From: Octopus sinensis
Lineage: Eukaryota
Assembly: GCF_006345805.1 (NCBI RefSeq)
Contig: NC_043015.1
Location: 45,880,001 to 45,944,000, forward strand
Reading direction: 5' to 3'
DNA length: 64,000 bases
The translations under genes and the position numbers were made by a program. Positions within the stretch are counted from its first letter, which is position 1, and each line of letters starts with the position of its first letter. This document shows, in pieces, positions 1-64,000 of the stretch. The notes beneath the pieces are model-generated. The model did no database searches, was not told where the DNA came from, and was given only the letters and a program-made list of their open reading frames with translations.

Positions 1-132
1 ATCCACTCACAAGGCATTGGTCGGCCCGGGGCTATAGCAGAAGACACTTGCCCAAGATGCCACGCAGTGGGACTGAACCCGGAAGCATGTGGTTGGTTAG
101 CAAGCTACTTACCACACAGCCACTCCTGCGCC
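1..132 (-). mobile_element. tRNA-derived SINE family A (head, window-truncated)
   Basis: Reverse complement of ggcgcaggagtggctgtgtggtaagtagc...gggttcagtccc...ttgggcaagtgtctt. Confidence 0.9.
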
Positions 133-319
133 TATATTTGCGTAATAATTTCGTTATACTTCCATAATAAACAAATTATTTTAATACTACATTTTTATAC
201 AGTTCCTAATATTTAATTATAAAAATATAATAAGATTTTGAAAATATTGAATAGTATGACGGTCCAATAGAACAAAATGGGTATCTTAGGGATCCATAGG
301 CAAAAATAGTTAATAAATA

Positions 320-496
320 GGCGCAGGGGTGGCTGTGTGGTAAGTAGCTTGCTTACAAACCACAAGGTTCTGGATTCAGTCCCACTGCATGGCACCTTGG
401 ACAAGTGTCTTCTACTATAGCCTCGGGCCGACCAAAGCCTTGTGAGAGGATTCGGTAGACGGAAACTGAAAGAAGCCCGTCGTAAATATGTATATA

Positions 497-536
<40 letters not shown>

Positions 537-776
537 CGTGTGTGTGTGTATGTAAGTGTGTATATGTTTGTGTGTCTGTGTTTGTTCCCCCAGCATCACT
601 TGACAACCGATGCTGGTGTGTTTACGTCCCCGTAACTTAGCGGTTCGGCAAAAGAGACACCGATAGAATAAGTACTAAGCTTACAAAGAATAAGTCCTGG
701 GGGTGGGATTTGTTCGACTAAAGGCGGTGCTGCAGCATGGCCGCAGTCAAATGACTGAAACGAGTAAAAGAGTAAA
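320..776 (+). mobile_element. SINE family A, full length, with internal (TA)n(TG)n
   Basis: Head, internal microsatellite, 3' body ending gcagtcaaatgactgaaac(a/g)agtaaaagag. Confidence 0.9.
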
Positions 777-1142
777 CATGGTGTCGTAAACAGAAAAGTT
801 GATCACAGCAGAATTTGAACCCAGAACTCCGAGAGAGAGAACAAACACTGCGGCACGTTTGTCCTGCAGTCCGCCGATTCTTTGAATCGATCACCAACAC
901 CACTCACTTTGTTACACCTTACTTCAGGCTAAACTAAAGGCCAAATGTGAATTTTTCAAAATGTTTACAATAGAATTTCAAGTAGTGGGAGTTTTATGGC
1001 TCTCTGCCAAATTTTTAAAATATAAATACTTTCAGTTTGTGAAAGCTTGTTTTTGCTTTTCTAAAGAAACGTAGAAATAAACGTACACAAACATACACAT
1101 ACACACTCGCATCACATATGCATATGTAAATATCTACACATC

Positions 1143-1195
<53 letters not shown>

Positions 1196-1521
1196 GCAAG
1201 CATGTACGTAAGTATGTATGTATATATATAGGGAGAGTTTACGAAAAAAAAACGAAAGACGAAGACAGGTGGTGTACAAAACAAACAGATGTATTAGTAT
1301 AACGCTCAGGAATAGAAAAAGTCCTTTACGTTTCGAGCCTACGCTCTTCTACAGAAAGGGAAACAGAAAAAACAAGGAGAGAAAAAAATGTGTGTAGTGA
1401 CTAACGATCTATCATGGCGACTAGTGCCGGACAGAAGGGTCAAACACGAGGAGGAAAGTAGGGGAGATAACAAGGTAAAGATGACCCCCAACACAAAGGT
1501 GCGTGAGTATATATATATATA

Positions 1522-1561
<40 letters not shown>

Positions 1562-1732
1562 ATGCGTACATGACGGTCGTGCTCCAGTATTACCGCAGTT
1601 GCATGGTTGAAACGAATAAAAGAATATACATACACAAACGTGTCTGTGTGTGGTGTAAAGATACGATATAAGGATCAAAGTGTAGAAAGTTAGTGAGCTT
1701 CGAGCAGTCCTTAGAAGGTATTTTTTTTAAAT

Positions 1733-2101
1733 ACTTTTATTTGTTTCAGTCATTAGACTGCGGCCATGCTGGAGCACCACCTTTAGTCGAACAAATCGAA
1801 CCCAGGACTTATTCTTTGTAAACCTAGTACCGACTTTATCGGATCTGTTATGCCGAAATGATAAGTTATGGGGTCGTAAATACACTAACATTGGTTGTCA
1901 AGCGATGGTGGAGGGTACAAAGACAGACACACAAACACACACACACAACAAACTCCGTTCAGTTTCCGTCTACCAAATCCACTCACAAGGCTTTGGTTGA
2001 CCCGAGGCTACAGTAGAAGACACTTGCCCAAGGTGCCACGCAGTGGGACTGAACCTGGAACCATGTGGTCGGGAAGCAAGCTTCTTACCACACAACCACA
2101 T
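1733..2101 (-). mobile_element. SINE family A
   Basis: Reverse-complement alignment to 320-776. Confidence 0.88.
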
Positions 2102-2115
2102 GTATACATATTAAG

Positions 2116-2147
<32 letters not shown>

Positions 2148-2357
2148 AATGCTCGAAATACGAGACTAGATAACAGCCAACAACTGATGAAGGGTCGTTC
2201 TTTATGTTGCTTGTTTTGTTCTCCATTTGTGTCTTTCGTTGTTCGAAAGAATAGTTCATGTTCCATGTCCTCGTGTTTCGTATTCTTTGTTTTTCGTTGT
2301 ACACGTTTCGTGACGTCCTGTGCCCACATGCGCATATAAATATACGTATAGATGTAA

Positions 2358-2404
<47 letters not shown>

Positions 2405-2699
2405 TAATCCAAACGGGAAAACAGAAAAAACAACAACACGTGGAACAATTACAGTATTATTAATATTATTAGGCGCTCAGGAAAATGGAAGAAGGAGGGT
2501 ATGACGTTTCGAGCGGAGCTCTTCGTCGGAAACATAGGAGAAAGAAAGATCCCGAGACGGGAGGACAGAGGAAAAAAAATTGCAGGTAGTCTTCACGAGG
2601 TCACATACTGAAAAGACGGAAGTGGTAAAAAAGGAGGAAAATGTTTTTTAAAAACAGGATGCATATATATGTGTGTGTGTCCATCGCAGCGTTATTCAA

Positions 2700-2895
2700 G
2701 AAACAGGAAGAGGGAGTGAGAGAAAGTTGGGGCGAAAAAGTACAACAGGGGTCGCCACCACCTCCTGCCGGAGCCTTGTGGAGCTTTAAGTTTTTTTTTC
2801 GCTCAATAATTACACACAACGTCCGGTCTGGGAATCGAAACTGTGATCCTCCGACCGCGAGTCCGCTGCCCAAACCACTGGGCCATTGCACCTCC
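2700..2895 (-). mobile_element. SINE family C, 5' half
   Basis: Aligns to 6110-6303. Confidence 0.85.
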
Positions 2896-3322
2896 ACTAT
2901 AATTAAAATTAATTGGAAAGAAACACAGAGCACCTCAAAAGAAATATGGTAACAAAAGGGTTAATGTCCACTTGTCCATCTGCGCATGGGTCAGATGGAA
3001 TTTATTGCGGTAGATGTTTTTACAGCTGGATGCCCTTCCTGTCACCAACCCTCACTTATTTCCAAGCAAGGTAACATTTCCCCATGACCCGATCCTCCGA
3101 CCGCGAGTGCGCTGCCCTAACCACTGGGCCATTGCGCCTCCACAGAACCAATGATATTGATTTTGGCACAAGGACAGCAAGTTCTGGGGAGAGATTAAGT
3201 CGATTACATCGAACTCAGTACTCAACTGGTACTTATTTGAACTTAGAACGCAAAGACGGACGAAATGCCGCTAAGTATTTTGCCCGACGTCCTAACGATT
3301 CTATCAGCTTGGCACCTTACTG

Positions 3323-3755
3323 GGATCCTTTCCGTTTGAACGGCAGTTTTTTTTAAATAATTTCCACGTAACTAAAAAATGTTAAACTTCGTATGCTGGT
3401 AGAATGTGTTTATAAAACATTTTTTTCTCTTGGCTTTATTGAGAAAAATTCTATAGTTTGTAAGATATTTGTTGTTTTTTTTTCTTCAATTTCTGCAATT
3501 TCAACCAATCAATGATGTCTATTGAGGTAAAAAAAAAACATTCTGTGCCGTAGGAATATGTTCCTCGTTTAAGAAACAGATTGGGTTTATTTACATTTGT
3601 GAAGAAAACAAGATACCCTAACCCTAACTCTAACCCTAACTAACCATAACCCTAAAACAGATTGAAATGCAATAGATCGATACTAGGGTCATAATTATGG
3701 GTGACAATTTCATATGACACCGCTAGAAAAACTGCCGTTCAAACCGAAAAGATCC
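3323..3755 (+). mobile_element. Non-autonomous DNA transposon (MITE), GGATC-terminal TIR, 8-bp TSD (Merlin-like)
   Basis: TIR GGATCyTTTCsGTTTGAACGGCAGTTTTT at both ends; TSD CCTTACTG at 3315-3322 and 3756-3763. Confidence 0.9.
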
Positions 3756-3909
3756 CCTTACTGGAATCAATGAGATTGGTTAACCTTAACCCCTCCAAAA
3801 TATTGCTGGTCTTTTGCTTTAATAAGAAGCAACTATTTATATTTCCTATGGACGTAATCCATATTCATCAGATTTTCCAGGGGGTGGTTTTCTGAACAGA
3901 ATAGAACAG

Positions 3910-3985
3910 ACGTCGGCGTTGCAACTGTGAAATATTGTAGTTGCCTTCCGTACAATCGATCCAGCTTCGACTGCCGACCTACGCA
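3910..3985 (+). pseudogene. tRNA-Gly pseudogene (TCC), highly degenerate
   Basis: cgtcgg...ttgccttccg...gatccagcttcgactgccgacctacgca. Confidence 0.7.
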
Positions 3986-4099
3986 ATCGAATTATAAAGA
4001 GCTCGTCTTATTTTTAGAATTGGTGCTTAATTTATTACCATTATGTAGTTTCCAACAATTTTTATTTTTTCTTTCAAAAGAGAAAACCTCACAATACCG

Positions 4100-4176
4100 G
4101 TTTCGGTATTTTAGCCGTTTAGTAGAGTCATCTTCTAAGCAGTCAATCCGGCTTCGATTCCCGGCTGACCGTCGTA
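4100..4176 (+). pseudogene. tRNA-Gly pseudogene (anticodon TCT)
   Basis: cttctaagcagtcaatccggcttcgattcccggctgac; 5' half degenerate. Confidence 0.75.
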
Positions 4177-4259
4177 GTCGCTTCAAAATAGAACATTTTT
4201 ATTTTTATCTCAGTGTTTTCCGGAAATATACTTCTGAACACAAACGCGAGAACAGTCAG

Positions 4260-4331
4260 GCGTCGGTGGTGTATCGGTCAGCATGGTTGCTTTCCAAGCA
4301 GTCGACCCAGGCTCGACTTCCGGCCGACGCA
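4260..4331 (+). pseudogene. tRNA-Gly (TCC) probable pseudogene
   Basis: 72 nt with perfect acceptor stem, but C54, T61 and an A51-C63 mismatch damage the T arm and B box. Confidence 0.8.
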
Positions 4332-4420
4332 GTCGCTTCAAAAGCATGAAATATATTGTTATTTGTTTTATTTCAGTATTTTCCAGAAATATACTTCTGA
4401 GCAGAAGAGAAGGAACGGCT

Positions 4421-4492
4421 AAGTCCGTGGTGTCACAGTCAGCAAAATTGCCTTCAAAGCAGATGATACGCGTTCGACCACCGACTGACGTA
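4421..4492 (+). pseudogene. tRNA-Gly pseudogene (anticodon TCA)
   Basis: Loop cttcaaa; acceptor and T stems broken. Confidence 0.75.
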
Positions 4493-4578
4493 GTTGCTTT
4501 GTAAGAATAGAACATTTATTTTTATCGGTGTTTTCAGAAATGTACTAGGCTTACAAACTGAGGAAGAAAAAAAACCAT

Positions 4579-4626
4579 GCGTCGGTGGTGTAACGGTCGA
4601 TCCAGGTTCGAATCTCGGTCGAAGCA
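4579..4626 (+). pseudogene. tRNA-Gly pseudogene with a 24-nt deletion removing the anticodon arm
   Basis: GCGTCGGTGGTGTAACG-GTC-GATCCAGGTTCGAATCTCGGTCGAAGCA (48 nt); deletion between two GTC repeats. Confidence 0.85.
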
Positions 4627-4710
4627 AACACCTGGAAAGTAGAGAATTTTTATTTTTCATTCAGTGGTTTCCAGGAATATACCTCTAAACACAAAGCGAG
4701 ATCTAGACAG

Positions 4711-4783
4711 TCGTCGATGGTGTAACGTTTAACATGAGTACCTTCTAAGCAGTTGGTCCGCGTTCAACTCCCGGCCCCCAGCA
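4711..4783 (+). pseudogene. tRNA-Gly pseudogene (TCT)
   Basis: gatggtgtaacg...cttctaagcagt...ttcaactcccggcc. Confidence 0.78.
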
Positions 4784-4959
4784 AGATTTTCGAAAGAGCG
4801 AACTTTCACTTTTCTTGAATGTCAGTATTTTTCAAAAATATGCTACTCGGTCCAAAGTTCCAATCTATCGTTGCTTTCCTAGAGTGGAATTTTTTTTTTG
4901 TTTTTCAAGTCAGTATTTTCCCCGAATATACTTCTGAACTGTGGACGAAGCACATCCAG

Positions 4960-5031
4960 GCGTCGGTGGTATAACAGTCAGCATGGTTACATTCCAAAGA
5001 GTCGATTCGGGTTCAACTCACATCCGACGCA
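4960..5031 (+). pseudogene. tRNA-Gly pseudogene (TCC)
   Basis: 72 nt, acceptor stem intact, anticodon and T stems broken. Confidence 0.82.
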
Positions 5032-5178
5032 GTCGTTCAAAAAATGGTGTTATTGTTTTTGTCTCAGCGTTTTCAATAATTATACAACTGAATACAAAGG
5101 GGAAAACTGTCAAACATTAGTGATGTAACGGTTGGCATCGTTATAAATACTTCACAAGAGACAGACACGAGCAAGCAG

Positions 5179-5250
5179 GCGTCGGTGGTGTAACGGTTAG
5201 CATGGTTGCCTTCCAAGCAGTCGATCCGGGTTCGACTCCCGGCTGACGCA
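5179..5250 (+). tRNA. tRNA-Gly (TCC), intact
   Basis: GCGTCGG TG GTGT AACGGTTA GCAT G GTTGC CTTCCAA GCAGT CGAT CCGGG TTCGACT CCCGG CTGACGC A. Full cloverleaf, A and B boxes, very close to metazoan Gly-TCC. T5 at 5271-5275 and TATAAA at 5142-5147. Confidence 0.92.
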
Positions 5251-5270
5251 CTCCGTTATAGAGGTATTAC

Positions 5271-5275
5271 TTTTT
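5271..5275 (+). terminator. Pol III terminator (T5) of the tRNA at 5179
   Basis: TTTTT 20 nt after the discriminator base. Confidence 0.6.
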
Positions 5276-5453
5276 ATTTTTATTTCAGCGCTTTCTAGCT
5301 TATCAGATTTGGTTTCCTCCTAGATGGAGAAAACAATTAGACAATTGAGACTAATGTTGAAATTGGAGCAATGTATTGCTAAGATAGAAAGAATCATGCC
5401 TCTCCCAAAATATTTATGATGGCAGCTTTCAACACAAACTTGGAAAAGGTCAG

Positions 5454-5523
5454 GCGTCGGTGGTGTAACTGTCAGCATAGCTACCTTCGAAGCAGTCGAT
5501 CCGGTCGGCTACCGGCCGACACA
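5454..5523 (+). pseudogene. tRNA-Gly pseudogene (TCG)
   Basis: Loop cttcgaa; B box destroyed (ccggtcggctaccgg). Confidence 0.8.
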
Positions 5524-5607
5524 ATCACATGAAAATTGAATAATTTTAGTTTAAATTCAGTACTTTCAAGAAATAAACTTCTCAATGCAAGGCTAGGCAC
5601 AAACAGG

Positions 5608-5679
5608 TGGCCGGTATTGTAACGGTCAGCATGGCTACCTTCCAAGCAGTCGATCCAGGTTCGAATCCCGGTCGACACA
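5608..5679 (+). pseudogene. tRNA-Gly pseudogene (TCC)
   Basis: B box GGTTCGAATCC intact, acceptor stem broken. Confidence 0.8.
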
Positions 5680-5758
5680 GTCACTTGGAAAAGAAATATT
5701 TTTTTATTTACGTGTTTTCAAGAACTCTACTTCTCAGCATAAAGTAGCCCACAGACAA

Positions 5759-5830
5759 GCATCGGTGGTATAACGGCCAGCGAGGTCGCCTTCTAAGCAG
5801 TCGATCCTGGTTCGATTTTCAGCTGATGCA
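5759..5830 (+). pseudogene. tRNA-Gly pseudogene (TCT)
   Basis: Acceptor stem pairs (A3-T70), T stem CCTGG/TTCAG broken. Confidence 0.8.
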
Positions 5831-5911
5831 GTCACTTGAAAAAGGAATATTTTTATTTCAGGGCTTTTTAGCTTAACATATTCTGGCTTTACGAGGTTAC
5901 CGAGAAGGAGT

Positions 5912-6306
5912 GGAATGGAATGGAAGCACTCCGTCGGTTACGACGACGAGGGTTCCGGTTGATCCGAATCAACGGAACAGCCTGCTCGTGAAATTAACGT
6001 GTAAGTGGCTGAGCACTCCACAGACACGTGTACCCTTAACGTAGTTCTCGGGGATATTCAGCGTGACACAGAGAGTGACAAGGCCGGCCCTTTGAAAATA
6101 CAGGTACAACAGAAACAGGAAGTAAGAGTGAGAGAAAGTTGTGGTGAAAGAGTACAGCAGGGATCACCACCATCCCCTGCCGGAGCCTCGTGGAACTTTA
6201 GGTGTTTTCGCTCAATAAACACTCACAACGCCCGGTCTGAGAATCGAAGCCGCGATCCTATGACCGCGAGTCCGCTGTCCTAACCACTGGGCCATTGCGC
6301 CTCCCC
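5912..6306 (-). mobile_element. Full-length tRNA-Arg-like SINE (family C) with TSD and (TTCCA)n tail
   Basis: Head GGAGGCGCAATGGCCCAGTGGTTAGG...CTTCGATTCTC with A/B boxes; TSD ACCGAGAAGGAGT at 5899-5911 and 6307-6319. Confidence 0.92.
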
Positions 6307-6436
6307 ACCGAGAAGGAGTATACTATAAGACAACAGAGACTGATGCAACATATTATTCAAATAGAGAGATTTGATTTAGTTTTAATTCAGTACTTTCAAG
6401 GAATATACTTCTCAATACAAGGCTGGGCACAGCTAG

Positions 6437-6508
6437 GCGTTTGTGTTGTAACGGTCAGCATGGTTGCTTTCCATGCATCCCACTTAGGCTCGACTCCCGG
6501 CCAAAGTA
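6437..6508 (+). pseudogene. tRNA-Gly pseudogene (TCC)
   Basis: gtaacggtcagcatggttgctttccatgca...ctcgactcccggcc. Confidence 0.78.
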
Positions 6509-6590
6509 GTTGCAGCGGACGTGGAGTTTTTATTTTTATCTCAGTGTTTTCCTGGAATATACTTCTGAACGCAAAGGTGAGAATTGTACA

Positions 6591-6662
6591 GCGCCGGTCA
6601 TGTAACGGTCAGCATGATGGCCTTCCAAACTGCCCATCGAGATTCGACCTACGTCCGACACT
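6591..6662 (+). pseudogene. tRNA-Gly pseudogene (TCC)
   Basis: tgtaacggtcagcatg...ccttccaa...ttcgacc; stems broken. Confidence 0.75.
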
Positions 6663-6750
6663 GTTGGGGGTGAAGGGTAGCATTTAGATTTTTTTCATCT
6701 CCATGGTTTTCCAGCAAAATACTTCTGAAAGCAAAAGTTGAAATAGCCAG

Positions 6751-6820
6751 GTGTGAATGGTGTAAGGGTCAGTAAGGGTCTTCTATGCAGTCGACCCGGG
6801 TTCGACTCCCAGCGGGCGCA
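6751..6820 (+). pseudogene. tRNA-Gly pseudogene (TCT)
   Basis: 3' half gcagtcgacccgggttcgactcccagc conserved; 2-nt deletion in the anticodon stem. Confidence 0.78.
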
Positions 6821-6904
6821 GTTATTTGAAATATGGAGTGTTTTCATTTTTATTTTAGTGCTTCCAAGAAATATACTTCTTAAAAGAAATCTCGGACTAA
6901 CCGG

Positions 6905-6976
6905 GCATCGGTGGTGTAACTGTCAGTATGTTTACCTTGCAAGCAGTCGATCCGGGTTCGATTCCCAGCCGACGCA
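6905..6976 (+). pseudogene. tRNA-Gly pseudogene (anticodon TGC)
   Basis: 72 nt, loop cttgcaa; mismatches A3-C70, A30-C40, C50-A64. Confidence 0.82.
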
Positions 6977-7091
6977 ACAAAAGTGTGTAATTCCCAATGA
7001 GAAGTTTTTTTGTTTTTTTTTTTGTTAATTATTATTTCATGTCAGTATTTTCCAGAAATACACTTCTGAATGGTAGAGAAAGTACAGCCAA

Positions 7092-7162
7092 GTGTCGGTG
7101 GTATAACAGGCAGCATGGAATACCTTTCAAACAGCCGATCGGGTCAACTCCCGGCGGACACG
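7092..7162 (+). pseudogene. tRNA-Gly pseudogene (TTC)
   Basis: gtgtcggtggtataac...cctttcaa...caactcccggc. Confidence 0.75.
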
Positions 7163-7250
7163 GGCACATAAAAAAAAAATTGTGTTTTTTATTTTTATCG
7201 TAGTATTTTCAAGGCGTATACTTCCGAACACAATCGGAAGAATAGGCAAA

Positions 7251-7322
7251 GCATTGGTAGTGTAACGTTCTGTATGGTTGCCTTCAAAGCCATAGATCGG
7301 GGTTCGACACCCGGCCAACGGG
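7251..7322 (+). pseudogene. tRNA-Gly pseudogene (anticodon TCA)
   Basis: 72 nt, loop cttcaaa; G1-G72, A3-C70 and G50-G64 mismatches; G18G19 lost. Confidence 0.8.
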
Positions 7323-7406
7323 TTTGTAACAGAACGGTGATATTTTTATTTTTATCTCACTCTTCTCTAGGGATATACTTTTAGACACAAAGCTAGAAGC
7401 TTCCAG

Positions 7407-7478
7407 CCATCGGTAATGTAACGATCGCCATGGTTGCCTTCTCAGCAATCGATCTACGATTGACTCCCGGCTGACGCA
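7407..7478 (+). pseudogene. tRNA-Gly pseudogene (TCT)
   Basis: catggttgccttctcagcaatcgatc...actcccggctgacgca. Confidence 0.78.
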
Positions 7479-7550
7479 GTCAGATAGTGCTCTCTATTTT
7501 TAACTGTTTTAAAGAAACTTACTTCTCCACACAAAGTGAAAAGCAGCAAG

Positions 7551-7622
7551 GCGTCGGTGGTGTAACGGTCAGCATGGTTGCCTTCCAAGCAGTCGAGCCG
7601 GGTTCGACTCCCGGCCGACGCA
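7551..7622 (+). tRNA. tRNA-Gly (TCC), intact or nearly so
   Basis: GCGTCGG...CTTCCAA...CCGGG TTCGACT CCCGG CCGACGC A, with perfect acceptor and T stems. Position 48 is G (atypical). T12 run at 7639-7650. Confidence 0.88.
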
Positions 7623-7638
7623 GTCGCTTAAAGAAATG

Positions 7639-7650
7639 TTTTTTTTTTTT
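7639..7650 (+). terminator. Pol III terminator (T12) of the tRNA at 7551
   Basis: T12 16 nt after the discriminator base. Confidence 0.65.
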
Positions 7651-7710
7651 AATTTTTATCTCAGTATTTTCCAGAAATATACGCTTTAACACAAAATTTT
7701 CGGTAGCCAG

Positions 7711-7782
7711 GTACCCATGGTTTAACGATCGGCATGATTGCTTCCCAAGTAATCGATTCGGTTTCGGTTTCCGGGTGACGCA
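7711..7782 (+). pseudogene. tRNA-Gly pseudogene (loop ttcccaa)
   Basis: 72-nt degenerate copy in array register. Confidence 0.7.
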
Positions 7783-7869
7783 GTTTCTTCGAAAGAATGG
7801 AAATTTTTTTTTTTTTTCCTCAATGTTTTCCAGAAATAATGTTTTGAACGAAAACGCTGGTGCAACAGA

Positions 7870-8369
7870 GCGTCGATGGTCGGATATTCGCCATGATTAC
7901 CTTCCAAGCAGTCGATCCGGATCTTTTCGGTTTGAACGGCAGTTTTTTCTAGCGGTGTCATATAAAATTGTCACCCATAATTATGACCCTAGTATCAATC
8001 TATTGCATTTCAATCTGTTTTAGGGTTAGGGTTAGGGGTGCGGGGAAGGGTATCTTTTTTTCTTCAGAAATGTAAATAAACCCAATCTGTTTCTTAAACG
8101 AGGGACATATTCATACGGCAAGAATGTTTTTTTTACCTCAATAGACGTCATTGATCGGTTGAAATTGCAGAATTTGAAGAAAAAGAACAACAAATATCTT
8201 ACAAAATATAGAATTTTCTCAATAAAGCCAAGAGAAAAAGATGTTTTATAAACACATTCTACCAGTATACGAAGTTTAAAAGTGTTTAGTTACGTGGAAA
8301 TTATTTTTAAAAAACTGCCGTTCAAACCGAAAAGATCCGTCGATCCGAGTTCGACTACCAGCCGACGCA
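7870..8369 (+). pseudogene. tRNA-Gly pseudogene split by a MITE insertion
   Basis: 5' part 7870-7918 (…cttccaagcagtcgatcc); 3' part 8339-8369 (gtcgatccgagttcgactaccagccgacgca). Confidence 0.88.
7919..8338 (-). mobile_element. Same MITE, opposite orientation, inserted in a tRNA copy
   Basis: Perfect terminal TIRs; TSD GTCGATCC at 7911-7918 and 8339-8346. Confidence 0.93.
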
Positions 8370-8455
8370 GTTGTTTCGAAAGAATGCAATTTTTATATTT
8401 ACCTCGTGTGTTTTCCAGAAACAGAGCTTTGGACAAAAAAGCTTAGAGCAGTGGA

Positions 8456-8527
8456 GCGTCAGAAGTGTCATGGTTACTACGATTTCCTTCTAAGCAGCCG
8501 ATCCGGTCTGGAAACCCGGCTGACGCA
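8456..8527 (+). pseudogene. tRNA-Gly pseudogene (TCT)
   Basis: gcgtcag...cttctaagcagccgatccgg...cccggctgacgca. Confidence 0.75.
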
Positions 8528-9003
8528 GTCGCTTGAAAATGGAGAATATTTATTCATATCTCGGTATTTTCCACGAATATACTTCTGAACACAAAACCAG
8601 GAACACTCAAGAGGATGAAATTTTTATTGTTATCTACGTTTTCCAGAAATGTAGTTTTGAACACAAATTTTGGAGCAACTGGGTGTCGGCAGTGTAACGA
8701 TTAGTATAGCTTAGTATAGGCTATAAGAAAGAACTCAATACACGTTAGAACGAGCCTACAATGCGCGCGCGTGTGTGTATGTATGTGTGTGTGAAAGAGA
8801 GAGAGAGAGAGAAGGAAAGAGAGAAAGAGAAAGAGAGACAATATATGTGTGCGTGTGCGCTCTCTCCGTCATACCATAAGAATGAGAAAGGAAGGGATGC
8901 TATATGAATAAGGAAGGAAGGGGTGATGACAAACTGGTAGTGGGAGCGTTTCAACTCTGCGTGAGTATATGTGTGTGTGTGTATGTAAAAGGGAGGTATG
9001 TGA

Positions 9004-9034
<31 letters not shown>

Positions 9035-9755
9035 ATGGAAAGAAAATCAAACAGCGTATCAACTCTAAAATACTACAATTAGCGGCCATTTTTGACGGCA
9101 CTGGGTCAGCTAGTATAGCTTTAATACAATGTGTTATATTACAATAAAAGGGCGCCGACCTTTATATTGCAACTGTATTCAGACCAACCGACACGTTTAG
9201 CTAAAAATAGCAGCAATGTCTCCTTCAAATCCCAACCCCGCGCTTGATAAAAATGAATCCTCAGTATACAAATACTGAGAAACTAAAATAAATTAATAAA
9301 TAACTAAATAAACAAATACATGAACAAATAAAGACGATATTGACACGACTGGAATGTCTTCTCATTGTATACATCAGCGACTTCAGATCTGACCTGATGT
9401 GAAAGAACAATAATAAACCTGTATGTAGATTTCATCCAGTAATATGTATGATATACAGTAAACCTATACAAGGCCGATAATACAAGCTCGCACGCAAACA
9501 CGCGCACGCGCGTAAATATTAGGTGTGTACCATAAGTGCTCTGTTTGGTTTACCACTAAAACTCTGGTTCGAAGTGTAACTAATGAAAAAAGGTAGTGTT
9601 GAAGCTGCTTATTAAAGATAGCTGGAAGTGGTTAACCTTTGAGCGGTGAGATATATAATTAAAAAACAAAGAACGGACATGTTATGACTGATATACGACA
9701 GGCTTCTTTCATAATAAATACATACATATATATATATAATATATATTATATATAT

Positions 9756-9797
<42 letters not shown>

Positions 9798-9800
<3 letters not shown>

Positions 9801-10120
9801 TACATTAAAGGCTTCTAAAGAAGAAGTGAGTACCAGATACACAAAAATTGGATAAATTCAGTGAAATGAAAATTAAAAACGTTTACAAACTCGGTTCATC
9901 TTATACTGCAGTTTCGTCTTTTTCAGCAGTAAATATAATTTATCTGCTAAGGCTAGACTCTTCAGTAAGCAGCCTGTTATCCCAGAAGTACATATCAATA
10001 GAAGCATGTGCGACTCTACTGACTTGCATTCTCTAACTTTTTAATTTTCATTTCACTGAATTTATCCAATTTTTGTGTATCTAGTACTCACTTCTTCTTT
10101 TAGAAGCCTTTAATGTACTT
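9798..10120. repeat. ~82-bp inverted repeat pair enclosing a hammerhead-bearing segment, in (TA)n
   Basis: 9798-9879 is the near-perfect reverse complement of 10038-10120. Confidence 0.9.
9900..9969 (-). ncRNA. Minimal type-I hammerhead ribozyme (Penelope-type)
   Basis: Minus strand: CTTA CTGAAGA GTCT[extended hairpin]AGAC GAAA C-TGCA-G T A TAAG. All core bases present, G10.1-C11.1 pair, palindromic helix III ACTGCAGT, GUA site, 4-bp helix I. Confidence 0.8.
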
Positions 10121-10208
10121 ATATATGAATAACATATAGCCTAATGGCTAAAATGTCTTTTGTGCTAGATCACCGGCAATAATCTATTTTATCGCCTTTT
10201 TACTATGT

Positions 10209-10240
<32 letters not shown>

Positions 10241-10361
10241 ATTTTTATAGAAGAGCTTCTACAGACTAGAACTGTTCATTCAAAAGAAATCATCAGGAAG
10301 CTCCTGATGATTTCTTTTGAATGAAACAGTTCTAGTCCTGTAGAAGCTCCTTCTATAAAAT
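10241..10361. repeat. Fold-back palindrome (3-nt loop AGC at 10299-10301)
   Basis: Arms differ by three 1-bp deletions in the left arm; the right arm recurs at 28641-28694. Confidence 0.9.
10304..10354 (+). ncRNA. Hammerhead-like motif, variant (U10.1-U11.1), one arm of a fold-back
   Basis: CTGATGA T TTC tttt GAA T GAAA CAG ttctagtc CTG T A GAAGCTCC. The helix I 5' arm (GGAGCTTC) is present only on the mirrored minus-strand copy. Confidence 0.55.
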
Positions 10362-10428
10362 AAATAATTTACTCTGCTATGTATTGATACCTTATTTACT
10401 GTGGTTAACCCCGACTCAACCCGGGACC

Positions 10429-10473
<45 letters not shown>

Positions 10474-10583
10474 TAATTCAATATATCTAATTTCGGTGAT
10501 CAGTAAATAAATTTTACTGATAATATGATATATTATATATCATATAAGGGGTTGCAGTCATCTCAGCGAGCGAGACAAGCTAC

Positions 10584-10629
10584 CCTGAACTGATGCCGAG
10601 CAATAGACTCAGAAACATATGTCTTCAGG
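10584..10629 (+). ncRNA. Minimal type-I hammerhead variant (A9C, C10.1/A11.1)
   Basis: CCTGAA CTGATGC C GAG caataga CTC A GAAA C-ATAT-G T C TTCAGG. 6-bp helix I, palindromic ACATATGT, GUC site. Confidence 0.65.
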
Positions 10630-10934
10630 TGCTTAGTCCCAGCTGGCGGGGGTGATTGCCTCCCCTTTGCAAATATAAGGACACAGAAAATGTGTCAAAG
10701 CCGACAGGAGACGTCGATGTTTCCTAGGGCTAAATGGCAGTGGTGTAATTCCCTTACAGGACTGTCACATTGAGTTGACGGTATACGACCACTATATCGC
10801 TCGACCACCGCTTATTCAATATTTCTAATATATATATATTAGAAATATTGAATTTCTAATATATATATATTAGAAATATTGAATTTCTATATATATATAT
10901 TAGAATATTGAATTTCTAATATATATATATAGAA

Positions 10935-10995
<61 letters not shown>

Positions 10996-11089
10996 TTGTC
11001 GAACATATCTAAGTTTATATATAATATATATATATATATATATAACTTAGATATGTTTCGACCAAGATTGGTCCAGGCATGGTCTAAAC

Positions 11090-11207
11090 GACTGGCTTTG
11101 GTTGGCCCAAAGCTATAGTAGAAAACACTTGCCCAAAGTTCCACGCAGTGGGTCTGAACCCTGAACCATGTGGCTGGTGTGCAAGCCACTTACCACTCAG
11201 CCACTCC
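11090..11207 (-). mobile_element. SINE family A, head fragment
   Basis: acacttgcccaaagttccacgcagtggg...cttaccactcagccactcc. Confidence 0.8.
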
Positions 11208-11251
11208 TTTGACTACCCATATATAGGGGTATATAGGGGTCATATATATAT

Positions 11252-11302
<51 letters not shown>

Positions 11303-12463
11303 AGTCAAAGAGGAAGAGAGGGGGAGGGAAGAGAAAAAACCATACATATGATGCAGAAATTTATGTATGCATGCATCATGTTTGCGCATGCGTTTAGAGT
11401 TACAAATACAATCTTTTCTTCTTTTTTTTTCTTTTTTGGTGTTTTGTATTAGGTATGGTAAATATGTAGCTATGAATATAAACAGGTCTCTTGTTTCAGC
11501 CAGCCAAGCAGCTATACGGACACAGTTTTGCTCAGTTTGTGTGTGTGTGTGGTGTGTGTGTGTGTGGTGTTGTGTGTGTTGTGTGTGTGTGTGTATTTGT
11601 ATGCGTGTGTGTGTGTGTGTGTGTGTACCAGGGTGTATGGTCTAGATGGCGACTGCGAGGTGAATAAAGAAAATAAAGATACTGTACGCATGAATGGCCA
11701 CGATGTGAAATATATATATATGTCATGGGGTGTGTACAGCTTTCGTGAGAATGTATGTGTGCGTAGAGGTTTCCGTTTGTGTGTGTGTGTGTAAATGTGT
11801 CTGTGTGTTTGCGCGCGCATGCGTACTTGTATGTGTGTGTGTGGGTTTTTTGCGAGCCTTTTTGGTTTTGCACTTATTTATTTATTTCTTTTTTTTTTCT
11901 TTTCACAAAAAAATGTTTTTTCTGGAATGTTTTGATCGTTAGCAATAAAAAAGCAAAGTCGTTTACAAACTACTGTCCCAACTAGTGCTACTACTACAAC
12001 TACTACCACCACCACCACTACTACTACTACTACTACGGTAGTAATCCGGTCGGGTGCAAATACCTCAGGGACGGTTCTACATGTTACGTACGAACACGAT
12101 AGGATCATGAACATATGTGGTACACAGCGCTCCCTTAGCAGCGTTATAGCCCCCCCCCCCTCCGGGTAATTCAATGCACCGGGTCCAATACTTAAATATA
12201 ATATTTTATTTATTTATTTATTGACAGCAAGCCACAATATGCAGAGAGCAGAATTGGAGCCCCTATACTCGTGTATACTCTCAACCCCCATTAAAAAATT
12301 TGCCATTAAAAAAACTGGGTTATCTCCCCACTAAAAAATTGAGCTTATGTGGCGACAAGAGATTGGATTAAAAAGGTTAGATCCTTTTGATTCAATACTT
12401 CAACACATTGTTGACGTTTGGCCTCCACAATAGGCTTGGTATGATTCGTTATAAAAATGTGTA

Positions 12464-12636
12464 GGCGCAGGAGTGGCTGTGTGGTAAGTAGCTTGTTTAC
12501 CAACCACATGGTTCTGGGTTCGGTCCCACTGCGTGGCATTTTGGGCAAGTGTCTTCTACTATAACCTCGGGCCGACCAAAGCCTTGTAAGTGGGTTTGGT
12601 AGACGGAAACTGAAAGAAGCCTGTCGTATATATATG

Positions 12637-12684
<48 letters not shown>

Positions 12685-12809
12685 CATATATATACATGTA
12701 TATATACATACATATATATATATATATAGCACAACCTACATACATGTATGTATGTTTGTGTATATATATATATGTATATATATATACATATATATATGAC
12801 AGGCTTCTG

Positions 12810-12855
<46 letters not shown>

Positions 12856-13020
12856 GTGTGTGTGCGTGTGTGTGGATGTGTGTGTGTGTGTGTGTGTGTG
12901 TGTGGATGTGTGCGTATTTGCCACCACCTTGCATCGTTTACCAAGTGGTAGAGGTTTGCTTGCGACTACGTATAACTTTGCAGTTCGTCAAAAGATACTG
13001 ATAGAATAGTTACCAGAGTT
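12464..13020 (+). mobile_element. SINE family A with internal microsatellite expanded to ~290 bp
   Basis: Head 12464-12630, microsatellite to ~12910, degenerate 3' body. Confidence 0.82.
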
Positions 13021-13140
13021 TAAAACAAAAAACAAAGATGAAAAAACAAAAACCTAAGTAAAATTATAAAAGACAAAGAATTAAAGATAACGCCTGACTG
13101 AAGTGGATCTGTCTTTTCTATACACCATTACTATATATAT

Positions 13141-13545
13141 TTCTTTATTGCCCACAAGGGGCTAAACATAGAGGGGACAAAGAAGGACAGACAAAGTTGA
13201 TTAGATCGACTCCAGTGCGTAACGGGTACTTTATTTATCGACCCCGAAAGGATGAAAAGCAAAGTCGATCTTGGCGGAATTTGAACTCAGAAAGTAACGG
13301 CAGACGAAATACCTATTTCTTTACTACCCGCAAGGGGCTAAACACAGAGGTGATGAACAAGAACAGATAAACGGGTTAAGTCGATTATATCGACCCCCAG
13401 TGCGTAACTGGTACTTATGTAATCGACCCCGAAAGGATGAAAGGCAAAGTCGACCTCGGCGGAATTTGAACTCTGAACGTAACGGCAGACGAAGAACTGC
13501 TAAGCATTTCACCCGGCGCGCTAACGTTTCTACCAGCTCGCCGCC
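13141..13545 (-). mobile_element. tRNA-derived SINE family B with duplicated body
   Basis: Head ggcggcgagctggtagaaacgttagc...gagttcaaattccgccgaggtcgac; tail ttagccccttg(t/c)gggtagtaaagaaatagg occurs twice. Confidence 0.88.
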
Positions 13546-14061
13546 TTCTGTTGCTATATATGGTGGTGAATGATATCTTGGTAAAACGTATTTTTCAAAT
13601 CAGTAACTTTGGCAATTATTTTTAGATACACCCACCCTCATCTCTCAATTGACAAGAGACGACAGCAAATATTGAAGGAGGGTACTGTTTCCATTTCGGC
13701 TTTGCGAATGTGCGCGCTCACGTACACGTGAGGAATGTGGACGCGCACACAAACTTTTGTTGACAAAGAAGGTTAATTGCTTCGAGTAAAGCAGTAATTA
13801 ATAAATTCTAGCGTGACCGTAGAAATTCCATGTCTGACAAACGTCCTTTGATGCATAAATTTAATGGCAGTTTTCAAACGGTGCTCCACGATTTGTTAGT
13901 GCACAGTCGGGGGTATCAGAGTGCATTCACAGATTTTTGAAAATATATTTTTAAAATTAACAAAATCGGTACGAATTAATGACTGAAGGATATGTTAAAT
14001 ATGATTATGTTAAACACAATAAAGGTGGTAAACAATAGTTTGGCTGTTCAGGTGAGAAGCG

Positions 14062-14329
14062 TGGAGGCACATGGCCTAGTGGTTGGAGCCGCGGACTCGC
14101 GGTCGAGGGATCGCGGGTTCGAATCTCAGGCCGGGCGATGTGTGTGTTTATGAGCGAAACACCTATTAAGGTAATGGCGAACTTCTGCTGACTCTTTCCC
14201 CACAACTTTCTCTCACTCTTTTCTCTTGCAGCTCACCTGGTGTCCCGTCCAGGTGGGAAACCTATATACCAAGGAAACCGGGAAACCGGCCCATATGAGC
14301 CAGGCGTGGCTCGAAAAGGAACAAAGAAG

Positions 14330-14330
<1 letters not shown>
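14062..14330 (+). mobile_element. tRNA-Arg-like SINE with family-C head and a different 3' body
   Basis: Head ggaggcacatggcctagtgg...gggttcgaatctc; body gtcccgtccagg...gaaaccggg. Confidence 0.75.
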
Positions 14331-14361
<31 letters not shown>

Positions 14362-14649
14362 GACGATCCGCTTGTCGGTGGTTGTCCCTGTAACATGAGC
14401 GCTTTGGTAAAAGTAACCGATAAAATAAAATACCAAAATTTACAAACAAGTAGCAGAGTCGGTTTGTTTGACCAACAACCCGTTAAGGCGGTGCCCCAGC
14501 ATGGCGGCAGTCCAATGACTGAAACAAACAAAAAATAAAAGATAGTTTTTCTTTTTATTTTAAAACATATTTTAAAAGTACGGAGATGTACCTGCATAGC
14601 AAGTGACTTGATCTGTGATCGTGTGCTGAGACGAAAACAATTGCAGCGT

Positions 14650-15090
14650 GGAAGGTGTTTGTAAGCCGTTTAAGAAACACACAAAAGCCGTTCGATTCAC
14701 TTCAACATTTAAGTTTAATTTGTCAAAATATTTTCGTCGCTTTAAGACCGCGACCTGTTCACTGACAAAAATCCGTGCTGCATGGAGATGCATGGAGATG
14801 CATCCGTAATGAATAATTGAAACGCAGAGTAGACGAAACAGGAACAACTGAAGAAGGGGAATATTTTTTATGTTGTATGTCTTGTACTCTGTTCTTTCGT
14901 TGTCCATGTTTTTGTTTTTGTTTTCGTTTCTCATTGTGTTCAACGTTTTGTTGATGTCCTGTACCCATATATGCATGTATATATACATATAGATGTAGGT
15001 ATGGACATATATTTTGACAAATTAAACTTAAATGTTGAAGTGAATCGAACGGCTTTTGTGTGTTTCTTAAACGGCTTACAAACACCTTCC
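14650..15090. repeat. Perfect 82-bp inverted duplication (14650-14731 / 15009-15090)
   Basis: Exact reverse complement by inspection. Confidence 0.9.
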
Positions 15091-15271
15091 TAATATTTTA
15101 AAACTTCAGTGTAAAGTGAGCCAATAATAATTTTTGTTAAGGTTGCAAGCGAGGCGCACCACCAGCAATCTTACATTTGATCTTTGACAGTGTCACGAAA
15201 TTCAGAAGAATGAGAGCCACTGATAAAGATCTTCGTAACACAAGGACTTGTGTTAAATTTATGTTAAACAA

Positions 15272-15690
15272 GGCGCAGGAGTGGCTGTGTGATAAGTAGT
15301 TTGCTAACCAACCACATGGTTCCTGGTTCAGTCCCACTGCGTGACATCTTGGGCAAGTGTCTTCTGCTATAGCCCCGGGCCTACCAATGCCTTGTGAGTG
15401 GATTTGGTAGATGGAAACTGAAAGAAGCCTGTCGTAATATATGTATATATATATGTGTGTGGTGTGTGTGTGTGTGTGTGTTTGTGTGTCTGTGTTTGTC
15501 CCCCTGCATTGCTTGACAACCCGATGCTGGTGTTGTATGTCCCCGTCACTTAGCGGTTCGGCAAAGAGACGATAGAATAAGTATTGGGCTTACAAAAAAT
15601 AAGTCCCGGGGTCGATTTGCTCGACTAAAGGCAGTGCTCCAGCATAGCCGCAGTCAAATGACTGAAACAAGTAAAAGAGTAAAAGAGTAA
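15272..15690 (+). mobile_element. SINE family A, full length
   Basis: Aligns to 320-776. Confidence 0.9.
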
Positions 15691-15820
15691 CTGCGCTGGC
15701 TTTGCAACCACGTGTTTTCACGTTCGATCCCTCTGCGCAGCACCTTGTACAAATGTCTTCTCAAGTCGACCAATGCCTTACGAATAAATTTGTTGGGCGG
15801 AAACGGCATTTATCGACCCC

Positions 15821-16186
15821 GTAAGGCGCAAAGTCGGAGGGCAGAAGAAGCGCTACAAGAATAGTCTCAAGGTCTCTCTCAAAGACTTCTCCATCGGAAC
15901 AGAGACCTGGGAGACACTTGCTGCCAACCGCTCATCCTGGCGCAGCGCAATCACCGTGGGAGCAGGGACAGCCGAGGAGGGACGGATTCGGTCAGCGGAG
16001 CAGAAATGTCAGATGCGTAAGGCCAGAGCCGCCTGCACCAGTAGCACGGCCCCTACCCACTTCTGCCCCACCTGTGGGAGGGGCTTCTTTGCCCGGATTG
16101 GCCTCACCAGCCACCTCAGGTCTCATGGCGGCAGTTCCATCAGATGATGTCAGTTGGTCATCTTCGAACCGAAGGACGAACATTCA
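15821..16186 (+). mobile_element. RTE-clade LINE 3' end (ORF2 C-terminus with C2H2-type finger)
   Basis: From 15827: RKVGGQKKRYKNSLKVSLKDFSI...WETLAANRSSWRSAI...CPTCGRGFFARIGLTSHLRSH*; GC-rich relative to flanks. Confidence 0.88.
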
Positions 16187-16188
16187 TT

Positions 16189-16417
16189 AAGGATGAAAGG
16201 CAAAGTCGACCTCGGCGGAATTTGAACTCAGAACGTAACGTCAGACGAAATACCTATTTCTTTACTACCCGCAAGGGGCTACACACAGAGGGGACACACA
16301 AGGATAGACAAAGGGATTAAGTCGACCTCGGCGGAATTTGAACTCAGAACGTAGCGGCAGACGTAATACGGCTACGCATTTGGCCCGGCGAGCTAACGTT
16401 TCTGCCAGCTCGTCGCC
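16189..16417 (-). mobile_element. SINE family B, rearranged
   Basis: gtcgacctcggcggaatttgaactcagaacgta occurs twice; head at 16417. Confidence 0.82.
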
Positions 16418-16707
16418 TTCTTGTTTACTACTAGTCCTTCCATAAACTGCGGCCATTCAGGGACACATTAAGGATTCTAATCTATTATATTGACCCTGTT
16501 ATTTTATATTGATCTCTATATATATATCGAACATTATTCAATATGATCTCCTTTTCTAAAGACAATAAGTTACAATCCGAAGATTTGGCTATTGCTTCTA
16601 ACAGACCGATCAGGTATCTAAGAAGATATCTGCCAGCCTCAGTGGCTCTGGTTTCGTAGTTCAGCATATATGTATGTATGTGTTTGTTTGTTAGTTTGTG
16701 CTTATGT

Positions 16708-17180
16708 ATGAGATGGCTTGGGCATGTTAGCCGTATGAAAGATGGCAGAATCCCCAAGGGCATACTCTACGGAGAGCTTGCTAGGGGTACTAGGTCTGTG
16801 GGTAGACCGATCTTACGATACAAGGGTGTTTGCAAAAGGGACATGAAGGCCTGCAACATCAATATTAGCGGTTGGGAGGCAGTTGCCGGCAACCGTGGAG
16901 AATGGCGACGTACCGTAAAAGAGGGAATACAAAGGAGTGACAGACAGAGAGAGAGAGGAGAAATGGAAAGAAAGGAAGAGACGTCAACAAGAGACTATGG
17001 CGCTACAACCAGCCAGGAACAGTCTTCGCTACATTTGCGGTACCTGCCAGAGGGAGTGTTTGTCCAGGATAGGACTACACAGCCACAGCAGGAAATGTAT
17101 CAGGACATGAAATATAAAAGCCGGACTAGACTACTTCATGCGCAATTCCATTGTCTCCCGAGACAGAAAGGATGCCAACA
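16708..17180 (+). mobile_element. Second RTE-clade LINE 3' end, one frameshift
   Basis: RWLGHVSRMKDGRIPKGILYGELARGTRSVGRPILRYKGVCKRDMK...NRGEWRRTV; after the shift CGTCQRECLSRIGLHSHSRKC; tail ccattgtctcccgagacagaaaggatgcca. Confidence 0.9.
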
Positions 17181-18119
17181 ATGTATGTATGTATGTATGT
17201 ATGTATGTATGTATTTATGTATGTATGTATGTATGTATGTATGTATGTATGTATGTATGTATGTATGTAGGTATGTATGTATGTATGCATGCATGTATGT
17301 ATGTATGCATGTATGTATGTATGTATGTATATATGTACGTACGTATGTATGTATGTGTTTGTTTGTGTGTGTGTGTACTTAACCGGTTTCACATTTGATT
17401 TTCAAAAGAGCTTTGTTGCAAAGTGAAAGGCGTGAGAGAGAGATAGACAGACAGAGACACAGACACAGACACAGAGGGAGACAGAGGCAAAAAGAGACAG
17501 ATTGACAGACAGGAACAGAGGGAGAGACAGAGAGAAGGAGAGAGAAAAAAACACAGTTTCTAGGTTAGCAGGCGTCATCCATATCTGTTTGTTTAAGCGA
17601 AGGAGTAAGAAAGAATCCACGGAAGGTTGACGAAGGTACGAGCAGCACAAATCAAAGGCCAAATGGATACGACGATGGTTAATAGTAGTACTTACTGGCT
17701 GTAATGCTGGTGATGATGATGATGATGGTGATGGTGATGATGATGGTGATGGTGATGGTGATGATGATGGTGATGATGATGGTGATGGTGATGGTGATGG
17801 TGACGGTGACTGTGATTGTAACCAGAGTACTAACAGCAGTAGATGGTTACAGCGGTAGTAGTGATGATGTTGTAGAGTGGGTTAGGGTTAGGGTTAGATG
17901 GAGGGGTGGGGGTTTGGGTGGGTGGTGGCGACGGTGGGGGTGGGGGGGTGGGGTGGGGTGGCTTCGGCGGTGATATGGCTGTAAGGTAGATACAGTTAGG
18001 GAAATATTGGGAGAAGAAAGGAACCCCTTTTTTTTTTTTTTCAATCCCATATTTCAAACTCCTCGTTCTGCCTTTAAACTGCGACACCCTTCTTCTCGTC
18101 TCCCCCCCTGTCTCCCGCT

Positions 18120-18224
18120 CTCACCTACACACACACATACATACACACAAATACACAAACACACACATATATACACACACACATAGGATCTTTTCCTTTT
18201 GAAAAGATCCCACACATATATATC

Positions 18225-18256
<32 letters not shown>

Positions 18257-18733
18257 ATACACACACACAAATACACACACACACACACACATATATAGAC
18301 ACAGACACACACATAGGATCTTTTCCTTTTGAAAAGATCCCACACATATATACACACACACGCACAGACACACAAACATAAACACACACACGAACACAAA
18401 CACACACGCACACACACACGAACACAAACACACACGCAGACACAAACACACATACACACACACGAACACAAACACACACACACAAATACACATACACACA
18501 CACACACAAATACACACACATACACACACACAAACACACAAATACACATACATACACACAAACACACATACACACACACACACACCAATACACATACACA
18601 CACACAAACACGCACACACACACAAATACACATACACACACAAACACACACACACACACAAATACACATACACACACACACACACATACACACACACAAA
18701 TACACACACATACACACACACAAACACACACAA

Positions 18734-18807
<74 letters not shown>

Positions 18808-19876
18808 CTTCAAAAACTTGAAACGGGTTCTTGAAGCTAAGCCTAACGCCGAGTTGATTTCACGCAACGATACACTTATGAACATTCTTTTCTTCTGTCC
18901 TTTTTTTCCTGTACTTCCCGCGTACTCTCTCACTCTCTCTCTCTCTCTCTCTCTCTTTCTTTCTCTCCCTACGTTTCTATCTATCTATTTCTCTGTCCTC
19001 TATCTCTCAAACTCTCCCCTCCTCCTCTGGCTTTCTCAGACCTGTATATTCCTCCTATGTATTCATTCCTATCTCTCTATCTCACCCTAACACCCTTAAT
19101 GCCCCTTAAATTCGTCTATATCCGTCTAATCACATTTCTTTTTTCATGGTTAATTCACCATACGCTTTTGAGCACACACACACACACACAAACACACACA
19201 CTCTCTCTCTCTCATTTTGCTCATAATTTACCCCCTGGTACGTACGTACATACATACATACACACATACATACATTCATTCATATATACATGCATACATA
19301 CATATATACATACACACATACATACACATACATACATACATACATGCTTGCATACATACATACATACATACATACATACATACACACACGCATACATAAC
19401 ACACACATACATCATACATACATACATACATACATACATACATACATACACACAAACACTAATACATGCAACATACATACATACACAATACATACCACAC
19501 ACATACATACATACACACATACATACATGCATACACACATACATACACCACACAACATACATACACACAACATACATGCATACAACATACATACATACAT
19601 ACATACATACACACATACATACATACACACATACATACACACACACATACATACACACATACATACATGCATACATACATACATGCATACACACACACAC
19701 ATACTTACATTCATACATACATGCATACACACACACACATACATACATACATACATACATACATACATACACACATACATACATACACACATACATACAT
19801 GCATACATACATACATGCATACACACACACACACATACTTACATTCATACATACATGCATACACACACACACATAC

Positions 19877-19907
<31 letters not shown>

Positions 19908-20357
19908 ACTTAGCGGTTCGCTAATGAAAGGGCGCTAGAATAAGTATCGGACTTTAAAAAAGTTCAGAAGATGATCACTGGAATCGATCTATTCGACTAA
20001 TCTCTCTGCTTAGCCGCAGTTCAATGACTGAAGCAAATTATATACGCGTACACATAAACATACATACATACACACTCATACATGCATACATACATACACA
20101 GACACATACACACTCATACATACATATTATATACATACATACACACATATATACATACATACATACTACATACATACATACATAAACACATACACACAGA
20201 CACACACATACATACACGCATACACAAATACATAATACACACACATACATACATACTTACATACATGCATGCATACATATTATATACATGCACACATGCA
20301 AACATACATACATACACGCATACACAAACATACATACATACATACACATACATACAT

Positions 20358-20388
<31 letters not shown>

Positions 20389-20408
20389 TACATATTATAT
20401 ACATACAA

Positions 20409-20442
<34 letters not shown>

Positions 20443-20540
20443 TACATACATACTTACATACATAATACACACATACATACATACATTTGTGTATATCTAT
20501 ATACGAATATACCTGTACACACACACACACACACACGTTT
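18120..20540. repeat. Large (CA)n/(CATA)n microsatellite blocks
   Basis: Direct inspection; source of spurious Cys/Val- and His/Thr-rich ORFs. Confidence 0.95.
18186..18340. mobile_element. Two 25-bp TIR-TIR remnants of the GGATC MITE (18186-18210, 18316-18340)
   Basis: GGATCTTTTC-CTTTT-GAAAAGATCC, each flanked by CACACATA on both sides. Confidence 0.65.
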
Positions 20541-21439
20541 ATCTTTCTCTCATTATACTTTTCAAACCTGTCCCTGCTTCTTCCATATTTTTACATCATT
20601 TCTTCTGTCTTCCACCCCGCCTCCCCCTCCCTGTTCCTCCCGTATACTCCCCCCCACCCACCCACCGCCGTCTCTGACTTTACCACGTGCTTCTTTCTTT
20701 CATTCTTACCTTGTTCCATTCTCTTGTGTTCTTTCTGTCACTCAATCGAGATCCCTCTCCCCCCCCCTTTCGCCCCCCCATCCCTTCATCTCTCACTACA
20801 TCATTCTGTCCTTCTCCTCTCTCATTCTCTCTCTCTCTCTCTCTTTCTCTTTCTGTCTGTCTCTCTCTCTCTCTCTTTCATTCGCTTTCTCTCTCATTCT
20901 ATAACTGTTTATCGTTCGTTCGTTGTCTTACCGACCTATATTCATCATATATGCACATATTTGTAGATAACACACACAAACGCACAACCAAACACACACA
21001 CACACACGGATCCACAGAGGCAGATGTAGATATAAATACGCACGCACACACACACACACAAACACAAACGCACATACATTTACCTGTCTCACAACCAGAT
21101 TCATGTTTGGTATACACATTCAAAAGACCACGGACACACATACATACACACTCACACAAGTACAGATACAGACATAAACACAGCAAACACACACGCACTC
21201 GCACACACATACACTCACACACTTACACTTACTCATACACACCCAACTGTCGCTCAAACAGAATTATGTTTGACAAATACATTAAAAAACGCCATAACAT
21301 ACACACATTCAAATATGCGCAGACAGGAGAGAGATTTCACGTGGTCATTGGACCTGTTAGAAACATCACCGAAATTCCCTTCAAATCACATCAGGATCTT
21401 TTAAATAAAAAAGGACACATTAGCTATTTTTTTTTTCTA

Positions 21440-21735
21440 CTCTAGGTACAAGGCCCGAAGTTTTAGGGGAGAGAGCCAGTCGATTAGATCTACCCTAGTA
21501 CGGAACTGGTACTTAATTTATCGAGTCCGAAAGGATGAAAGGTATAGTCGACCTCGGCGGAATTTGAACTTAGAACGTAGCATTACTACCCACAAGGGGC
21601 TAAACACAGAGGTGACAAACAAGGACAGACAAACGGATTAAGTCGATTATATCGATACCAGTGAGCAACTGGTACTTATTTAATCGACCCCGAAAGTATG
21701 AAAGGCAAAGTCGACTTCGGCGGAATTTGAACTCA
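21440..21735 (-). mobile_element. SINE family B fragments (two bodies)
   Basis: gaaaggatgaaagg(c/t)a(a/t)agtcgac(c/t)tcggcggaatttgaact occurs twice. Confidence 0.8.
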
Positions 21736-21747
21736 TACATATATATA

Positions 21748-21900
21748 TACGACGGACTTCTTTTCAGTTTCTATCTACCAAATCTACTCACAAGGCTTTG
21801 GTCGGCCCAAAGCCATAGTAGAAGACACTTGCCCAAGGGACTGAGCCAGCAACCATGTGGTTGCTAAGCAAGCTAGTTACCACACAGCCACTCCTGCGCC
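21748..21900 (-). mobile_element. SINE family A, head
   Basis: ends cacacagccactcctgcgcc. Confidence 0.85.
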
Positions 21901-21994
21901 TATAAAAAAAAATGCTTCCTATTTCTAATTTAGAGTAAATTTTGACCGGCCACTGGCTTGGTAGCAAGGTTGTGAAAGTAAGTAACGAGATTTA

Positions 21995-22258
21995 AACGCC
22001 ATCCTTTAGATCTTAAGAAGATCTTGCGGATTTTTATAGTCCCAGATATCGTGGTCTTTTGTAGCTTATGAATTAAGGATTTGCACTATTTCCCAAAGAT
22101 TTGAAGTTCGGTCATACTTTGTTCCAGATGGTTTGGAATGTATCCTGTTGCTCCAATAACAGCGGGTATAAAGCTGAAAGAGTATCTTGGGTACTGAATT
22201 TGCTAATTCTTTATCAATGGTCCATAGATCTCCTCTTTCTCTTGTAATTTTTCTAACC
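21995..22258 (-). mobile_element. R4/NeSL-type (R2 superfamily) retrotransposon, restriction-like endonuclease C-terminus remnant
   Basis: Minus frame: KLQEKEEIYGPLIKN*QIQYPRYSFSFIPAVIGATGYIPNHL...LIHKLQKTTISGTIKIRKIFL, resembling the K..KY..L / IPIVIGALG / LQK..L.GT.KI pattern; two stops. Confidence 0.65.
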
Positions 22259-22367
22259 ACATCCGTGCGTATGTATGTATGTATGTATGTATGCATGTAT
22301 GTGTGTATGTGTGTATGTATGTATGTGTGTATGTATGTATGTATGTATGTGTATGTATGAGTTTAAT

Positions 22368-22757
22368 ACTCTTTTACTTGTTTCAGTCATTTGACTGTGG
22401 CCGTGCTGGAGCACCGCCTTTAGTCGAGCAAATCGATCCCAGGACTTATTCTTTGTAAGCCTAGTACTTATTCTATCGGTCTCTTTTGCCGAACCGCTAA
22501 GTTACGGGGACGTAAACACACCAGCATCGGTTGTCGAGCTTTGTGGGGGGGGTGACAAACACAGACACACAAACATACACACACATACATAAATATATAC
22601 ATATATACGACGGGCTTCTTTCAGTTTCCGTCTACCAAATCCACTCACAAGGCTTTGGTCGGCCCAAAGCCATAGTAGAAGACACTTGCCCAAGGGACTG
22701 AACCCGCAACCATGTAGTTGGTAAGCAAGCTACTTACCACACAGCCACTTCTGCGCC
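22368..22757 (-). mobile_element. SINE family A, full length
   Basis: Reverse-complement alignment to 320-776. Confidence 0.9.
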
Positions 22758-23020
22758 TATATGAGTTTAATATAAGTTCTTGAGAGAGTTCAAGTCTGTC
22801 GGTAACAAATCAACAAAACTTTTTGAGTTAAGAGTTTTCCTGGTGTTTGTAAATATATGGTTGAGTTAGTGTGTTGGTTGAATTGTTGATGCATACGTCC
22901 AAGTGAGTGCATCTATTCACTTAAGAATCTCACATAGAGTAATTTTGCAGAAAAACCACACTGCTTTGTGTATTTGCGGCTAATCGTTTCAACACCCTTC
23001 TATTGACTTTCAATATGTGT

Positions 23021-23248
23021 TTCTTTATTACCCACAAGGGGCTACACACAGAGGGGACAAACAATGACACACAAACGAATTAAGTCGATTACATCGACCC
23101 CAGTGCGTAACTGGTACTTATTTAATCGACCCCGAAAGGATGAAAGGCAAAGTCGACCTCGGCGGAATTTGAACTCAGAACGTAGCGGCAGACGAAATAC
23201 GGCAACGCATTTCGTCCAGCGTGCTAACGTTTCTGCCAGCTCGCCGCC
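23021..23248 (-). mobile_element. SINE family B, full length
   Basis: Complete head-to-tail match. Confidence 0.9.
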
Positions 23249-23360
23249 ATATTGACTTTCAATATGATTTACCCAACATTCAACCGGCATCTTAAAGCAA
23301 AGGGAGTGCGACATTCAAGATGCTTCGGCTCGGAGGAAGGGGCACATTCACTATCCAGAA

Positions 23361-24160
23361 AAGTGCAGGTTAAAGTTCAAAAATGCAGGTTAAAGTTCAA
23401 AAGTGCAGGTTAAAGTTTAAAAGTGCAGGTTAAAGTTTAAAAGTGCAGGTTAAAGTTTAAAAGTGCAGGTTAAAGTTCAAAAGTGCAGGTTAAAGTTCAA
23501 AAGTGTAGGTTAAAGTTCAAAAGTGCTGGTTAAAGTTCAAAAGTGCAAGTTAAAATTCAAAAGTGCAGGTTAAAGTTCAAAAGTGCAGGTTAAAATTCAA
23601 AAGTGCTGGTTAAAGTTCAAAAGTGCAGGTTAAAGTTCAAAAGAGCAGGTTAAAGTTCAAAAGTGTAGGTTAAAGTTCAAAAGAGCAGGTTAAAGTTCAA
23701 AAGTGTAGGTTAAAGTTCAAAAGTGCAAGTTAAAGTTCAAAAGTGCAAGTTAAAATTCAAAAGTGTAGGTTAAAGTTCAAAAGTGCAGGTTAAAATTCAA
23801 AAGTGCTGGTTAAAGTTCAAAAGTGCAGGTTAAAGTTCAAAAGAGCAGGTTAAAGTATAAAAGTGCATGTTAAAGTTCAAAAGTGCTGGTTAAAGTTCAA
23901 AAGTGCAGGTTAAAATTCAAAAGTGCAGGTTAAAGCTCAAAAGTGCAGGTTAAAGTTTAAAAGTGCAGGTTAAAGTTCAAAAGTGTAGGCTAAAGTTCAA
24001 AAGTGCTGGTTAAAGTTCAAAAGTGCAGGTTAAAGTTCAAAAGTGCAGGTTAAAGTTCAAAAGTGCAGGTTAAAATTCAAAAGTGCAGGTTAAAGTTCAA
24101 AAGTGCAGGTTAAAATTCAAAAGTGCAGGTTAAAATTCAAAAGTGCTGGTTAAAGTTCAA
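23361..24160 (+). repeat. 20-bp satellite, 40 copies (AAGTGCAGGTTAAAGTTCAA)
   Basis: Exact 20-bp phase over 800 bp, substitutions only. Confidence 0.98.
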
Positions 24161-24248
24161 ATAGCAATAGAGAATCCAAGAGTCGTAGAAGAATATTCCT
24201 CTTCATCAATCGTCCCTGTTTCATCTACTCCACGTTTCGAAGGTAATA

Positions 24249-24287
<39 letters not shown>

Positions 24288-24289
<2 letters not shown>

Positions 24290-24500
24290 AGGCGCAATGG
24301 CCCAGTGGTTAGGGCAGCGGACTGGCGGTCGTAGGACCGTGGTTTCGATTCCCAGACCGAGTGCTGTGAGCGTTTATTGAGCGAATGCACCTAAAGCTCC
24401 ACGAGGTGGCGTCATCTGAAGGCTAAAGCAATGCGAAGCGCATTGTGACCAGCGATGTGTAGCAACATCCGATAGCCTGGTCGGTCACGTGATCCCGTGA
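24288..24500 (+). mobile_element. SINE with family-C head and a third body type
   Basis: ggaggcgcaatggcccagtgg...gtttcgattccc...aaagctccacgagg, then divergent sequence. Confidence 0.75.
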
Positions 24501-24639
24501 TAAATATATATATATATAGATATATATATATATATATATAGATATATATATATATATATATATAATATATATATATATATAAAACATTATTGGTGAATTG
24601 AAGAAATGGAGCTGAACGCAGATTGAACAGAAATCGTTT

Positions 24640-24733
24640 TATTTCATTCTACACGTGTTTCGAAAGGCACAAATTACCAAAATCCGATTGAATAATGGGA
24701 CCATATTGTGTCTTTCTCTTCAGGAAGAAAATA
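24640..24733 (-). ncRNA. Type-I hammerhead ribozyme with canonical core (Penelope-type)
   Basis: Minus strand: TATTTTCTTC CTGAAGA GAAAGACACAA[33 nt]TTGTGCCTTTC GAAA C-ACGT-G T A GAATGAAATA. Helix I 9/10 paired, helix II 10/11, palindrome ACACGTGT, GUA site (cleavage predicted between 24650 and 24649). Confidence 0.85.
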
Positions 24734-25459
24734 GGAAATCCGTTGGAAAAACAAAAACAGAACAGAGGCGGAGCAAAAACAAATCGAACTATGCTCCTAA
24801 GAGTCCATGGCGAAACTGTTTATCAGTGTAGTTGAGAACCGGTGGCTGAAGAATTTAACGGGTCAGGCATCGGTCAATCATGTGGGTGAGGGTGTGTAGG
24901 TGTTCTTTGTGACCGAGAATAAAGTTCTGACTATTTAAGGAATATTGGATGTTTTATAAGGGGCGAGAAAAAATCTACTTAGAGACGTGTGTGTGTGTAT
25001 ACTGTTCTATATATGTGTGTGTTGGCGTAGGGGTAGAAAACATTTTTTGTGTACGTGTGTGCGTTTGATCGTTCGGCTGGCAGTGGCTACTGCCGTGAGA
25101 ACCGTTGGGTGGCAGAAAAAAAAAATATATATTATGTTTTATGTGTGTGTGTGTTCATCTAAGCCTGCCTTGTCATATATATATATATATATATATATGC
25201 GAGTGGTGGTGTATTTATGTGTATGAGTGTGAGCCCGAACGCTTGACAACCAGTGCTGGTTTGTTTACGTCTCCGTAACCTTGCGGTTCGGCAAAAGGGA
25301 TTATGCAGCTGACTTAGAAGGTAAGTACTGAATTCGCTTTTTGTTCAACTCCACAATGAGGTGCTCCAAGGGTTTTCTTTTTAGCCAATATTAACGCCCT
25401 ATTATTATCTATAGCTGTTCTGCTTCGAGATCCACCGTTCCAAAAAAAAAAAAAACTAA

Positions 25460-25995
25460 ATGGTTCCGGGTTCAGTCTTCTACTATAGCTTTGGGTCGAC
25501 AAAAGCCCTGTAAGTGGATTTGGTAGACGGAAACTGAAAGAAGCCCGTCATATATGAGTGTGCGTGTGAGAGTGTGAAAGAGAGAGAGAGAGAGGGAGGA
25601 GGAGGAGCGAGAGGGAGACTGTGTGTGTGTGTGTGTGTGGATTTGGTAGACGGAAACTGAAAGAAGCCCGTCAGATATGAGTGCGTGAGAGTGTGAAAGA
25701 GAGAGAGAGAGGGAGAGAGAGGGGGCGAGAGGGAATGTGTGTGTGTTTGTGCGTGTGTGTGTGTGTGTGTATGTGTGTGTGTGTGAGTGTGTATGCCTTT
25801 GTGTCCGTTTTTGTCCCTCACCAACGCTTGACGACTGGTGCTGGTGTATGTACGTCCCTGTAACATAGCGGTTCAGCAAAAGAGACCGATGGAATAAGTA
25901 CCAGACGTTACAAAAAAAAGTCATAAGTACTGAGCTCGACAAAAATTCTTCAAGGCGTTGCCCCAGCATGGGCTGTAGTATAATGACTGACACAA
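25460..25995 (+). mobile_element. SINE family A, diverged, with internal ~120-bp duplication
   Basis: tggatttggtagacggaaactgaaagaagcccgtc occurs at ~25516 and ~25637. Confidence 0.78.
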
Positions 25996-26220
25996 AATGT
26001 AACAGGTATAAGTTTGGAAGACGCAACAAAAATTTTAGGGAAAATATATAAATGAATGGAAACTTTACCGGTGCGTGTGTTAAATGATAAGGCACTAAAA
26101 GAGAATGACTCTCCCCAGACAAAATATGCTTCAACACACGAACTCACATAAAGAATCTTGCAAACCAAATCCCAAAACGAAATACATACGTATGTATGTA
26201 TGTATGTATGTATGTATGTG

Positions 26221-26254
<34 letters not shown>

Positions 26255-26923
26255 TGTATGTATGTATGCATGTATGTATCTACGTATGTTATATGTATGT
26301 ATGTATGTGTGTGTGTATGTGTGTATGTATGTATGTATGTATATATGTATGTGTGTGTGTATGTATGTATGTATGTATGTATGTGTGTGTATGTATGTAT
26401 GCATGTATGTATGTATGTGTATGTAAGTATGTATGTATGTATGCATGTATGTGTATGTATGTGTGTGTGTATGTATGTATGTATGTATGTATGCATGTGT
26501 ATGTAAGTATGTATGTGTATGTAAGTATGTATGTATGTATGTATGTATGTATGCATGCATGCATGCATGTATGTATGTGGATGTAAGTATGCATGCATGT
26601 ATGTATGTATGTATGTATGTATGTATGTATGTATGTGTGTGTGCATGTATGTATGTGTGTGTGCGTGCATGCATGTGACAAATTATGTAATGATATACAG
26701 GGCGTGACTCAAAACACCATAAACGTAATAGACGGATAAATGACACCTAGTCAACCGTATCCAAGACCCGATTTCACTTAATTCGCTTTGGTATCGCCAA
26801 CAAATTCTGAATTTTAAAAAAATGGGCTTGAAAAAAACCCCCCAAAAAACTGCAAGAAAATCACCGAATTCCAACACAATACTTTCCTAATATACACACA
26901 GACACACACACACACACACCCAC

Positions 26924-26996
<73 letters not shown>

Positions 26997-27457
26997 GAGA
27001 GAGGGTGGAGGAAGATGCGTGTACGTTAAGTGAGCTATTATGTAAGTTCAGGTTCCATGCCTCACGTAAAACGACAGATTAATTTTAATTACATGCAACA
27101 AACATATCCTCCTATATAACATCATAGTAGTAAAAAAAAAAAAACAACCTCCCCTCTCCCCCCTTCTTTACTTTCTTAGTTATACCTCCTACTCATCCCT
27201 ACAGGTCCTCCCACCACTTCACTCCCTCTATCAATTCACCCTCTCTTTCCTCTCTCTCTCTCCCTCCCTCTTCACTCATCTTTCGTCATCGTTTTTTTTT
27301 CTGTATTGGACAACTTACACCTCCCACTGTCACTACACTGTCATCTCCCACTACGACACACACACGCCTTTTTTTTTTCTCTCTCTCTCTCTCTTTTGCT
27401 CACGAAACGAACTAAACTTGCGCGATTATTTTAGCTTTAAAGGTTGTGTGTTGTATA

Positions 27458-27514
<57 letters not shown>

Positions 27515-27672
27515 ACAAAGGGTGAAATTAATTAATTAAGAAGTAATCAGTAATTTCAACAATTTTCTGGGATTCCCTTTTTAAAGTAGAAGAAATAGCT
27601 AAGGTTTTTTGACTGCTATTTCTAAACTTCGGCATGTGGTGAAGCAAATCTTTGCCGACCCTAATTATAAAG

Positions 27673-27709
<37 letters not shown>

Positions 27710-28216
27710 ATAAATATATGTGTGTGTATATATATATATGTGTGTGTGTATATATATATGTGCGTGTGTATATATATATACACACAGATGCACTTACACA
27801 AATATATACACATGAAAAACAAATATGCATTTAAAGTACACACACACACATACATTTAAGTTGACACACGCGTGTGTGAATGGAGAGAGAGAGGGGGGAA
27901 GAGAGAGAAAGTGGAAAGCTAAGACCCCCCAACCACCACCACCACCACTGTTTAGCGAACCGTGACTACGACCCGATCTCGTTCCTGTTGCTTGGAACTG
28001 CTTCAGGATTCCTGCTGGATTTTGGTTCCATTCACGTCTCTTGTGCCCTTGGATAAAAGAATGGAAGTGTGTGTGTCTGTTTGTGGAGGGGGCGGTCGAA
28101 GTTATGAAAATCCGATTCACCCAATCGGATTCGGCTTCTTCAAGTTTTCTGCTTATTGTGAATAAGACAACATTGCAACAAATTACTCACTCTTTCCATT
28201 CCTTCGCGCAGAAGAC

Positions 28217-28275
<59 letters not shown>

Positions 28276-28309
28276 AGCATTAGAAAAACAAAAAAAAATG
28301 TATTACTAT

Positions 28310-28485
28310 AGACTCAAGGCCCGACCGAAATTTTGGTGTTCTGCTGGTACTTATATTTTATTGAGCAACCAAAAGGATGACAGGTAAAGATGACCTCGGC
28401 GGAATTTGAACTCAGAACCTAAAACCGGAAGAAATGTCATTAATCATTTTGTCCGACGCACTAATAATTCTCCCAGCTCGCCGCC
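28310..28485 (-). mobile_element. SINE family B, diverged
   Basis: acctcggcggaatttgaactcagaac...cccagctcgccgcc. Confidence 0.78.
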
Positions 28486-28599
28486 TTCAAAAAAAAAGAA
28501 GAAAAAAAAAATGACAAACGTGGTGGCAGGGTGCCGTACTAAAAACTATATATAAATGTCTTATATTTTTTCTTTGTCTTTCCACTTTATATTTATATA

Positions 28600-28640
<41 letters not shown>

Positions 28641-29449
28641 GATTTCATTTGAATGAAACAGTTCTAGTCCTGTAGAAGCTCCTTCTATAAAATATGTATT
28701 GAGTACCTTTTTACTACTGTGGTTAACCCCGACTCAACCCGGGACCTACATATATACTATATATATATATATATATCTATATTATAGCTTCATCTTTTCG
28801 TTCCGAATTCAAAATATTTCCCTCCCGCCCAAATCAAACTTAAAATAAAATAAAATAGAATAGAATAAAAATATCTGTTTCCTATTTCTACGAGGATCAA
28901 CTTATTCCTATGCGTGACCTTGTAAGAAATTATTGCTGTTATTATTGTTATTAGCTAGATATGTTTACAGAAACTCTAGACGTGCCGGATTATAAAATAA
29001 ACGAAATCCGAGTTGGGCACTCTAACCGTTTCTTCAACTCCAGCGCTTTCTGTCTTTAACTATTAATTATAATTATTAAAATCCTTTTTTTTTTTGCTTA
29101 CTTCAGACTTAAGATCCCTCTGTAATTTTGTACAAGAGATAATTAACTCCCTATTCTTTTTTATTTTACTTCATGCGACAGATGTGTAGTAGGTATGTAT
29201 GGTAGTAGGAAAATTCACTTTTTGACTTATTTAAGGAGTTTCGGTATATTTTGAATCGTTGCTTATAAGCGCTGGTTTGATTCGAAACATGATTGCAATG
29301 TTTATTTACTGCGCGCCCATTACTCTGTGAATATCTATACATACATACCTACATACTATTTTATTATTATTATTAATTATCATATTTATAAACACCATTA
29401 TTATTGGGGACCTGGCAGATCGTTAGTACCCCTCGACAAAATGCTTTAG

Positions 29450-29645
29450 CTGTGTTTAGCCCCTTGTGGGCAGTAAAGAAATAGGTATTTCGTCCGCCTT
29501 CACGTTCTAAGCTTAAATTCCGCCGAGGTCGACTTTGCCTTTCATCCTTTCGGAATCGATAAATTAAGTACCAGTAAAACACTGGATCGATATAATCGAC
29601 TAGACCCCCCTCTCCGCAAATTTCAGGCCTTGTACCTATAGAAAG
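29450..29645 (+). mobile_element. SINE family B
   Basis: ttagccccttgtgggcagtaaagaaatagg...ttccgccgaggtcgactttgcctttcatcc. Confidence 0.8.
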
Positions 29646-30482
29646 GATTATCATTATTATTAGTATTATTATAATTATTATTATATATGTACACACACAT
29701 CACTGAAATAAATTAATAAACTACCCCATGTGTTTTTCCTCTCTCGTTTCCAAATCCCAACGCGCGTATACATACATAAAAACGTGTGTATATATTATAT
29801 ATATATATATATAATACCGGTTAAGCATATCTTTGTGCGTGTGTGTTCGTTTAAAATCATATTTCTGCGTAAAACAGAGAAGCATCAAACATTGTGGTCG
29901 AGAAGAACTTCGTTTTCCAAGTTACTTTTAATAAACTCTAAACTGTTGCAGTCTGTGTTACTGTTGCTACTACTGCTAGTAATTATGACGATGATGAAGA
30001 TGATGATAGTCATATTGGCAAGTCTTATGGTGAGAGAGAGAAAGAGAGGTAATGCAAGCAACTAACTCAAAGTCTGTTAAGCCATTTTACTCACCTAGCT
30101 TCTCTTACTATCGCATATCTATACGTCCCTACCTACAAACGTTCACCCTACCTATATATCTATATCAGACCGACATACATACAGCCGAGCCGAAACAGCT
30201 TATTTCTGTCTAAAATAACCCAGTTGGTTCGCTTCCATTTCGTATCACTGATAGAGACGGTGAAAGGGTATTTTACTACAGACTTATGCAAATTGTCCGA
30301 CCAGCTGAGAGGGTCAATCGGTCAAAATTTCCATTCTAATAAGACAATAAAGCACTTTGAAAACCCAGAGACGGACAATAAGAATAGTAATCTTAAAGTT
30401 TTGTTTCCCAAAAGCTTAAACAGTTTCTTTCTATGCTTCTAAATTATTTAAAAATATATCCATTGAATACTTTATATTTCTT

Positions 30483-31008
30483 TCTGAAGTCAAATAAAAT
30501 ATATATTTCTTTACTATCCCACAAGGGGCTAAACACAGAGGTGACAAACAAGGACATACATAGGGATTAAGTCGATTACATCGACCCCAGTTCGTAACTG
30601 GTACTTAATTTATCGACCCCGAAAGGATGAAAGGCAAAGTCGACCTCGGTGTCTGAAGTCAAATAAAATACATATTTCTTTACTACCCACAAGGGGCTAA
30701 ACACAGGGGTGACAAACAAGGACAGACAAAGGGATTAAGTCGATTACATCGACCCCAGTTCGTAACTGGTACTTAATTTATCGACCCCCGAAAGGATGAA
30801 AGGCAAAGTCGACCTCGGTGTCTGAAGTCAAATAAAATACATATTTCTTTACTACCCACAAGGGGCTAAACACAGAGGTGACAAACAAGGACAGACAAAG
30901 GGATTAAGTCGATTACATCGACCCCAGTTCGTAACTGATACTTAATTTATCGACCCCCGAAAGGATGAAAGGCAAAGTCGACCTCGGTGTCTGAAGTCGA
31001 ATAAAATA
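30483..31008 (-). repeat. Three tandem 169-bp units: 5'-truncated SINE-B plus 19-bp flank
   Basis: TCTGAAGTCAAATAAAATA at 30483, 30652, 30821 and 30990 (last copy one mismatch), separated by near-identical SINE-B fragments. Confidence 0.93.
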
Positions 31009-31609
31009 TATTTAAAGAAAGTTTTACGCACCCGAACTAGTTGAAAAATGCTATTTTCGTAATTAAATGAACGAATCGTCGAAAGAAAAAAATAGAAATA
31101 AAAACATATTCGGTCAAGAAGACTAAATGCTTCAGTTAAGTAAAGTTCCGATTCACAAAATCCATGCTAGACATTGAAAAACTTTGCTTTTTTTCTTGGA
31201 CACGATGCTAAGAAAAATATAAACGATATTACGTTATATGGTTACTAGGTTATTTAATCAAAGTTTATCCTACCACTGTGAAGGGAGATTCTAAACTGTA
31301 AAGAAAAGGGGAAAAAAAACTTCTTAGATTTTTTCCCCAAAACCTATTAACGAACTAATTAAATAAGCCAACTCTGTACAGATATACTCCAGTTAACTAC
31401 TACTACTAAACCACACGAAACTGAAAACCAACATAACATACAGCATCACGACGAAACTAAACTAAAAAAGAAAATCGTTAAAATATAAAAAGTAATAATA
31501 ATAATAATGATAATAATAAATGAAGTAAAAATAAACAAGCTAACTAACAAACAAACTAACCAACCAGCAAACTAACCAACCAGCCGGCTAAACCAACAAA
31601 CAACTATAT

Positions 31610-31770
31610 GATCCTGTACACCCCCCGAACGATAGAATTCGCGCAGCCCAAGACCGCAAAAGCCATGCGCACTTCTCCACACGTGTTCAGTAAGATATTT
31701 GTATGAAGGAGAGTATCAACCAACACGGCAGCTCTGCATCTCTGCCGCCGCCGCCCCCCTTCCTCCTTCT
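31610..31770 (+). promoter_or_regulatory. Candidate promoter/TSS region of QKI
   Basis: Locally GC/CpG-rich, non-repetitive stretch (gcgcagccc, gccatgcgcac, cacacgtg, gccgccgccgccccc) about 2 kb upstream of the ATG in otherwise AT-rich DNA. No transcript evidence. Confidence 0.3.
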
Positions 31771-32676
31771 CTCTGAATCTCTTTCAAAGGAAAAAAAAGC
31801 ACAAAACTTCTTAAATTCCTCAACACAACAAGCAACAGCTCAAAAAACTTTGGGACTAACGCAACAAAAAATATCTAGAAATATTATATATATACCTCAA
31901 AGTAGGTTTTGATTTTTTTTTTTCTTCTTCTGGGGGGACCTGACTGTTTCCCTTGCTCCCTTTAAAAACCTGTGGTCAAAAACCATTTATTATATTTTTT
32001 TCTCCCCACCAACAGCGGATATATATATACAAATATATACATACTTTGTAGGTCTAAGTTTAAACACTAAAGTGTATATACATATATAAATATATATATA
32101 TATATATATTTATATATAATTATATACACTCGTGTGTACGTGTAGATATACATATATATATCTGTACGGTTTATATGTGATACCCAAATACTTTTTTCTG
32201 TTGCTTATAGGGCAAATTATATATATACTCAAAATTTGTGAATCGGCAAAAGAACAACGGAAAATATACTTCCTACGAAAGAAAGAAGAAATATATAATT
32301 CGAGGAACGTGGAGAAAGCGCTTTTATTTCTTATTGTCTTTTTCTTTCATGATACTTCATTGTGGAAATTCTACATTGTAACTTATCCTTGGAGAAGAGC
32401 AACCAATATTTTTTCTTGCTGTGTGTGTATATATATATATATATATATAACACGAATTTACAACCACAAGCATTACAAATACATACACCATATTTATATA
32501 TAATATATATATATATGTATATATATTATTTCCGTTGGATTAAGTGAAAGATTTGGTGATTTAGGAGTGAAAGACAAAATCGGAGGAAATACCGAAATTC
32601 CTCTAAGAAGAAAGAAAAAAAAAATTCCTTTACTATAGAAGGGGAGTTTTCTTCTGTCTCCCCCCCTTTTCCTCTA

Positions 32677-32707
<31 letters not shown>

Positions 32708-33087
32708 TATATATATAAATATATATATTTATATATATATTATATATAGTTCTATCAATCGCTAAATTTTCTTTTATATTATTCCAGTCTTTGCTGTCAC
32801 AAGTATACACACACACACGCATACATATATCAAATGTGGATTTATTACCCTTAAACTATAAAAAAGACCCCATTTAATTACATATCTTACTATTTTTTTG
32901 TCCCTTTTCTTCAATTTTCATTTCATTCTCTATTTTTTTCATGTCTAAACATAAGTAAAAATCCTTCTTCTTTTGCAAAACCTCTAAGAATCCAAAACAT
33001 CTACCAAACATTACATATATATATATATACACATTATTATTATCTATTGGAAGATAATTAAAAAAAAATTCATTATAAATAAAAAAA

Positions 33088-33211
33088 ATGGGGACTGAAA
33101 ATAATAAGAGGATCGGATTCGCCAGAGTATTTATCACAATTGTTAAAGGATAAAAAACAGTTACAGCGTTTCCGAATGTCTTTGTACACATGGAAAGACT
33201 ACTCGAAGATG
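33088..33211 (+). pseudogene. Frameshifted duplicate of QKI exon 1 (probably an assembly duplicate)
   Basis: Same sequence as 33822-33948 but with three 1-bp deletions (aataataagagg, cggattcg, ttacagcg). The frame from ATG 33088 stops after 21 codons. Also followed by GTAAGTACTAAC. Confidence 0.85.
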
Positions 33212-33821
33212 GTAAGTACTAACGCATAATCTCTATATCTATTATGTGTATATATATGTATATATATTATTTCCGTGGATTAAGTGAAAGATTTGGTGAT
33301 TGGTAGTGAAGAAAAAAATCGGAGGAAATACCGAAATTCCTTAAGAAGAAAGAAGAAAAAAAAAATTCCTTTACTATAGAAGGGGAGTTTTCTTCTGTCT
33401 CCCCCCCTTTTCCTCTACACACTACACACAACAACACACACACACACTATATATATAAATATATTATTTAATATAATATGATAGTTCTATCAATCGCTAA
33501 ATTTTCTTTTATATTATTCCAGTCTTGCTGCACAAGTATACACACACACACGCAAAACATATATCAAATGTGGATTTATTACCCTTAAACTATAAAAAAG
33601 ACCCCATTTAATTACATATCTTACTATTTTTTTGTCCCTTTTCTTCAATTTTCATTTCATTTTCTATTTTTTTCATGTCTAAACATAAGTAAAAACCCTT
33701 CTTCTTTTGCAAAACCTCTAAGAATCCAAAACATCTACCAAACATTACATATATATATATACACATTATTATTATCTAATTGGAAGATAATTAAAAAAAA
33801 ATTCATTATAAATAAAAAAAA

Positions 33822-33948
33822 ATGGGGACTGAAAATAATAAAGAGGATCGGAATTCGCCAGAGTATTTATCACAATTGTTAAAGGATAAAAAACAGTTAC
33901 AGGCGTTTCCGAATGTCTTTGTACACATGGAAAGACTACTCGAAGATG
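33822..33948 (+). CDS. QKI: First coding exon of a Quaking/held-out-wings (STAR/GSG RNA-binding protein) gene, QUA1 dimerisation domain; ends in a phase-1 intron
   Basis: ATG at 33822 reads MGTENNKEDRNSPEYLSQLLKDKKQLQAFPNVFVHMERLLED+G (127 nt = 42 codons + 1), followed by GTAAGT at 33949. It matches QUA1 as I recall it from Drosophila How (DYLAQLLKDRKQLAAFPNVFTHVERLLDEE) and human QKI (PDYLMQLMNDKK...HLERLLDEE). From memory, human QKI exon 1 ends at the same phase-1 position. The ORF track misses it because it is under 60 aa. Exon 2 was not recognised in the window. Confidence 0.92.
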
Positions 33949-33967
33949 GTAAGTACTAACGCATAAT
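33949..33967 (+). promoter_or_regulatory. 5' splice donor followed by a bipartite Quaking response element (NACUAAY + UAAY half-site)
   Basis: GTAAGT 33949-33954, TACTAAC 33954-33960, TAAT 33964-33967. The donor is secure; the QRE function is inferred from motif match only. Confidence 0.6.
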
Positions 33968-34280
33968 CTCTATATCTATATATGTGTATATATATGTATA
34001 TGTATTTGTGTATGTATATATGTATTTGTGTGTGTGTGTGTATTGGTGTAAATTTGTTTGTGTTTTTTTTTGTAATTGACTTATTGGAACTTGGTGCCGA
34101 GTTTTTTTTTTTCTTGGTTTGTTTTTTTTTTCGCTTTAGCGGTTTTTATTTCTTCCTTTGCTCTCTTTTTCTCTTTCTCTCTCTCGCGCGCGCACGCGTG
34201 TGTGTTTTATGAACTATATATACGTGTTGGATTAGTTTCTATGCTCTGAGTTAGCTTGCGTGTGTGTGTGTGTGCTGTAT

Positions 34281-34311
<31 letters not shown>

Positions 34312-34617
34312 CTGTTAGCTTGTGTGTGTGTGTGCGCTGTGTTGGCTTGTGTGTGTGTGTGCTATGTTACAGTTTGTGTGTGTGTGTGCTGTATTAGTTT
34401 GCGTGTGTGCTATGTTAGCATGTGTGTGTATACTGTATTAGCTTGTTTGTGTGTGTGCTGTATTAGTTTGCGTGTGTGCTGTATTACCTTGTGTGTGTGT
34501 GTTCTGTATTAGCTTGCTTGTGTGTGATGTTTGTGTGTGTGTGTTACCTTGTTTGTGCATTTTTAAAAACCTTTGTGTGTATTAGTACTTTAGCTTCTGC
34601 GTGTGTGTGTGTGTGTG

Positions 34618-34654
<37 letters not shown>

Positions 34655-35149
34655 TCTGTCTACACGTATGTATATCATGTAGTAGTATGCCATTTACTTA
34701 CAATACACACACGAGTTTATAACATTTACTGTTAAAATATCGAATCAGAATATTAACTAGCGTGGTGGACTGCGTGTATATAATATACACACACACACAA
34801 GTTCACTATGAATTTTATATAAGTGCAGTATATTTGTGATACACAAATATTTTGTAAGTTTTAGTATTTAGCCCCATGTCTGTCTTAATCGGACAGACCT
34901 GTGATAGAAGTTATTCTGTCCATGTCCATCCTGTCGACTAAGGGATACGTACGTGTTTTATCCGTGTGCGTTTTGGAGAAGATTTGACTGCTATTTCTGG
35001 CAGGTGGAGCTGGAGACCTCCTTCTTTGACCCGCCGTGGTTCAGTGTTTGTGGCTAAACTTAGTGCTTGTTTCATGCTGTCTGACCTGAAATGCCAACAA
35101 ACTTTGGCCCAGATGTTTATTGCCTAAGTGCTCTGAACAATAACGTGTT

Positions 35150-35474
35150 TATATATAGTTGTGTATGTATATATATGTGTTCATATATGTATGTATGTAT
35201 GTATATGTGTTCATATACGTATGTATGTATGTATATATATATATGTGTTTATGTATATATGTGTTTATGTATATATGTGTGTTTATGTATATATGTGTGT
35301 TTATGTATATATGTGTGTTTATGTATATATGTGTGTTTATGTATATATGTGTGTTTATGTATATATATGTGTTTATGTATATATATATGGTGTGTTATTA
35401 GTGTATATATATGATGGTGTTTATATATATATATGGTTTATGTATATATATGTGTTTATGTATATATACATATC

Positions 35475-35519
<45 letters not shown>

Positions 35520-35560
35520 CATATCGATGTATATATATTATATATATATATATACATATC

Positions 35561-35601
<41 letters not shown>

Positions 35602-35602
35602 C

Positions 35603-35639
<37 letters not shown>

Positions 35640-35733
35640 CGATGTTATATATATAATATATATATATATATAATACATATCGATGTATATATATATATAT
35701 ATATATTATATATACATATCGATGTATATATAC

Positions 35734-35764
<31 letters not shown>

Positions 35765-37350
35765 CGATGTATATATATATATTAATATATTCTATATATA
35801 CATATCGATGTATATATATAGTATATATATATATATATATATACATATCGATATATATATATATATATACATATCGATATATATATATATATACATATCG
35901 ATATATACATATATATACATATATATACATATATATACATATATACATATATAGATATATATATATAATATACAATTATACTATATAGATATATATATAT
36001 ATAATACATATATATACATATATAGATATATATATATATATACATATATATACATATTAATAATATAATTATATATAATGATATACATATATAAATATAT
36101 ATACATATAAGATTATATATATATATATACATATATATACATATATAAAGATATATAATATATATAGACATATATAATATATATATATATATACATATAT
36201 ATACATATATAAATATAATATATATAAATATATATACCATAAGAAATATAGATATATATATACATTATATACAACCGATATAACTATATATATATGATAC
36301 ATTATATATCACTATAAATAGATATATATATACATATATATACCTAGATAAATATGATATATATAATATATATATACAGATAAAATAGTATATATATATA
36401 TACATAGAGAGGGTAGTATAATAATATATATATATATATACATATATATACATATCGAATATATATACATATATAAATATATATATATATTACCATATAT
36501 ATACATATATAAATATATATATATATATACATATATATACATAGATAAATAATATATATATAACATATATATACATATAGATACTATGATACAATCTATA
36601 CATATATAAATAGATATCTATATATATATATACTACATATATATACATATATAAATATATATAATATATATATATATATATACATATATACATATATAAA
36701 TATATATATATATATACATATATATACATATATATATATATAATATATATATATATATATCCATACATATATACATATAAATAATATATAATATACATAT
36801 ATATACATATATACATATATAAACATATATAAAATATATATATATATACATATATATACATATATAAATATATATATATATATACATATATAACATATTA
36901 AATATATATATATATATACATATATATACATATATAAATATATATATTATATATACATATATAAATATCTATACATATATATACATATATAATATATATA
37001 TATATATACCATATATATACATATATAAAATATATATATATAATACATATATATACATATTATAAATATATATACTATATAAATATATATCCTATATCTA
37101 CAATATATATACTATATAACTATCTTATATAGATACATATATTAACTATATCTATTCTATACATATATATACATATATAAATATATATATATATACATAT
37201 ATATACATATATAAATATATATATATATACATATATATACATATATAAATATTTATATAATATACATATATATACATATATAAATCTATATTATATAGAT
37301 TATACATATATATACATATATAAATATATATATATATATCCATATATCAT

Positions 37351-37381
<31 letters not shown>

Positions 37382-37730
37382 TATCATATATAAATATACT
37401 ATATATATACATATATATACATATATAAATATATATAATCATACATATCATATATGCATATATATAAATATATATATATGCCTACATATATATGCATATA
37501 TATATGCATACATATATAACACTATATATATACATATATATATAAATATATATATATGCATACATATATATGCATATATATATGCATACATATATACATA
37601 TATATATACATATATATACATATATGCATACATATATATATATGCATATATATATGCATATATATATACATATATAGTGTTCATATATGTATATATAGTT
37701 ATGTTATATATATATTTATATATATATACA
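35150..37730. repeat. ~2.6-kb (TA)n-rich compound microsatellite with derived motifs (ACATATCGATG etc.)
   Basis: Direct inspection. Confidence 0.95.
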
Positions 37731-38570
37731 CAATTGTACAAATATGCCTTCTGTCTATCTCGTGTGTGTGTGTGTATACAAGATTAATTCTTGATTTAAT
37801 GGAATCTCTCAGCTGCCACAGAGGGCAGACGAATATATATATATATATATATACACATACATAAGTGCCTCATATATATATACCTACATATGAGGGCGTG
37901 TTGTGTATATATATATATATATACATACACACACTTCATACTCTTACGTCTAATATACACACACACACACACACACAAAAGAACATAGAAAGTCAAACAT
38001 GGCTATACACAACTTAGCAAGTTGAATTCCTAAGAAATGTTTAATTTCCGCTTTCCCATTATCATTAACAAGGAAAAACCTTGCTGTCTTCTTTAAATTG
38101 TGTAAAAATGTCCTGCCAGAAAATGGTAATAGAGGCCAAATAGATAATATTGAGGTCTTGTGAGAATCTTTTAAGCTTTTTTATTGTGGAACTTCTTAAA
38201 AACATAATTTTGGATCATGGTAAAAACTTTCGGCACAGAATGTTTCTCAACTTTGTTGGCGATGTGTGTATGGTTGTATCTAGATGTATGTATGCATGTG
38301 TGTGTGTGTGTGTGTGTGTACATGTCTGTTTCTTAAATGAATCAGGCTTTATAATCATGGACTTCAGAATCTATATAGTGTATATATACATTATACACAC
38401 CTCGACATATAAGCTATAAGTTGAGTTATGACTAGTATCTCTCTTTCTCTGTATGTGTGTGTATAATATATATACATTTATCTCTCTCTCTATATATATA
38501 TATATATATACACCACACACACACATATATCTCTCTAGATATATATATATACACACACACACACATCTAG

Positions 38571-38608
<38 letters not shown>

Positions 38609-39306
38609 CTATATATATCTCTAGAGATATATATACACACACACATCTATATATAAATATATAGTTCCACGTGCCTGAGGGTGTTTGAGTGTGTATAGAA
38701 ATTTATACACATTTGTGCTAATGCCGTATTTAAGCCTTTGTGCATCCTGTGTCTTCTGTTCATGGCACACACACAACACACACACACAGATACACAAAAG
38801 ACAAAATTCCAACCAAAACTGGCGATCCAACTTATGTGGGACACCTATTCCGAAAGTCTGTGCGTAGATATGAAATCAGTTGGTTAGGGGGAAAAAAGCA
38901 CTCTGATTATATTTATTTGTTAGGCAGTATATATATTTTTTAGTCTAAATTTATTTGTCATAACCAGGAATAATACTGATGAACAATATATATACACACA
39001 GAACTAGCGTGTACATCATTGCTCAACAGTATATTTCTGGTTATGCCAAATAAAGTTGGTCAGAAATACACTGCTTGACAATATATAAATAAAACTGCTC
39101 TGTTTTTCTTCTAAGGTGTTGTAATCTTTTCCTGACCAACGGACAACCGACTTATCTATATATGTGTGTGTGTATTTATGTGTGTGTGTATTTATGTGTG
39201 TGTATATATATATATATATATGTGTGTGTGTATATATTTGTGTGTGTATATGTGTGTGTGTATATATGTGTGTGTGTATATGTGTGTGTATATGTGTGTG
39301 TGTGTA

Positions 39307-39337
<31 letters not shown>

Positions 39338-40689
39338 ATATATGTGTGTGTGTGTGTGTATATGTATGTGTGTATATGTATGTCTGTATATGTATGTGTG
39401 TATATGTATGTGTGTATATGTATGTGTGTATATGTATGTGTGGATATGTATTGTGTGTATATGTATGTGTGTGTATATATGTGTATATATATATATATGT
39501 GTGTGTGTATATATGTGTGTGGTGTGAATCTTGTGTGGTGTGTGTATATGTGTGTGTATGTGTGTGGTGTGTGTGTGTATATGTGTGGTGTGGTGTATGT
39601 GTGTGTGTGTGTGTGGTATATGTGTGGGTGTGTGGTAATATATGTGGTGTATATATATATATATGTTTGTGTGTATGTGGAGTTGTTTGCGTATACAAAA
39701 ACGGTCTTGTGAATGCTGTACAAGTCTAAAGTGAAAACTTTGTTCCTAATTATAAGACAAACCAGTGTCTGGTTTGCTGATATATATATATATATATATA
39801 TATCGCATATACATGCTTGTGTATATACGCGCCACATGTATACACTCGCAAGCCCGCGTGCACATGTATGTATATGCATGCCTATAAGAAACACCAAGTT
39901 TGATTTTTTAAAATTTCTTTGCCATGTGATTATAGGGTGCGGCGGTGTTGTTTAATTAACCCCTAGTTACCCCAGGAGATATGACAAATGGCGTTCCAAC
40001 CGTGGTCCTCACATATTTGTCTCCTTCGTTTTCTTTTCGAAGACTGTCTGGCATGAGGTGTGAGGTTAATTAAACTGCTATTTCTAACAACCAGTACGAA
40101 CATGGTTAGAAAAAGGCTCTCTGAAGAGAGAAAAGGAGGGCCCCTGCCTGCAATCGAGATTCGATCCTCAGTTGGAGGCCATTAAAATTGCGGTTTAAAG
40201 TTTGCTGAAGTTTGCATTTTCTGACGCAAAATATTTAGTCAGAAGTTGTTATCCTCATCTCCATAGATGAGGATAAAATTTTTTTTAAAAAGCCAGCTCT
40301 ACAATTATTGTATGTAAATAAATGGTGCCTTGTAAAGGAATCCGTAAAATTGTGTTGGCAAACATCTCTGCGTCGCATACCTCTATCATATTACATGCAC
40401 ACACATAAGGGTATATATACGTGTGTGTAGTGTTTCAGATATTACACACGCGTGTGTACATTCTCTATCTTACACACACATGCTTGTGTGTAGTGTTATA
40501 TGTGGGTGTGTAATGTGTATGTAGTGTATATACAAAATATATGCGTTTCATAATAGACGTAACTATGTAGATATATGTATATGTAAGTGTATAAAGTATA
40601 GTGTGGTATATATATATATATATGTGTGTACATAAGTATCATATATGTGATATAGATATAGGAAACATTGTATATGTGCGTGTTATGTA

Positions 40690-41665
40690 TTTGTATGTAT
40701 ATATATATATATATATATACATATAAACATATATATATACATATAAACATATATATATACATATAAACATATATATATACATATAAACATATATATATAC
40801 ATATAAACATATATATATACATATAGACATATATATATACATATAGACATATATATATACATATAGACATATATATATACATATAGACATATATATATAC
40901 ATAGACATATATATATACATATAGACATACGCACATACATATAGACATGTATACGCACATACATATAGACATGTATACGCACATACATATAGACATGTAT
41001 ACACACATACATATAGACATGTATACACACATACATATAGACATGTATACACACATACATATAGACATGTATACACACATATAGACATGTATACACACAT
41101 ACATATAGACATGTATACACACATACATATAGATATGTATACACACATACATATAGACATGTATACACACATACATATAGACATGTATACACACATACAT
41201 ATAGACATGTATACACACATACATATAGACATGTATACACACATACATATAGACATGTATACACACATACATATAGACATGTATACACACATACATATAG
41301 ACATGTATACACACATACATATAGACATGTATACACACATACATATAGACATGTATACACACATACATATAGACATGTATACACACATACATATAGGCAT
41401 GTATACACACATACATATAGGCATGTATACACACATACATATAGGCATGTATACACACACATATAGGCATATATACACATACATATAGGCATATATACAC
41501 ATATACATATAGGCATATATACACATATACATATAGGCATATATACACATATACATATAGGCATATACACACATATACATATAGGCATATACACACATAT
41601 ACATATAGGCATATACACACATATACATATAGGCATATACACACACACACACACATACATATAGG

Positions 41666-41703
<38 letters not shown>

Positions 41704-41878
41704 TATAGGCATATACACACACACACACACACACATACATATAGGCATATACACACACACACACACATACATATAGGCATATACACACACACACACACAC
41801 ACATACATATAGGCATATACACACACACACACACACATACATATAGGCATATACACACACACACACACATATACATAG
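40690..41878 (+). repeat. Compound 20-22-bp minisatellite grading along its length (ATATAAACAT > ATAGACATGT > ATAGGCAT)
   Basis: Direct inspection. Confidence 0.92.
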
Positions 41879-41883
41879 GCATT

Positions 41884-41968
41884 TTTGTTTGTCTTAATAA
41901 CTGACGAGGTGCCGGAACAGATTTCTGCCCCGACATCCGAAACTCGGAGTTTTATTATGGCAACCGAA
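41884..41968 (+). ncRNA. Type-I hammerhead ribozyme, sense within presumed QKI intron 1
   Basis: TTAATAA CTGACGA GG TGCCGG aa CAGA tt TCTG cc CCGACA T CC GAAA CT-CGG-AG T T TTATTA. Intact core, G10.1-C11.1 pair, helix I of 6 perfect bp extending to ~15/17, helix III ACT/AGT, GUU site at 41949-41951. Confidence 0.8.
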
Positions 41969-42429
41969 TAATTGTCACATTTTATATTACGGATAAATTC
42001 CTCTATTTTACATAATAACGAGGACTCATTCAATCTTTTGTTTTCATACTATTATTAATATATACACATATATACACATATACATACATAATATATACAT
42101 GTCACACACATATATATGTATATATATATATATAATATATATATATATTATATATATATATATATATATAATGCATGAAATGCTTGGTGTAATATTTGTG
42201 GTATAGATATGAATTATGTACAGGTTTAATGTCTTAGTGAAGAATCTCTGCTTTCACCAAATCAATATTTCCTGAAACAATATTTAAAATTTTCGAATAT
42301 TGTATTTTGGAAGAAATGCCTTAGATTTAGCCATTAGCAAGGAATCTTTTCTAAAAGCTTAAATCTGTGAAATCTTGCTCAACAGTTGTACCTAACTGTA
42401 TCAGGTGTGTATGTATGTATGTATATATA

Positions 42430-42870
42430 TATATACTTGCAACATGTGTATGTGTGTGTGTATATGTATATATATATATATATACTTGCAACATGTGTAT
42501 GTATGTATATATATATATATATATACTTGCAATATGTGTATGCAGATATATAATATATATATATACACATGTTCACTATATATATACTTGCAATATGTGT
42601 ATGCAGATATATAATATATATATACACATGTTCACTATATATATACTTGCAATATGTGTATGCAGATATATAATATATATATACACATGTTCACTATATA
42701 TATACTTGCAATATGTGTATGCAGATATATTATATATATATACACATGTTCACTATATATATACTTGCAATATGTGTATGCAGATATATAATATATATAT
42801 ACACATGTTCACTATATATATACTTGCAACATGTGTATGCAGATGATATATAATATATATATACATATGT
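42430..42870 (+). repeat. ~57-bp minisatellite (ATACTTGCAATATGTGTATGCAGA...CACATGTTCACT), about 6 full copies
   Basis: Direct inspection. Confidence 0.9.
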
Positions 42871-43066
42871 TCACTATGTGTATGTGTGCAATATAGATGT
42901 TGTGCATCTATGTATGTGTAAAATATGAATTTACTTATATAGATACGTTTGTAATGTTATATATATGTATATACATACATACATACATCATACATACATG
43001 CATACACTCACACAGATCGACGCACCCGTCAATTAACACACTTATGTGTGAAATTATATTTAGGTG

Positions 43067-43104
<38 letters not shown>

Positions 43105-43893
43105 TCGTAGTAATATGTATATACGAAATAATTCCGATATATATGTAGCGCTCATAATCAATTCGTTCGTTAAATAACTTCAATTACTCGCGCCTATTCG
43201 AGTGTGTGTCTTCATGAGAACTTCAAAAATTCAGGTGTATAAATTATTATAAATACACATTTTGTATCACATACAAAGTACTACTTGTGTATATTTTTTG
43301 AAATAACCATGAACATCCTTGTGTTTCAAGTTTTATCAACTTCGGTTATTCGTTTTATAATATAAAAAGCTTAATAAACTTTTTGATAATTCAGCAAATG
43401 ATTACGTATGTAGTTTTCAAATTACAGACACATATTCGTCTGTCGGTTAATTTTCTGTTTTGTTTTTTAAATGTCGATTTTATTTATATATATATCGTTT
43501 ATTCATTATCGGAAACTTTTATAGAAGTTTGAAAAAGATTCTTTGTAGATCTTATTTCATTTGGACTTTTTTTCTAAGTTTTCACACATCCCTAAAAGTT
43601 TTAGATATAACTTTAATACAATTTAATCATTATCTAATATATATTTGTGTATTTGGTGTAAAGAAATAACTTTTTTCTATTAAAACTTTCAGTAAATCTC
43701 TGGTTACCACTCGTCCCATCACCTTGTTTGCTCTCATTATCTTTAAGTTTTAGATATAACTTTAATACAATTTAATCATTATCTAATAAAATTTACACAG
43801 ACGTATGAATTGGCATAGTTTCGGTTGTAGTAGAAACTTCGCCATATGAATTTGTATGTGTATATATACATATATATATATAGTGTATGTATG

Positions 43894-43929
<36 letters not shown>

Positions 43930-43970
43930 TGTTAGAAGTATTGGGGGTGATGTACAGATTTAATACATAT

Positions 43971-44110
43971 GAAAGAAAAAAAGGTATTCAGAATGCTGGA
44001 TGGTCGTAAAAATATATATTTATTTATATATCACATTATTTCTTCATGTAATATGTAAATAAATATATATTTTTACAACCATCCAGTATTCTGAAAACCT
44101 TTTTTCTTTT
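43971..44110. repeat. ~55-bp-arm imperfect palindrome
   Basis: aaggtattcagaatgctggatggtcgtaaaaatatatatttattta / taaataaatatatatttttacaaccatccagtattctgaaaacctt. Confidence 0.88.
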
Positions 44111-45746
44111 ATATATATATATAATATATATATAAATCTTACAAAGTTTGCTACACATGAGTGGCAGCCATTTTGAAATTGTTTTCTCTCTCTTTCTACC
44201 TTATTTCTCCTCCTCTCTCTCTGTTCCCCTCCCTCCTGTCTTTCTTTTTCTTGTTCTGTCTTTACCTCTCTCTCTCTCTCTCTCTCTCTTTACCTTATTT
44301 CTCCTCCTCTCTGTTCCCCTCCCTCCTGGCTTACTTTCTTTTTCTTCTGTCTCATCCTCTCTCTATTTCTTCCTTATTTCTTCTCCTCTCTCTCTGTTCC
44401 CTCCCTGTCTTACTTTTTCTTCTGTCTTTACCTCTCTCTCTTTATTCCTCATGTCTGTCTTTTTCTTATTCTGTCTTTACCATCCTTCCCCCCTCTCTCT
44501 CTCTTTACCGATGTATCTTTCTTCTTCCTCCTTCTCCTCCTCCTCCCATCTCTATGTGAACTAAGCGTGATTAACTTGCCTGACAGCATTTTATTTTTCT
44601 TCTTTTACCGTCTAATAAACACTCCTTAAGTTTTTTTGTGTCGGTATGTGAGACTGATTGTTATCCGTGTGTGTGTATAAAATACATATATATATTTATA
44701 TATGTATGTATGGGAAAAGAGGTGTTTCGAAATATATATTTGTGTGTTTGGTGTAAAGAAGCAACTTTTTTTCTTTCTATTATAAAACTTTTAGTAAATC
44801 TCGGGTTGCCATTCGTCCCATCACCTTGTTTGCTCTCATTATCTTTAATCAACTTTAATTAATTTGCCTTCAATGTTTGGAGATTTGCGTCTCTGTTTTC
44901 TCCTTGTAAAATTTATCTTTTTTTTTCTAGGACTATACAGTAATTGTGTATATAATATATATATATATATATATATATTCCACAGGGAGTGTGTCTGTGT
45001 GAAAAAATATGGTGGTATCTGTGTGCATATTTTCAAACACGGACACACTCACTGTTTAATTGTGTGTGTCTTCTTCTTTCAGAAAGAAATATAAAGGCCC
45101 TATTCTTTCCTTATCTTCGTACTTCCTAGCACTTTTTTTCTCAATGCTTTCTTGATATCTTTTATGTATTGCTTTGCTTGCTTGCTCTACTCTGAGACCT
45201 TTCTTTTCTACCCTCTGGTTTCACTATCTTTTATATAAAAACTTTTTTCACACCCTGTCGCTCTCTCTATTACACATTCCGCGGCCTTGCTCGATGAAAT
45301 TCCTCTTGACATTAATAAGAATTCGTAAATCTGTCTCTCCTTTCATTTTATCACGCTTATTTATGCTTTCCGCCGTAACACCAGACCAGCTCTGATCAAA
45401 GAGGTTTCCAATTCTGGCCACCACAGCCTTCTCCTGGCCAGTGCATATTATCAAGGACAATTTTAGCTGTGTACTTTTTATGGATATCTATCTGTTGTCT
45501 CTAACAGGTCGAGCGACCGACCACGAAGATGTTTGTTTTTCTTCGTTAGCACGTCCCAACTCTTCTAATCAAGCCTACGATCCAAAGACATTGAGGCCGT
45601 GACCAGTACCAGTTTCCAACTGGGGTCGATGTAATCGACTTAATCCCTTTGTCTGTCCTTGTTTGTCCCGTCTATGTTTAGCCCCTTGTGGGCAGTAAAG
45701 AAATACATTCTACTTTTAAAGGATGTTAAGTTAAATCAAAGGTTAA

Positions 45747-45814
45747 AAAAATGTGCACATCACCCGTTTTCGGCGGGTAGGGTTACGTCGAAAACGGGTG
45801 GTGTACGTATTCTT
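45747..45814 (+). other. Pre-miRNA-like hairpin
   Basis: GCACATCACCCGTTTTCGGCG-ggtagggtta-CGTCGAAAACGGGTGGTGTAC: 20/21 paired including 2 G-U, plus a basal extension. Confidence 0.45.
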
Positions 45815-47390
45815 TACCCCCACCGTTATATCTTTACAGGTCAAGCAACCAGTCACATAGAAACTCCCTCGCTGGTTCCTCCTTTCCGTCAGTTTATTTA
45901 TTTAATCGAGTTTCTATATATTTTCCGTCTGATTTACCCCGCTCTGTTGTCAAGGAACTCTCTCTCTCTCTCTTTCTCTTTCGTTCGCTCAGTCTATCTA
46001 AAAATAGGAGCGACACAAAACGTTCACTCGTTGCCTAAATACGTTTGTATGGTATATGGTATGGAATGGTATGCATGTGTGTATTCCACAGAACTGACTT
46101 TGCATACAACCTTTCGGGGGTCGATGAAATAAATAAGTACCAGTTGAGTACCAGGTCGATATAATCGACTACACCAACCCCCACTCAAGATTTCAGACCT
46201 TATTCCTATAGAAAATATGTAATACATACATACATGTGTGTGTGTGTGTATGTATATATATATTTACGTGTGTGTGTGGTGTGTATATATATATATATAC
46301 ATATGTGTGTGTGTGTATATAGATATGTGTATATACATGTGTGTATATATACTTTATTTAAAAGTATATTACTCCTGGTATTTGAGTACTCTTTTTTCCA
46401 CTTTTTCACATTTATGTGTTTACTCCGGTATATATATTATATATACACACACACATACATACATACAGAATGGCGGTGCCCCAGCATGGCCACAGCTCGT
46501 GAGCTGAAACTAGATAAAATTAAATAAATATATATACACATATATGTATATATCCACACCACACACATTTCATTCCGGACACTTCTGTTTAGTCTAAGTG
46601 CAATGTGCGTATGTCTGTGTACGAGATAAGCTAAGCCACACTTCCTATCCTATTTCGTCTCTTGTGCACATGTGTGTATATATCTATCTGAGTGTGTGTG
46701 TGTGTCTGCCTATTTGTATCTATGGATTTTTAAAAATATATAGATGCAGGTGAATATATAAAGCTGTTAAAAGAAGCATTGGTCTAACTATTTGTGTTCG
46801 TCTCAACTAGTTTTGTTATATTCAGTGACTATAAAAAAAAAAAAACGCATTTCTTCCTAAACTTTTTTTTCATTCTATTTCATTTACTTATTTTTCTATT
46901 ATCCAACCTTTACTTGTTTCACTTGTTTTTAAATTTTTTTTCTCGTACATTTATTATTCTTCCCCTGTCGCATATTCATTCTTTTCTCTCTCGTTCCTTA
47001 GTTCTTTCTCACAATTGAGAAAAGCCTGACTATCCCACAAAAGACTCGTCTTTAAACTATTTAAATATATATAATCTATTCATCTTGTGTTAGTTGTAGG
47101 TCACTTTACCCACTGTTCCGTTCAGTCGGTCTCTCCCCCGGCTCTCTTACTCTCTTCATGAATAAAAAACTTGTCAAACTTATTTTATTTTATTATATTT
47201 TACTGATTCAACAACTGGAACTTTGGGTGTATTTGAAAGAAAAGAGAGGGAAAGATGCCTTTCTTCTCCGTTTCATTAATTTATTTCATAAATTAGCTGA
47301 ATAAATCAGCAACGGTGTTTGTCTTGCCTATCATGTGAGATAGTTCAAACTTTTCTTCTAGAATTGGGTCGTGAATCGGTTATAGCCTTT

Positions 47391-47935
47391 TAACTAAGCC
47401 ATGGGTAACCTGTATAGTCCACGGGACTTTCTGAATGGCCCGCCTGAACGAAAAATTACTAACTAGCCATGGGTAACCTGTACGGCCCACGGGACTTTCT
47501 GAATGGCACGCCTGATTGAAAACTTATTAACTAGCCTGGGTAACCTGTACGGCCCACGGGACTTTCTGAATGGCTCGCCTGAACGAACAATTATTAACTA
47601 GCCATGGGCAACCTGTACGGCCCACGGGACTTTCTGAATGGTACGCCTGAACGAACAATTATTAACTAGCCATGGGCAACCTGTACGGCCCACGGGACTT
47701 TCTGAATGGCACGCCTGATTGAAAACTTATTAACTAGCCATGGGTAACCTGTACGGCCCACGGGACTTTCTGAATGGCTCGCCTGAACGAAGAATCATTA
47801 ACTAGCCATGGGCAACCTGTACGGCCCACGGGACTTTCTGAATGGCACGCCTGATTGAAAACTTATTAACTAGCCTGGGTAACCTGTACGGCCCACGGGA
47901 CTTTCTGAATGGCAACGCCTGAACGAAAAATTATT
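47391..47935 (-). repeat. 8 x ~68-bp minisatellite; unit resembles a Helitron 3' terminus
   Basis: Minus-strand unit ends ...gtCCCGTGGGCCGTACAGGttacccatggCTAG|T. Confidence 0.8.
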
Positions 47936-48554
47936 CGTTTTTTTATGTATTTTTTTAATATTGCGACCCACTTCTCGAAAAAGTTGCCCCCTTTCAAAAA
48001 GAGAGAGCGAGCAAGCAAGTGGTGTTATCTATAATAAAATAGGTGTGGACAGCCCGTATCTTTACAATATGAAAGCCTTTAGTAAACGACAGCTCCCCGC
48101 TAGCTCCTATTTCGTTTCCTTTGCGAGGTGGGGCAAGCTATTCGGGTGTCATCTATACAACAATCTCCCCTTCATCTTAAAAGTCTGTCCTCATTCATTC
48201 CTGCTGCTTCTCTCTCTCCCTCTCTCGTTTACTTGCTCTCCCTCCTCTCTTTTTACACCCTCGCTTTCTCCTTCCCAATGTAGATATAAATTGTATAGAA
48301 AATACAGGTCACATACATACTTTGCATAGCTGTTATCTAGGTACGATTTGAGATATTCTCTCTTCTCTCTCTCTCAATACTAGACGAAAGAAACTGTTTT
48401 TGTTTTGTTTTTGTATTTGATGTTCTCTCACCGTGCGTGTGCACTTTTCTCGTTTTGTTAAAAGTTTAGCAAGTCACATGTCTTACCTTTTGAAGGGAGT
48501 GTACAATACAGGTGTGTTTATATATTAAATGCATGCACCGTGTAATGTGTGTGT

Positions 48555-48790
48555 TCATATATATATATACTTATTTGTGTGTAATATATATATATATACT
48601 TATTTGTGTGTAATATATATATATATACTTATTTGTGTGTAATATATATATATATACTTATTTGTGTGTAATATATATATATATATACTTATTTGTGTGT
48701 AATATATATATATATATACTTATTTGTGTGTAATATATATATATATATACTTATGTGTGTGTGTAATATATATACACTTATTTGTGTGTG
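48555..48790 (+). repeat. ~32-bp minisatellite ((TA)n CTTATTTGTGTGTAA)
   Basis: About 7 copies. Confidence 0.9.
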
Positions 48791-50059
48791 TAATATATAT
48801 ATGTATATATATTGTAGACTTATGTGTACTCGTGTCCCTTCTAAAAGGACCCGGGACAATACAAATTTTTGTGTAGACGTATAGACATCAAATCAATCCT
48901 GATGGAAGTTACACCAACGACCAAAGACATTCCAACCGTAGCCATCATGTCTTTTTTTTTTCTCTCTCAACCAATTTTTACCACCTTTGATTCCTTTTTT
49001 TTTTACTTACTCAGGTGGGCCCTCGTACCAATTCGATGTAAATTCCTACTATATATTTTTTAAAAATTAAATATAAAGGAAATTGTATTAGAAAAATCAA
49101 AATATTTTGTCTTGCAGAAGCAGTTTATTGCACATAAACTTTAACAATTTTGTATAGACTCCCGATTGAGAACTACTGATTTTAGATTTACACTGTGTTC
49201 CTTAGAGACAAACAGCGTGACTTAGGGGTGATTTACTCGCTATTTACCAACAGGTTGAACAGACAGATAGGAAACAAAAATTGGATCTTTTCGCTTATGT
49301 ACACACACACATGTGCGTGGGGTGGGATATCTTCAATTTTACAAACTTATTGTTATTCCACTTAAAATTACTGTTAGATATTTCATTTAAAGACTTAGCC
49401 AAATTCTAAGATTCCAAGAGCATGTTCATTTGTCTTTAAGTTTTCGGTAAATCTTTTGTATACCGGCTGTTTTATATTTTTTCTTAAACTTTTGATGGGT
49501 TTGGACTTTAAGATCTTTTGCAGAAAGATAACCCGCCATTTTTTTTTTTTTCCTAATTTCCTAATTAAAGAAAAGTAATAATTCATTTTAATTTTTCTGC
49601 GTAATTTATCTACTGACGGTTACAGAGTAGGATTTAACTATCTCTCACACGAGGTTCTCAACGTATTAATTTAACTTGCAAGAAAAGGCTACCAAATTTT
49701 TCACATAAACACTCAATAAATGCTTTTGAACAGGGAAGAAGGACGTGGTCTGAAATAAGTCAAGATGGTTCCTGACTCTTTATCAGGACTTGACCTAAGA
49801 TTAGCAACTATGTAGGTCATCACCTGTCCTTGAATCTTATGATGCAACTGACTAGAGTTAAGCAATCACATTATCTGTAAAAGGATATTAGATAAGTTTA
49901 TATCCTTTCAAAAGTCCATTTTCATTAGGTGAATATGTTTCACCTTTCCTCATATGTGGACGCCGAGGTAAATGTGATTGGAACCACAACTTTTCTTAGA
50001 TCTTAGAGTTTGTTGGAGCCTCTTTGTAGTCACAACCTTTTAGAAGTAGCAGCCAAATC

Positions 50060-50475
50060 GGATCTTTTCGGTTTGACCGGCAGTTTTTTAAAATAATTTC
50101 CACGTAACTAAACACTTTTATACTTCGTATACTGGTAGAATGTGTTTTTTTTTTTAAAACATCTTTTTCTCTTGGCTTTATTGAGAAAATTCTATAAGTT
50201 TGTAAGATATTTGTTGTTTTTTCTTCAATTTCTGCACTTTCAACCAATCAGTGACGTCTATTGAGTTAAAAAGCATTCTGTGCCGTATGAATATGTCCCT
50301 CGTTTAAGAAACGGATTGGGTTTATTTACATTTGTGAAGAAAAAAAGATACCTTACCCCCACTCCTAACCCTAAAACAGATTGAAATGCAATAGATCGAT
50401 ACTAGGGTCATAATTATGGGTGACAATTTCATATGACACCGTTAGAAAAAACTGCCGTTCAAACCGAAAAGATCG
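50060..50475 (+). mobile_element. Same MITE
   Basis: TSD GCCAAATC at 50052-50059 and 50476-50483. Confidence 0.92.
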
Positions 50476-50746
50476 GCCAAATCTCCCTCAAATCAAGCCC
50501 TATTGTCTCGAGTATAAATATTAAAAAGCAATACTTATTGGACTATTAGTGCTGGCATACCTTTTAATAAGTCTGCTCGGTCTTGTTAACTGATAACTAA
50601 TTTGCTATTTTGAGCATTTATACTATGTAATGATACAATGCAGTTTAGACACATGAATGGGTACAGGCACGGTTGTGTGGTTCAGAAGTTTCCCTTGCAG
50701 CCATGGAAGGTGCGATATACATGAAGAATATTTTAAGGATCTTGGG

Positions 50747-50980
50747 AATAGGAAATCCTCTAGCGGTCCCCAGCCGCAAGTATATCCCTGTTGGGAGACA
50801 GTCAAGGTTGATCTGGAACCCAATCTAGGCCCCCATATCTACGGCGTTCGCCGCTGGAATAAGGAGTGGTTGGAGATCGCGCGGTCGTTAGCCTCAAATC
50901 GGCAGGCCTGGTCAGCGTTTGTGAGATATGCAGCATTGAGGATGAATGAAGCCAGCTCAACCCACCCCGGGTGAGTGCTG
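50747..50980 (+). mobile_element. LINE ORF2 C-terminal remnant (RTE/RTEX-like)
   Basis: WETVKVDLEP...WNKEWLEIARSLASNRQAWSAFVR. Confidence 0.7.
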
Positions 50981-51399
50981 TCTCAAGTCTTGCAGCCATA
51001 TAGCTTAGGGATTGGTCCCACCGTGTGGCACTGAGCCTGGCCAGTGCGCTGTAAAGTTGAATTGAATAGATGAAAAGTAAAGACTCCTGTCGCATGTATT
51101 TGATTAATTTTGACTCGCTAATTGCAAACAGTTGTTGTTCATGCTTAGAAAAAAAAAATTATTTGCAATCGTTTGTGGAAACATGTCTGGTCATTGAGCC
51201 GTTTCATGTCCGAAGGACTAGAGGGAAATATTATTTACTAGCTTGAAAAATGTCTGTCAGCAAATGGAAAAGAATTTGACCAAAGAAAATTGTCCTTAAA
51301 CATAGTGGACCATTAAGTGGATAAGCGTCTGTAATTATACATGTATTTGGGTTGGGGGCAAGGTTTAATGGGCCTTTTCTGGGACACTCATTGCAGTCC

Positions 51400-51640
51400 A
51401 TTGTCCGCTTTCGCGGAGTTAAACACTGAAATTTTTCACCTTCTCATATCTTCCTTGGGTCTTTTCTGCTGCCTGTTCATATTTTTCCAAGCATGTTTCT
51501 CTGGCACACTGCATCCGATTCCTCTCACCTTCAATGTTTCTTGCATGCAGAAGATGCTCACTTCTCTTTCCAGCATTTCAAACATCCTCCACATTAAACG
51601 CTTGTGCTTTCCTCCCATGCTTGTGTACAATCCTCCATCA
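51400..51640 (-). mobile_element. LINE apurinic-endonuclease N-terminal remnant
   Basis: EMLEREVSIFCMQETLKVRG resembles the conserved vDIcCiQEtrw motif. Confidence 0.5.
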
Positions 51641-51847
51641 TAGGTTATATTTTTCACTTGGAAGACAATCTAGCTGAGTACCCTTCTCTATTTGCAATTC
51701 ACATAGAGCAACGGTCCTTAACCAGGGCCCTTATGACTCTTGTGAATCCATGTAAGATTTTGCTAAACTTTGTGCAATAAATTGGTTATGCTTCTACAGT
51801 GCATCAAATAAATAAATCTAACAATTTTTTAAATAGAATTCCTAATA

Positions 51848-52220
51848 TCTCTCTCTATATAAACGGCAAAATGTCTGTGTGTGTGTGTGTGTCTCCTTTA
51901 TACAAATCAACAATTTTTCAGTTAGAGGGCTCACACTTTCTATGGTTATTCAAAACCGTCCAAAGGTGGTTGTGCACATCTTTACATTTCCCCAGTCACC
52001 CCGCAAAGCCATTAAAAAATCAATAGAAGTGACTTTTTTGTGAATTTTCTATCCAAAACCCAATCAAAATGCCCAAAACTTGATACACCAATTGAATGCA
52101 AGCTAGCTGTATGTGATTGGTCGGAGATTTGGACAGTACTCGCGTGTATGTGCGCACGCACACAGCTGTATATGCATGCACTAGCACTATAACCAGGCGT
52201 TGCTGGGTCATAGAGCTAGT
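51848..52220 (+). mobile_element. Helitron/Helentron-like non-autonomous element
   Basis: Starts TC...TATATAAACGGCAAAATGTCTG(TG)n and ends GCGTTGCTGGGTCATAGAGCTAGT; no TSD. Confidence 0.5.
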
Positions 52221-53156
52221 TTGATTATAAAAATATAATAGAATTTTTAAAGCATCAATCGAATGGTTATGGGGGTTCACCCGAGCAAAATAGGAATCAA
52301 AGGTCCAAAGGTAAAAAAAAAAATAGTTGAGTATCACTATCTAAAAGCTGGAAATTGTCAGGTGCTTCTAGAATGATGCTAAACATCCAAAATATTTTTT
52401 CCTAGGTACTCTTGTACAAATACAAAGTCCTATCAGCATGCCTCTGATTCCACTTGAATCTCTTATGCACCCGTAGTTTGCTTGCATATGGTACAGCATA
52501 TGCAAGTCCTATGTTCTTTTCTGCAGATCAAGCATAGTCCATTGTTCGATGGCTATGGAGGAGTCCTGTCTTCTTTCTTGCCAGCTGAAACATTTGTCTT
52601 TGCTAGTATTAAAGATATTGATTCGTATGCCCTGTTTCTACGTTCACAATTTCAATTCTTTGACAGATTTTGCTTAGAGAATTAGGTCATTACATGTAGT
52701 TTCTTGTATACAACAGATCATAAGTGCCACTGTCGCGTCTTGGTCAACTGATAGCCAAAACCGGGCTATTTTAATAATCAGAGTAACCTTCATAATTTTA
52801 TTGAATTAGTTGCATATTTTGCCACAAAAGGAAAATGTTACTATCGATCTATTTCATTCAGGGCAGGCACTGCCTACCTTGCTTACCTAAGCCCTTACCT
52901 TGCTTACCTAAGTCCTTGATATTGACTCATCATTATCATTTAATGTCCACTTTTTCTGTCTTGCATGGGTCAGACAGTTTGTTGCAGTAGATTTTCCTAC
53001 AACTGCATGTGCATGTCACCAACCTGCATCTGTTTCTAAGCAAGGCAATATTTCCCCCATGGCCAGACATGTTCACGGAAGACTTGAAATGAGAGCACTG
53101 CTTGTATGGGGGTGATACTCGTTTACAGACAGTACATATCTAAACAAGTGTACATA

Positions 53157-53505
53157 GAAATACATCATCGTTTAATGTTCGTTTTCCATGCTAGCGTGTG
53201 TTGGACGGTTCGACTGGGGTCTGGGAAGCCAGGAGGCTGCGCCAGGCTCCAGTCTGGTCTAGCAGTGTTTCTACAGCTGGATGTCCTTCCTAACGCCAAC
53301 CACTCGGTGAGTGTAGTGGGTGCTTTTTACATGCCACCGGCACAGGGGCCCAGAGGAGGCTGGCAAACGGCCATGATCGGTTAGTGCTTTTTTTACGTGT
53401 CACCGACACAGATGCCAGTCAGGTGTTGCTGGCATTGGCCACGTTCGGATGGTGCTCTTTACGTGCTGCCGGCGCGGGTATCACAGCTACAATTTCCATT
53501 TGATT
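53157..53505 (-). mobile_element. LINE 3'UTR/SINE-like family D
   Basis: Reverse complement of 58140-58465, with internal gtgccggtggcac(g/a)taaaaagcacc repeats. Confidence 0.75.
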
Positions 53506-53634
53506 TCATTTTATGTACATAGAAATACATTTTATATATATACATGCATGAATAGACGAAGGCCAGTTTCTTTGTTTCTGTCTACCACATCCACTTGCAT
53601 GTGTGCTTGAGTATTTATTTTAATATCCATCTTC

Positions 53635-54183
53635 GGATCTTTTCACTTTGACCGGCAGATTTTTAAATAATTTCTATGTAACTGAAAAATATTAAACTTC
53701 GTATACTAGTAGAATGTTATAAAATATCTTTTTCTCTTGGCTTTCTTGAGAAAATTCTGTAGTTTGTAACATATTTGTTAATTTCTTGTATTTCGGCAAT
53801 TTCAACCAATCAATGACGTCTATTGAGGTGAAAACAATATCTGCTGTAACATTTTCTGGCGGCATCATATGAAAATGTCTGTTTTTTTATGAGAAAAAAA
53901 GATACCCTGTGGCCATAAACTGAGGGGTTACTTGTAAACAGAGCTGGATAACAAAACCGTTCCCTCTTTAGTGTCCCCCCCATAATTATGACCCTAGTAT
54001 CGATCTATTGCATTTGATTCTGTTTTAGGGTTAGGGGTGTGGGAAGGGTATCTTTTTTTTTTCTTCAGAAATATAAATAAACCCAATCTGTTTCTTAAAA
54101 ACGAATATATATGTAACAAGAGACATTTTCATATGTTACACAGAAATTATTTTTAAAATCTGCTGGTCAAAGTGAAAAGACCC
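53635..54183. mobile_element. Older, rearranged relative of the same MITE
   Basis: TIR variant GGATCTTTTCACTTTGACCGGCAGATTTT / AATCTGCTGGTCAAAGTGAAAAGACCC; TSD CCATCTTC vs TCATCTTT; internal segments in both orientations. Confidence 0.75.
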
Positions 54184-54783
54184 TCATCTTTTATATTTGT
54201 ATGGGTTGTCCAACATTGTATGTATGTGTGTGTGTGTCCACTGTTCAATATGTCCATCTCTGATTTAAGACAACTGGGTATGATTTGAAATTTGTCTATC
54301 GAAAGATTTAGGTGACCATGTGAACGCTCCCTTGTTTATATAGATATATAGTGTATGTGCACACATGTATCTATTTTTATTGACAATGAAAGCTATTGTG
54401 AGCAATTAAAAAATGTTCTAATTAAAAAAAAAAAGCTACCTTTCTTTACGATGCCATTAGCCATGTGCTTAATGCTCTTGTGACCCATCTGTTTGACATG
54501 CTGTCACGTGTGCGAATTGTTAATGTTTTGTATTAAAGTGTAGAGCTTTTAGGTTTCACAATGGTTTAAAAACTTAGCATTTTGAACAGATTACCATTAT
54601 CTGAATCTGTCATTTTCAATGAGACAACTACACGGAGTATGTGTATTGACCAGAGCTTGTATATTGTATTCTCTGTTGCATAAGACCAATGCAAACACAC
54701 TACATAGGTCAATACTTAAATAGTATATTGACAGTACACTATTTGTTGGCAAATGCATGTTAGATGTTCACCAATTTATCTAG

Positions 54784-54819
<36 letters not shown>

Positions 54820-55240
54820 TTATTTATTAGGTTTGGAGATGATGTACAGGTATTTTATATTAGAAGAAATGAGGTACTCAGAAATTGTGATGGTTTTATA
54901 TTTACAGATATTTATTTGTATTTATTTTATCTAGTTTCAGCTCACGAGCTGTGGCCATGCTGGGGCACCACATCATATATTAGTGCTTTCACCCATTCTA
55001 GTGGGGTTTTCAAATTGAACTAAGTTTTGGGGGGAAAATTTGACCATTTTATAGTGTTGAGTGTGTAGTGGTGGGGTGGGATATAAGATAGTACAAGGGG
55101 TGATGAATGGGGAGAAAGTGAGAGAGCATGTGTGTGTGCGTGTATGTGTATATATATGTATGTATGTATGTATATATGTATGTTGGCAATTCATGTACAT
55201 GTGTGTATATTGTGTGTATATGTGTGAATATATATATATA

Positions 55241-55990
55241 CAGGGTGCATTGAATAAATTAAGTTATGCAAAAATGAAGGTAACACTGACATCTCAATTT
55301 AACAGATATATTTACCAAAATTACATAAAAATATCTTGAAATACTAAAGAGTAAATTTATTCAATAAAATCGCCATTGGTTTCAACCATGGCCTCCAGAC
55401 GACCTTGTAATCTCCTGCGACTCATCTGGATGGTCTCCTTGTTTGAGTTGTTGAATGCTGCCGTAATTGTTGCTTTGAGTTCATCTTTGGTGTTACAAGG
55501 AGTTTTGGTCTCTCGCTCAACTGTGCCCCATACATAATAATCAAGGGGTTGCAGTGTGGGGAGTTAGGTGACCAGATGTTAAGGGTGGTTTGGTCGCAGA
55601 AATTGTCTGACATCCATGACTGGGTTCTCCTGCTTGTGTGGCCTGATGCAGAGGCCTGTTGCCAGACATAAGGTCTTCCAGCAGCTACCCTCTTCACCCA
55701 GGGCAGCACTACCTCCTCCAGGCATTTGATGTAGACCTCCATGTTGAGTCTGAGGTCATGTGGGAAGGTGGAGGCATAATGTTGCCATCACTAGTGATCA
55801 CTCCAAACACTGGCTGTTTGATTTTTGTTTTGTCTCGGTACATGTCCTCAGATGGAGACTCAAACACTCTGACATATTCATATTAAAACTTCCAGCATGA
55901 ATGCCAAGCTTACAGCATGTCATTTCCAAATTTCTGGCAGTGAATCGCATCATGTTGTTTTTCTCATGTAGTGCCCAACTGACCCTACTA
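55241..55990 (-). mobile_element. Tc1/mariner DD37D (maT-type) transposon remnant
   Basis: VFGVITSDG..YIKCLEEVVLPWVKRVAAGRPYVWQQ(A)SA..HTSRRTQSW...W(S)PNSP(H)CNPL(D)YYVWG; 37 residues between the 2nd and 3rd catalytic positions; frameshifts; end TA|CAGGGTG at 55241. Confidence 0.85.
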
Positions 55991-56992
55991 TACTGTGTAA
56001 TGGACAAAATTAAAAACAATATGCAAAATAAAAAATATAAAATAGCAACAATTTACCCACCACATCCTGTGTGTCTGTGTATAATAGTCAATACATGTGC
56101 ACCCACCCACACACAAACTGTTTGACAAATCAATGCAAAAGAAATCCACACCAAACAAAAAAAAAAAATCAAACAAGTGTTCCACTACATACTTGAATGA
56201 AAAGCCATTCAACAAAATCACTTTCAGCCACTGGGGGCAGGGTTTCCTCGCCTTCACCAATGTCTCGGACACAGTCTGGGAGGTTTCCTGATTTGTGATC
56301 TACCTTCTCCCTGTCCTCCCATCATGTATAATTTGTACTTGATGACTTTATATATACACCACATGGCTCCACCCTGAGCTGCTCAGCCACTGGGCCTCTG
56401 CTGGCTGGGAATATCATCCATCCTGGACTTCTGACTGGAAGTGTTTGTTTCCTTTCGGAGATGGACAATACCTCTCAAGACCTCTAGCTCTCTCCTCGAC
56501 CCTGAGCACAAACCGTGTTCAAGAAGCTAGCCATCAAGTTGGTTTCATTGATGTCCAGAGGCCAAGTGCAGATTGTTGTTGTTGTAGAAGTAGCTGAAAG
56601 GGTTAAGGAAGTTTGAATTTGACTCCTGATACATACGAAACCTTGTTGGATAATCTTCCATATATGAACTAACTGTTAGAGCTTATTCTTAAATGACAAA
56701 TATACATTGTATTTGTGTATACATGTGAGTTTCAGTGCACATATTTACACATGTTCAGGTGCACTGCATCCCTGCTTGTCATAAGAGATGGTAGGACATC
56801 CAGCTATGAAACCTTCTTGGGTAACCCTTCCAGCCTTTTCTATCACAGAAGAATGCACATAAAATATTTCAGTACATTTGCATATATGTACACATACATA
56901 TATTCATGCATACACTCTAAATACATATTTATACATATATGTATGTACTGTATATATGTGTCTATAAATGTGTGTGTGTGTATGTCTATAAA

Positions 56993-57035
<43 letters not shown>

Positions 57036-57086
57036 TTAATTTTATTTGTTAGAGAATAAAAATTCCGGCATAACAGGGGTTCAAAT

Positions 57087-57249
57087 TATATATATTTTCA
57101 TTTAGAGATAGTAGACCCCTTCATCTCACCATATAAAAAACAATTTTTATTTCAAATACCAAGTTATATAGTAGGTATTTAAAATAAAAGTTCGTTTTTA
57201 TATGGTGAGATGAAGGGGCTTACTATCTTTAAATGAATATATATATATA
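57087..57249. repeat. ~74-bp-arm palindrome flanked by (TA)n (MITE-like)
   Basis: gatagtagaccccttcatctcaccatataaaaa...aaatacc / ggtattt...tttttatatggtgagatgaaggggcttactatc; 13-nt loop. Confidence 0.9.
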
Positions 57250-57989
57250 TAGCAGATGTGCCCTTTTTAGAATCCATAGCTCAGTGTTGTAGCAGTTGTA
57301 CTTAGCTGAACTTGAACCTACAGTATCAGGGAACTGTGCATTGATATGATGGCAAAGTTGTTTTACAGTTAAGATTCGCTAAATCTTTACTAAGCAAGTT
57401 GTACTGTGCCAGAATATTGTCTTTTATTCTGTAATGAATAACTCAAAAATAGTGTGATCCATAACATCTCAAGTGTATATAACAAAGAACTTAATTTTCA
57501 AAGATATTCTCTCCTGAGACTGCCTTTTCAGTATTGCCCATGTGGATTAGAACACACAGAAAAAAAAAAAAAAATTGCTGTTTCAAGTTTTTCATATTTC
57601 TCTAAACATTCAATAATCTTCCAGTTTTCAAAATAGCCATAATGCCACTGCCTAATATAGAAACAGAAAACCAATCTATTCTGGGTTCCTTTCTTTGAAT
57701 GAAGGTGCATGAATTATCATTTGCTTTCTTTCACTGCTTGACATAGTTTTAATTTGTCTACCAGAAACTCTGTGAATTAGGCTTGAAGTAAAATATAATT
57801 CAACTTGGCCTGGCTTTTAGATATTTTGCATATTATTATTATAACTACATGCATTAGCAAAAGCATCATTTTCAATGTGGTGCATTTACTCCATCTAAAA
57901 AAAGTGTGCATTGTAATGCATTTTGAGTTTCACATTTGAATCTAAACAGACTGATGGCTATAAGCTCTGGCAACAATAATCATGTTCAC

Positions 57990-58465
57990 TTCGAAGACCT
58001 GACAAATGAAGTGAGTTCATGGCTCGCAGGACGGCCTGCTGTGCTAACCTTGGATCATACAGTGACCCGCTGTTCTTGAGGAGACCTGTTGAGTCAAGTA
58101 CATCATCAAAATAAAAATTCAAATGGAAATTGTAGTTAAGACACTCGTACCGGTAACACGTAAAAAGCACCGTCCGAACGTGGCAGATACTAGCGCCACC
58201 TGACTGGCGTCCGTGTCAGTGACATGTAAAGGTACCAACCAATCGTGGCCGTTTGCCAGCCTGCTCTGGCCCCTGTGCCGGTGGCACATAAAAAACACCC
58301 ACTACACTCATGGAGTGGTTGGCGTTTGGAAGGGCATCCAGCTGTAGAAACACTGCCAAATCAGAGTAGAGCCTGGTGCAGTCTCCATGGCTTACCAGAC
58401 CCCGGTCGAACTGTCCAACCCATGCTAGCATGGAAAATGGATGTTAAATGATGATGATGATGATT
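57990..58465 (+). mobile_element. LINE 3' end family D with (TGA)n tail
   Basis: Internal tandem ...acgtaaaaagcacc repeats, gaagggcatccagctgtagaaac, ending catggaaaatggatgttaaatgatgatgatga. Confidence 0.75.
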
Positions 58466-59391
58466 GATGTAACTGAAAAATTATGCTTGTATACTATTGT
58501 GAGCAGAGTTTCGGATGTCCCAGGAAGTCCTTCATCAAGGACTGGAATGTTCTTGTGAAGTCTTAAACTTATAACCACATACACACCACCACCATCATCC
58601 TCATCATCATTTAGCATCTATTTTCTATGCTCGTTTGAGTGGTTTGACTAGAGATGGTATACCAGAGAGCTAAGTCTCCAAGAAAGACTTTTGTCTGAAA
58701 TGGCAATCATTTTGCTATGGTGTGCCAATTTCACCATACATCCATACCTATAAGTATGGGAATATGTGCTGGGAGACGCATATAGTTTTTATTACTATAA
58801 CCAGCAGAAGTTAGTGATTCAAGGACCAAGAATTTCATGCACTGACAACTTATCAAACTTGTTTCTAAACCACAAAACTTTCGGCCTTTGAGTTGCTCTG
58901 TAACTTCTATTGATTTACATATAAAAAAAAATGTTTATACACTCATGTATTTCAGTTCCAATTTTCCTGTGTGAATGTATGCAGTAATGTATCTATAGTA
59001 TTACTCATATAATTGTTTTATGCCACCAACCTTAGGCTTAGTGTTCAGACACAAAACACTGCTATCAACTTAACTGTGATCCACAAATCCAGTTTTCCAG
59101 ACAGCTTTAGTACTCTACTGTATGTAACCATTGCCCTGTGTCCTTCCTGTAAATATACTGTTTTATCTGGGAAAGGGTTGCAAGCTGTTGAGTCTCCATT
59201 CTCTAGTGTTTCCTGTTGATCTGAACAGAACAGAACAGTTACTGTTCACCACTTCTCTAGTGGTGTGTACATCCCACAAATATTGAGGATATTGACAGCA
59301 TTAATAGTCGTTTGGGCCACTTAGGAAGGGAGTGTTGTTTACTTATTGGCTCTGAAACTTGCAAACCATTAGTACCACCCATAAAAATATT

Positions 59392-59769
59392 ACTCTTTTA
59401 CTTGTTTGTCATTTGACTGCGGCCATGCTGGAGCACCGGCTTTAGTCGAGCAAATCGACCCTGGGACTTATACTTTGTATGCCCAGTACTTTTTCTATCG
59501 GTCTCTTTTGCCGAATCGCTAAGTGACAGCGACGTAAACACACCAGCATCGGTGGTCAAGCAATGCTAGGGGGACAAACACACACATACATATATATATA
59601 TATACATATACGACGGGCTTCTTTCAGTTTCCGTCTACCAAATCTACTCACAAGGCATTGGTCAGCCCGGGGCTATTGCAGAAGACACATGCCCAAGATG
59701 CCACGCAGTGGGACTGAACCCGGAACCATGTGGTTGGTTAGCAAGCTACTTACCACACAGCCACTCCTG
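59392..59769 (-). mobile_element. SINE family A, full length
   Basis: Reverse-complement alignment to 320-776. Confidence 0.9.
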
Positions 59770-60025
59770 TCACCATCTCATTAAGATGGTGGAATGGTGT
59801 TGAGCCAGTTTTAATGTTTAAAACCATTCAATTTTATTAAATACTTCAACTTGTTCACCTCTTTTCCCCATCTTCACACTCTCCCTGCTCTCTTTGTGAG
59901 AAACTTTTAGTTTCAGATCTACTCTGATTAAGCAAACTATTTGTGACCGTCTAATCTTTTAATTTTATTTTCTGAGTCTCAACCAGGGCCCATATAAGAT
60001 TTTGTTAAAATTTATAGGCATATGG

Positions 60026-60224
60026 TAGTGCTTTTCAACCTTTTTGCTGGAGCGGAACCCCAAGGAAACATTCCACTGGCTCAAGGAATCCCTGCGCAAT
60101 AATTTCAGTCTTATGCACACATATCTGCACAGGAGAATTATAAATTACTGCCGATTTTAGCAGTTTTGTAACTTCTTGCAGAACCCACGGACTGTACTGG
60201 TGGAACCCTGGTTGAAAACCACTG
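60026..60224. mobile_element. hAT-type MITE
   Basis: TAGTGCTTTTCAACC ... GGTTGAAAACCACTG; 8-bp flanks GCATATGG / GCATAGGG (7/8). Confidence 0.72.
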
Positions 60225-60228
60225 GCAT

Positions 60229-60472
60229 AGGGGGTGGCTGTATGGTAAGTAGCTTGCTTACAAACCACATGGTTCTGGGTTCTGTCCCACTGCGTGGCAA
60301 GTGTCTTCTACAAAGCCTTGGGCCGACCAAAGCCTTGGGAGTGAATTTGGTAGATGGAAACTAAAAGAAGCCCGTCGTGTATGTGTGTATACGTTTGTGT
60401 GTGTTTGTCCCCCCCCCCACATCGTGGTGCTCTAGCATGGCCGCAGTCAAATGACTGAAACAAGTAAAAGAG
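60229..60472 (+). mobile_element. SINE family A with internal deletion
   Basis: Head and 3' end present, middle of the 3' body missing. Confidence 0.82.
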
Positions 60473-60901
60473 AGTAATAGATCAGTTACACTTCAACAAT
60501 ATACAAAATGCTTTAACAATTTTTTCGGACATGAATTAAAATAAGAAAAGTAATAAACGAATGAAGAACAAATATATAGTGCGTGTGTTTATTTGGCAAA
60601 ATAAAATTTTTAAAAACCTATCCCGAAATACAACAAATATCCAAATATTATGAAAATACGATAGGTTTTAAAAAATGAAAAAAAACCTCGAATGACTCTG
60701 TAGGGGAGAGGGTCCGTAGACCTTAAAAGAACTTTGAGCACCATTGATCTAGGGCAGCGATGTCCCCGTTCATTTTAAGGTGGGAAGGAATGGTTTGACA
60801 TTGGGTACAATTTCTAGCAGCTCGATTGACCGCATTGAGCAGTCCGGGACAAACTGCAGCCCATGGGACTTTCTGGACGGTATTCTTAATGAAAAATATA
60901 A

Positions 60902-61325
60902 GGCGGCGGGCGAGCTGGCCGAATCGTTTGCACGCCCGGCGAAATGCCTTGCGGTATTTCGTCTGCCGTTACGTTCTGAGTTCAAATTCCGCCGAGGTCG
61001 ACTTTGCCTTTCATCCTTTCGGGGTCGATAAATTAAGTGCCAGTTACGCACTGGGGGTCGCTGTAACCGACTTAATCCGTTTGTCTGTCCTTGTTTGTCC
61101 CCCTCGGTGTTTAGCCCCTTGTGGGTAGTAAAGAAATAGTTATTTCGTCTGTCTTTACGTTCTGAGTTCAATTTCCGCCGAGGTCGACTTTGCCTTTCAT
61201 CCTTTCGGGGTCGATAAATTAAGTACCAGTTACGCACTGGGGTCGCCATAATCGACTTAATTCGTTTGTCTGTCCTTGTTTGTCCCCTGTGTTTTTAGCC
61301 CCTTGTGGCTAGTAAAGAAATAGGT
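60902..61325 (+). mobile_element. SINE family B with duplicated body
   Basis: Head ggcggcgggcgagctggccgaatcg; two bodies. Confidence 0.88.
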
Positions 61326-62732
61326 ATTAATGAAAAATTACTTAAGGTTTTTTTTTCCTGTTAATAGTGGGGCCCACTCTTCAGAAAACGGTTGTCCCTG
61401 TCTGACATGGAGTGGGGGGGGGCTCCTTTGTTAATTTGTGAGAACAGTTATAACGTGGCGTATTTGCTTTCGAAGTTCTCTAGCGTGTGTGTGTGTGTAT
61501 GTGTGTGGTGTGTACACGTATACCATAAAGAAAAAGATGCGTGTCTGTGTCTGATACGGTATGAACACGTTCTCTTTAGCTCGTAGAAAGAACCACACTA
61601 ACGTTGAAGGTATATACTTTTACAGTTTGTGTCTGAAATAAAGAAAATAAAACGTTAACACAATACACTGAATAACCAATGCGTATGGTCCTTGCTCTAG
61701 ATTGTGTGTGGTGGAGAGGTGCGCCGTGTAATCATACGTACGTGTATGTGTATATATATCTCTGTGTGTGTGTGTGTGTAGAACAGTTCTGTAGTTCTGT
61801 AAACTTATATGGAGAGAGAAAGAAGCAGCGTGAACTAGAAGCCGGGTTTATTGTTGAAATGAGAAAATCTGGTGTTAGGAAGAAAGTAAGGCTGTGTTGG
61901 TGAAGTAACGGAGGAAGAAGTGGGGTGGGCGAATTGAGTGAGCCAGGCAGAGAGAGAGAGAGAAGAGAGCTATCACCACCCATCACCTCTTCTCTTCCTA
62001 CCTATTTGGCAGATTGTCTATATCTCTCTACATCACTTCTGTGTTTTTTTTTTTGGGGGGGGGGTTACTTTTTCTGCCATCTTTCTATATTTTCTTTTCT
62101 ATTTGTGTTGCTCTCTTTTTTTCTGTTACTATTTGTGTTGCTTTGCTTTACACACACACACTTTTACTCCTCTTCTTCTCACCCCCCTCTCTCTCTCTCT
62201 CTTTGGAATTTTTTCAACTCTGGCTGTTTTATGCTGGAATGAATCGTGGATTGCTGTAGCCTATGGAATTACCCAACATTTTATTTCTTTCTTTCTTACT
62301 AGCTTTCAAACCAACTACAGTTTTTCGACACTTTTTTTCCCTCCTTCTTACGTCACAAATGCCCCTTCGAAAAAAATATGAACTTAACAGTTTTTTACTA
62401 AGGTGTCCCCCTTTTTTTCTCTCTAATGGTATCCTTTCATGAGGTTTAAAGATTTGTGTTGCCTTTCGTATCAAAAATTACATCCAAATAACTAGGAATC
62501 CTCTCCACAGAGTTGGAAAATACCTTCATCTCCTGGTCTTCTTCAAAACTCTGTTGCGACCTAATACACAACCACATTCCTAGATCACATCCAAATTGAT
62601 TGATAGATTCACTGCAGAATTCCACTACGGCTGCGTGGTTCTTCAGTTCTATTTGCAAACTACATGGTTCCTGGTTCGAGTGGGATGATCGATAGGCTTC
62701 TCTCCGCTCTGACTTCTATTGTTACTGATTTT

Positions 62733-63156
62733 GGATCTTTTCGGTTTGAACGGCAGTTTTTTCTAGCGGTGTCATATGAAATTGTTACCCATAATTATTA
62801 CCCTAGTATCGATCTATTGCATTTCTATCTGTTTTAGGGTTGGGGTTGGTTAGGGGTGGGGGAAGGGTATCTTTTTTTCTTCACAAATGTAAATAAACCC
62901 AATCTGTTTCTTAAACGAGGGACATATTCATACGGCACAGAATATTTTTTTTTACCTCAATAGACGTCATTGATTGGTTGAAATTGCAGAAATTGAAGGA
63001 AAAAAAAACAAATATCTTACAAACTATAGAATTTTTTCAATAAAGCCCAGAGAAAAAGATGTTTTATAAACACATTCTACCAGTATATGAAGTTTAAAAG
63101 TGTTTAGTTACGTGGAAATTATTTTTAAAAAACTGCCGTTCAAACCGAAAAGATCC
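62733..63156 (-). mobile_element. Same MITE
   Basis: Perfect TIR ends, colinear with 7919-8338; TSD imperfect (actgatttt / tatgatttt). Confidence 0.9.
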
Positions 63157-63597
63157 TATGATTTTAGTATTTGTTCCAGTTGCATTTGATAGATTAAAGA
63201 AAAAATCTGAAAATTTAAAATGCTATCATCTTGTATAGTGTGTGTGTGTGTGTGTGTGTGTGTTTGGTTGTATTTTGAGACAAATGAATGTAACTTATCC
63301 TTTGACGGCATTTTTCTAAAAATATTTAAAATTGTAAATATTTATTATAATCTTAGGTTAACCACAAAATAAAGATTGTATTGAAAATACATAAGAGATC
63401 TAACAATGTATAGAGTTTAAAGTCCCAGGACTTATGAATCACCTGCGTGTGTGTGTGTGTATGTGTGTGTGTTTGCACGCATGTATATACGTATATACAC
63501 GTTCTTTTCAATAACAGCCTAGTTGACAACACCCATCTCCGTTTTCATTACCGTTTCTGTTTCCACCACCTCAGCTCCTTATTAAACGCTATATACA

Positions 63598-63850
63598 CAC
63601 TGGGGTCGATGTAATCGACTTAATCCGTTTGTCCTTGTTTGTCCTCTCTGTGTTTAGCCCCTTGTGGGTAGTAAAGAAATAGGTATTTCGTCTGTCTTTA
63701 CGTTCTGAGGTCGACTTTGCCTTTCATTTTTTTCCGGGTCGATTAAACAAGTACCAGTTACACACTGGGGTCGATGTAATCAACTTAATACCTATGTCTG
63801 TCCTTGTTTGTCCCCTCTGTGTTTAGCCCCCTATGGGCAATATAGAAATG
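63598..63850 (+). mobile_element. SINE family B fragments
   Basis: cactggggtcgatgtaatc...ttagcccc occurs twice. Confidence 0.8.
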
Positions 63851-64000
63851 AATAACTAATATTTAATATAATAGGGTGTTTTTTTAAACATCAAATGGCT
63901 ATGAGGTCCCACCCTAGCAAAATAGGAATCAAAGGTAAAAAGTGGTTGAAGAAACACTGGTTTTTAAACCAATGTTTTACCAACTGTCTGGTGTGTGTCC

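What the first reader, a model, noticed from the sequence alone, without database searches (positions are those of the whole stretch)
41884..41968. Sense-strand hammerhead ribozyme inside the presumed QKI intron 1
It has an intact core, a long helix I (6 perfect bp extending to about 15/17), a bulged but extended helix II, a 3-bp helix III that can fold as a monomer, and a GUU site at 41951. It is on the same strand as QKI, 8 kb into the intron, so it is transcribed whenever QKI is. Established: intronic self-cleaving ribozymes exist in vertebrates (CPEB3 HDV-like; HH9/HH10 hammerheads). Inference: co-transcriptional cleavage could tune QKI output or be tolerated by exon tethering. Caveats: GUU is a slower triplet, and the intron extent is inferred from not finding exon 2.
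Basis: partly seen in the sequence, partly recalled or inferred. Interest (0 to 1): 0.85.

Follow-up and report, generated by a model that had tools for sequence, protein, structure and literature searches.

The report
Hammerhead-like motif in a retroposon copy
The hammerhead-ribozyme-like motif really is there, on the sense strand of the first intron of the octopus QKI gene, but it is one of roughly a thousand decaying copies of a short mobile element, so it is a passenger and not a QKI-specific regulator.

Summary
A relaxed hammerhead descriptor hits the window once, against 0.0033 hits per shuffled window. The motif lies on the sense strand, 8.0 kb into a ~63.6-kb intron 1 of a QKI orthologue.

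The stretch 41868-42052 is a 5'-truncated copy of a dispersed ~0.5-kb non-coding retroposon. The genome holds 355 near-exact 46-mer matches and 1,400-2,500 first-look candidates. The window copy is 94.7% identical to the family consensus; the family mean is 94.0%.

The family has a fixed 3' end followed by a (TA)n or (CA)n tail, variable 5' truncation, and head-to-head inverted partners at 30% of loci. These are hallmarks of Penelope-like elements.

The motif is inherited from the family consensus, and only 24 of 74 sampled copies still keep it. CpG decay hits G8 and G12 about as often as other CpG positions.

No Rfam hammerhead model matches any copy tested. The hammerhead fold is about 7 kcal/mol worse than a competing rod-like hairpin.

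Verdict: an ordinary repeat copy, possibly carrying a relic or atypical retroelement hammerhead. A role in QKI regulation is unsupported.

The parts
41868..42052 (+). 5'-truncated copy (about 185 bp) of a dispersed non-coding retroposon of about 0.5 kb. It is the only copy in the window.
   Evidence: BLAST of a full-length family member (L011) against the window gives one hit, 41868-42052, matching element positions 341-522 at 89%. The genome search gave 40 scored matches at 88-92% identity. The copy is 161/170 identical to the family consensus.
41884..41900 (+). Hammerhead-like helix I, 5' strand
   Evidence: Pairs with 41952-41968. Six perfect pairs lie next to the core and 15/17 pair overall.
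41901..41907 (+). Core box CUGACGA (C3-A9)
   Evidence: Read directly. The descriptor hit starts at 41901. The box is present in the family consensus.
41908..41938 (+). Long irregular helix II: 10 pairs, one bulge, one mismatch and one 2x2 internal loop, capped by an AUUU loop
   Evidence: G41909 is a private A-to-G change and A41916 a private G-to-A change, both relative to the consensus. T41925, at a CpG, also differs from the consensus but is shared with many other copies.
41939..41942 (+). Core box GAAA (G12, A13, A14, A15.1)
   Evidence: Read directly. Present in the family consensus.
41942..41950 (+). Helix III: 3 bp (A-U, C-G, U-A) with loop CGG. The 9-mer ACUCGGAGU is an odd-length palindrome, so two copies could pair with each other.
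   Evidence: Cofolding two copies of the helix III segment gives -14.1 kcal/mol.
41951..41951 (+). U17 of the GUU triplet. Predicted cleavage is between 41951 and 41952.
   Evidence: Read directly. The descriptor hit ends at 41951.
41952..41968 (+). Hammerhead-like helix I, 3' strand
40698..41877 (.). Minisatellite and (AC)n array abutting the truncated 5' end of the repeat copy, with units of 24 and 34-36 bp
   Evidence: Tandem Repeats Finder. The units contain CATATAGGCATATA, which resembles the element's first bases CATAGGCATTTTTG.
42058..42170 (.). (AT)n-rich simple repeat directly after the element's 3' end. This is the family's usual microsatellite tail or target.
   Evidence: The same (TA)n, (CA)n or (ATT)n tails follow the 3' end in other copies.
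33831..33947 (+). Coding part of QKI-like exon 1 (Qua1 region: SPEYLSQLLKDKKQLQAFPNVFVHMERLLED), with a GTAAGT donor at 33948
   Evidence: ORF listing, a match to human QKI residues 6-47, and the sequence itself.
33948..64000 (+). QKI-like intron 1. It runs past the window end to about C19:45977605, for a total of about 63.6 kb.
   Evidence: The next QKI-matching exons lie at C19:45977606, 45988885, 45996239, 46003719/46003898 and 46009314. All are on the + strand and in protein order.

Best explanation
Window 41868-42052 is a 5'-truncated insertion of a short (~0.5 kb), non-coding, high-copy retroposon. The family has about a thousand copies, roughly 6% diverged from their consensus. Its insertion signatures match those described for Penelope-like elements (PLEs).

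The hammerhead-like module was inherited from the family's master sequence. It is most likely a relic or an atypical version of the type I hammerheads carried by PLEs and their non-autonomous derivatives (retrozymes). In that case any cleavage would serve the element's own RNA.

The copy landed by chance in sense orientation in QKI intron 1 and sits there as a passenger.

Shown:
- repeat membership;
- inheritance of the motif from the consensus;
- neutral-looking decay of the motif among copies;
- intron and strand position.

Inferred:
- retrotransposition by a PLE-type machinery;
- hammerhead ancestry of the motif;
- little or no cleavage at this locus.
For: Repeat membership:
- 40 scored matches at 88-92% identity on many scaffolds, from 2,464 first-look candidates.
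- 355 matches to a 46-mer with <=3 mismatches, against 0 for the reversed control.
- The window copy is 94.7% identical to the consensus; the family mean is 94.0%.

Retroposon and PLE-like signatures:
- The 3' end is fixed (...GTTGTCATAC(T/C)ATTACTATTAATATAT) and is followed by (TA)n, (CA)n or (ATT)n.
- 5' truncation points vary.
- 20 of 67 loci have a head-to-head inverted partner.
- PMC8557442 describes the same three features for PLEs: 5' truncation, an adjacent inverted 5'-truncated copy, and microsatellite targets. It places their hammerheads in the pseudo-LTR.
- PLE endonuclease is abundant in this genome: at least 4,846 GIY-YIG candidates, some in open frames of 600-880 aa.

The motif is a family property:
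- The consensus passes the hammerhead descriptor.
- It has the full core, G10.1-C11.1, C15.2-G16.2 and GUU.

Decay:
- Only 24 of 74 copies still pass the descriptor.
- G8 is lost in 19% of copies and G12 in 17% through CpG transitions, against 25% at non-core CpG positions.
- Non-CpG core positions mismatch at 3.1%, against 5.8% for neighbouring positions.

Weak activity at this locus:
- The hammerhead fold is -15.4 kcal/mol against an MFE of -22.7, and the hammerhead-compatible fraction of the ensemble is about 6e-6.
- There is only one copy in the window, so no partner in cis for a dimeric hammerhead.
Against: - No Rfam hammerhead model detects the window copy or 15 other copies.
- The genome-wide RF00163 search returned only canonical PLE-type hammerheads of unrelated sequence.
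- Helix II is far longer and more irregular than in described type I hammerheads.
- The 3' ends of the one PLE family I could sample share no sequence with this element, so no autonomous partner is identified.
- Truncation points and inverted junctions show no hotspot at the predicted cleavage site, consensus 73/74. Processing at that site has therefore left no visible trace.
- The descriptor's chance rate extrapolates to roughly 100 sites per genome. A coincidental motif that was then amplified by transposition cannot be excluded.
Confidence: 0.55

Rival explanations
1. This is the same passenger repeat copy, but the hammerhead likeness is coincidental. The family's master sequence contains a long imperfect hairpin with a GC-rich tip. 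The CUGANGA and GAAA boxes fell in the right places by chance, and transposition then multiplied them. No copy has ever been a ribozyme.
For: - No Rfam hammerhead hit on any copy tested.
- The MFE of both the window copy and the consensus is a rod-like hairpin that pairs CUGA with UCGG. It is about 7 kcal/mol better than the hammerhead fold.
- Helix II is atypical.
- The descriptor's chance rate scales to roughly 100 sites per genome.
- Core positions are barely better conserved than their neighbours.
- No 5'-end hotspot at the predicted cleavage site.
Against: - All 11 invariant core bases are present together, along with G10.1-C11.1, C15.2-G16.2, an NUH site and a 6-bp helix I.
- The chance rate for a single ~500-bp consensus is only about 3e-5, scaled.
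- The carrier shows the insertion hallmarks of PLEs, the class that carries type I hammerheads in animals.
- The helix III segment is palindromic, as in dimer-acting hammerheads.
Confidence: 0.33
2. One reading: this copy is an active, co-opted ribozyme that cleaves QKI pre-mRNA co-transcriptionally and tunes QKI output.
For: - The motif is intact in this copy, which is true of only about a third of copies.
- It is on the sense strand within intron 1.
- A private A-to-G change at 41909 turns the second helix II position into a G-C pair.
Against: - It is an ordinary family member at typical divergence, 94.7% against a family mean of 94.0%.
- There is no sign of selection on the motif among copies.
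- The fold is predicted to be disfavoured, helix III is weak and the triplet is GUU.
- The private change only moves the bulge and leaves the number of pairs unchanged.
- A 2026 preprint (10.64898/2026.07.22.740005) reports that vertebrate hammerhead retrozymes are excluded from introns. By inference, an active sense-strand copy in an essential gene would be selected against, not kept.
Confidence: 0.04
3. The element is a foldback or MITE-type DNA transposon. The long inverted repeats are its termini, and the hammerhead-like segment is merely part of the arm.
For: 30% of loci show two arms in inverted orientation, separated by 0-35 bp.
Against: - Most copies are solo, single-arm units.
- The two arms are unequal. 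One always reaches the fixed 3' end. The other stops at internal TA-rich sites, consensus positions ~113-139, next to a (TA)n tract.
- 5' truncation points vary while the 3' end is constant and carries a simple-repeat tail. This pattern fits target-primed reverse transcription with a second priming event, not cut-and-paste transposition.
Confidence: 0.05

Closest known systems
Type I hammerheads of Penelope-like elements and animal non-LTR retrozymes (PMC8557442; PMC7229834; preprint 10.64898/2026.07.22.740005)
   Same: - A hammerhead core with open helix I (type I topology) inside a short, AT-rich, non-coding, high-copy retroelement.
- A short helix III whose segment is palindromic and so could support dimers.
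- Insertions with 5' truncation, adjacent inverted partial copies and microsatellite targets.
- Molluscan genomes are known carriers.
   Different: - Helix II is 31 nt long, with a bulge next to the closing pair. Described forms are compact, and this genome's own canonical PLE hammerheads (GUACCUGAAGAGACCCAGAAUGGGUCGAAACAUGUGUCGUAC) are unrelated in sequence.
- No Rfam hammerhead model matches.
- Copies are dispersed single units, not the head-to-tail arrays that define retrozymes.
- No sequence link to an autonomous PLE was found.
Sm-alpha SINE-like hammerhead elements of Schistosoma (from my own knowledge: Ferbeyre et al. 1998)
   Same: A dispersed, short, non-autonomous retroposon in which each copy carries one type I hammerhead.
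   Different: Sm-alpha has a tRNA-like pol III head and a canonical, experimentally active hammerhead that Rfam's Hammerhead_1 model recognises. Here no tRNA, 5S or 7SL head was detected in a full-length copy, and activity is untested.
   Same: Sense-strand location within a long intron of a protein-coding gene.
   Different: Those are single-copy and conserved at orthologous positions across amniotes or mammals. This is one of about a thousand recent repeat copies. It has no match to RF02275 or RF02277, and orthology could not be tested.

Membership tests
Hammerhead ribozyme (type I) | Invariant core: C3 U4 G5 A6 N7 G8 A9 ... G12 A13 A14, with an A15.1-U16.1 pair | tested here: met
   CUGACGA at 41901-41907, GAAA at 41939-41942, and A41942-U41950. 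Also present in the family consensus.
Hammerhead ribozyme (type I) | Three helices around the core, with G10.1-C11.1 closing helix II and an NUH cleavage triplet | tested here: met
   Helix I has 6 perfect bp and 15/17 overall. Helix II is closed by G41908-C41938 but is bulged and 31 nt long. Helix III has 3 bp. The triplet is GUU.
Hammerhead ribozyme (type I) | Recognition by curated covariance models (Rfam RF00163, RF00008, RF02275, RF02276, RF02277) | tested here: not met
   No hammerhead match at gathering score on the window. None at E<=10 on 41600-42300. None among the 150 best matches on 15 other family copies. The genome-wide RF00163 search returned 7 hits, none from this family.
Hammerhead ribozyme (type I) | The hammerhead secondary structure is the favoured, or a near-favoured, fold | tested here: not met
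   The hammerhead structure is -15.4 kcal/mol against an MFE of -22.7. The hammerhead-compatible share of the ensemble is about 6e-6. The consensus behaves the same way. The nearest-neighbour model ignores tertiary contacts.
Hammerhead ribozyme (type I) | Tertiary contact between helix I and helix II, and site-specific self-cleavage | not testable with these tools
   This needs in vitro transcription and cleavage assays, or mapping of RNA ends.
Hammerhead ribozyme (type I) | Covariation or selective conservation supporting the structure | tested here: inconclusive
   Six double changes were seen, all explicable by paired CpG decay. One-sided changes keep pairing in 98 of 173 cases against 66 expected, but shared subfamily markers inflate this figure. 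The non-CpG mismatch rate is 3.1% in the core against 5.8% outside it. Copies are only about 6% diverged, so the test has little power.
Penelope-like-element-derived non-autonomous retroposon | Variable 5' truncation with a fixed 3' end | tested here: met
   Alignments of 20 and then 30 copies. First covered consensus positions are spread from 1 to 93.
Penelope-like-element-derived non-autonomous retroposon | An inverted 5'-truncated copy directly adjacent on the 5' side | tested here: met
   20 of 67 loci have head-to-head pairs with gaps of -5 to 35 bp. The feature is described for PLEs in PMC8557442. The inverted arm here also lacks the last 30-55 nt of the element, a detail not described there.
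Penelope-like-element-derived non-autonomous retroposon | Insertion bias for microsatellites such as (TA)n | tested here: met
   (TA)n, (CA)n or (ATT)n directly follow the 3' end and flank the inverted arms.
Penelope-like-element-derived non-autonomous retroposon | Sequence shared with the pseudo-LTR or 3' end of an autonomous PLE in the same genome | tested here: inconclusive
   PLE endonuclease is abundant in the genome. The two PLE 3' ends I could fetch, both from one family, share only TA repeats with the element.
Animal non-LTR retrozyme | Head-to-tail tandem arrays of monomers, each with one hammerhead | tested here: not met
   Copies are dispersed singly or as inverted pairs. The one close same-strand pair examined lies inside a local duplication of ~720 bp at a spacing of ~1.1 kb.
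Conserved intronic ribozyme (HH9/HH10-like) | A single-copy locus conserved at the orthologous intron position | tested here: not met
   The single-copy condition fails. Orthologous conservation could not be tested because no other cephalopod genome is available to these tools.
SINE with a pol III head | A 5' region derived from tRNA, 5S or 7SL RNA | tested here: not met
   cmscan at E<=10 on a full-length copy (L011 1000-1720) gave no tRNA, 5S or 7SL match.

The most novel reading that the evidence does not exclude
The octopus repeat family encodes a previously undescribed, active type I hammerhead variant with a long, bulged helix II. Intact sense-strand intronic copies such as this one would cleave host pre-mRNAs, here QKI, co-transcriptionally and measurably lower or shape their output.
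Probability: 0.04. Interest if true: 0.6.

Novelty: new member of a known kind. Interest (0 to 1): 0.2.

Why it matters
As it stands, this matters little. Hammerhead motifs carried by short retroelements are already known to be common in invertebrate genomes, and this copy behaves like any other member of its family.

Two points have modest value. If the family consensus cleaves, it would add an unusual long-helix-II hammerhead that current covariance models miss. It would also add a dispersed (non-tandem), apparently PLE-mobilised carrier in cephalopods.

The case is also a useful caution for genome scans. A perfect-looking ribozyme core inside an intron has to be checked for repeat membership before it is read as gene regulation.

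Tried and rejected
1. Rfam scans: gathering score on the whole window; E<=10 on 41600-42300; E<=10 on a full-length copy; and E<=10 on 15 other copies. None gave a hammerhead or a small-RNA head. They returned only low-complexity microRNA-model noise.

2. My first alignment of copies suggested a ~350-bp perfect palindrome, that is, a MITE. This was largely an artefact of mixing loci in both orientations. After orienting them, most copies are single units and only about 30% have a true inverted partner.

The two PLE 3' ends I did fetch showed no similarity to the element.

4. Looking for similarity to this genome's canonical PLE hammerhead loci (L021-L027): none was found, apart from an incidental copy of the element in L023.

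5. Covariation: the copies are too similar for a meaningful test.

6. Tandem arrangement: the one close same-strand pair checked lies in a local segmental duplication, not a retrozyme array.

7. Literature: full-text searches for 'hammerhead ribozyme' with octopus, cephalopod or retrozyme found no description of this family. An O. vulgaris repeat annotation paper does not mention hammerheads.

8. Orthology in other cephalopods could not be tested with the collections available.

Full report
**1. The observation**

- Helix I pairs 41884-41900 with 41952-41968. The six pairs next to the core are perfect and 15 of 17 positions pair.
- CUGACGA lies at 41901-41907.
- Helix II spans 41908-41938. It is closed by G41908-C41938 and G41909-C41937, followed by a bulged U, a C.A mismatch and a 2x2 internal loop.
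- GAAA lies at 41939-41942.
- Helix III has 3 bp (A41942-U41950, C41943-G41949, U41944-A41948) with loop CGG.
- U17 is at 41951.

A relaxed type I descriptor that I wrote requires the following:
- CUGANGA;
- a closed helix II of at least 4 bp, allowing one bulge and one mismatch;
- GAAA;
- a helix III of at least 3 bp starting with A-U;
- an H17 residue;
- a helix I of at least 5 bp.

It hits the window once, at this site. It hit once in 300 dinucleotide-preserving shuffles, or 0.0033 per window. Within a single window the motif is therefore not chance. Scaled to the 2.72-Gb genome, the same rate predicts on the order of 100 chance sites. That extrapolation rests on one event.

Rfam finds no hammerhead here, either at gathering scores or at E<=10 on 41600-42300.

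**2. Gene context**

The window is G000:C19:45880001-45944000. An ORF at 33816-33959 encodes ...SPEYLSQLLKDKKQLQAFPNVFVHMERLLEDG.

The genome search with that protein places the matches as follows:
- residues 6-47 at C19:45913831-45913947, which is window 33831-33947;
- residues 47-99 at C19:45977606;
- residues 95-134 at 45988885;
- residues 134-184 at 45996239;
- residues 182-214 at 46003719 and 46003898;
- residues 215-305 at 46009314.

All matches are on the + strand and in protein order. A GTAAGT donor follows at 33948. Intron 1 therefore runs from window 33948 to about 33.6 kb beyond the window end, roughly 63.6 kb in all. The motif lies 8.0 kb into it on the sense strand.

**3. It is a repeat copy**

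- Searching the genome with 41878-42050 gave 2,464 first-look candidates. All 40 scored full-length matches were 88-92% identical and lay on many scaffolds.
- A 77-nt consensus of the non-hammerhead 3' part gave 1,405 candidates, with 40 scored at 97-100%.
- A 46-mer pattern with up to 3 mismatches occurs 355 times, against 0 for the reversed control.
- The family therefore has on the order of a thousand copies.
- A BLAST of a full-length member finds one copy in the window, at 41868-42052.

**4. What the family looks like**

After orienting the copies, the element shows these features.
- The 3' end is fixed: ...CTCATTCATTCTTTTGTTGTCATAC(T/C)ATTACTATTAATATAT.
- That end runs directly into (TA)n, (CA)n or (ATT)n.
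- Full-length copies extend about 330 nt upstream of the motif.
- Many copies are 5'-truncated at scattered points.
- 20 of 67 loci carry a head-to-head inverted partner.
- The outer end of the inverted partner stops at internal TA-rich sites, next to a (TA)n tract.

No tRNA, 5S or 7SL head was detected in a full-length copy, and there are no ORFs.

Craig et al. (PMC8557442) describe the same three features for Penelope-like elements: 5' truncation, an adjacent inverted 5'-truncated copy, and microsatellite targets. They also place PLE hammerheads in the pseudo-LTR. This genome holds at least 4,846 GIY-YIG candidates, some in open frames of 600-880 aa. The PLE machinery is therefore abundant here.

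I infer a PLE-mobilised, SINE-like element, but I could not identify its partner. The one PLE 3' end I could fetch is unrelated.

A recent O. vulgaris repeat annotation equates a Jukes-Cantor distance of 0.065 with about 18 My and reports a SINE/LINE burst at that distance (PMC13282606). The family's 6% mean divergence from its consensus falls in that range. The comparison is loose, because the species of this assembly is not given. From memory, the assembly statistics match Octopus sinensis.

**5. The motif belongs to the family, not to QKI**

The consensus reads UUGUCUUAAUAA-CUGACGA-GAUGCCGGAGCAGAUUUCCGCCCCGACAUCC-GAAA-CUCGGAGU-U-UUAUUAUGG. It passes the descriptor.

The window copy is 161/170 (94.7%) identical to the consensus; the family mean is 94.0%. 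Within the motif it differs from the consensus at three helix II positions:
- G41909, a private A-to-G change;
- A41916, a private G-to-A change;
- T41925, a CpG transition shared with many other copies.

The change at 41909 only shifts which nucleotide is bulged. It does not add pairs.

Of 74 sampled copies covering the motif, 24 still pass the descriptor. Among the others, 19 have lost the 5' box and 16 the GAAA box; a copy can fail more than one criterion.

Decay follows the usual CpG pattern:
- G8 is lost in 19% of copies and G12 in 17%.
- Non-core CpG positions are lost in 25%.
- Non-CpG core positions mismatch at 3.1%, against 5.8% for neighbouring positions. This is a small difference, largely expected because the core is A/U-rich.

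Pair statistics give no convincing covariation.

**6. Is the family motif a real hammerhead?**

For:
- All invariant core bases are present.
- G10.1-C11.1, C15.2-G16.2, an NUH site and a 6-bp helix I are also present.
- The helix III segment ACUCGGAGU is palindromic. This could form an extended intermolecular helix III, as in dimer-acting hammerheads (background in PMC7229834).
- The carrier belongs to the class of elements known to hold type I hammerheads in animals.

Against:
- No covariance model recognises any copy.
- The genome-wide RF00163 search returned only compact canonical PLE hammerheads of unrelated sequence.
- Helix II is 31 nt long and bulged next to the core.
- The predicted MFE, for both the window copy and the consensus, is a rod-like hairpin in which CUGA pairs with UCGG. 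It is about 7 kcal/mol below the hammerhead fold.
- Neither truncation points nor inverted junctions cluster at the predicted cleavage site.

I put hammerhead ancestry at somewhat better than even, and coincidence at about one in three.

**7. Mechanism at this locus**

The copy is transcribed as part of QKI intron 1 whenever the gene is. This follows from its position and is an inference.

Several features argue for little or no cleavage here:
- the GUU triplet, which is cleaved more slowly than GUC (from my own knowledge of the NUH rule);
- a helix III of 3 bp with a 3-nt loop;
- no second copy in cis with which to form a dimer;
- a strongly competing hairpin.

A preprint reports that vertebrate hammerhead retrozymes are excluded from introns. 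That fits the idea that active sense-strand copies are selected against. By inference, a copy that has sat in an essential gene long enough to diverge about 5% from its consensus is probably harmless.

**8. Verdict**

The element is an ordinary member of a roughly thousand-copy retroposon family. The QKI-regulation reading is unsupported.

The residual interest lies in a possibly new, model-evading hammerhead variant carried by a dispersed PLE-like element in octopus. One cleavage assay on the consensus would settle that.

Noticed in passing
window 4260-7622 (+): A cluster of five same-strand tRNA genes. Four are tRNA-Gly(UCC), at 4260, 5179, 5607 and 7551. One is called tRNA-Ala(UGC), at 6905; it looks like a diverged copy of the Gly gene. 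Rfam reported four of the five, and ARAGORN added the one at 5607.
   Followed up: partly
window 32990-33260 versus 33722-33990 (+): The QKI exon 1 region, including the start codon, coding sequence and GTAAGT donor, is duplicated in tandem about 733 bp upstream at 97% column identity. Within the coding part the upstream copy differs only by three one-base deletions, which break the frame. This could be a very recent duplication or an assembly or indel-error artefact.
   Followed up: partly
window 40698-41877: A 1.2-kb minisatellite with 24-bp and 34-36-bp units, interleaved with (AC)n, abuts the truncated 5' end of the repeat copy. Its unit contains CATATAGGCATATA, which resembles the element's first bases (CATAGGCATTTTTG). 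The array may have been seeded at the insertion junction.
   Followed up: no
G000:C7755:818867-819512, C10215:93316-93934, C8845:97972-98621, C9497:397220-398017, C9308:6377-6861: There are intron-less QKI-like stretches on small scaffolds. Consecutive parts of the protein lie within a few hundred bases, most with in-frame stops. They look like processed pseudogenes or retrocopies of QKI.
   Followed up: no
L006, L009, L063, L075, L050, L016 and other loci: In head-to-head pairs of the repeat, both arms often end within a few bases of the same consensus position, about 10 nt upstream of my consensus start, where they form a short palindromic junction (TGCTATGA...TCATAGCA). The window copy begins at about the same point. 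This suggests a preferred RNA 5' end or a template-switch point at the base of the long hairpin.
   Followed up: partly
L021, L024-L027 (G000:C13:29988995, C5:30250304, C4:156829443, C16:25146363, C16:25146794): These are canonical minimal PLE-type hammerheads (GUACCUGAAGAGACCCAGAAUGGGUCGAAACAUGUGUCGUAC) that score above the Rfam RF00163 threshold. They show that conventional hammerhead-bearing PLEs coexist in this genome with the atypical family studied here.
   Followed up: partly
L071 (G000:C10:50576285-50578323): A local duplication of about 720 bp at 96% identity, with a spacing of about 1.1 kb, carries one copy of the repeat in each unit. I could not tell whether it is a segmental duplication or a pseudo-LTR-like partial tandem.
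   Followed up: partly
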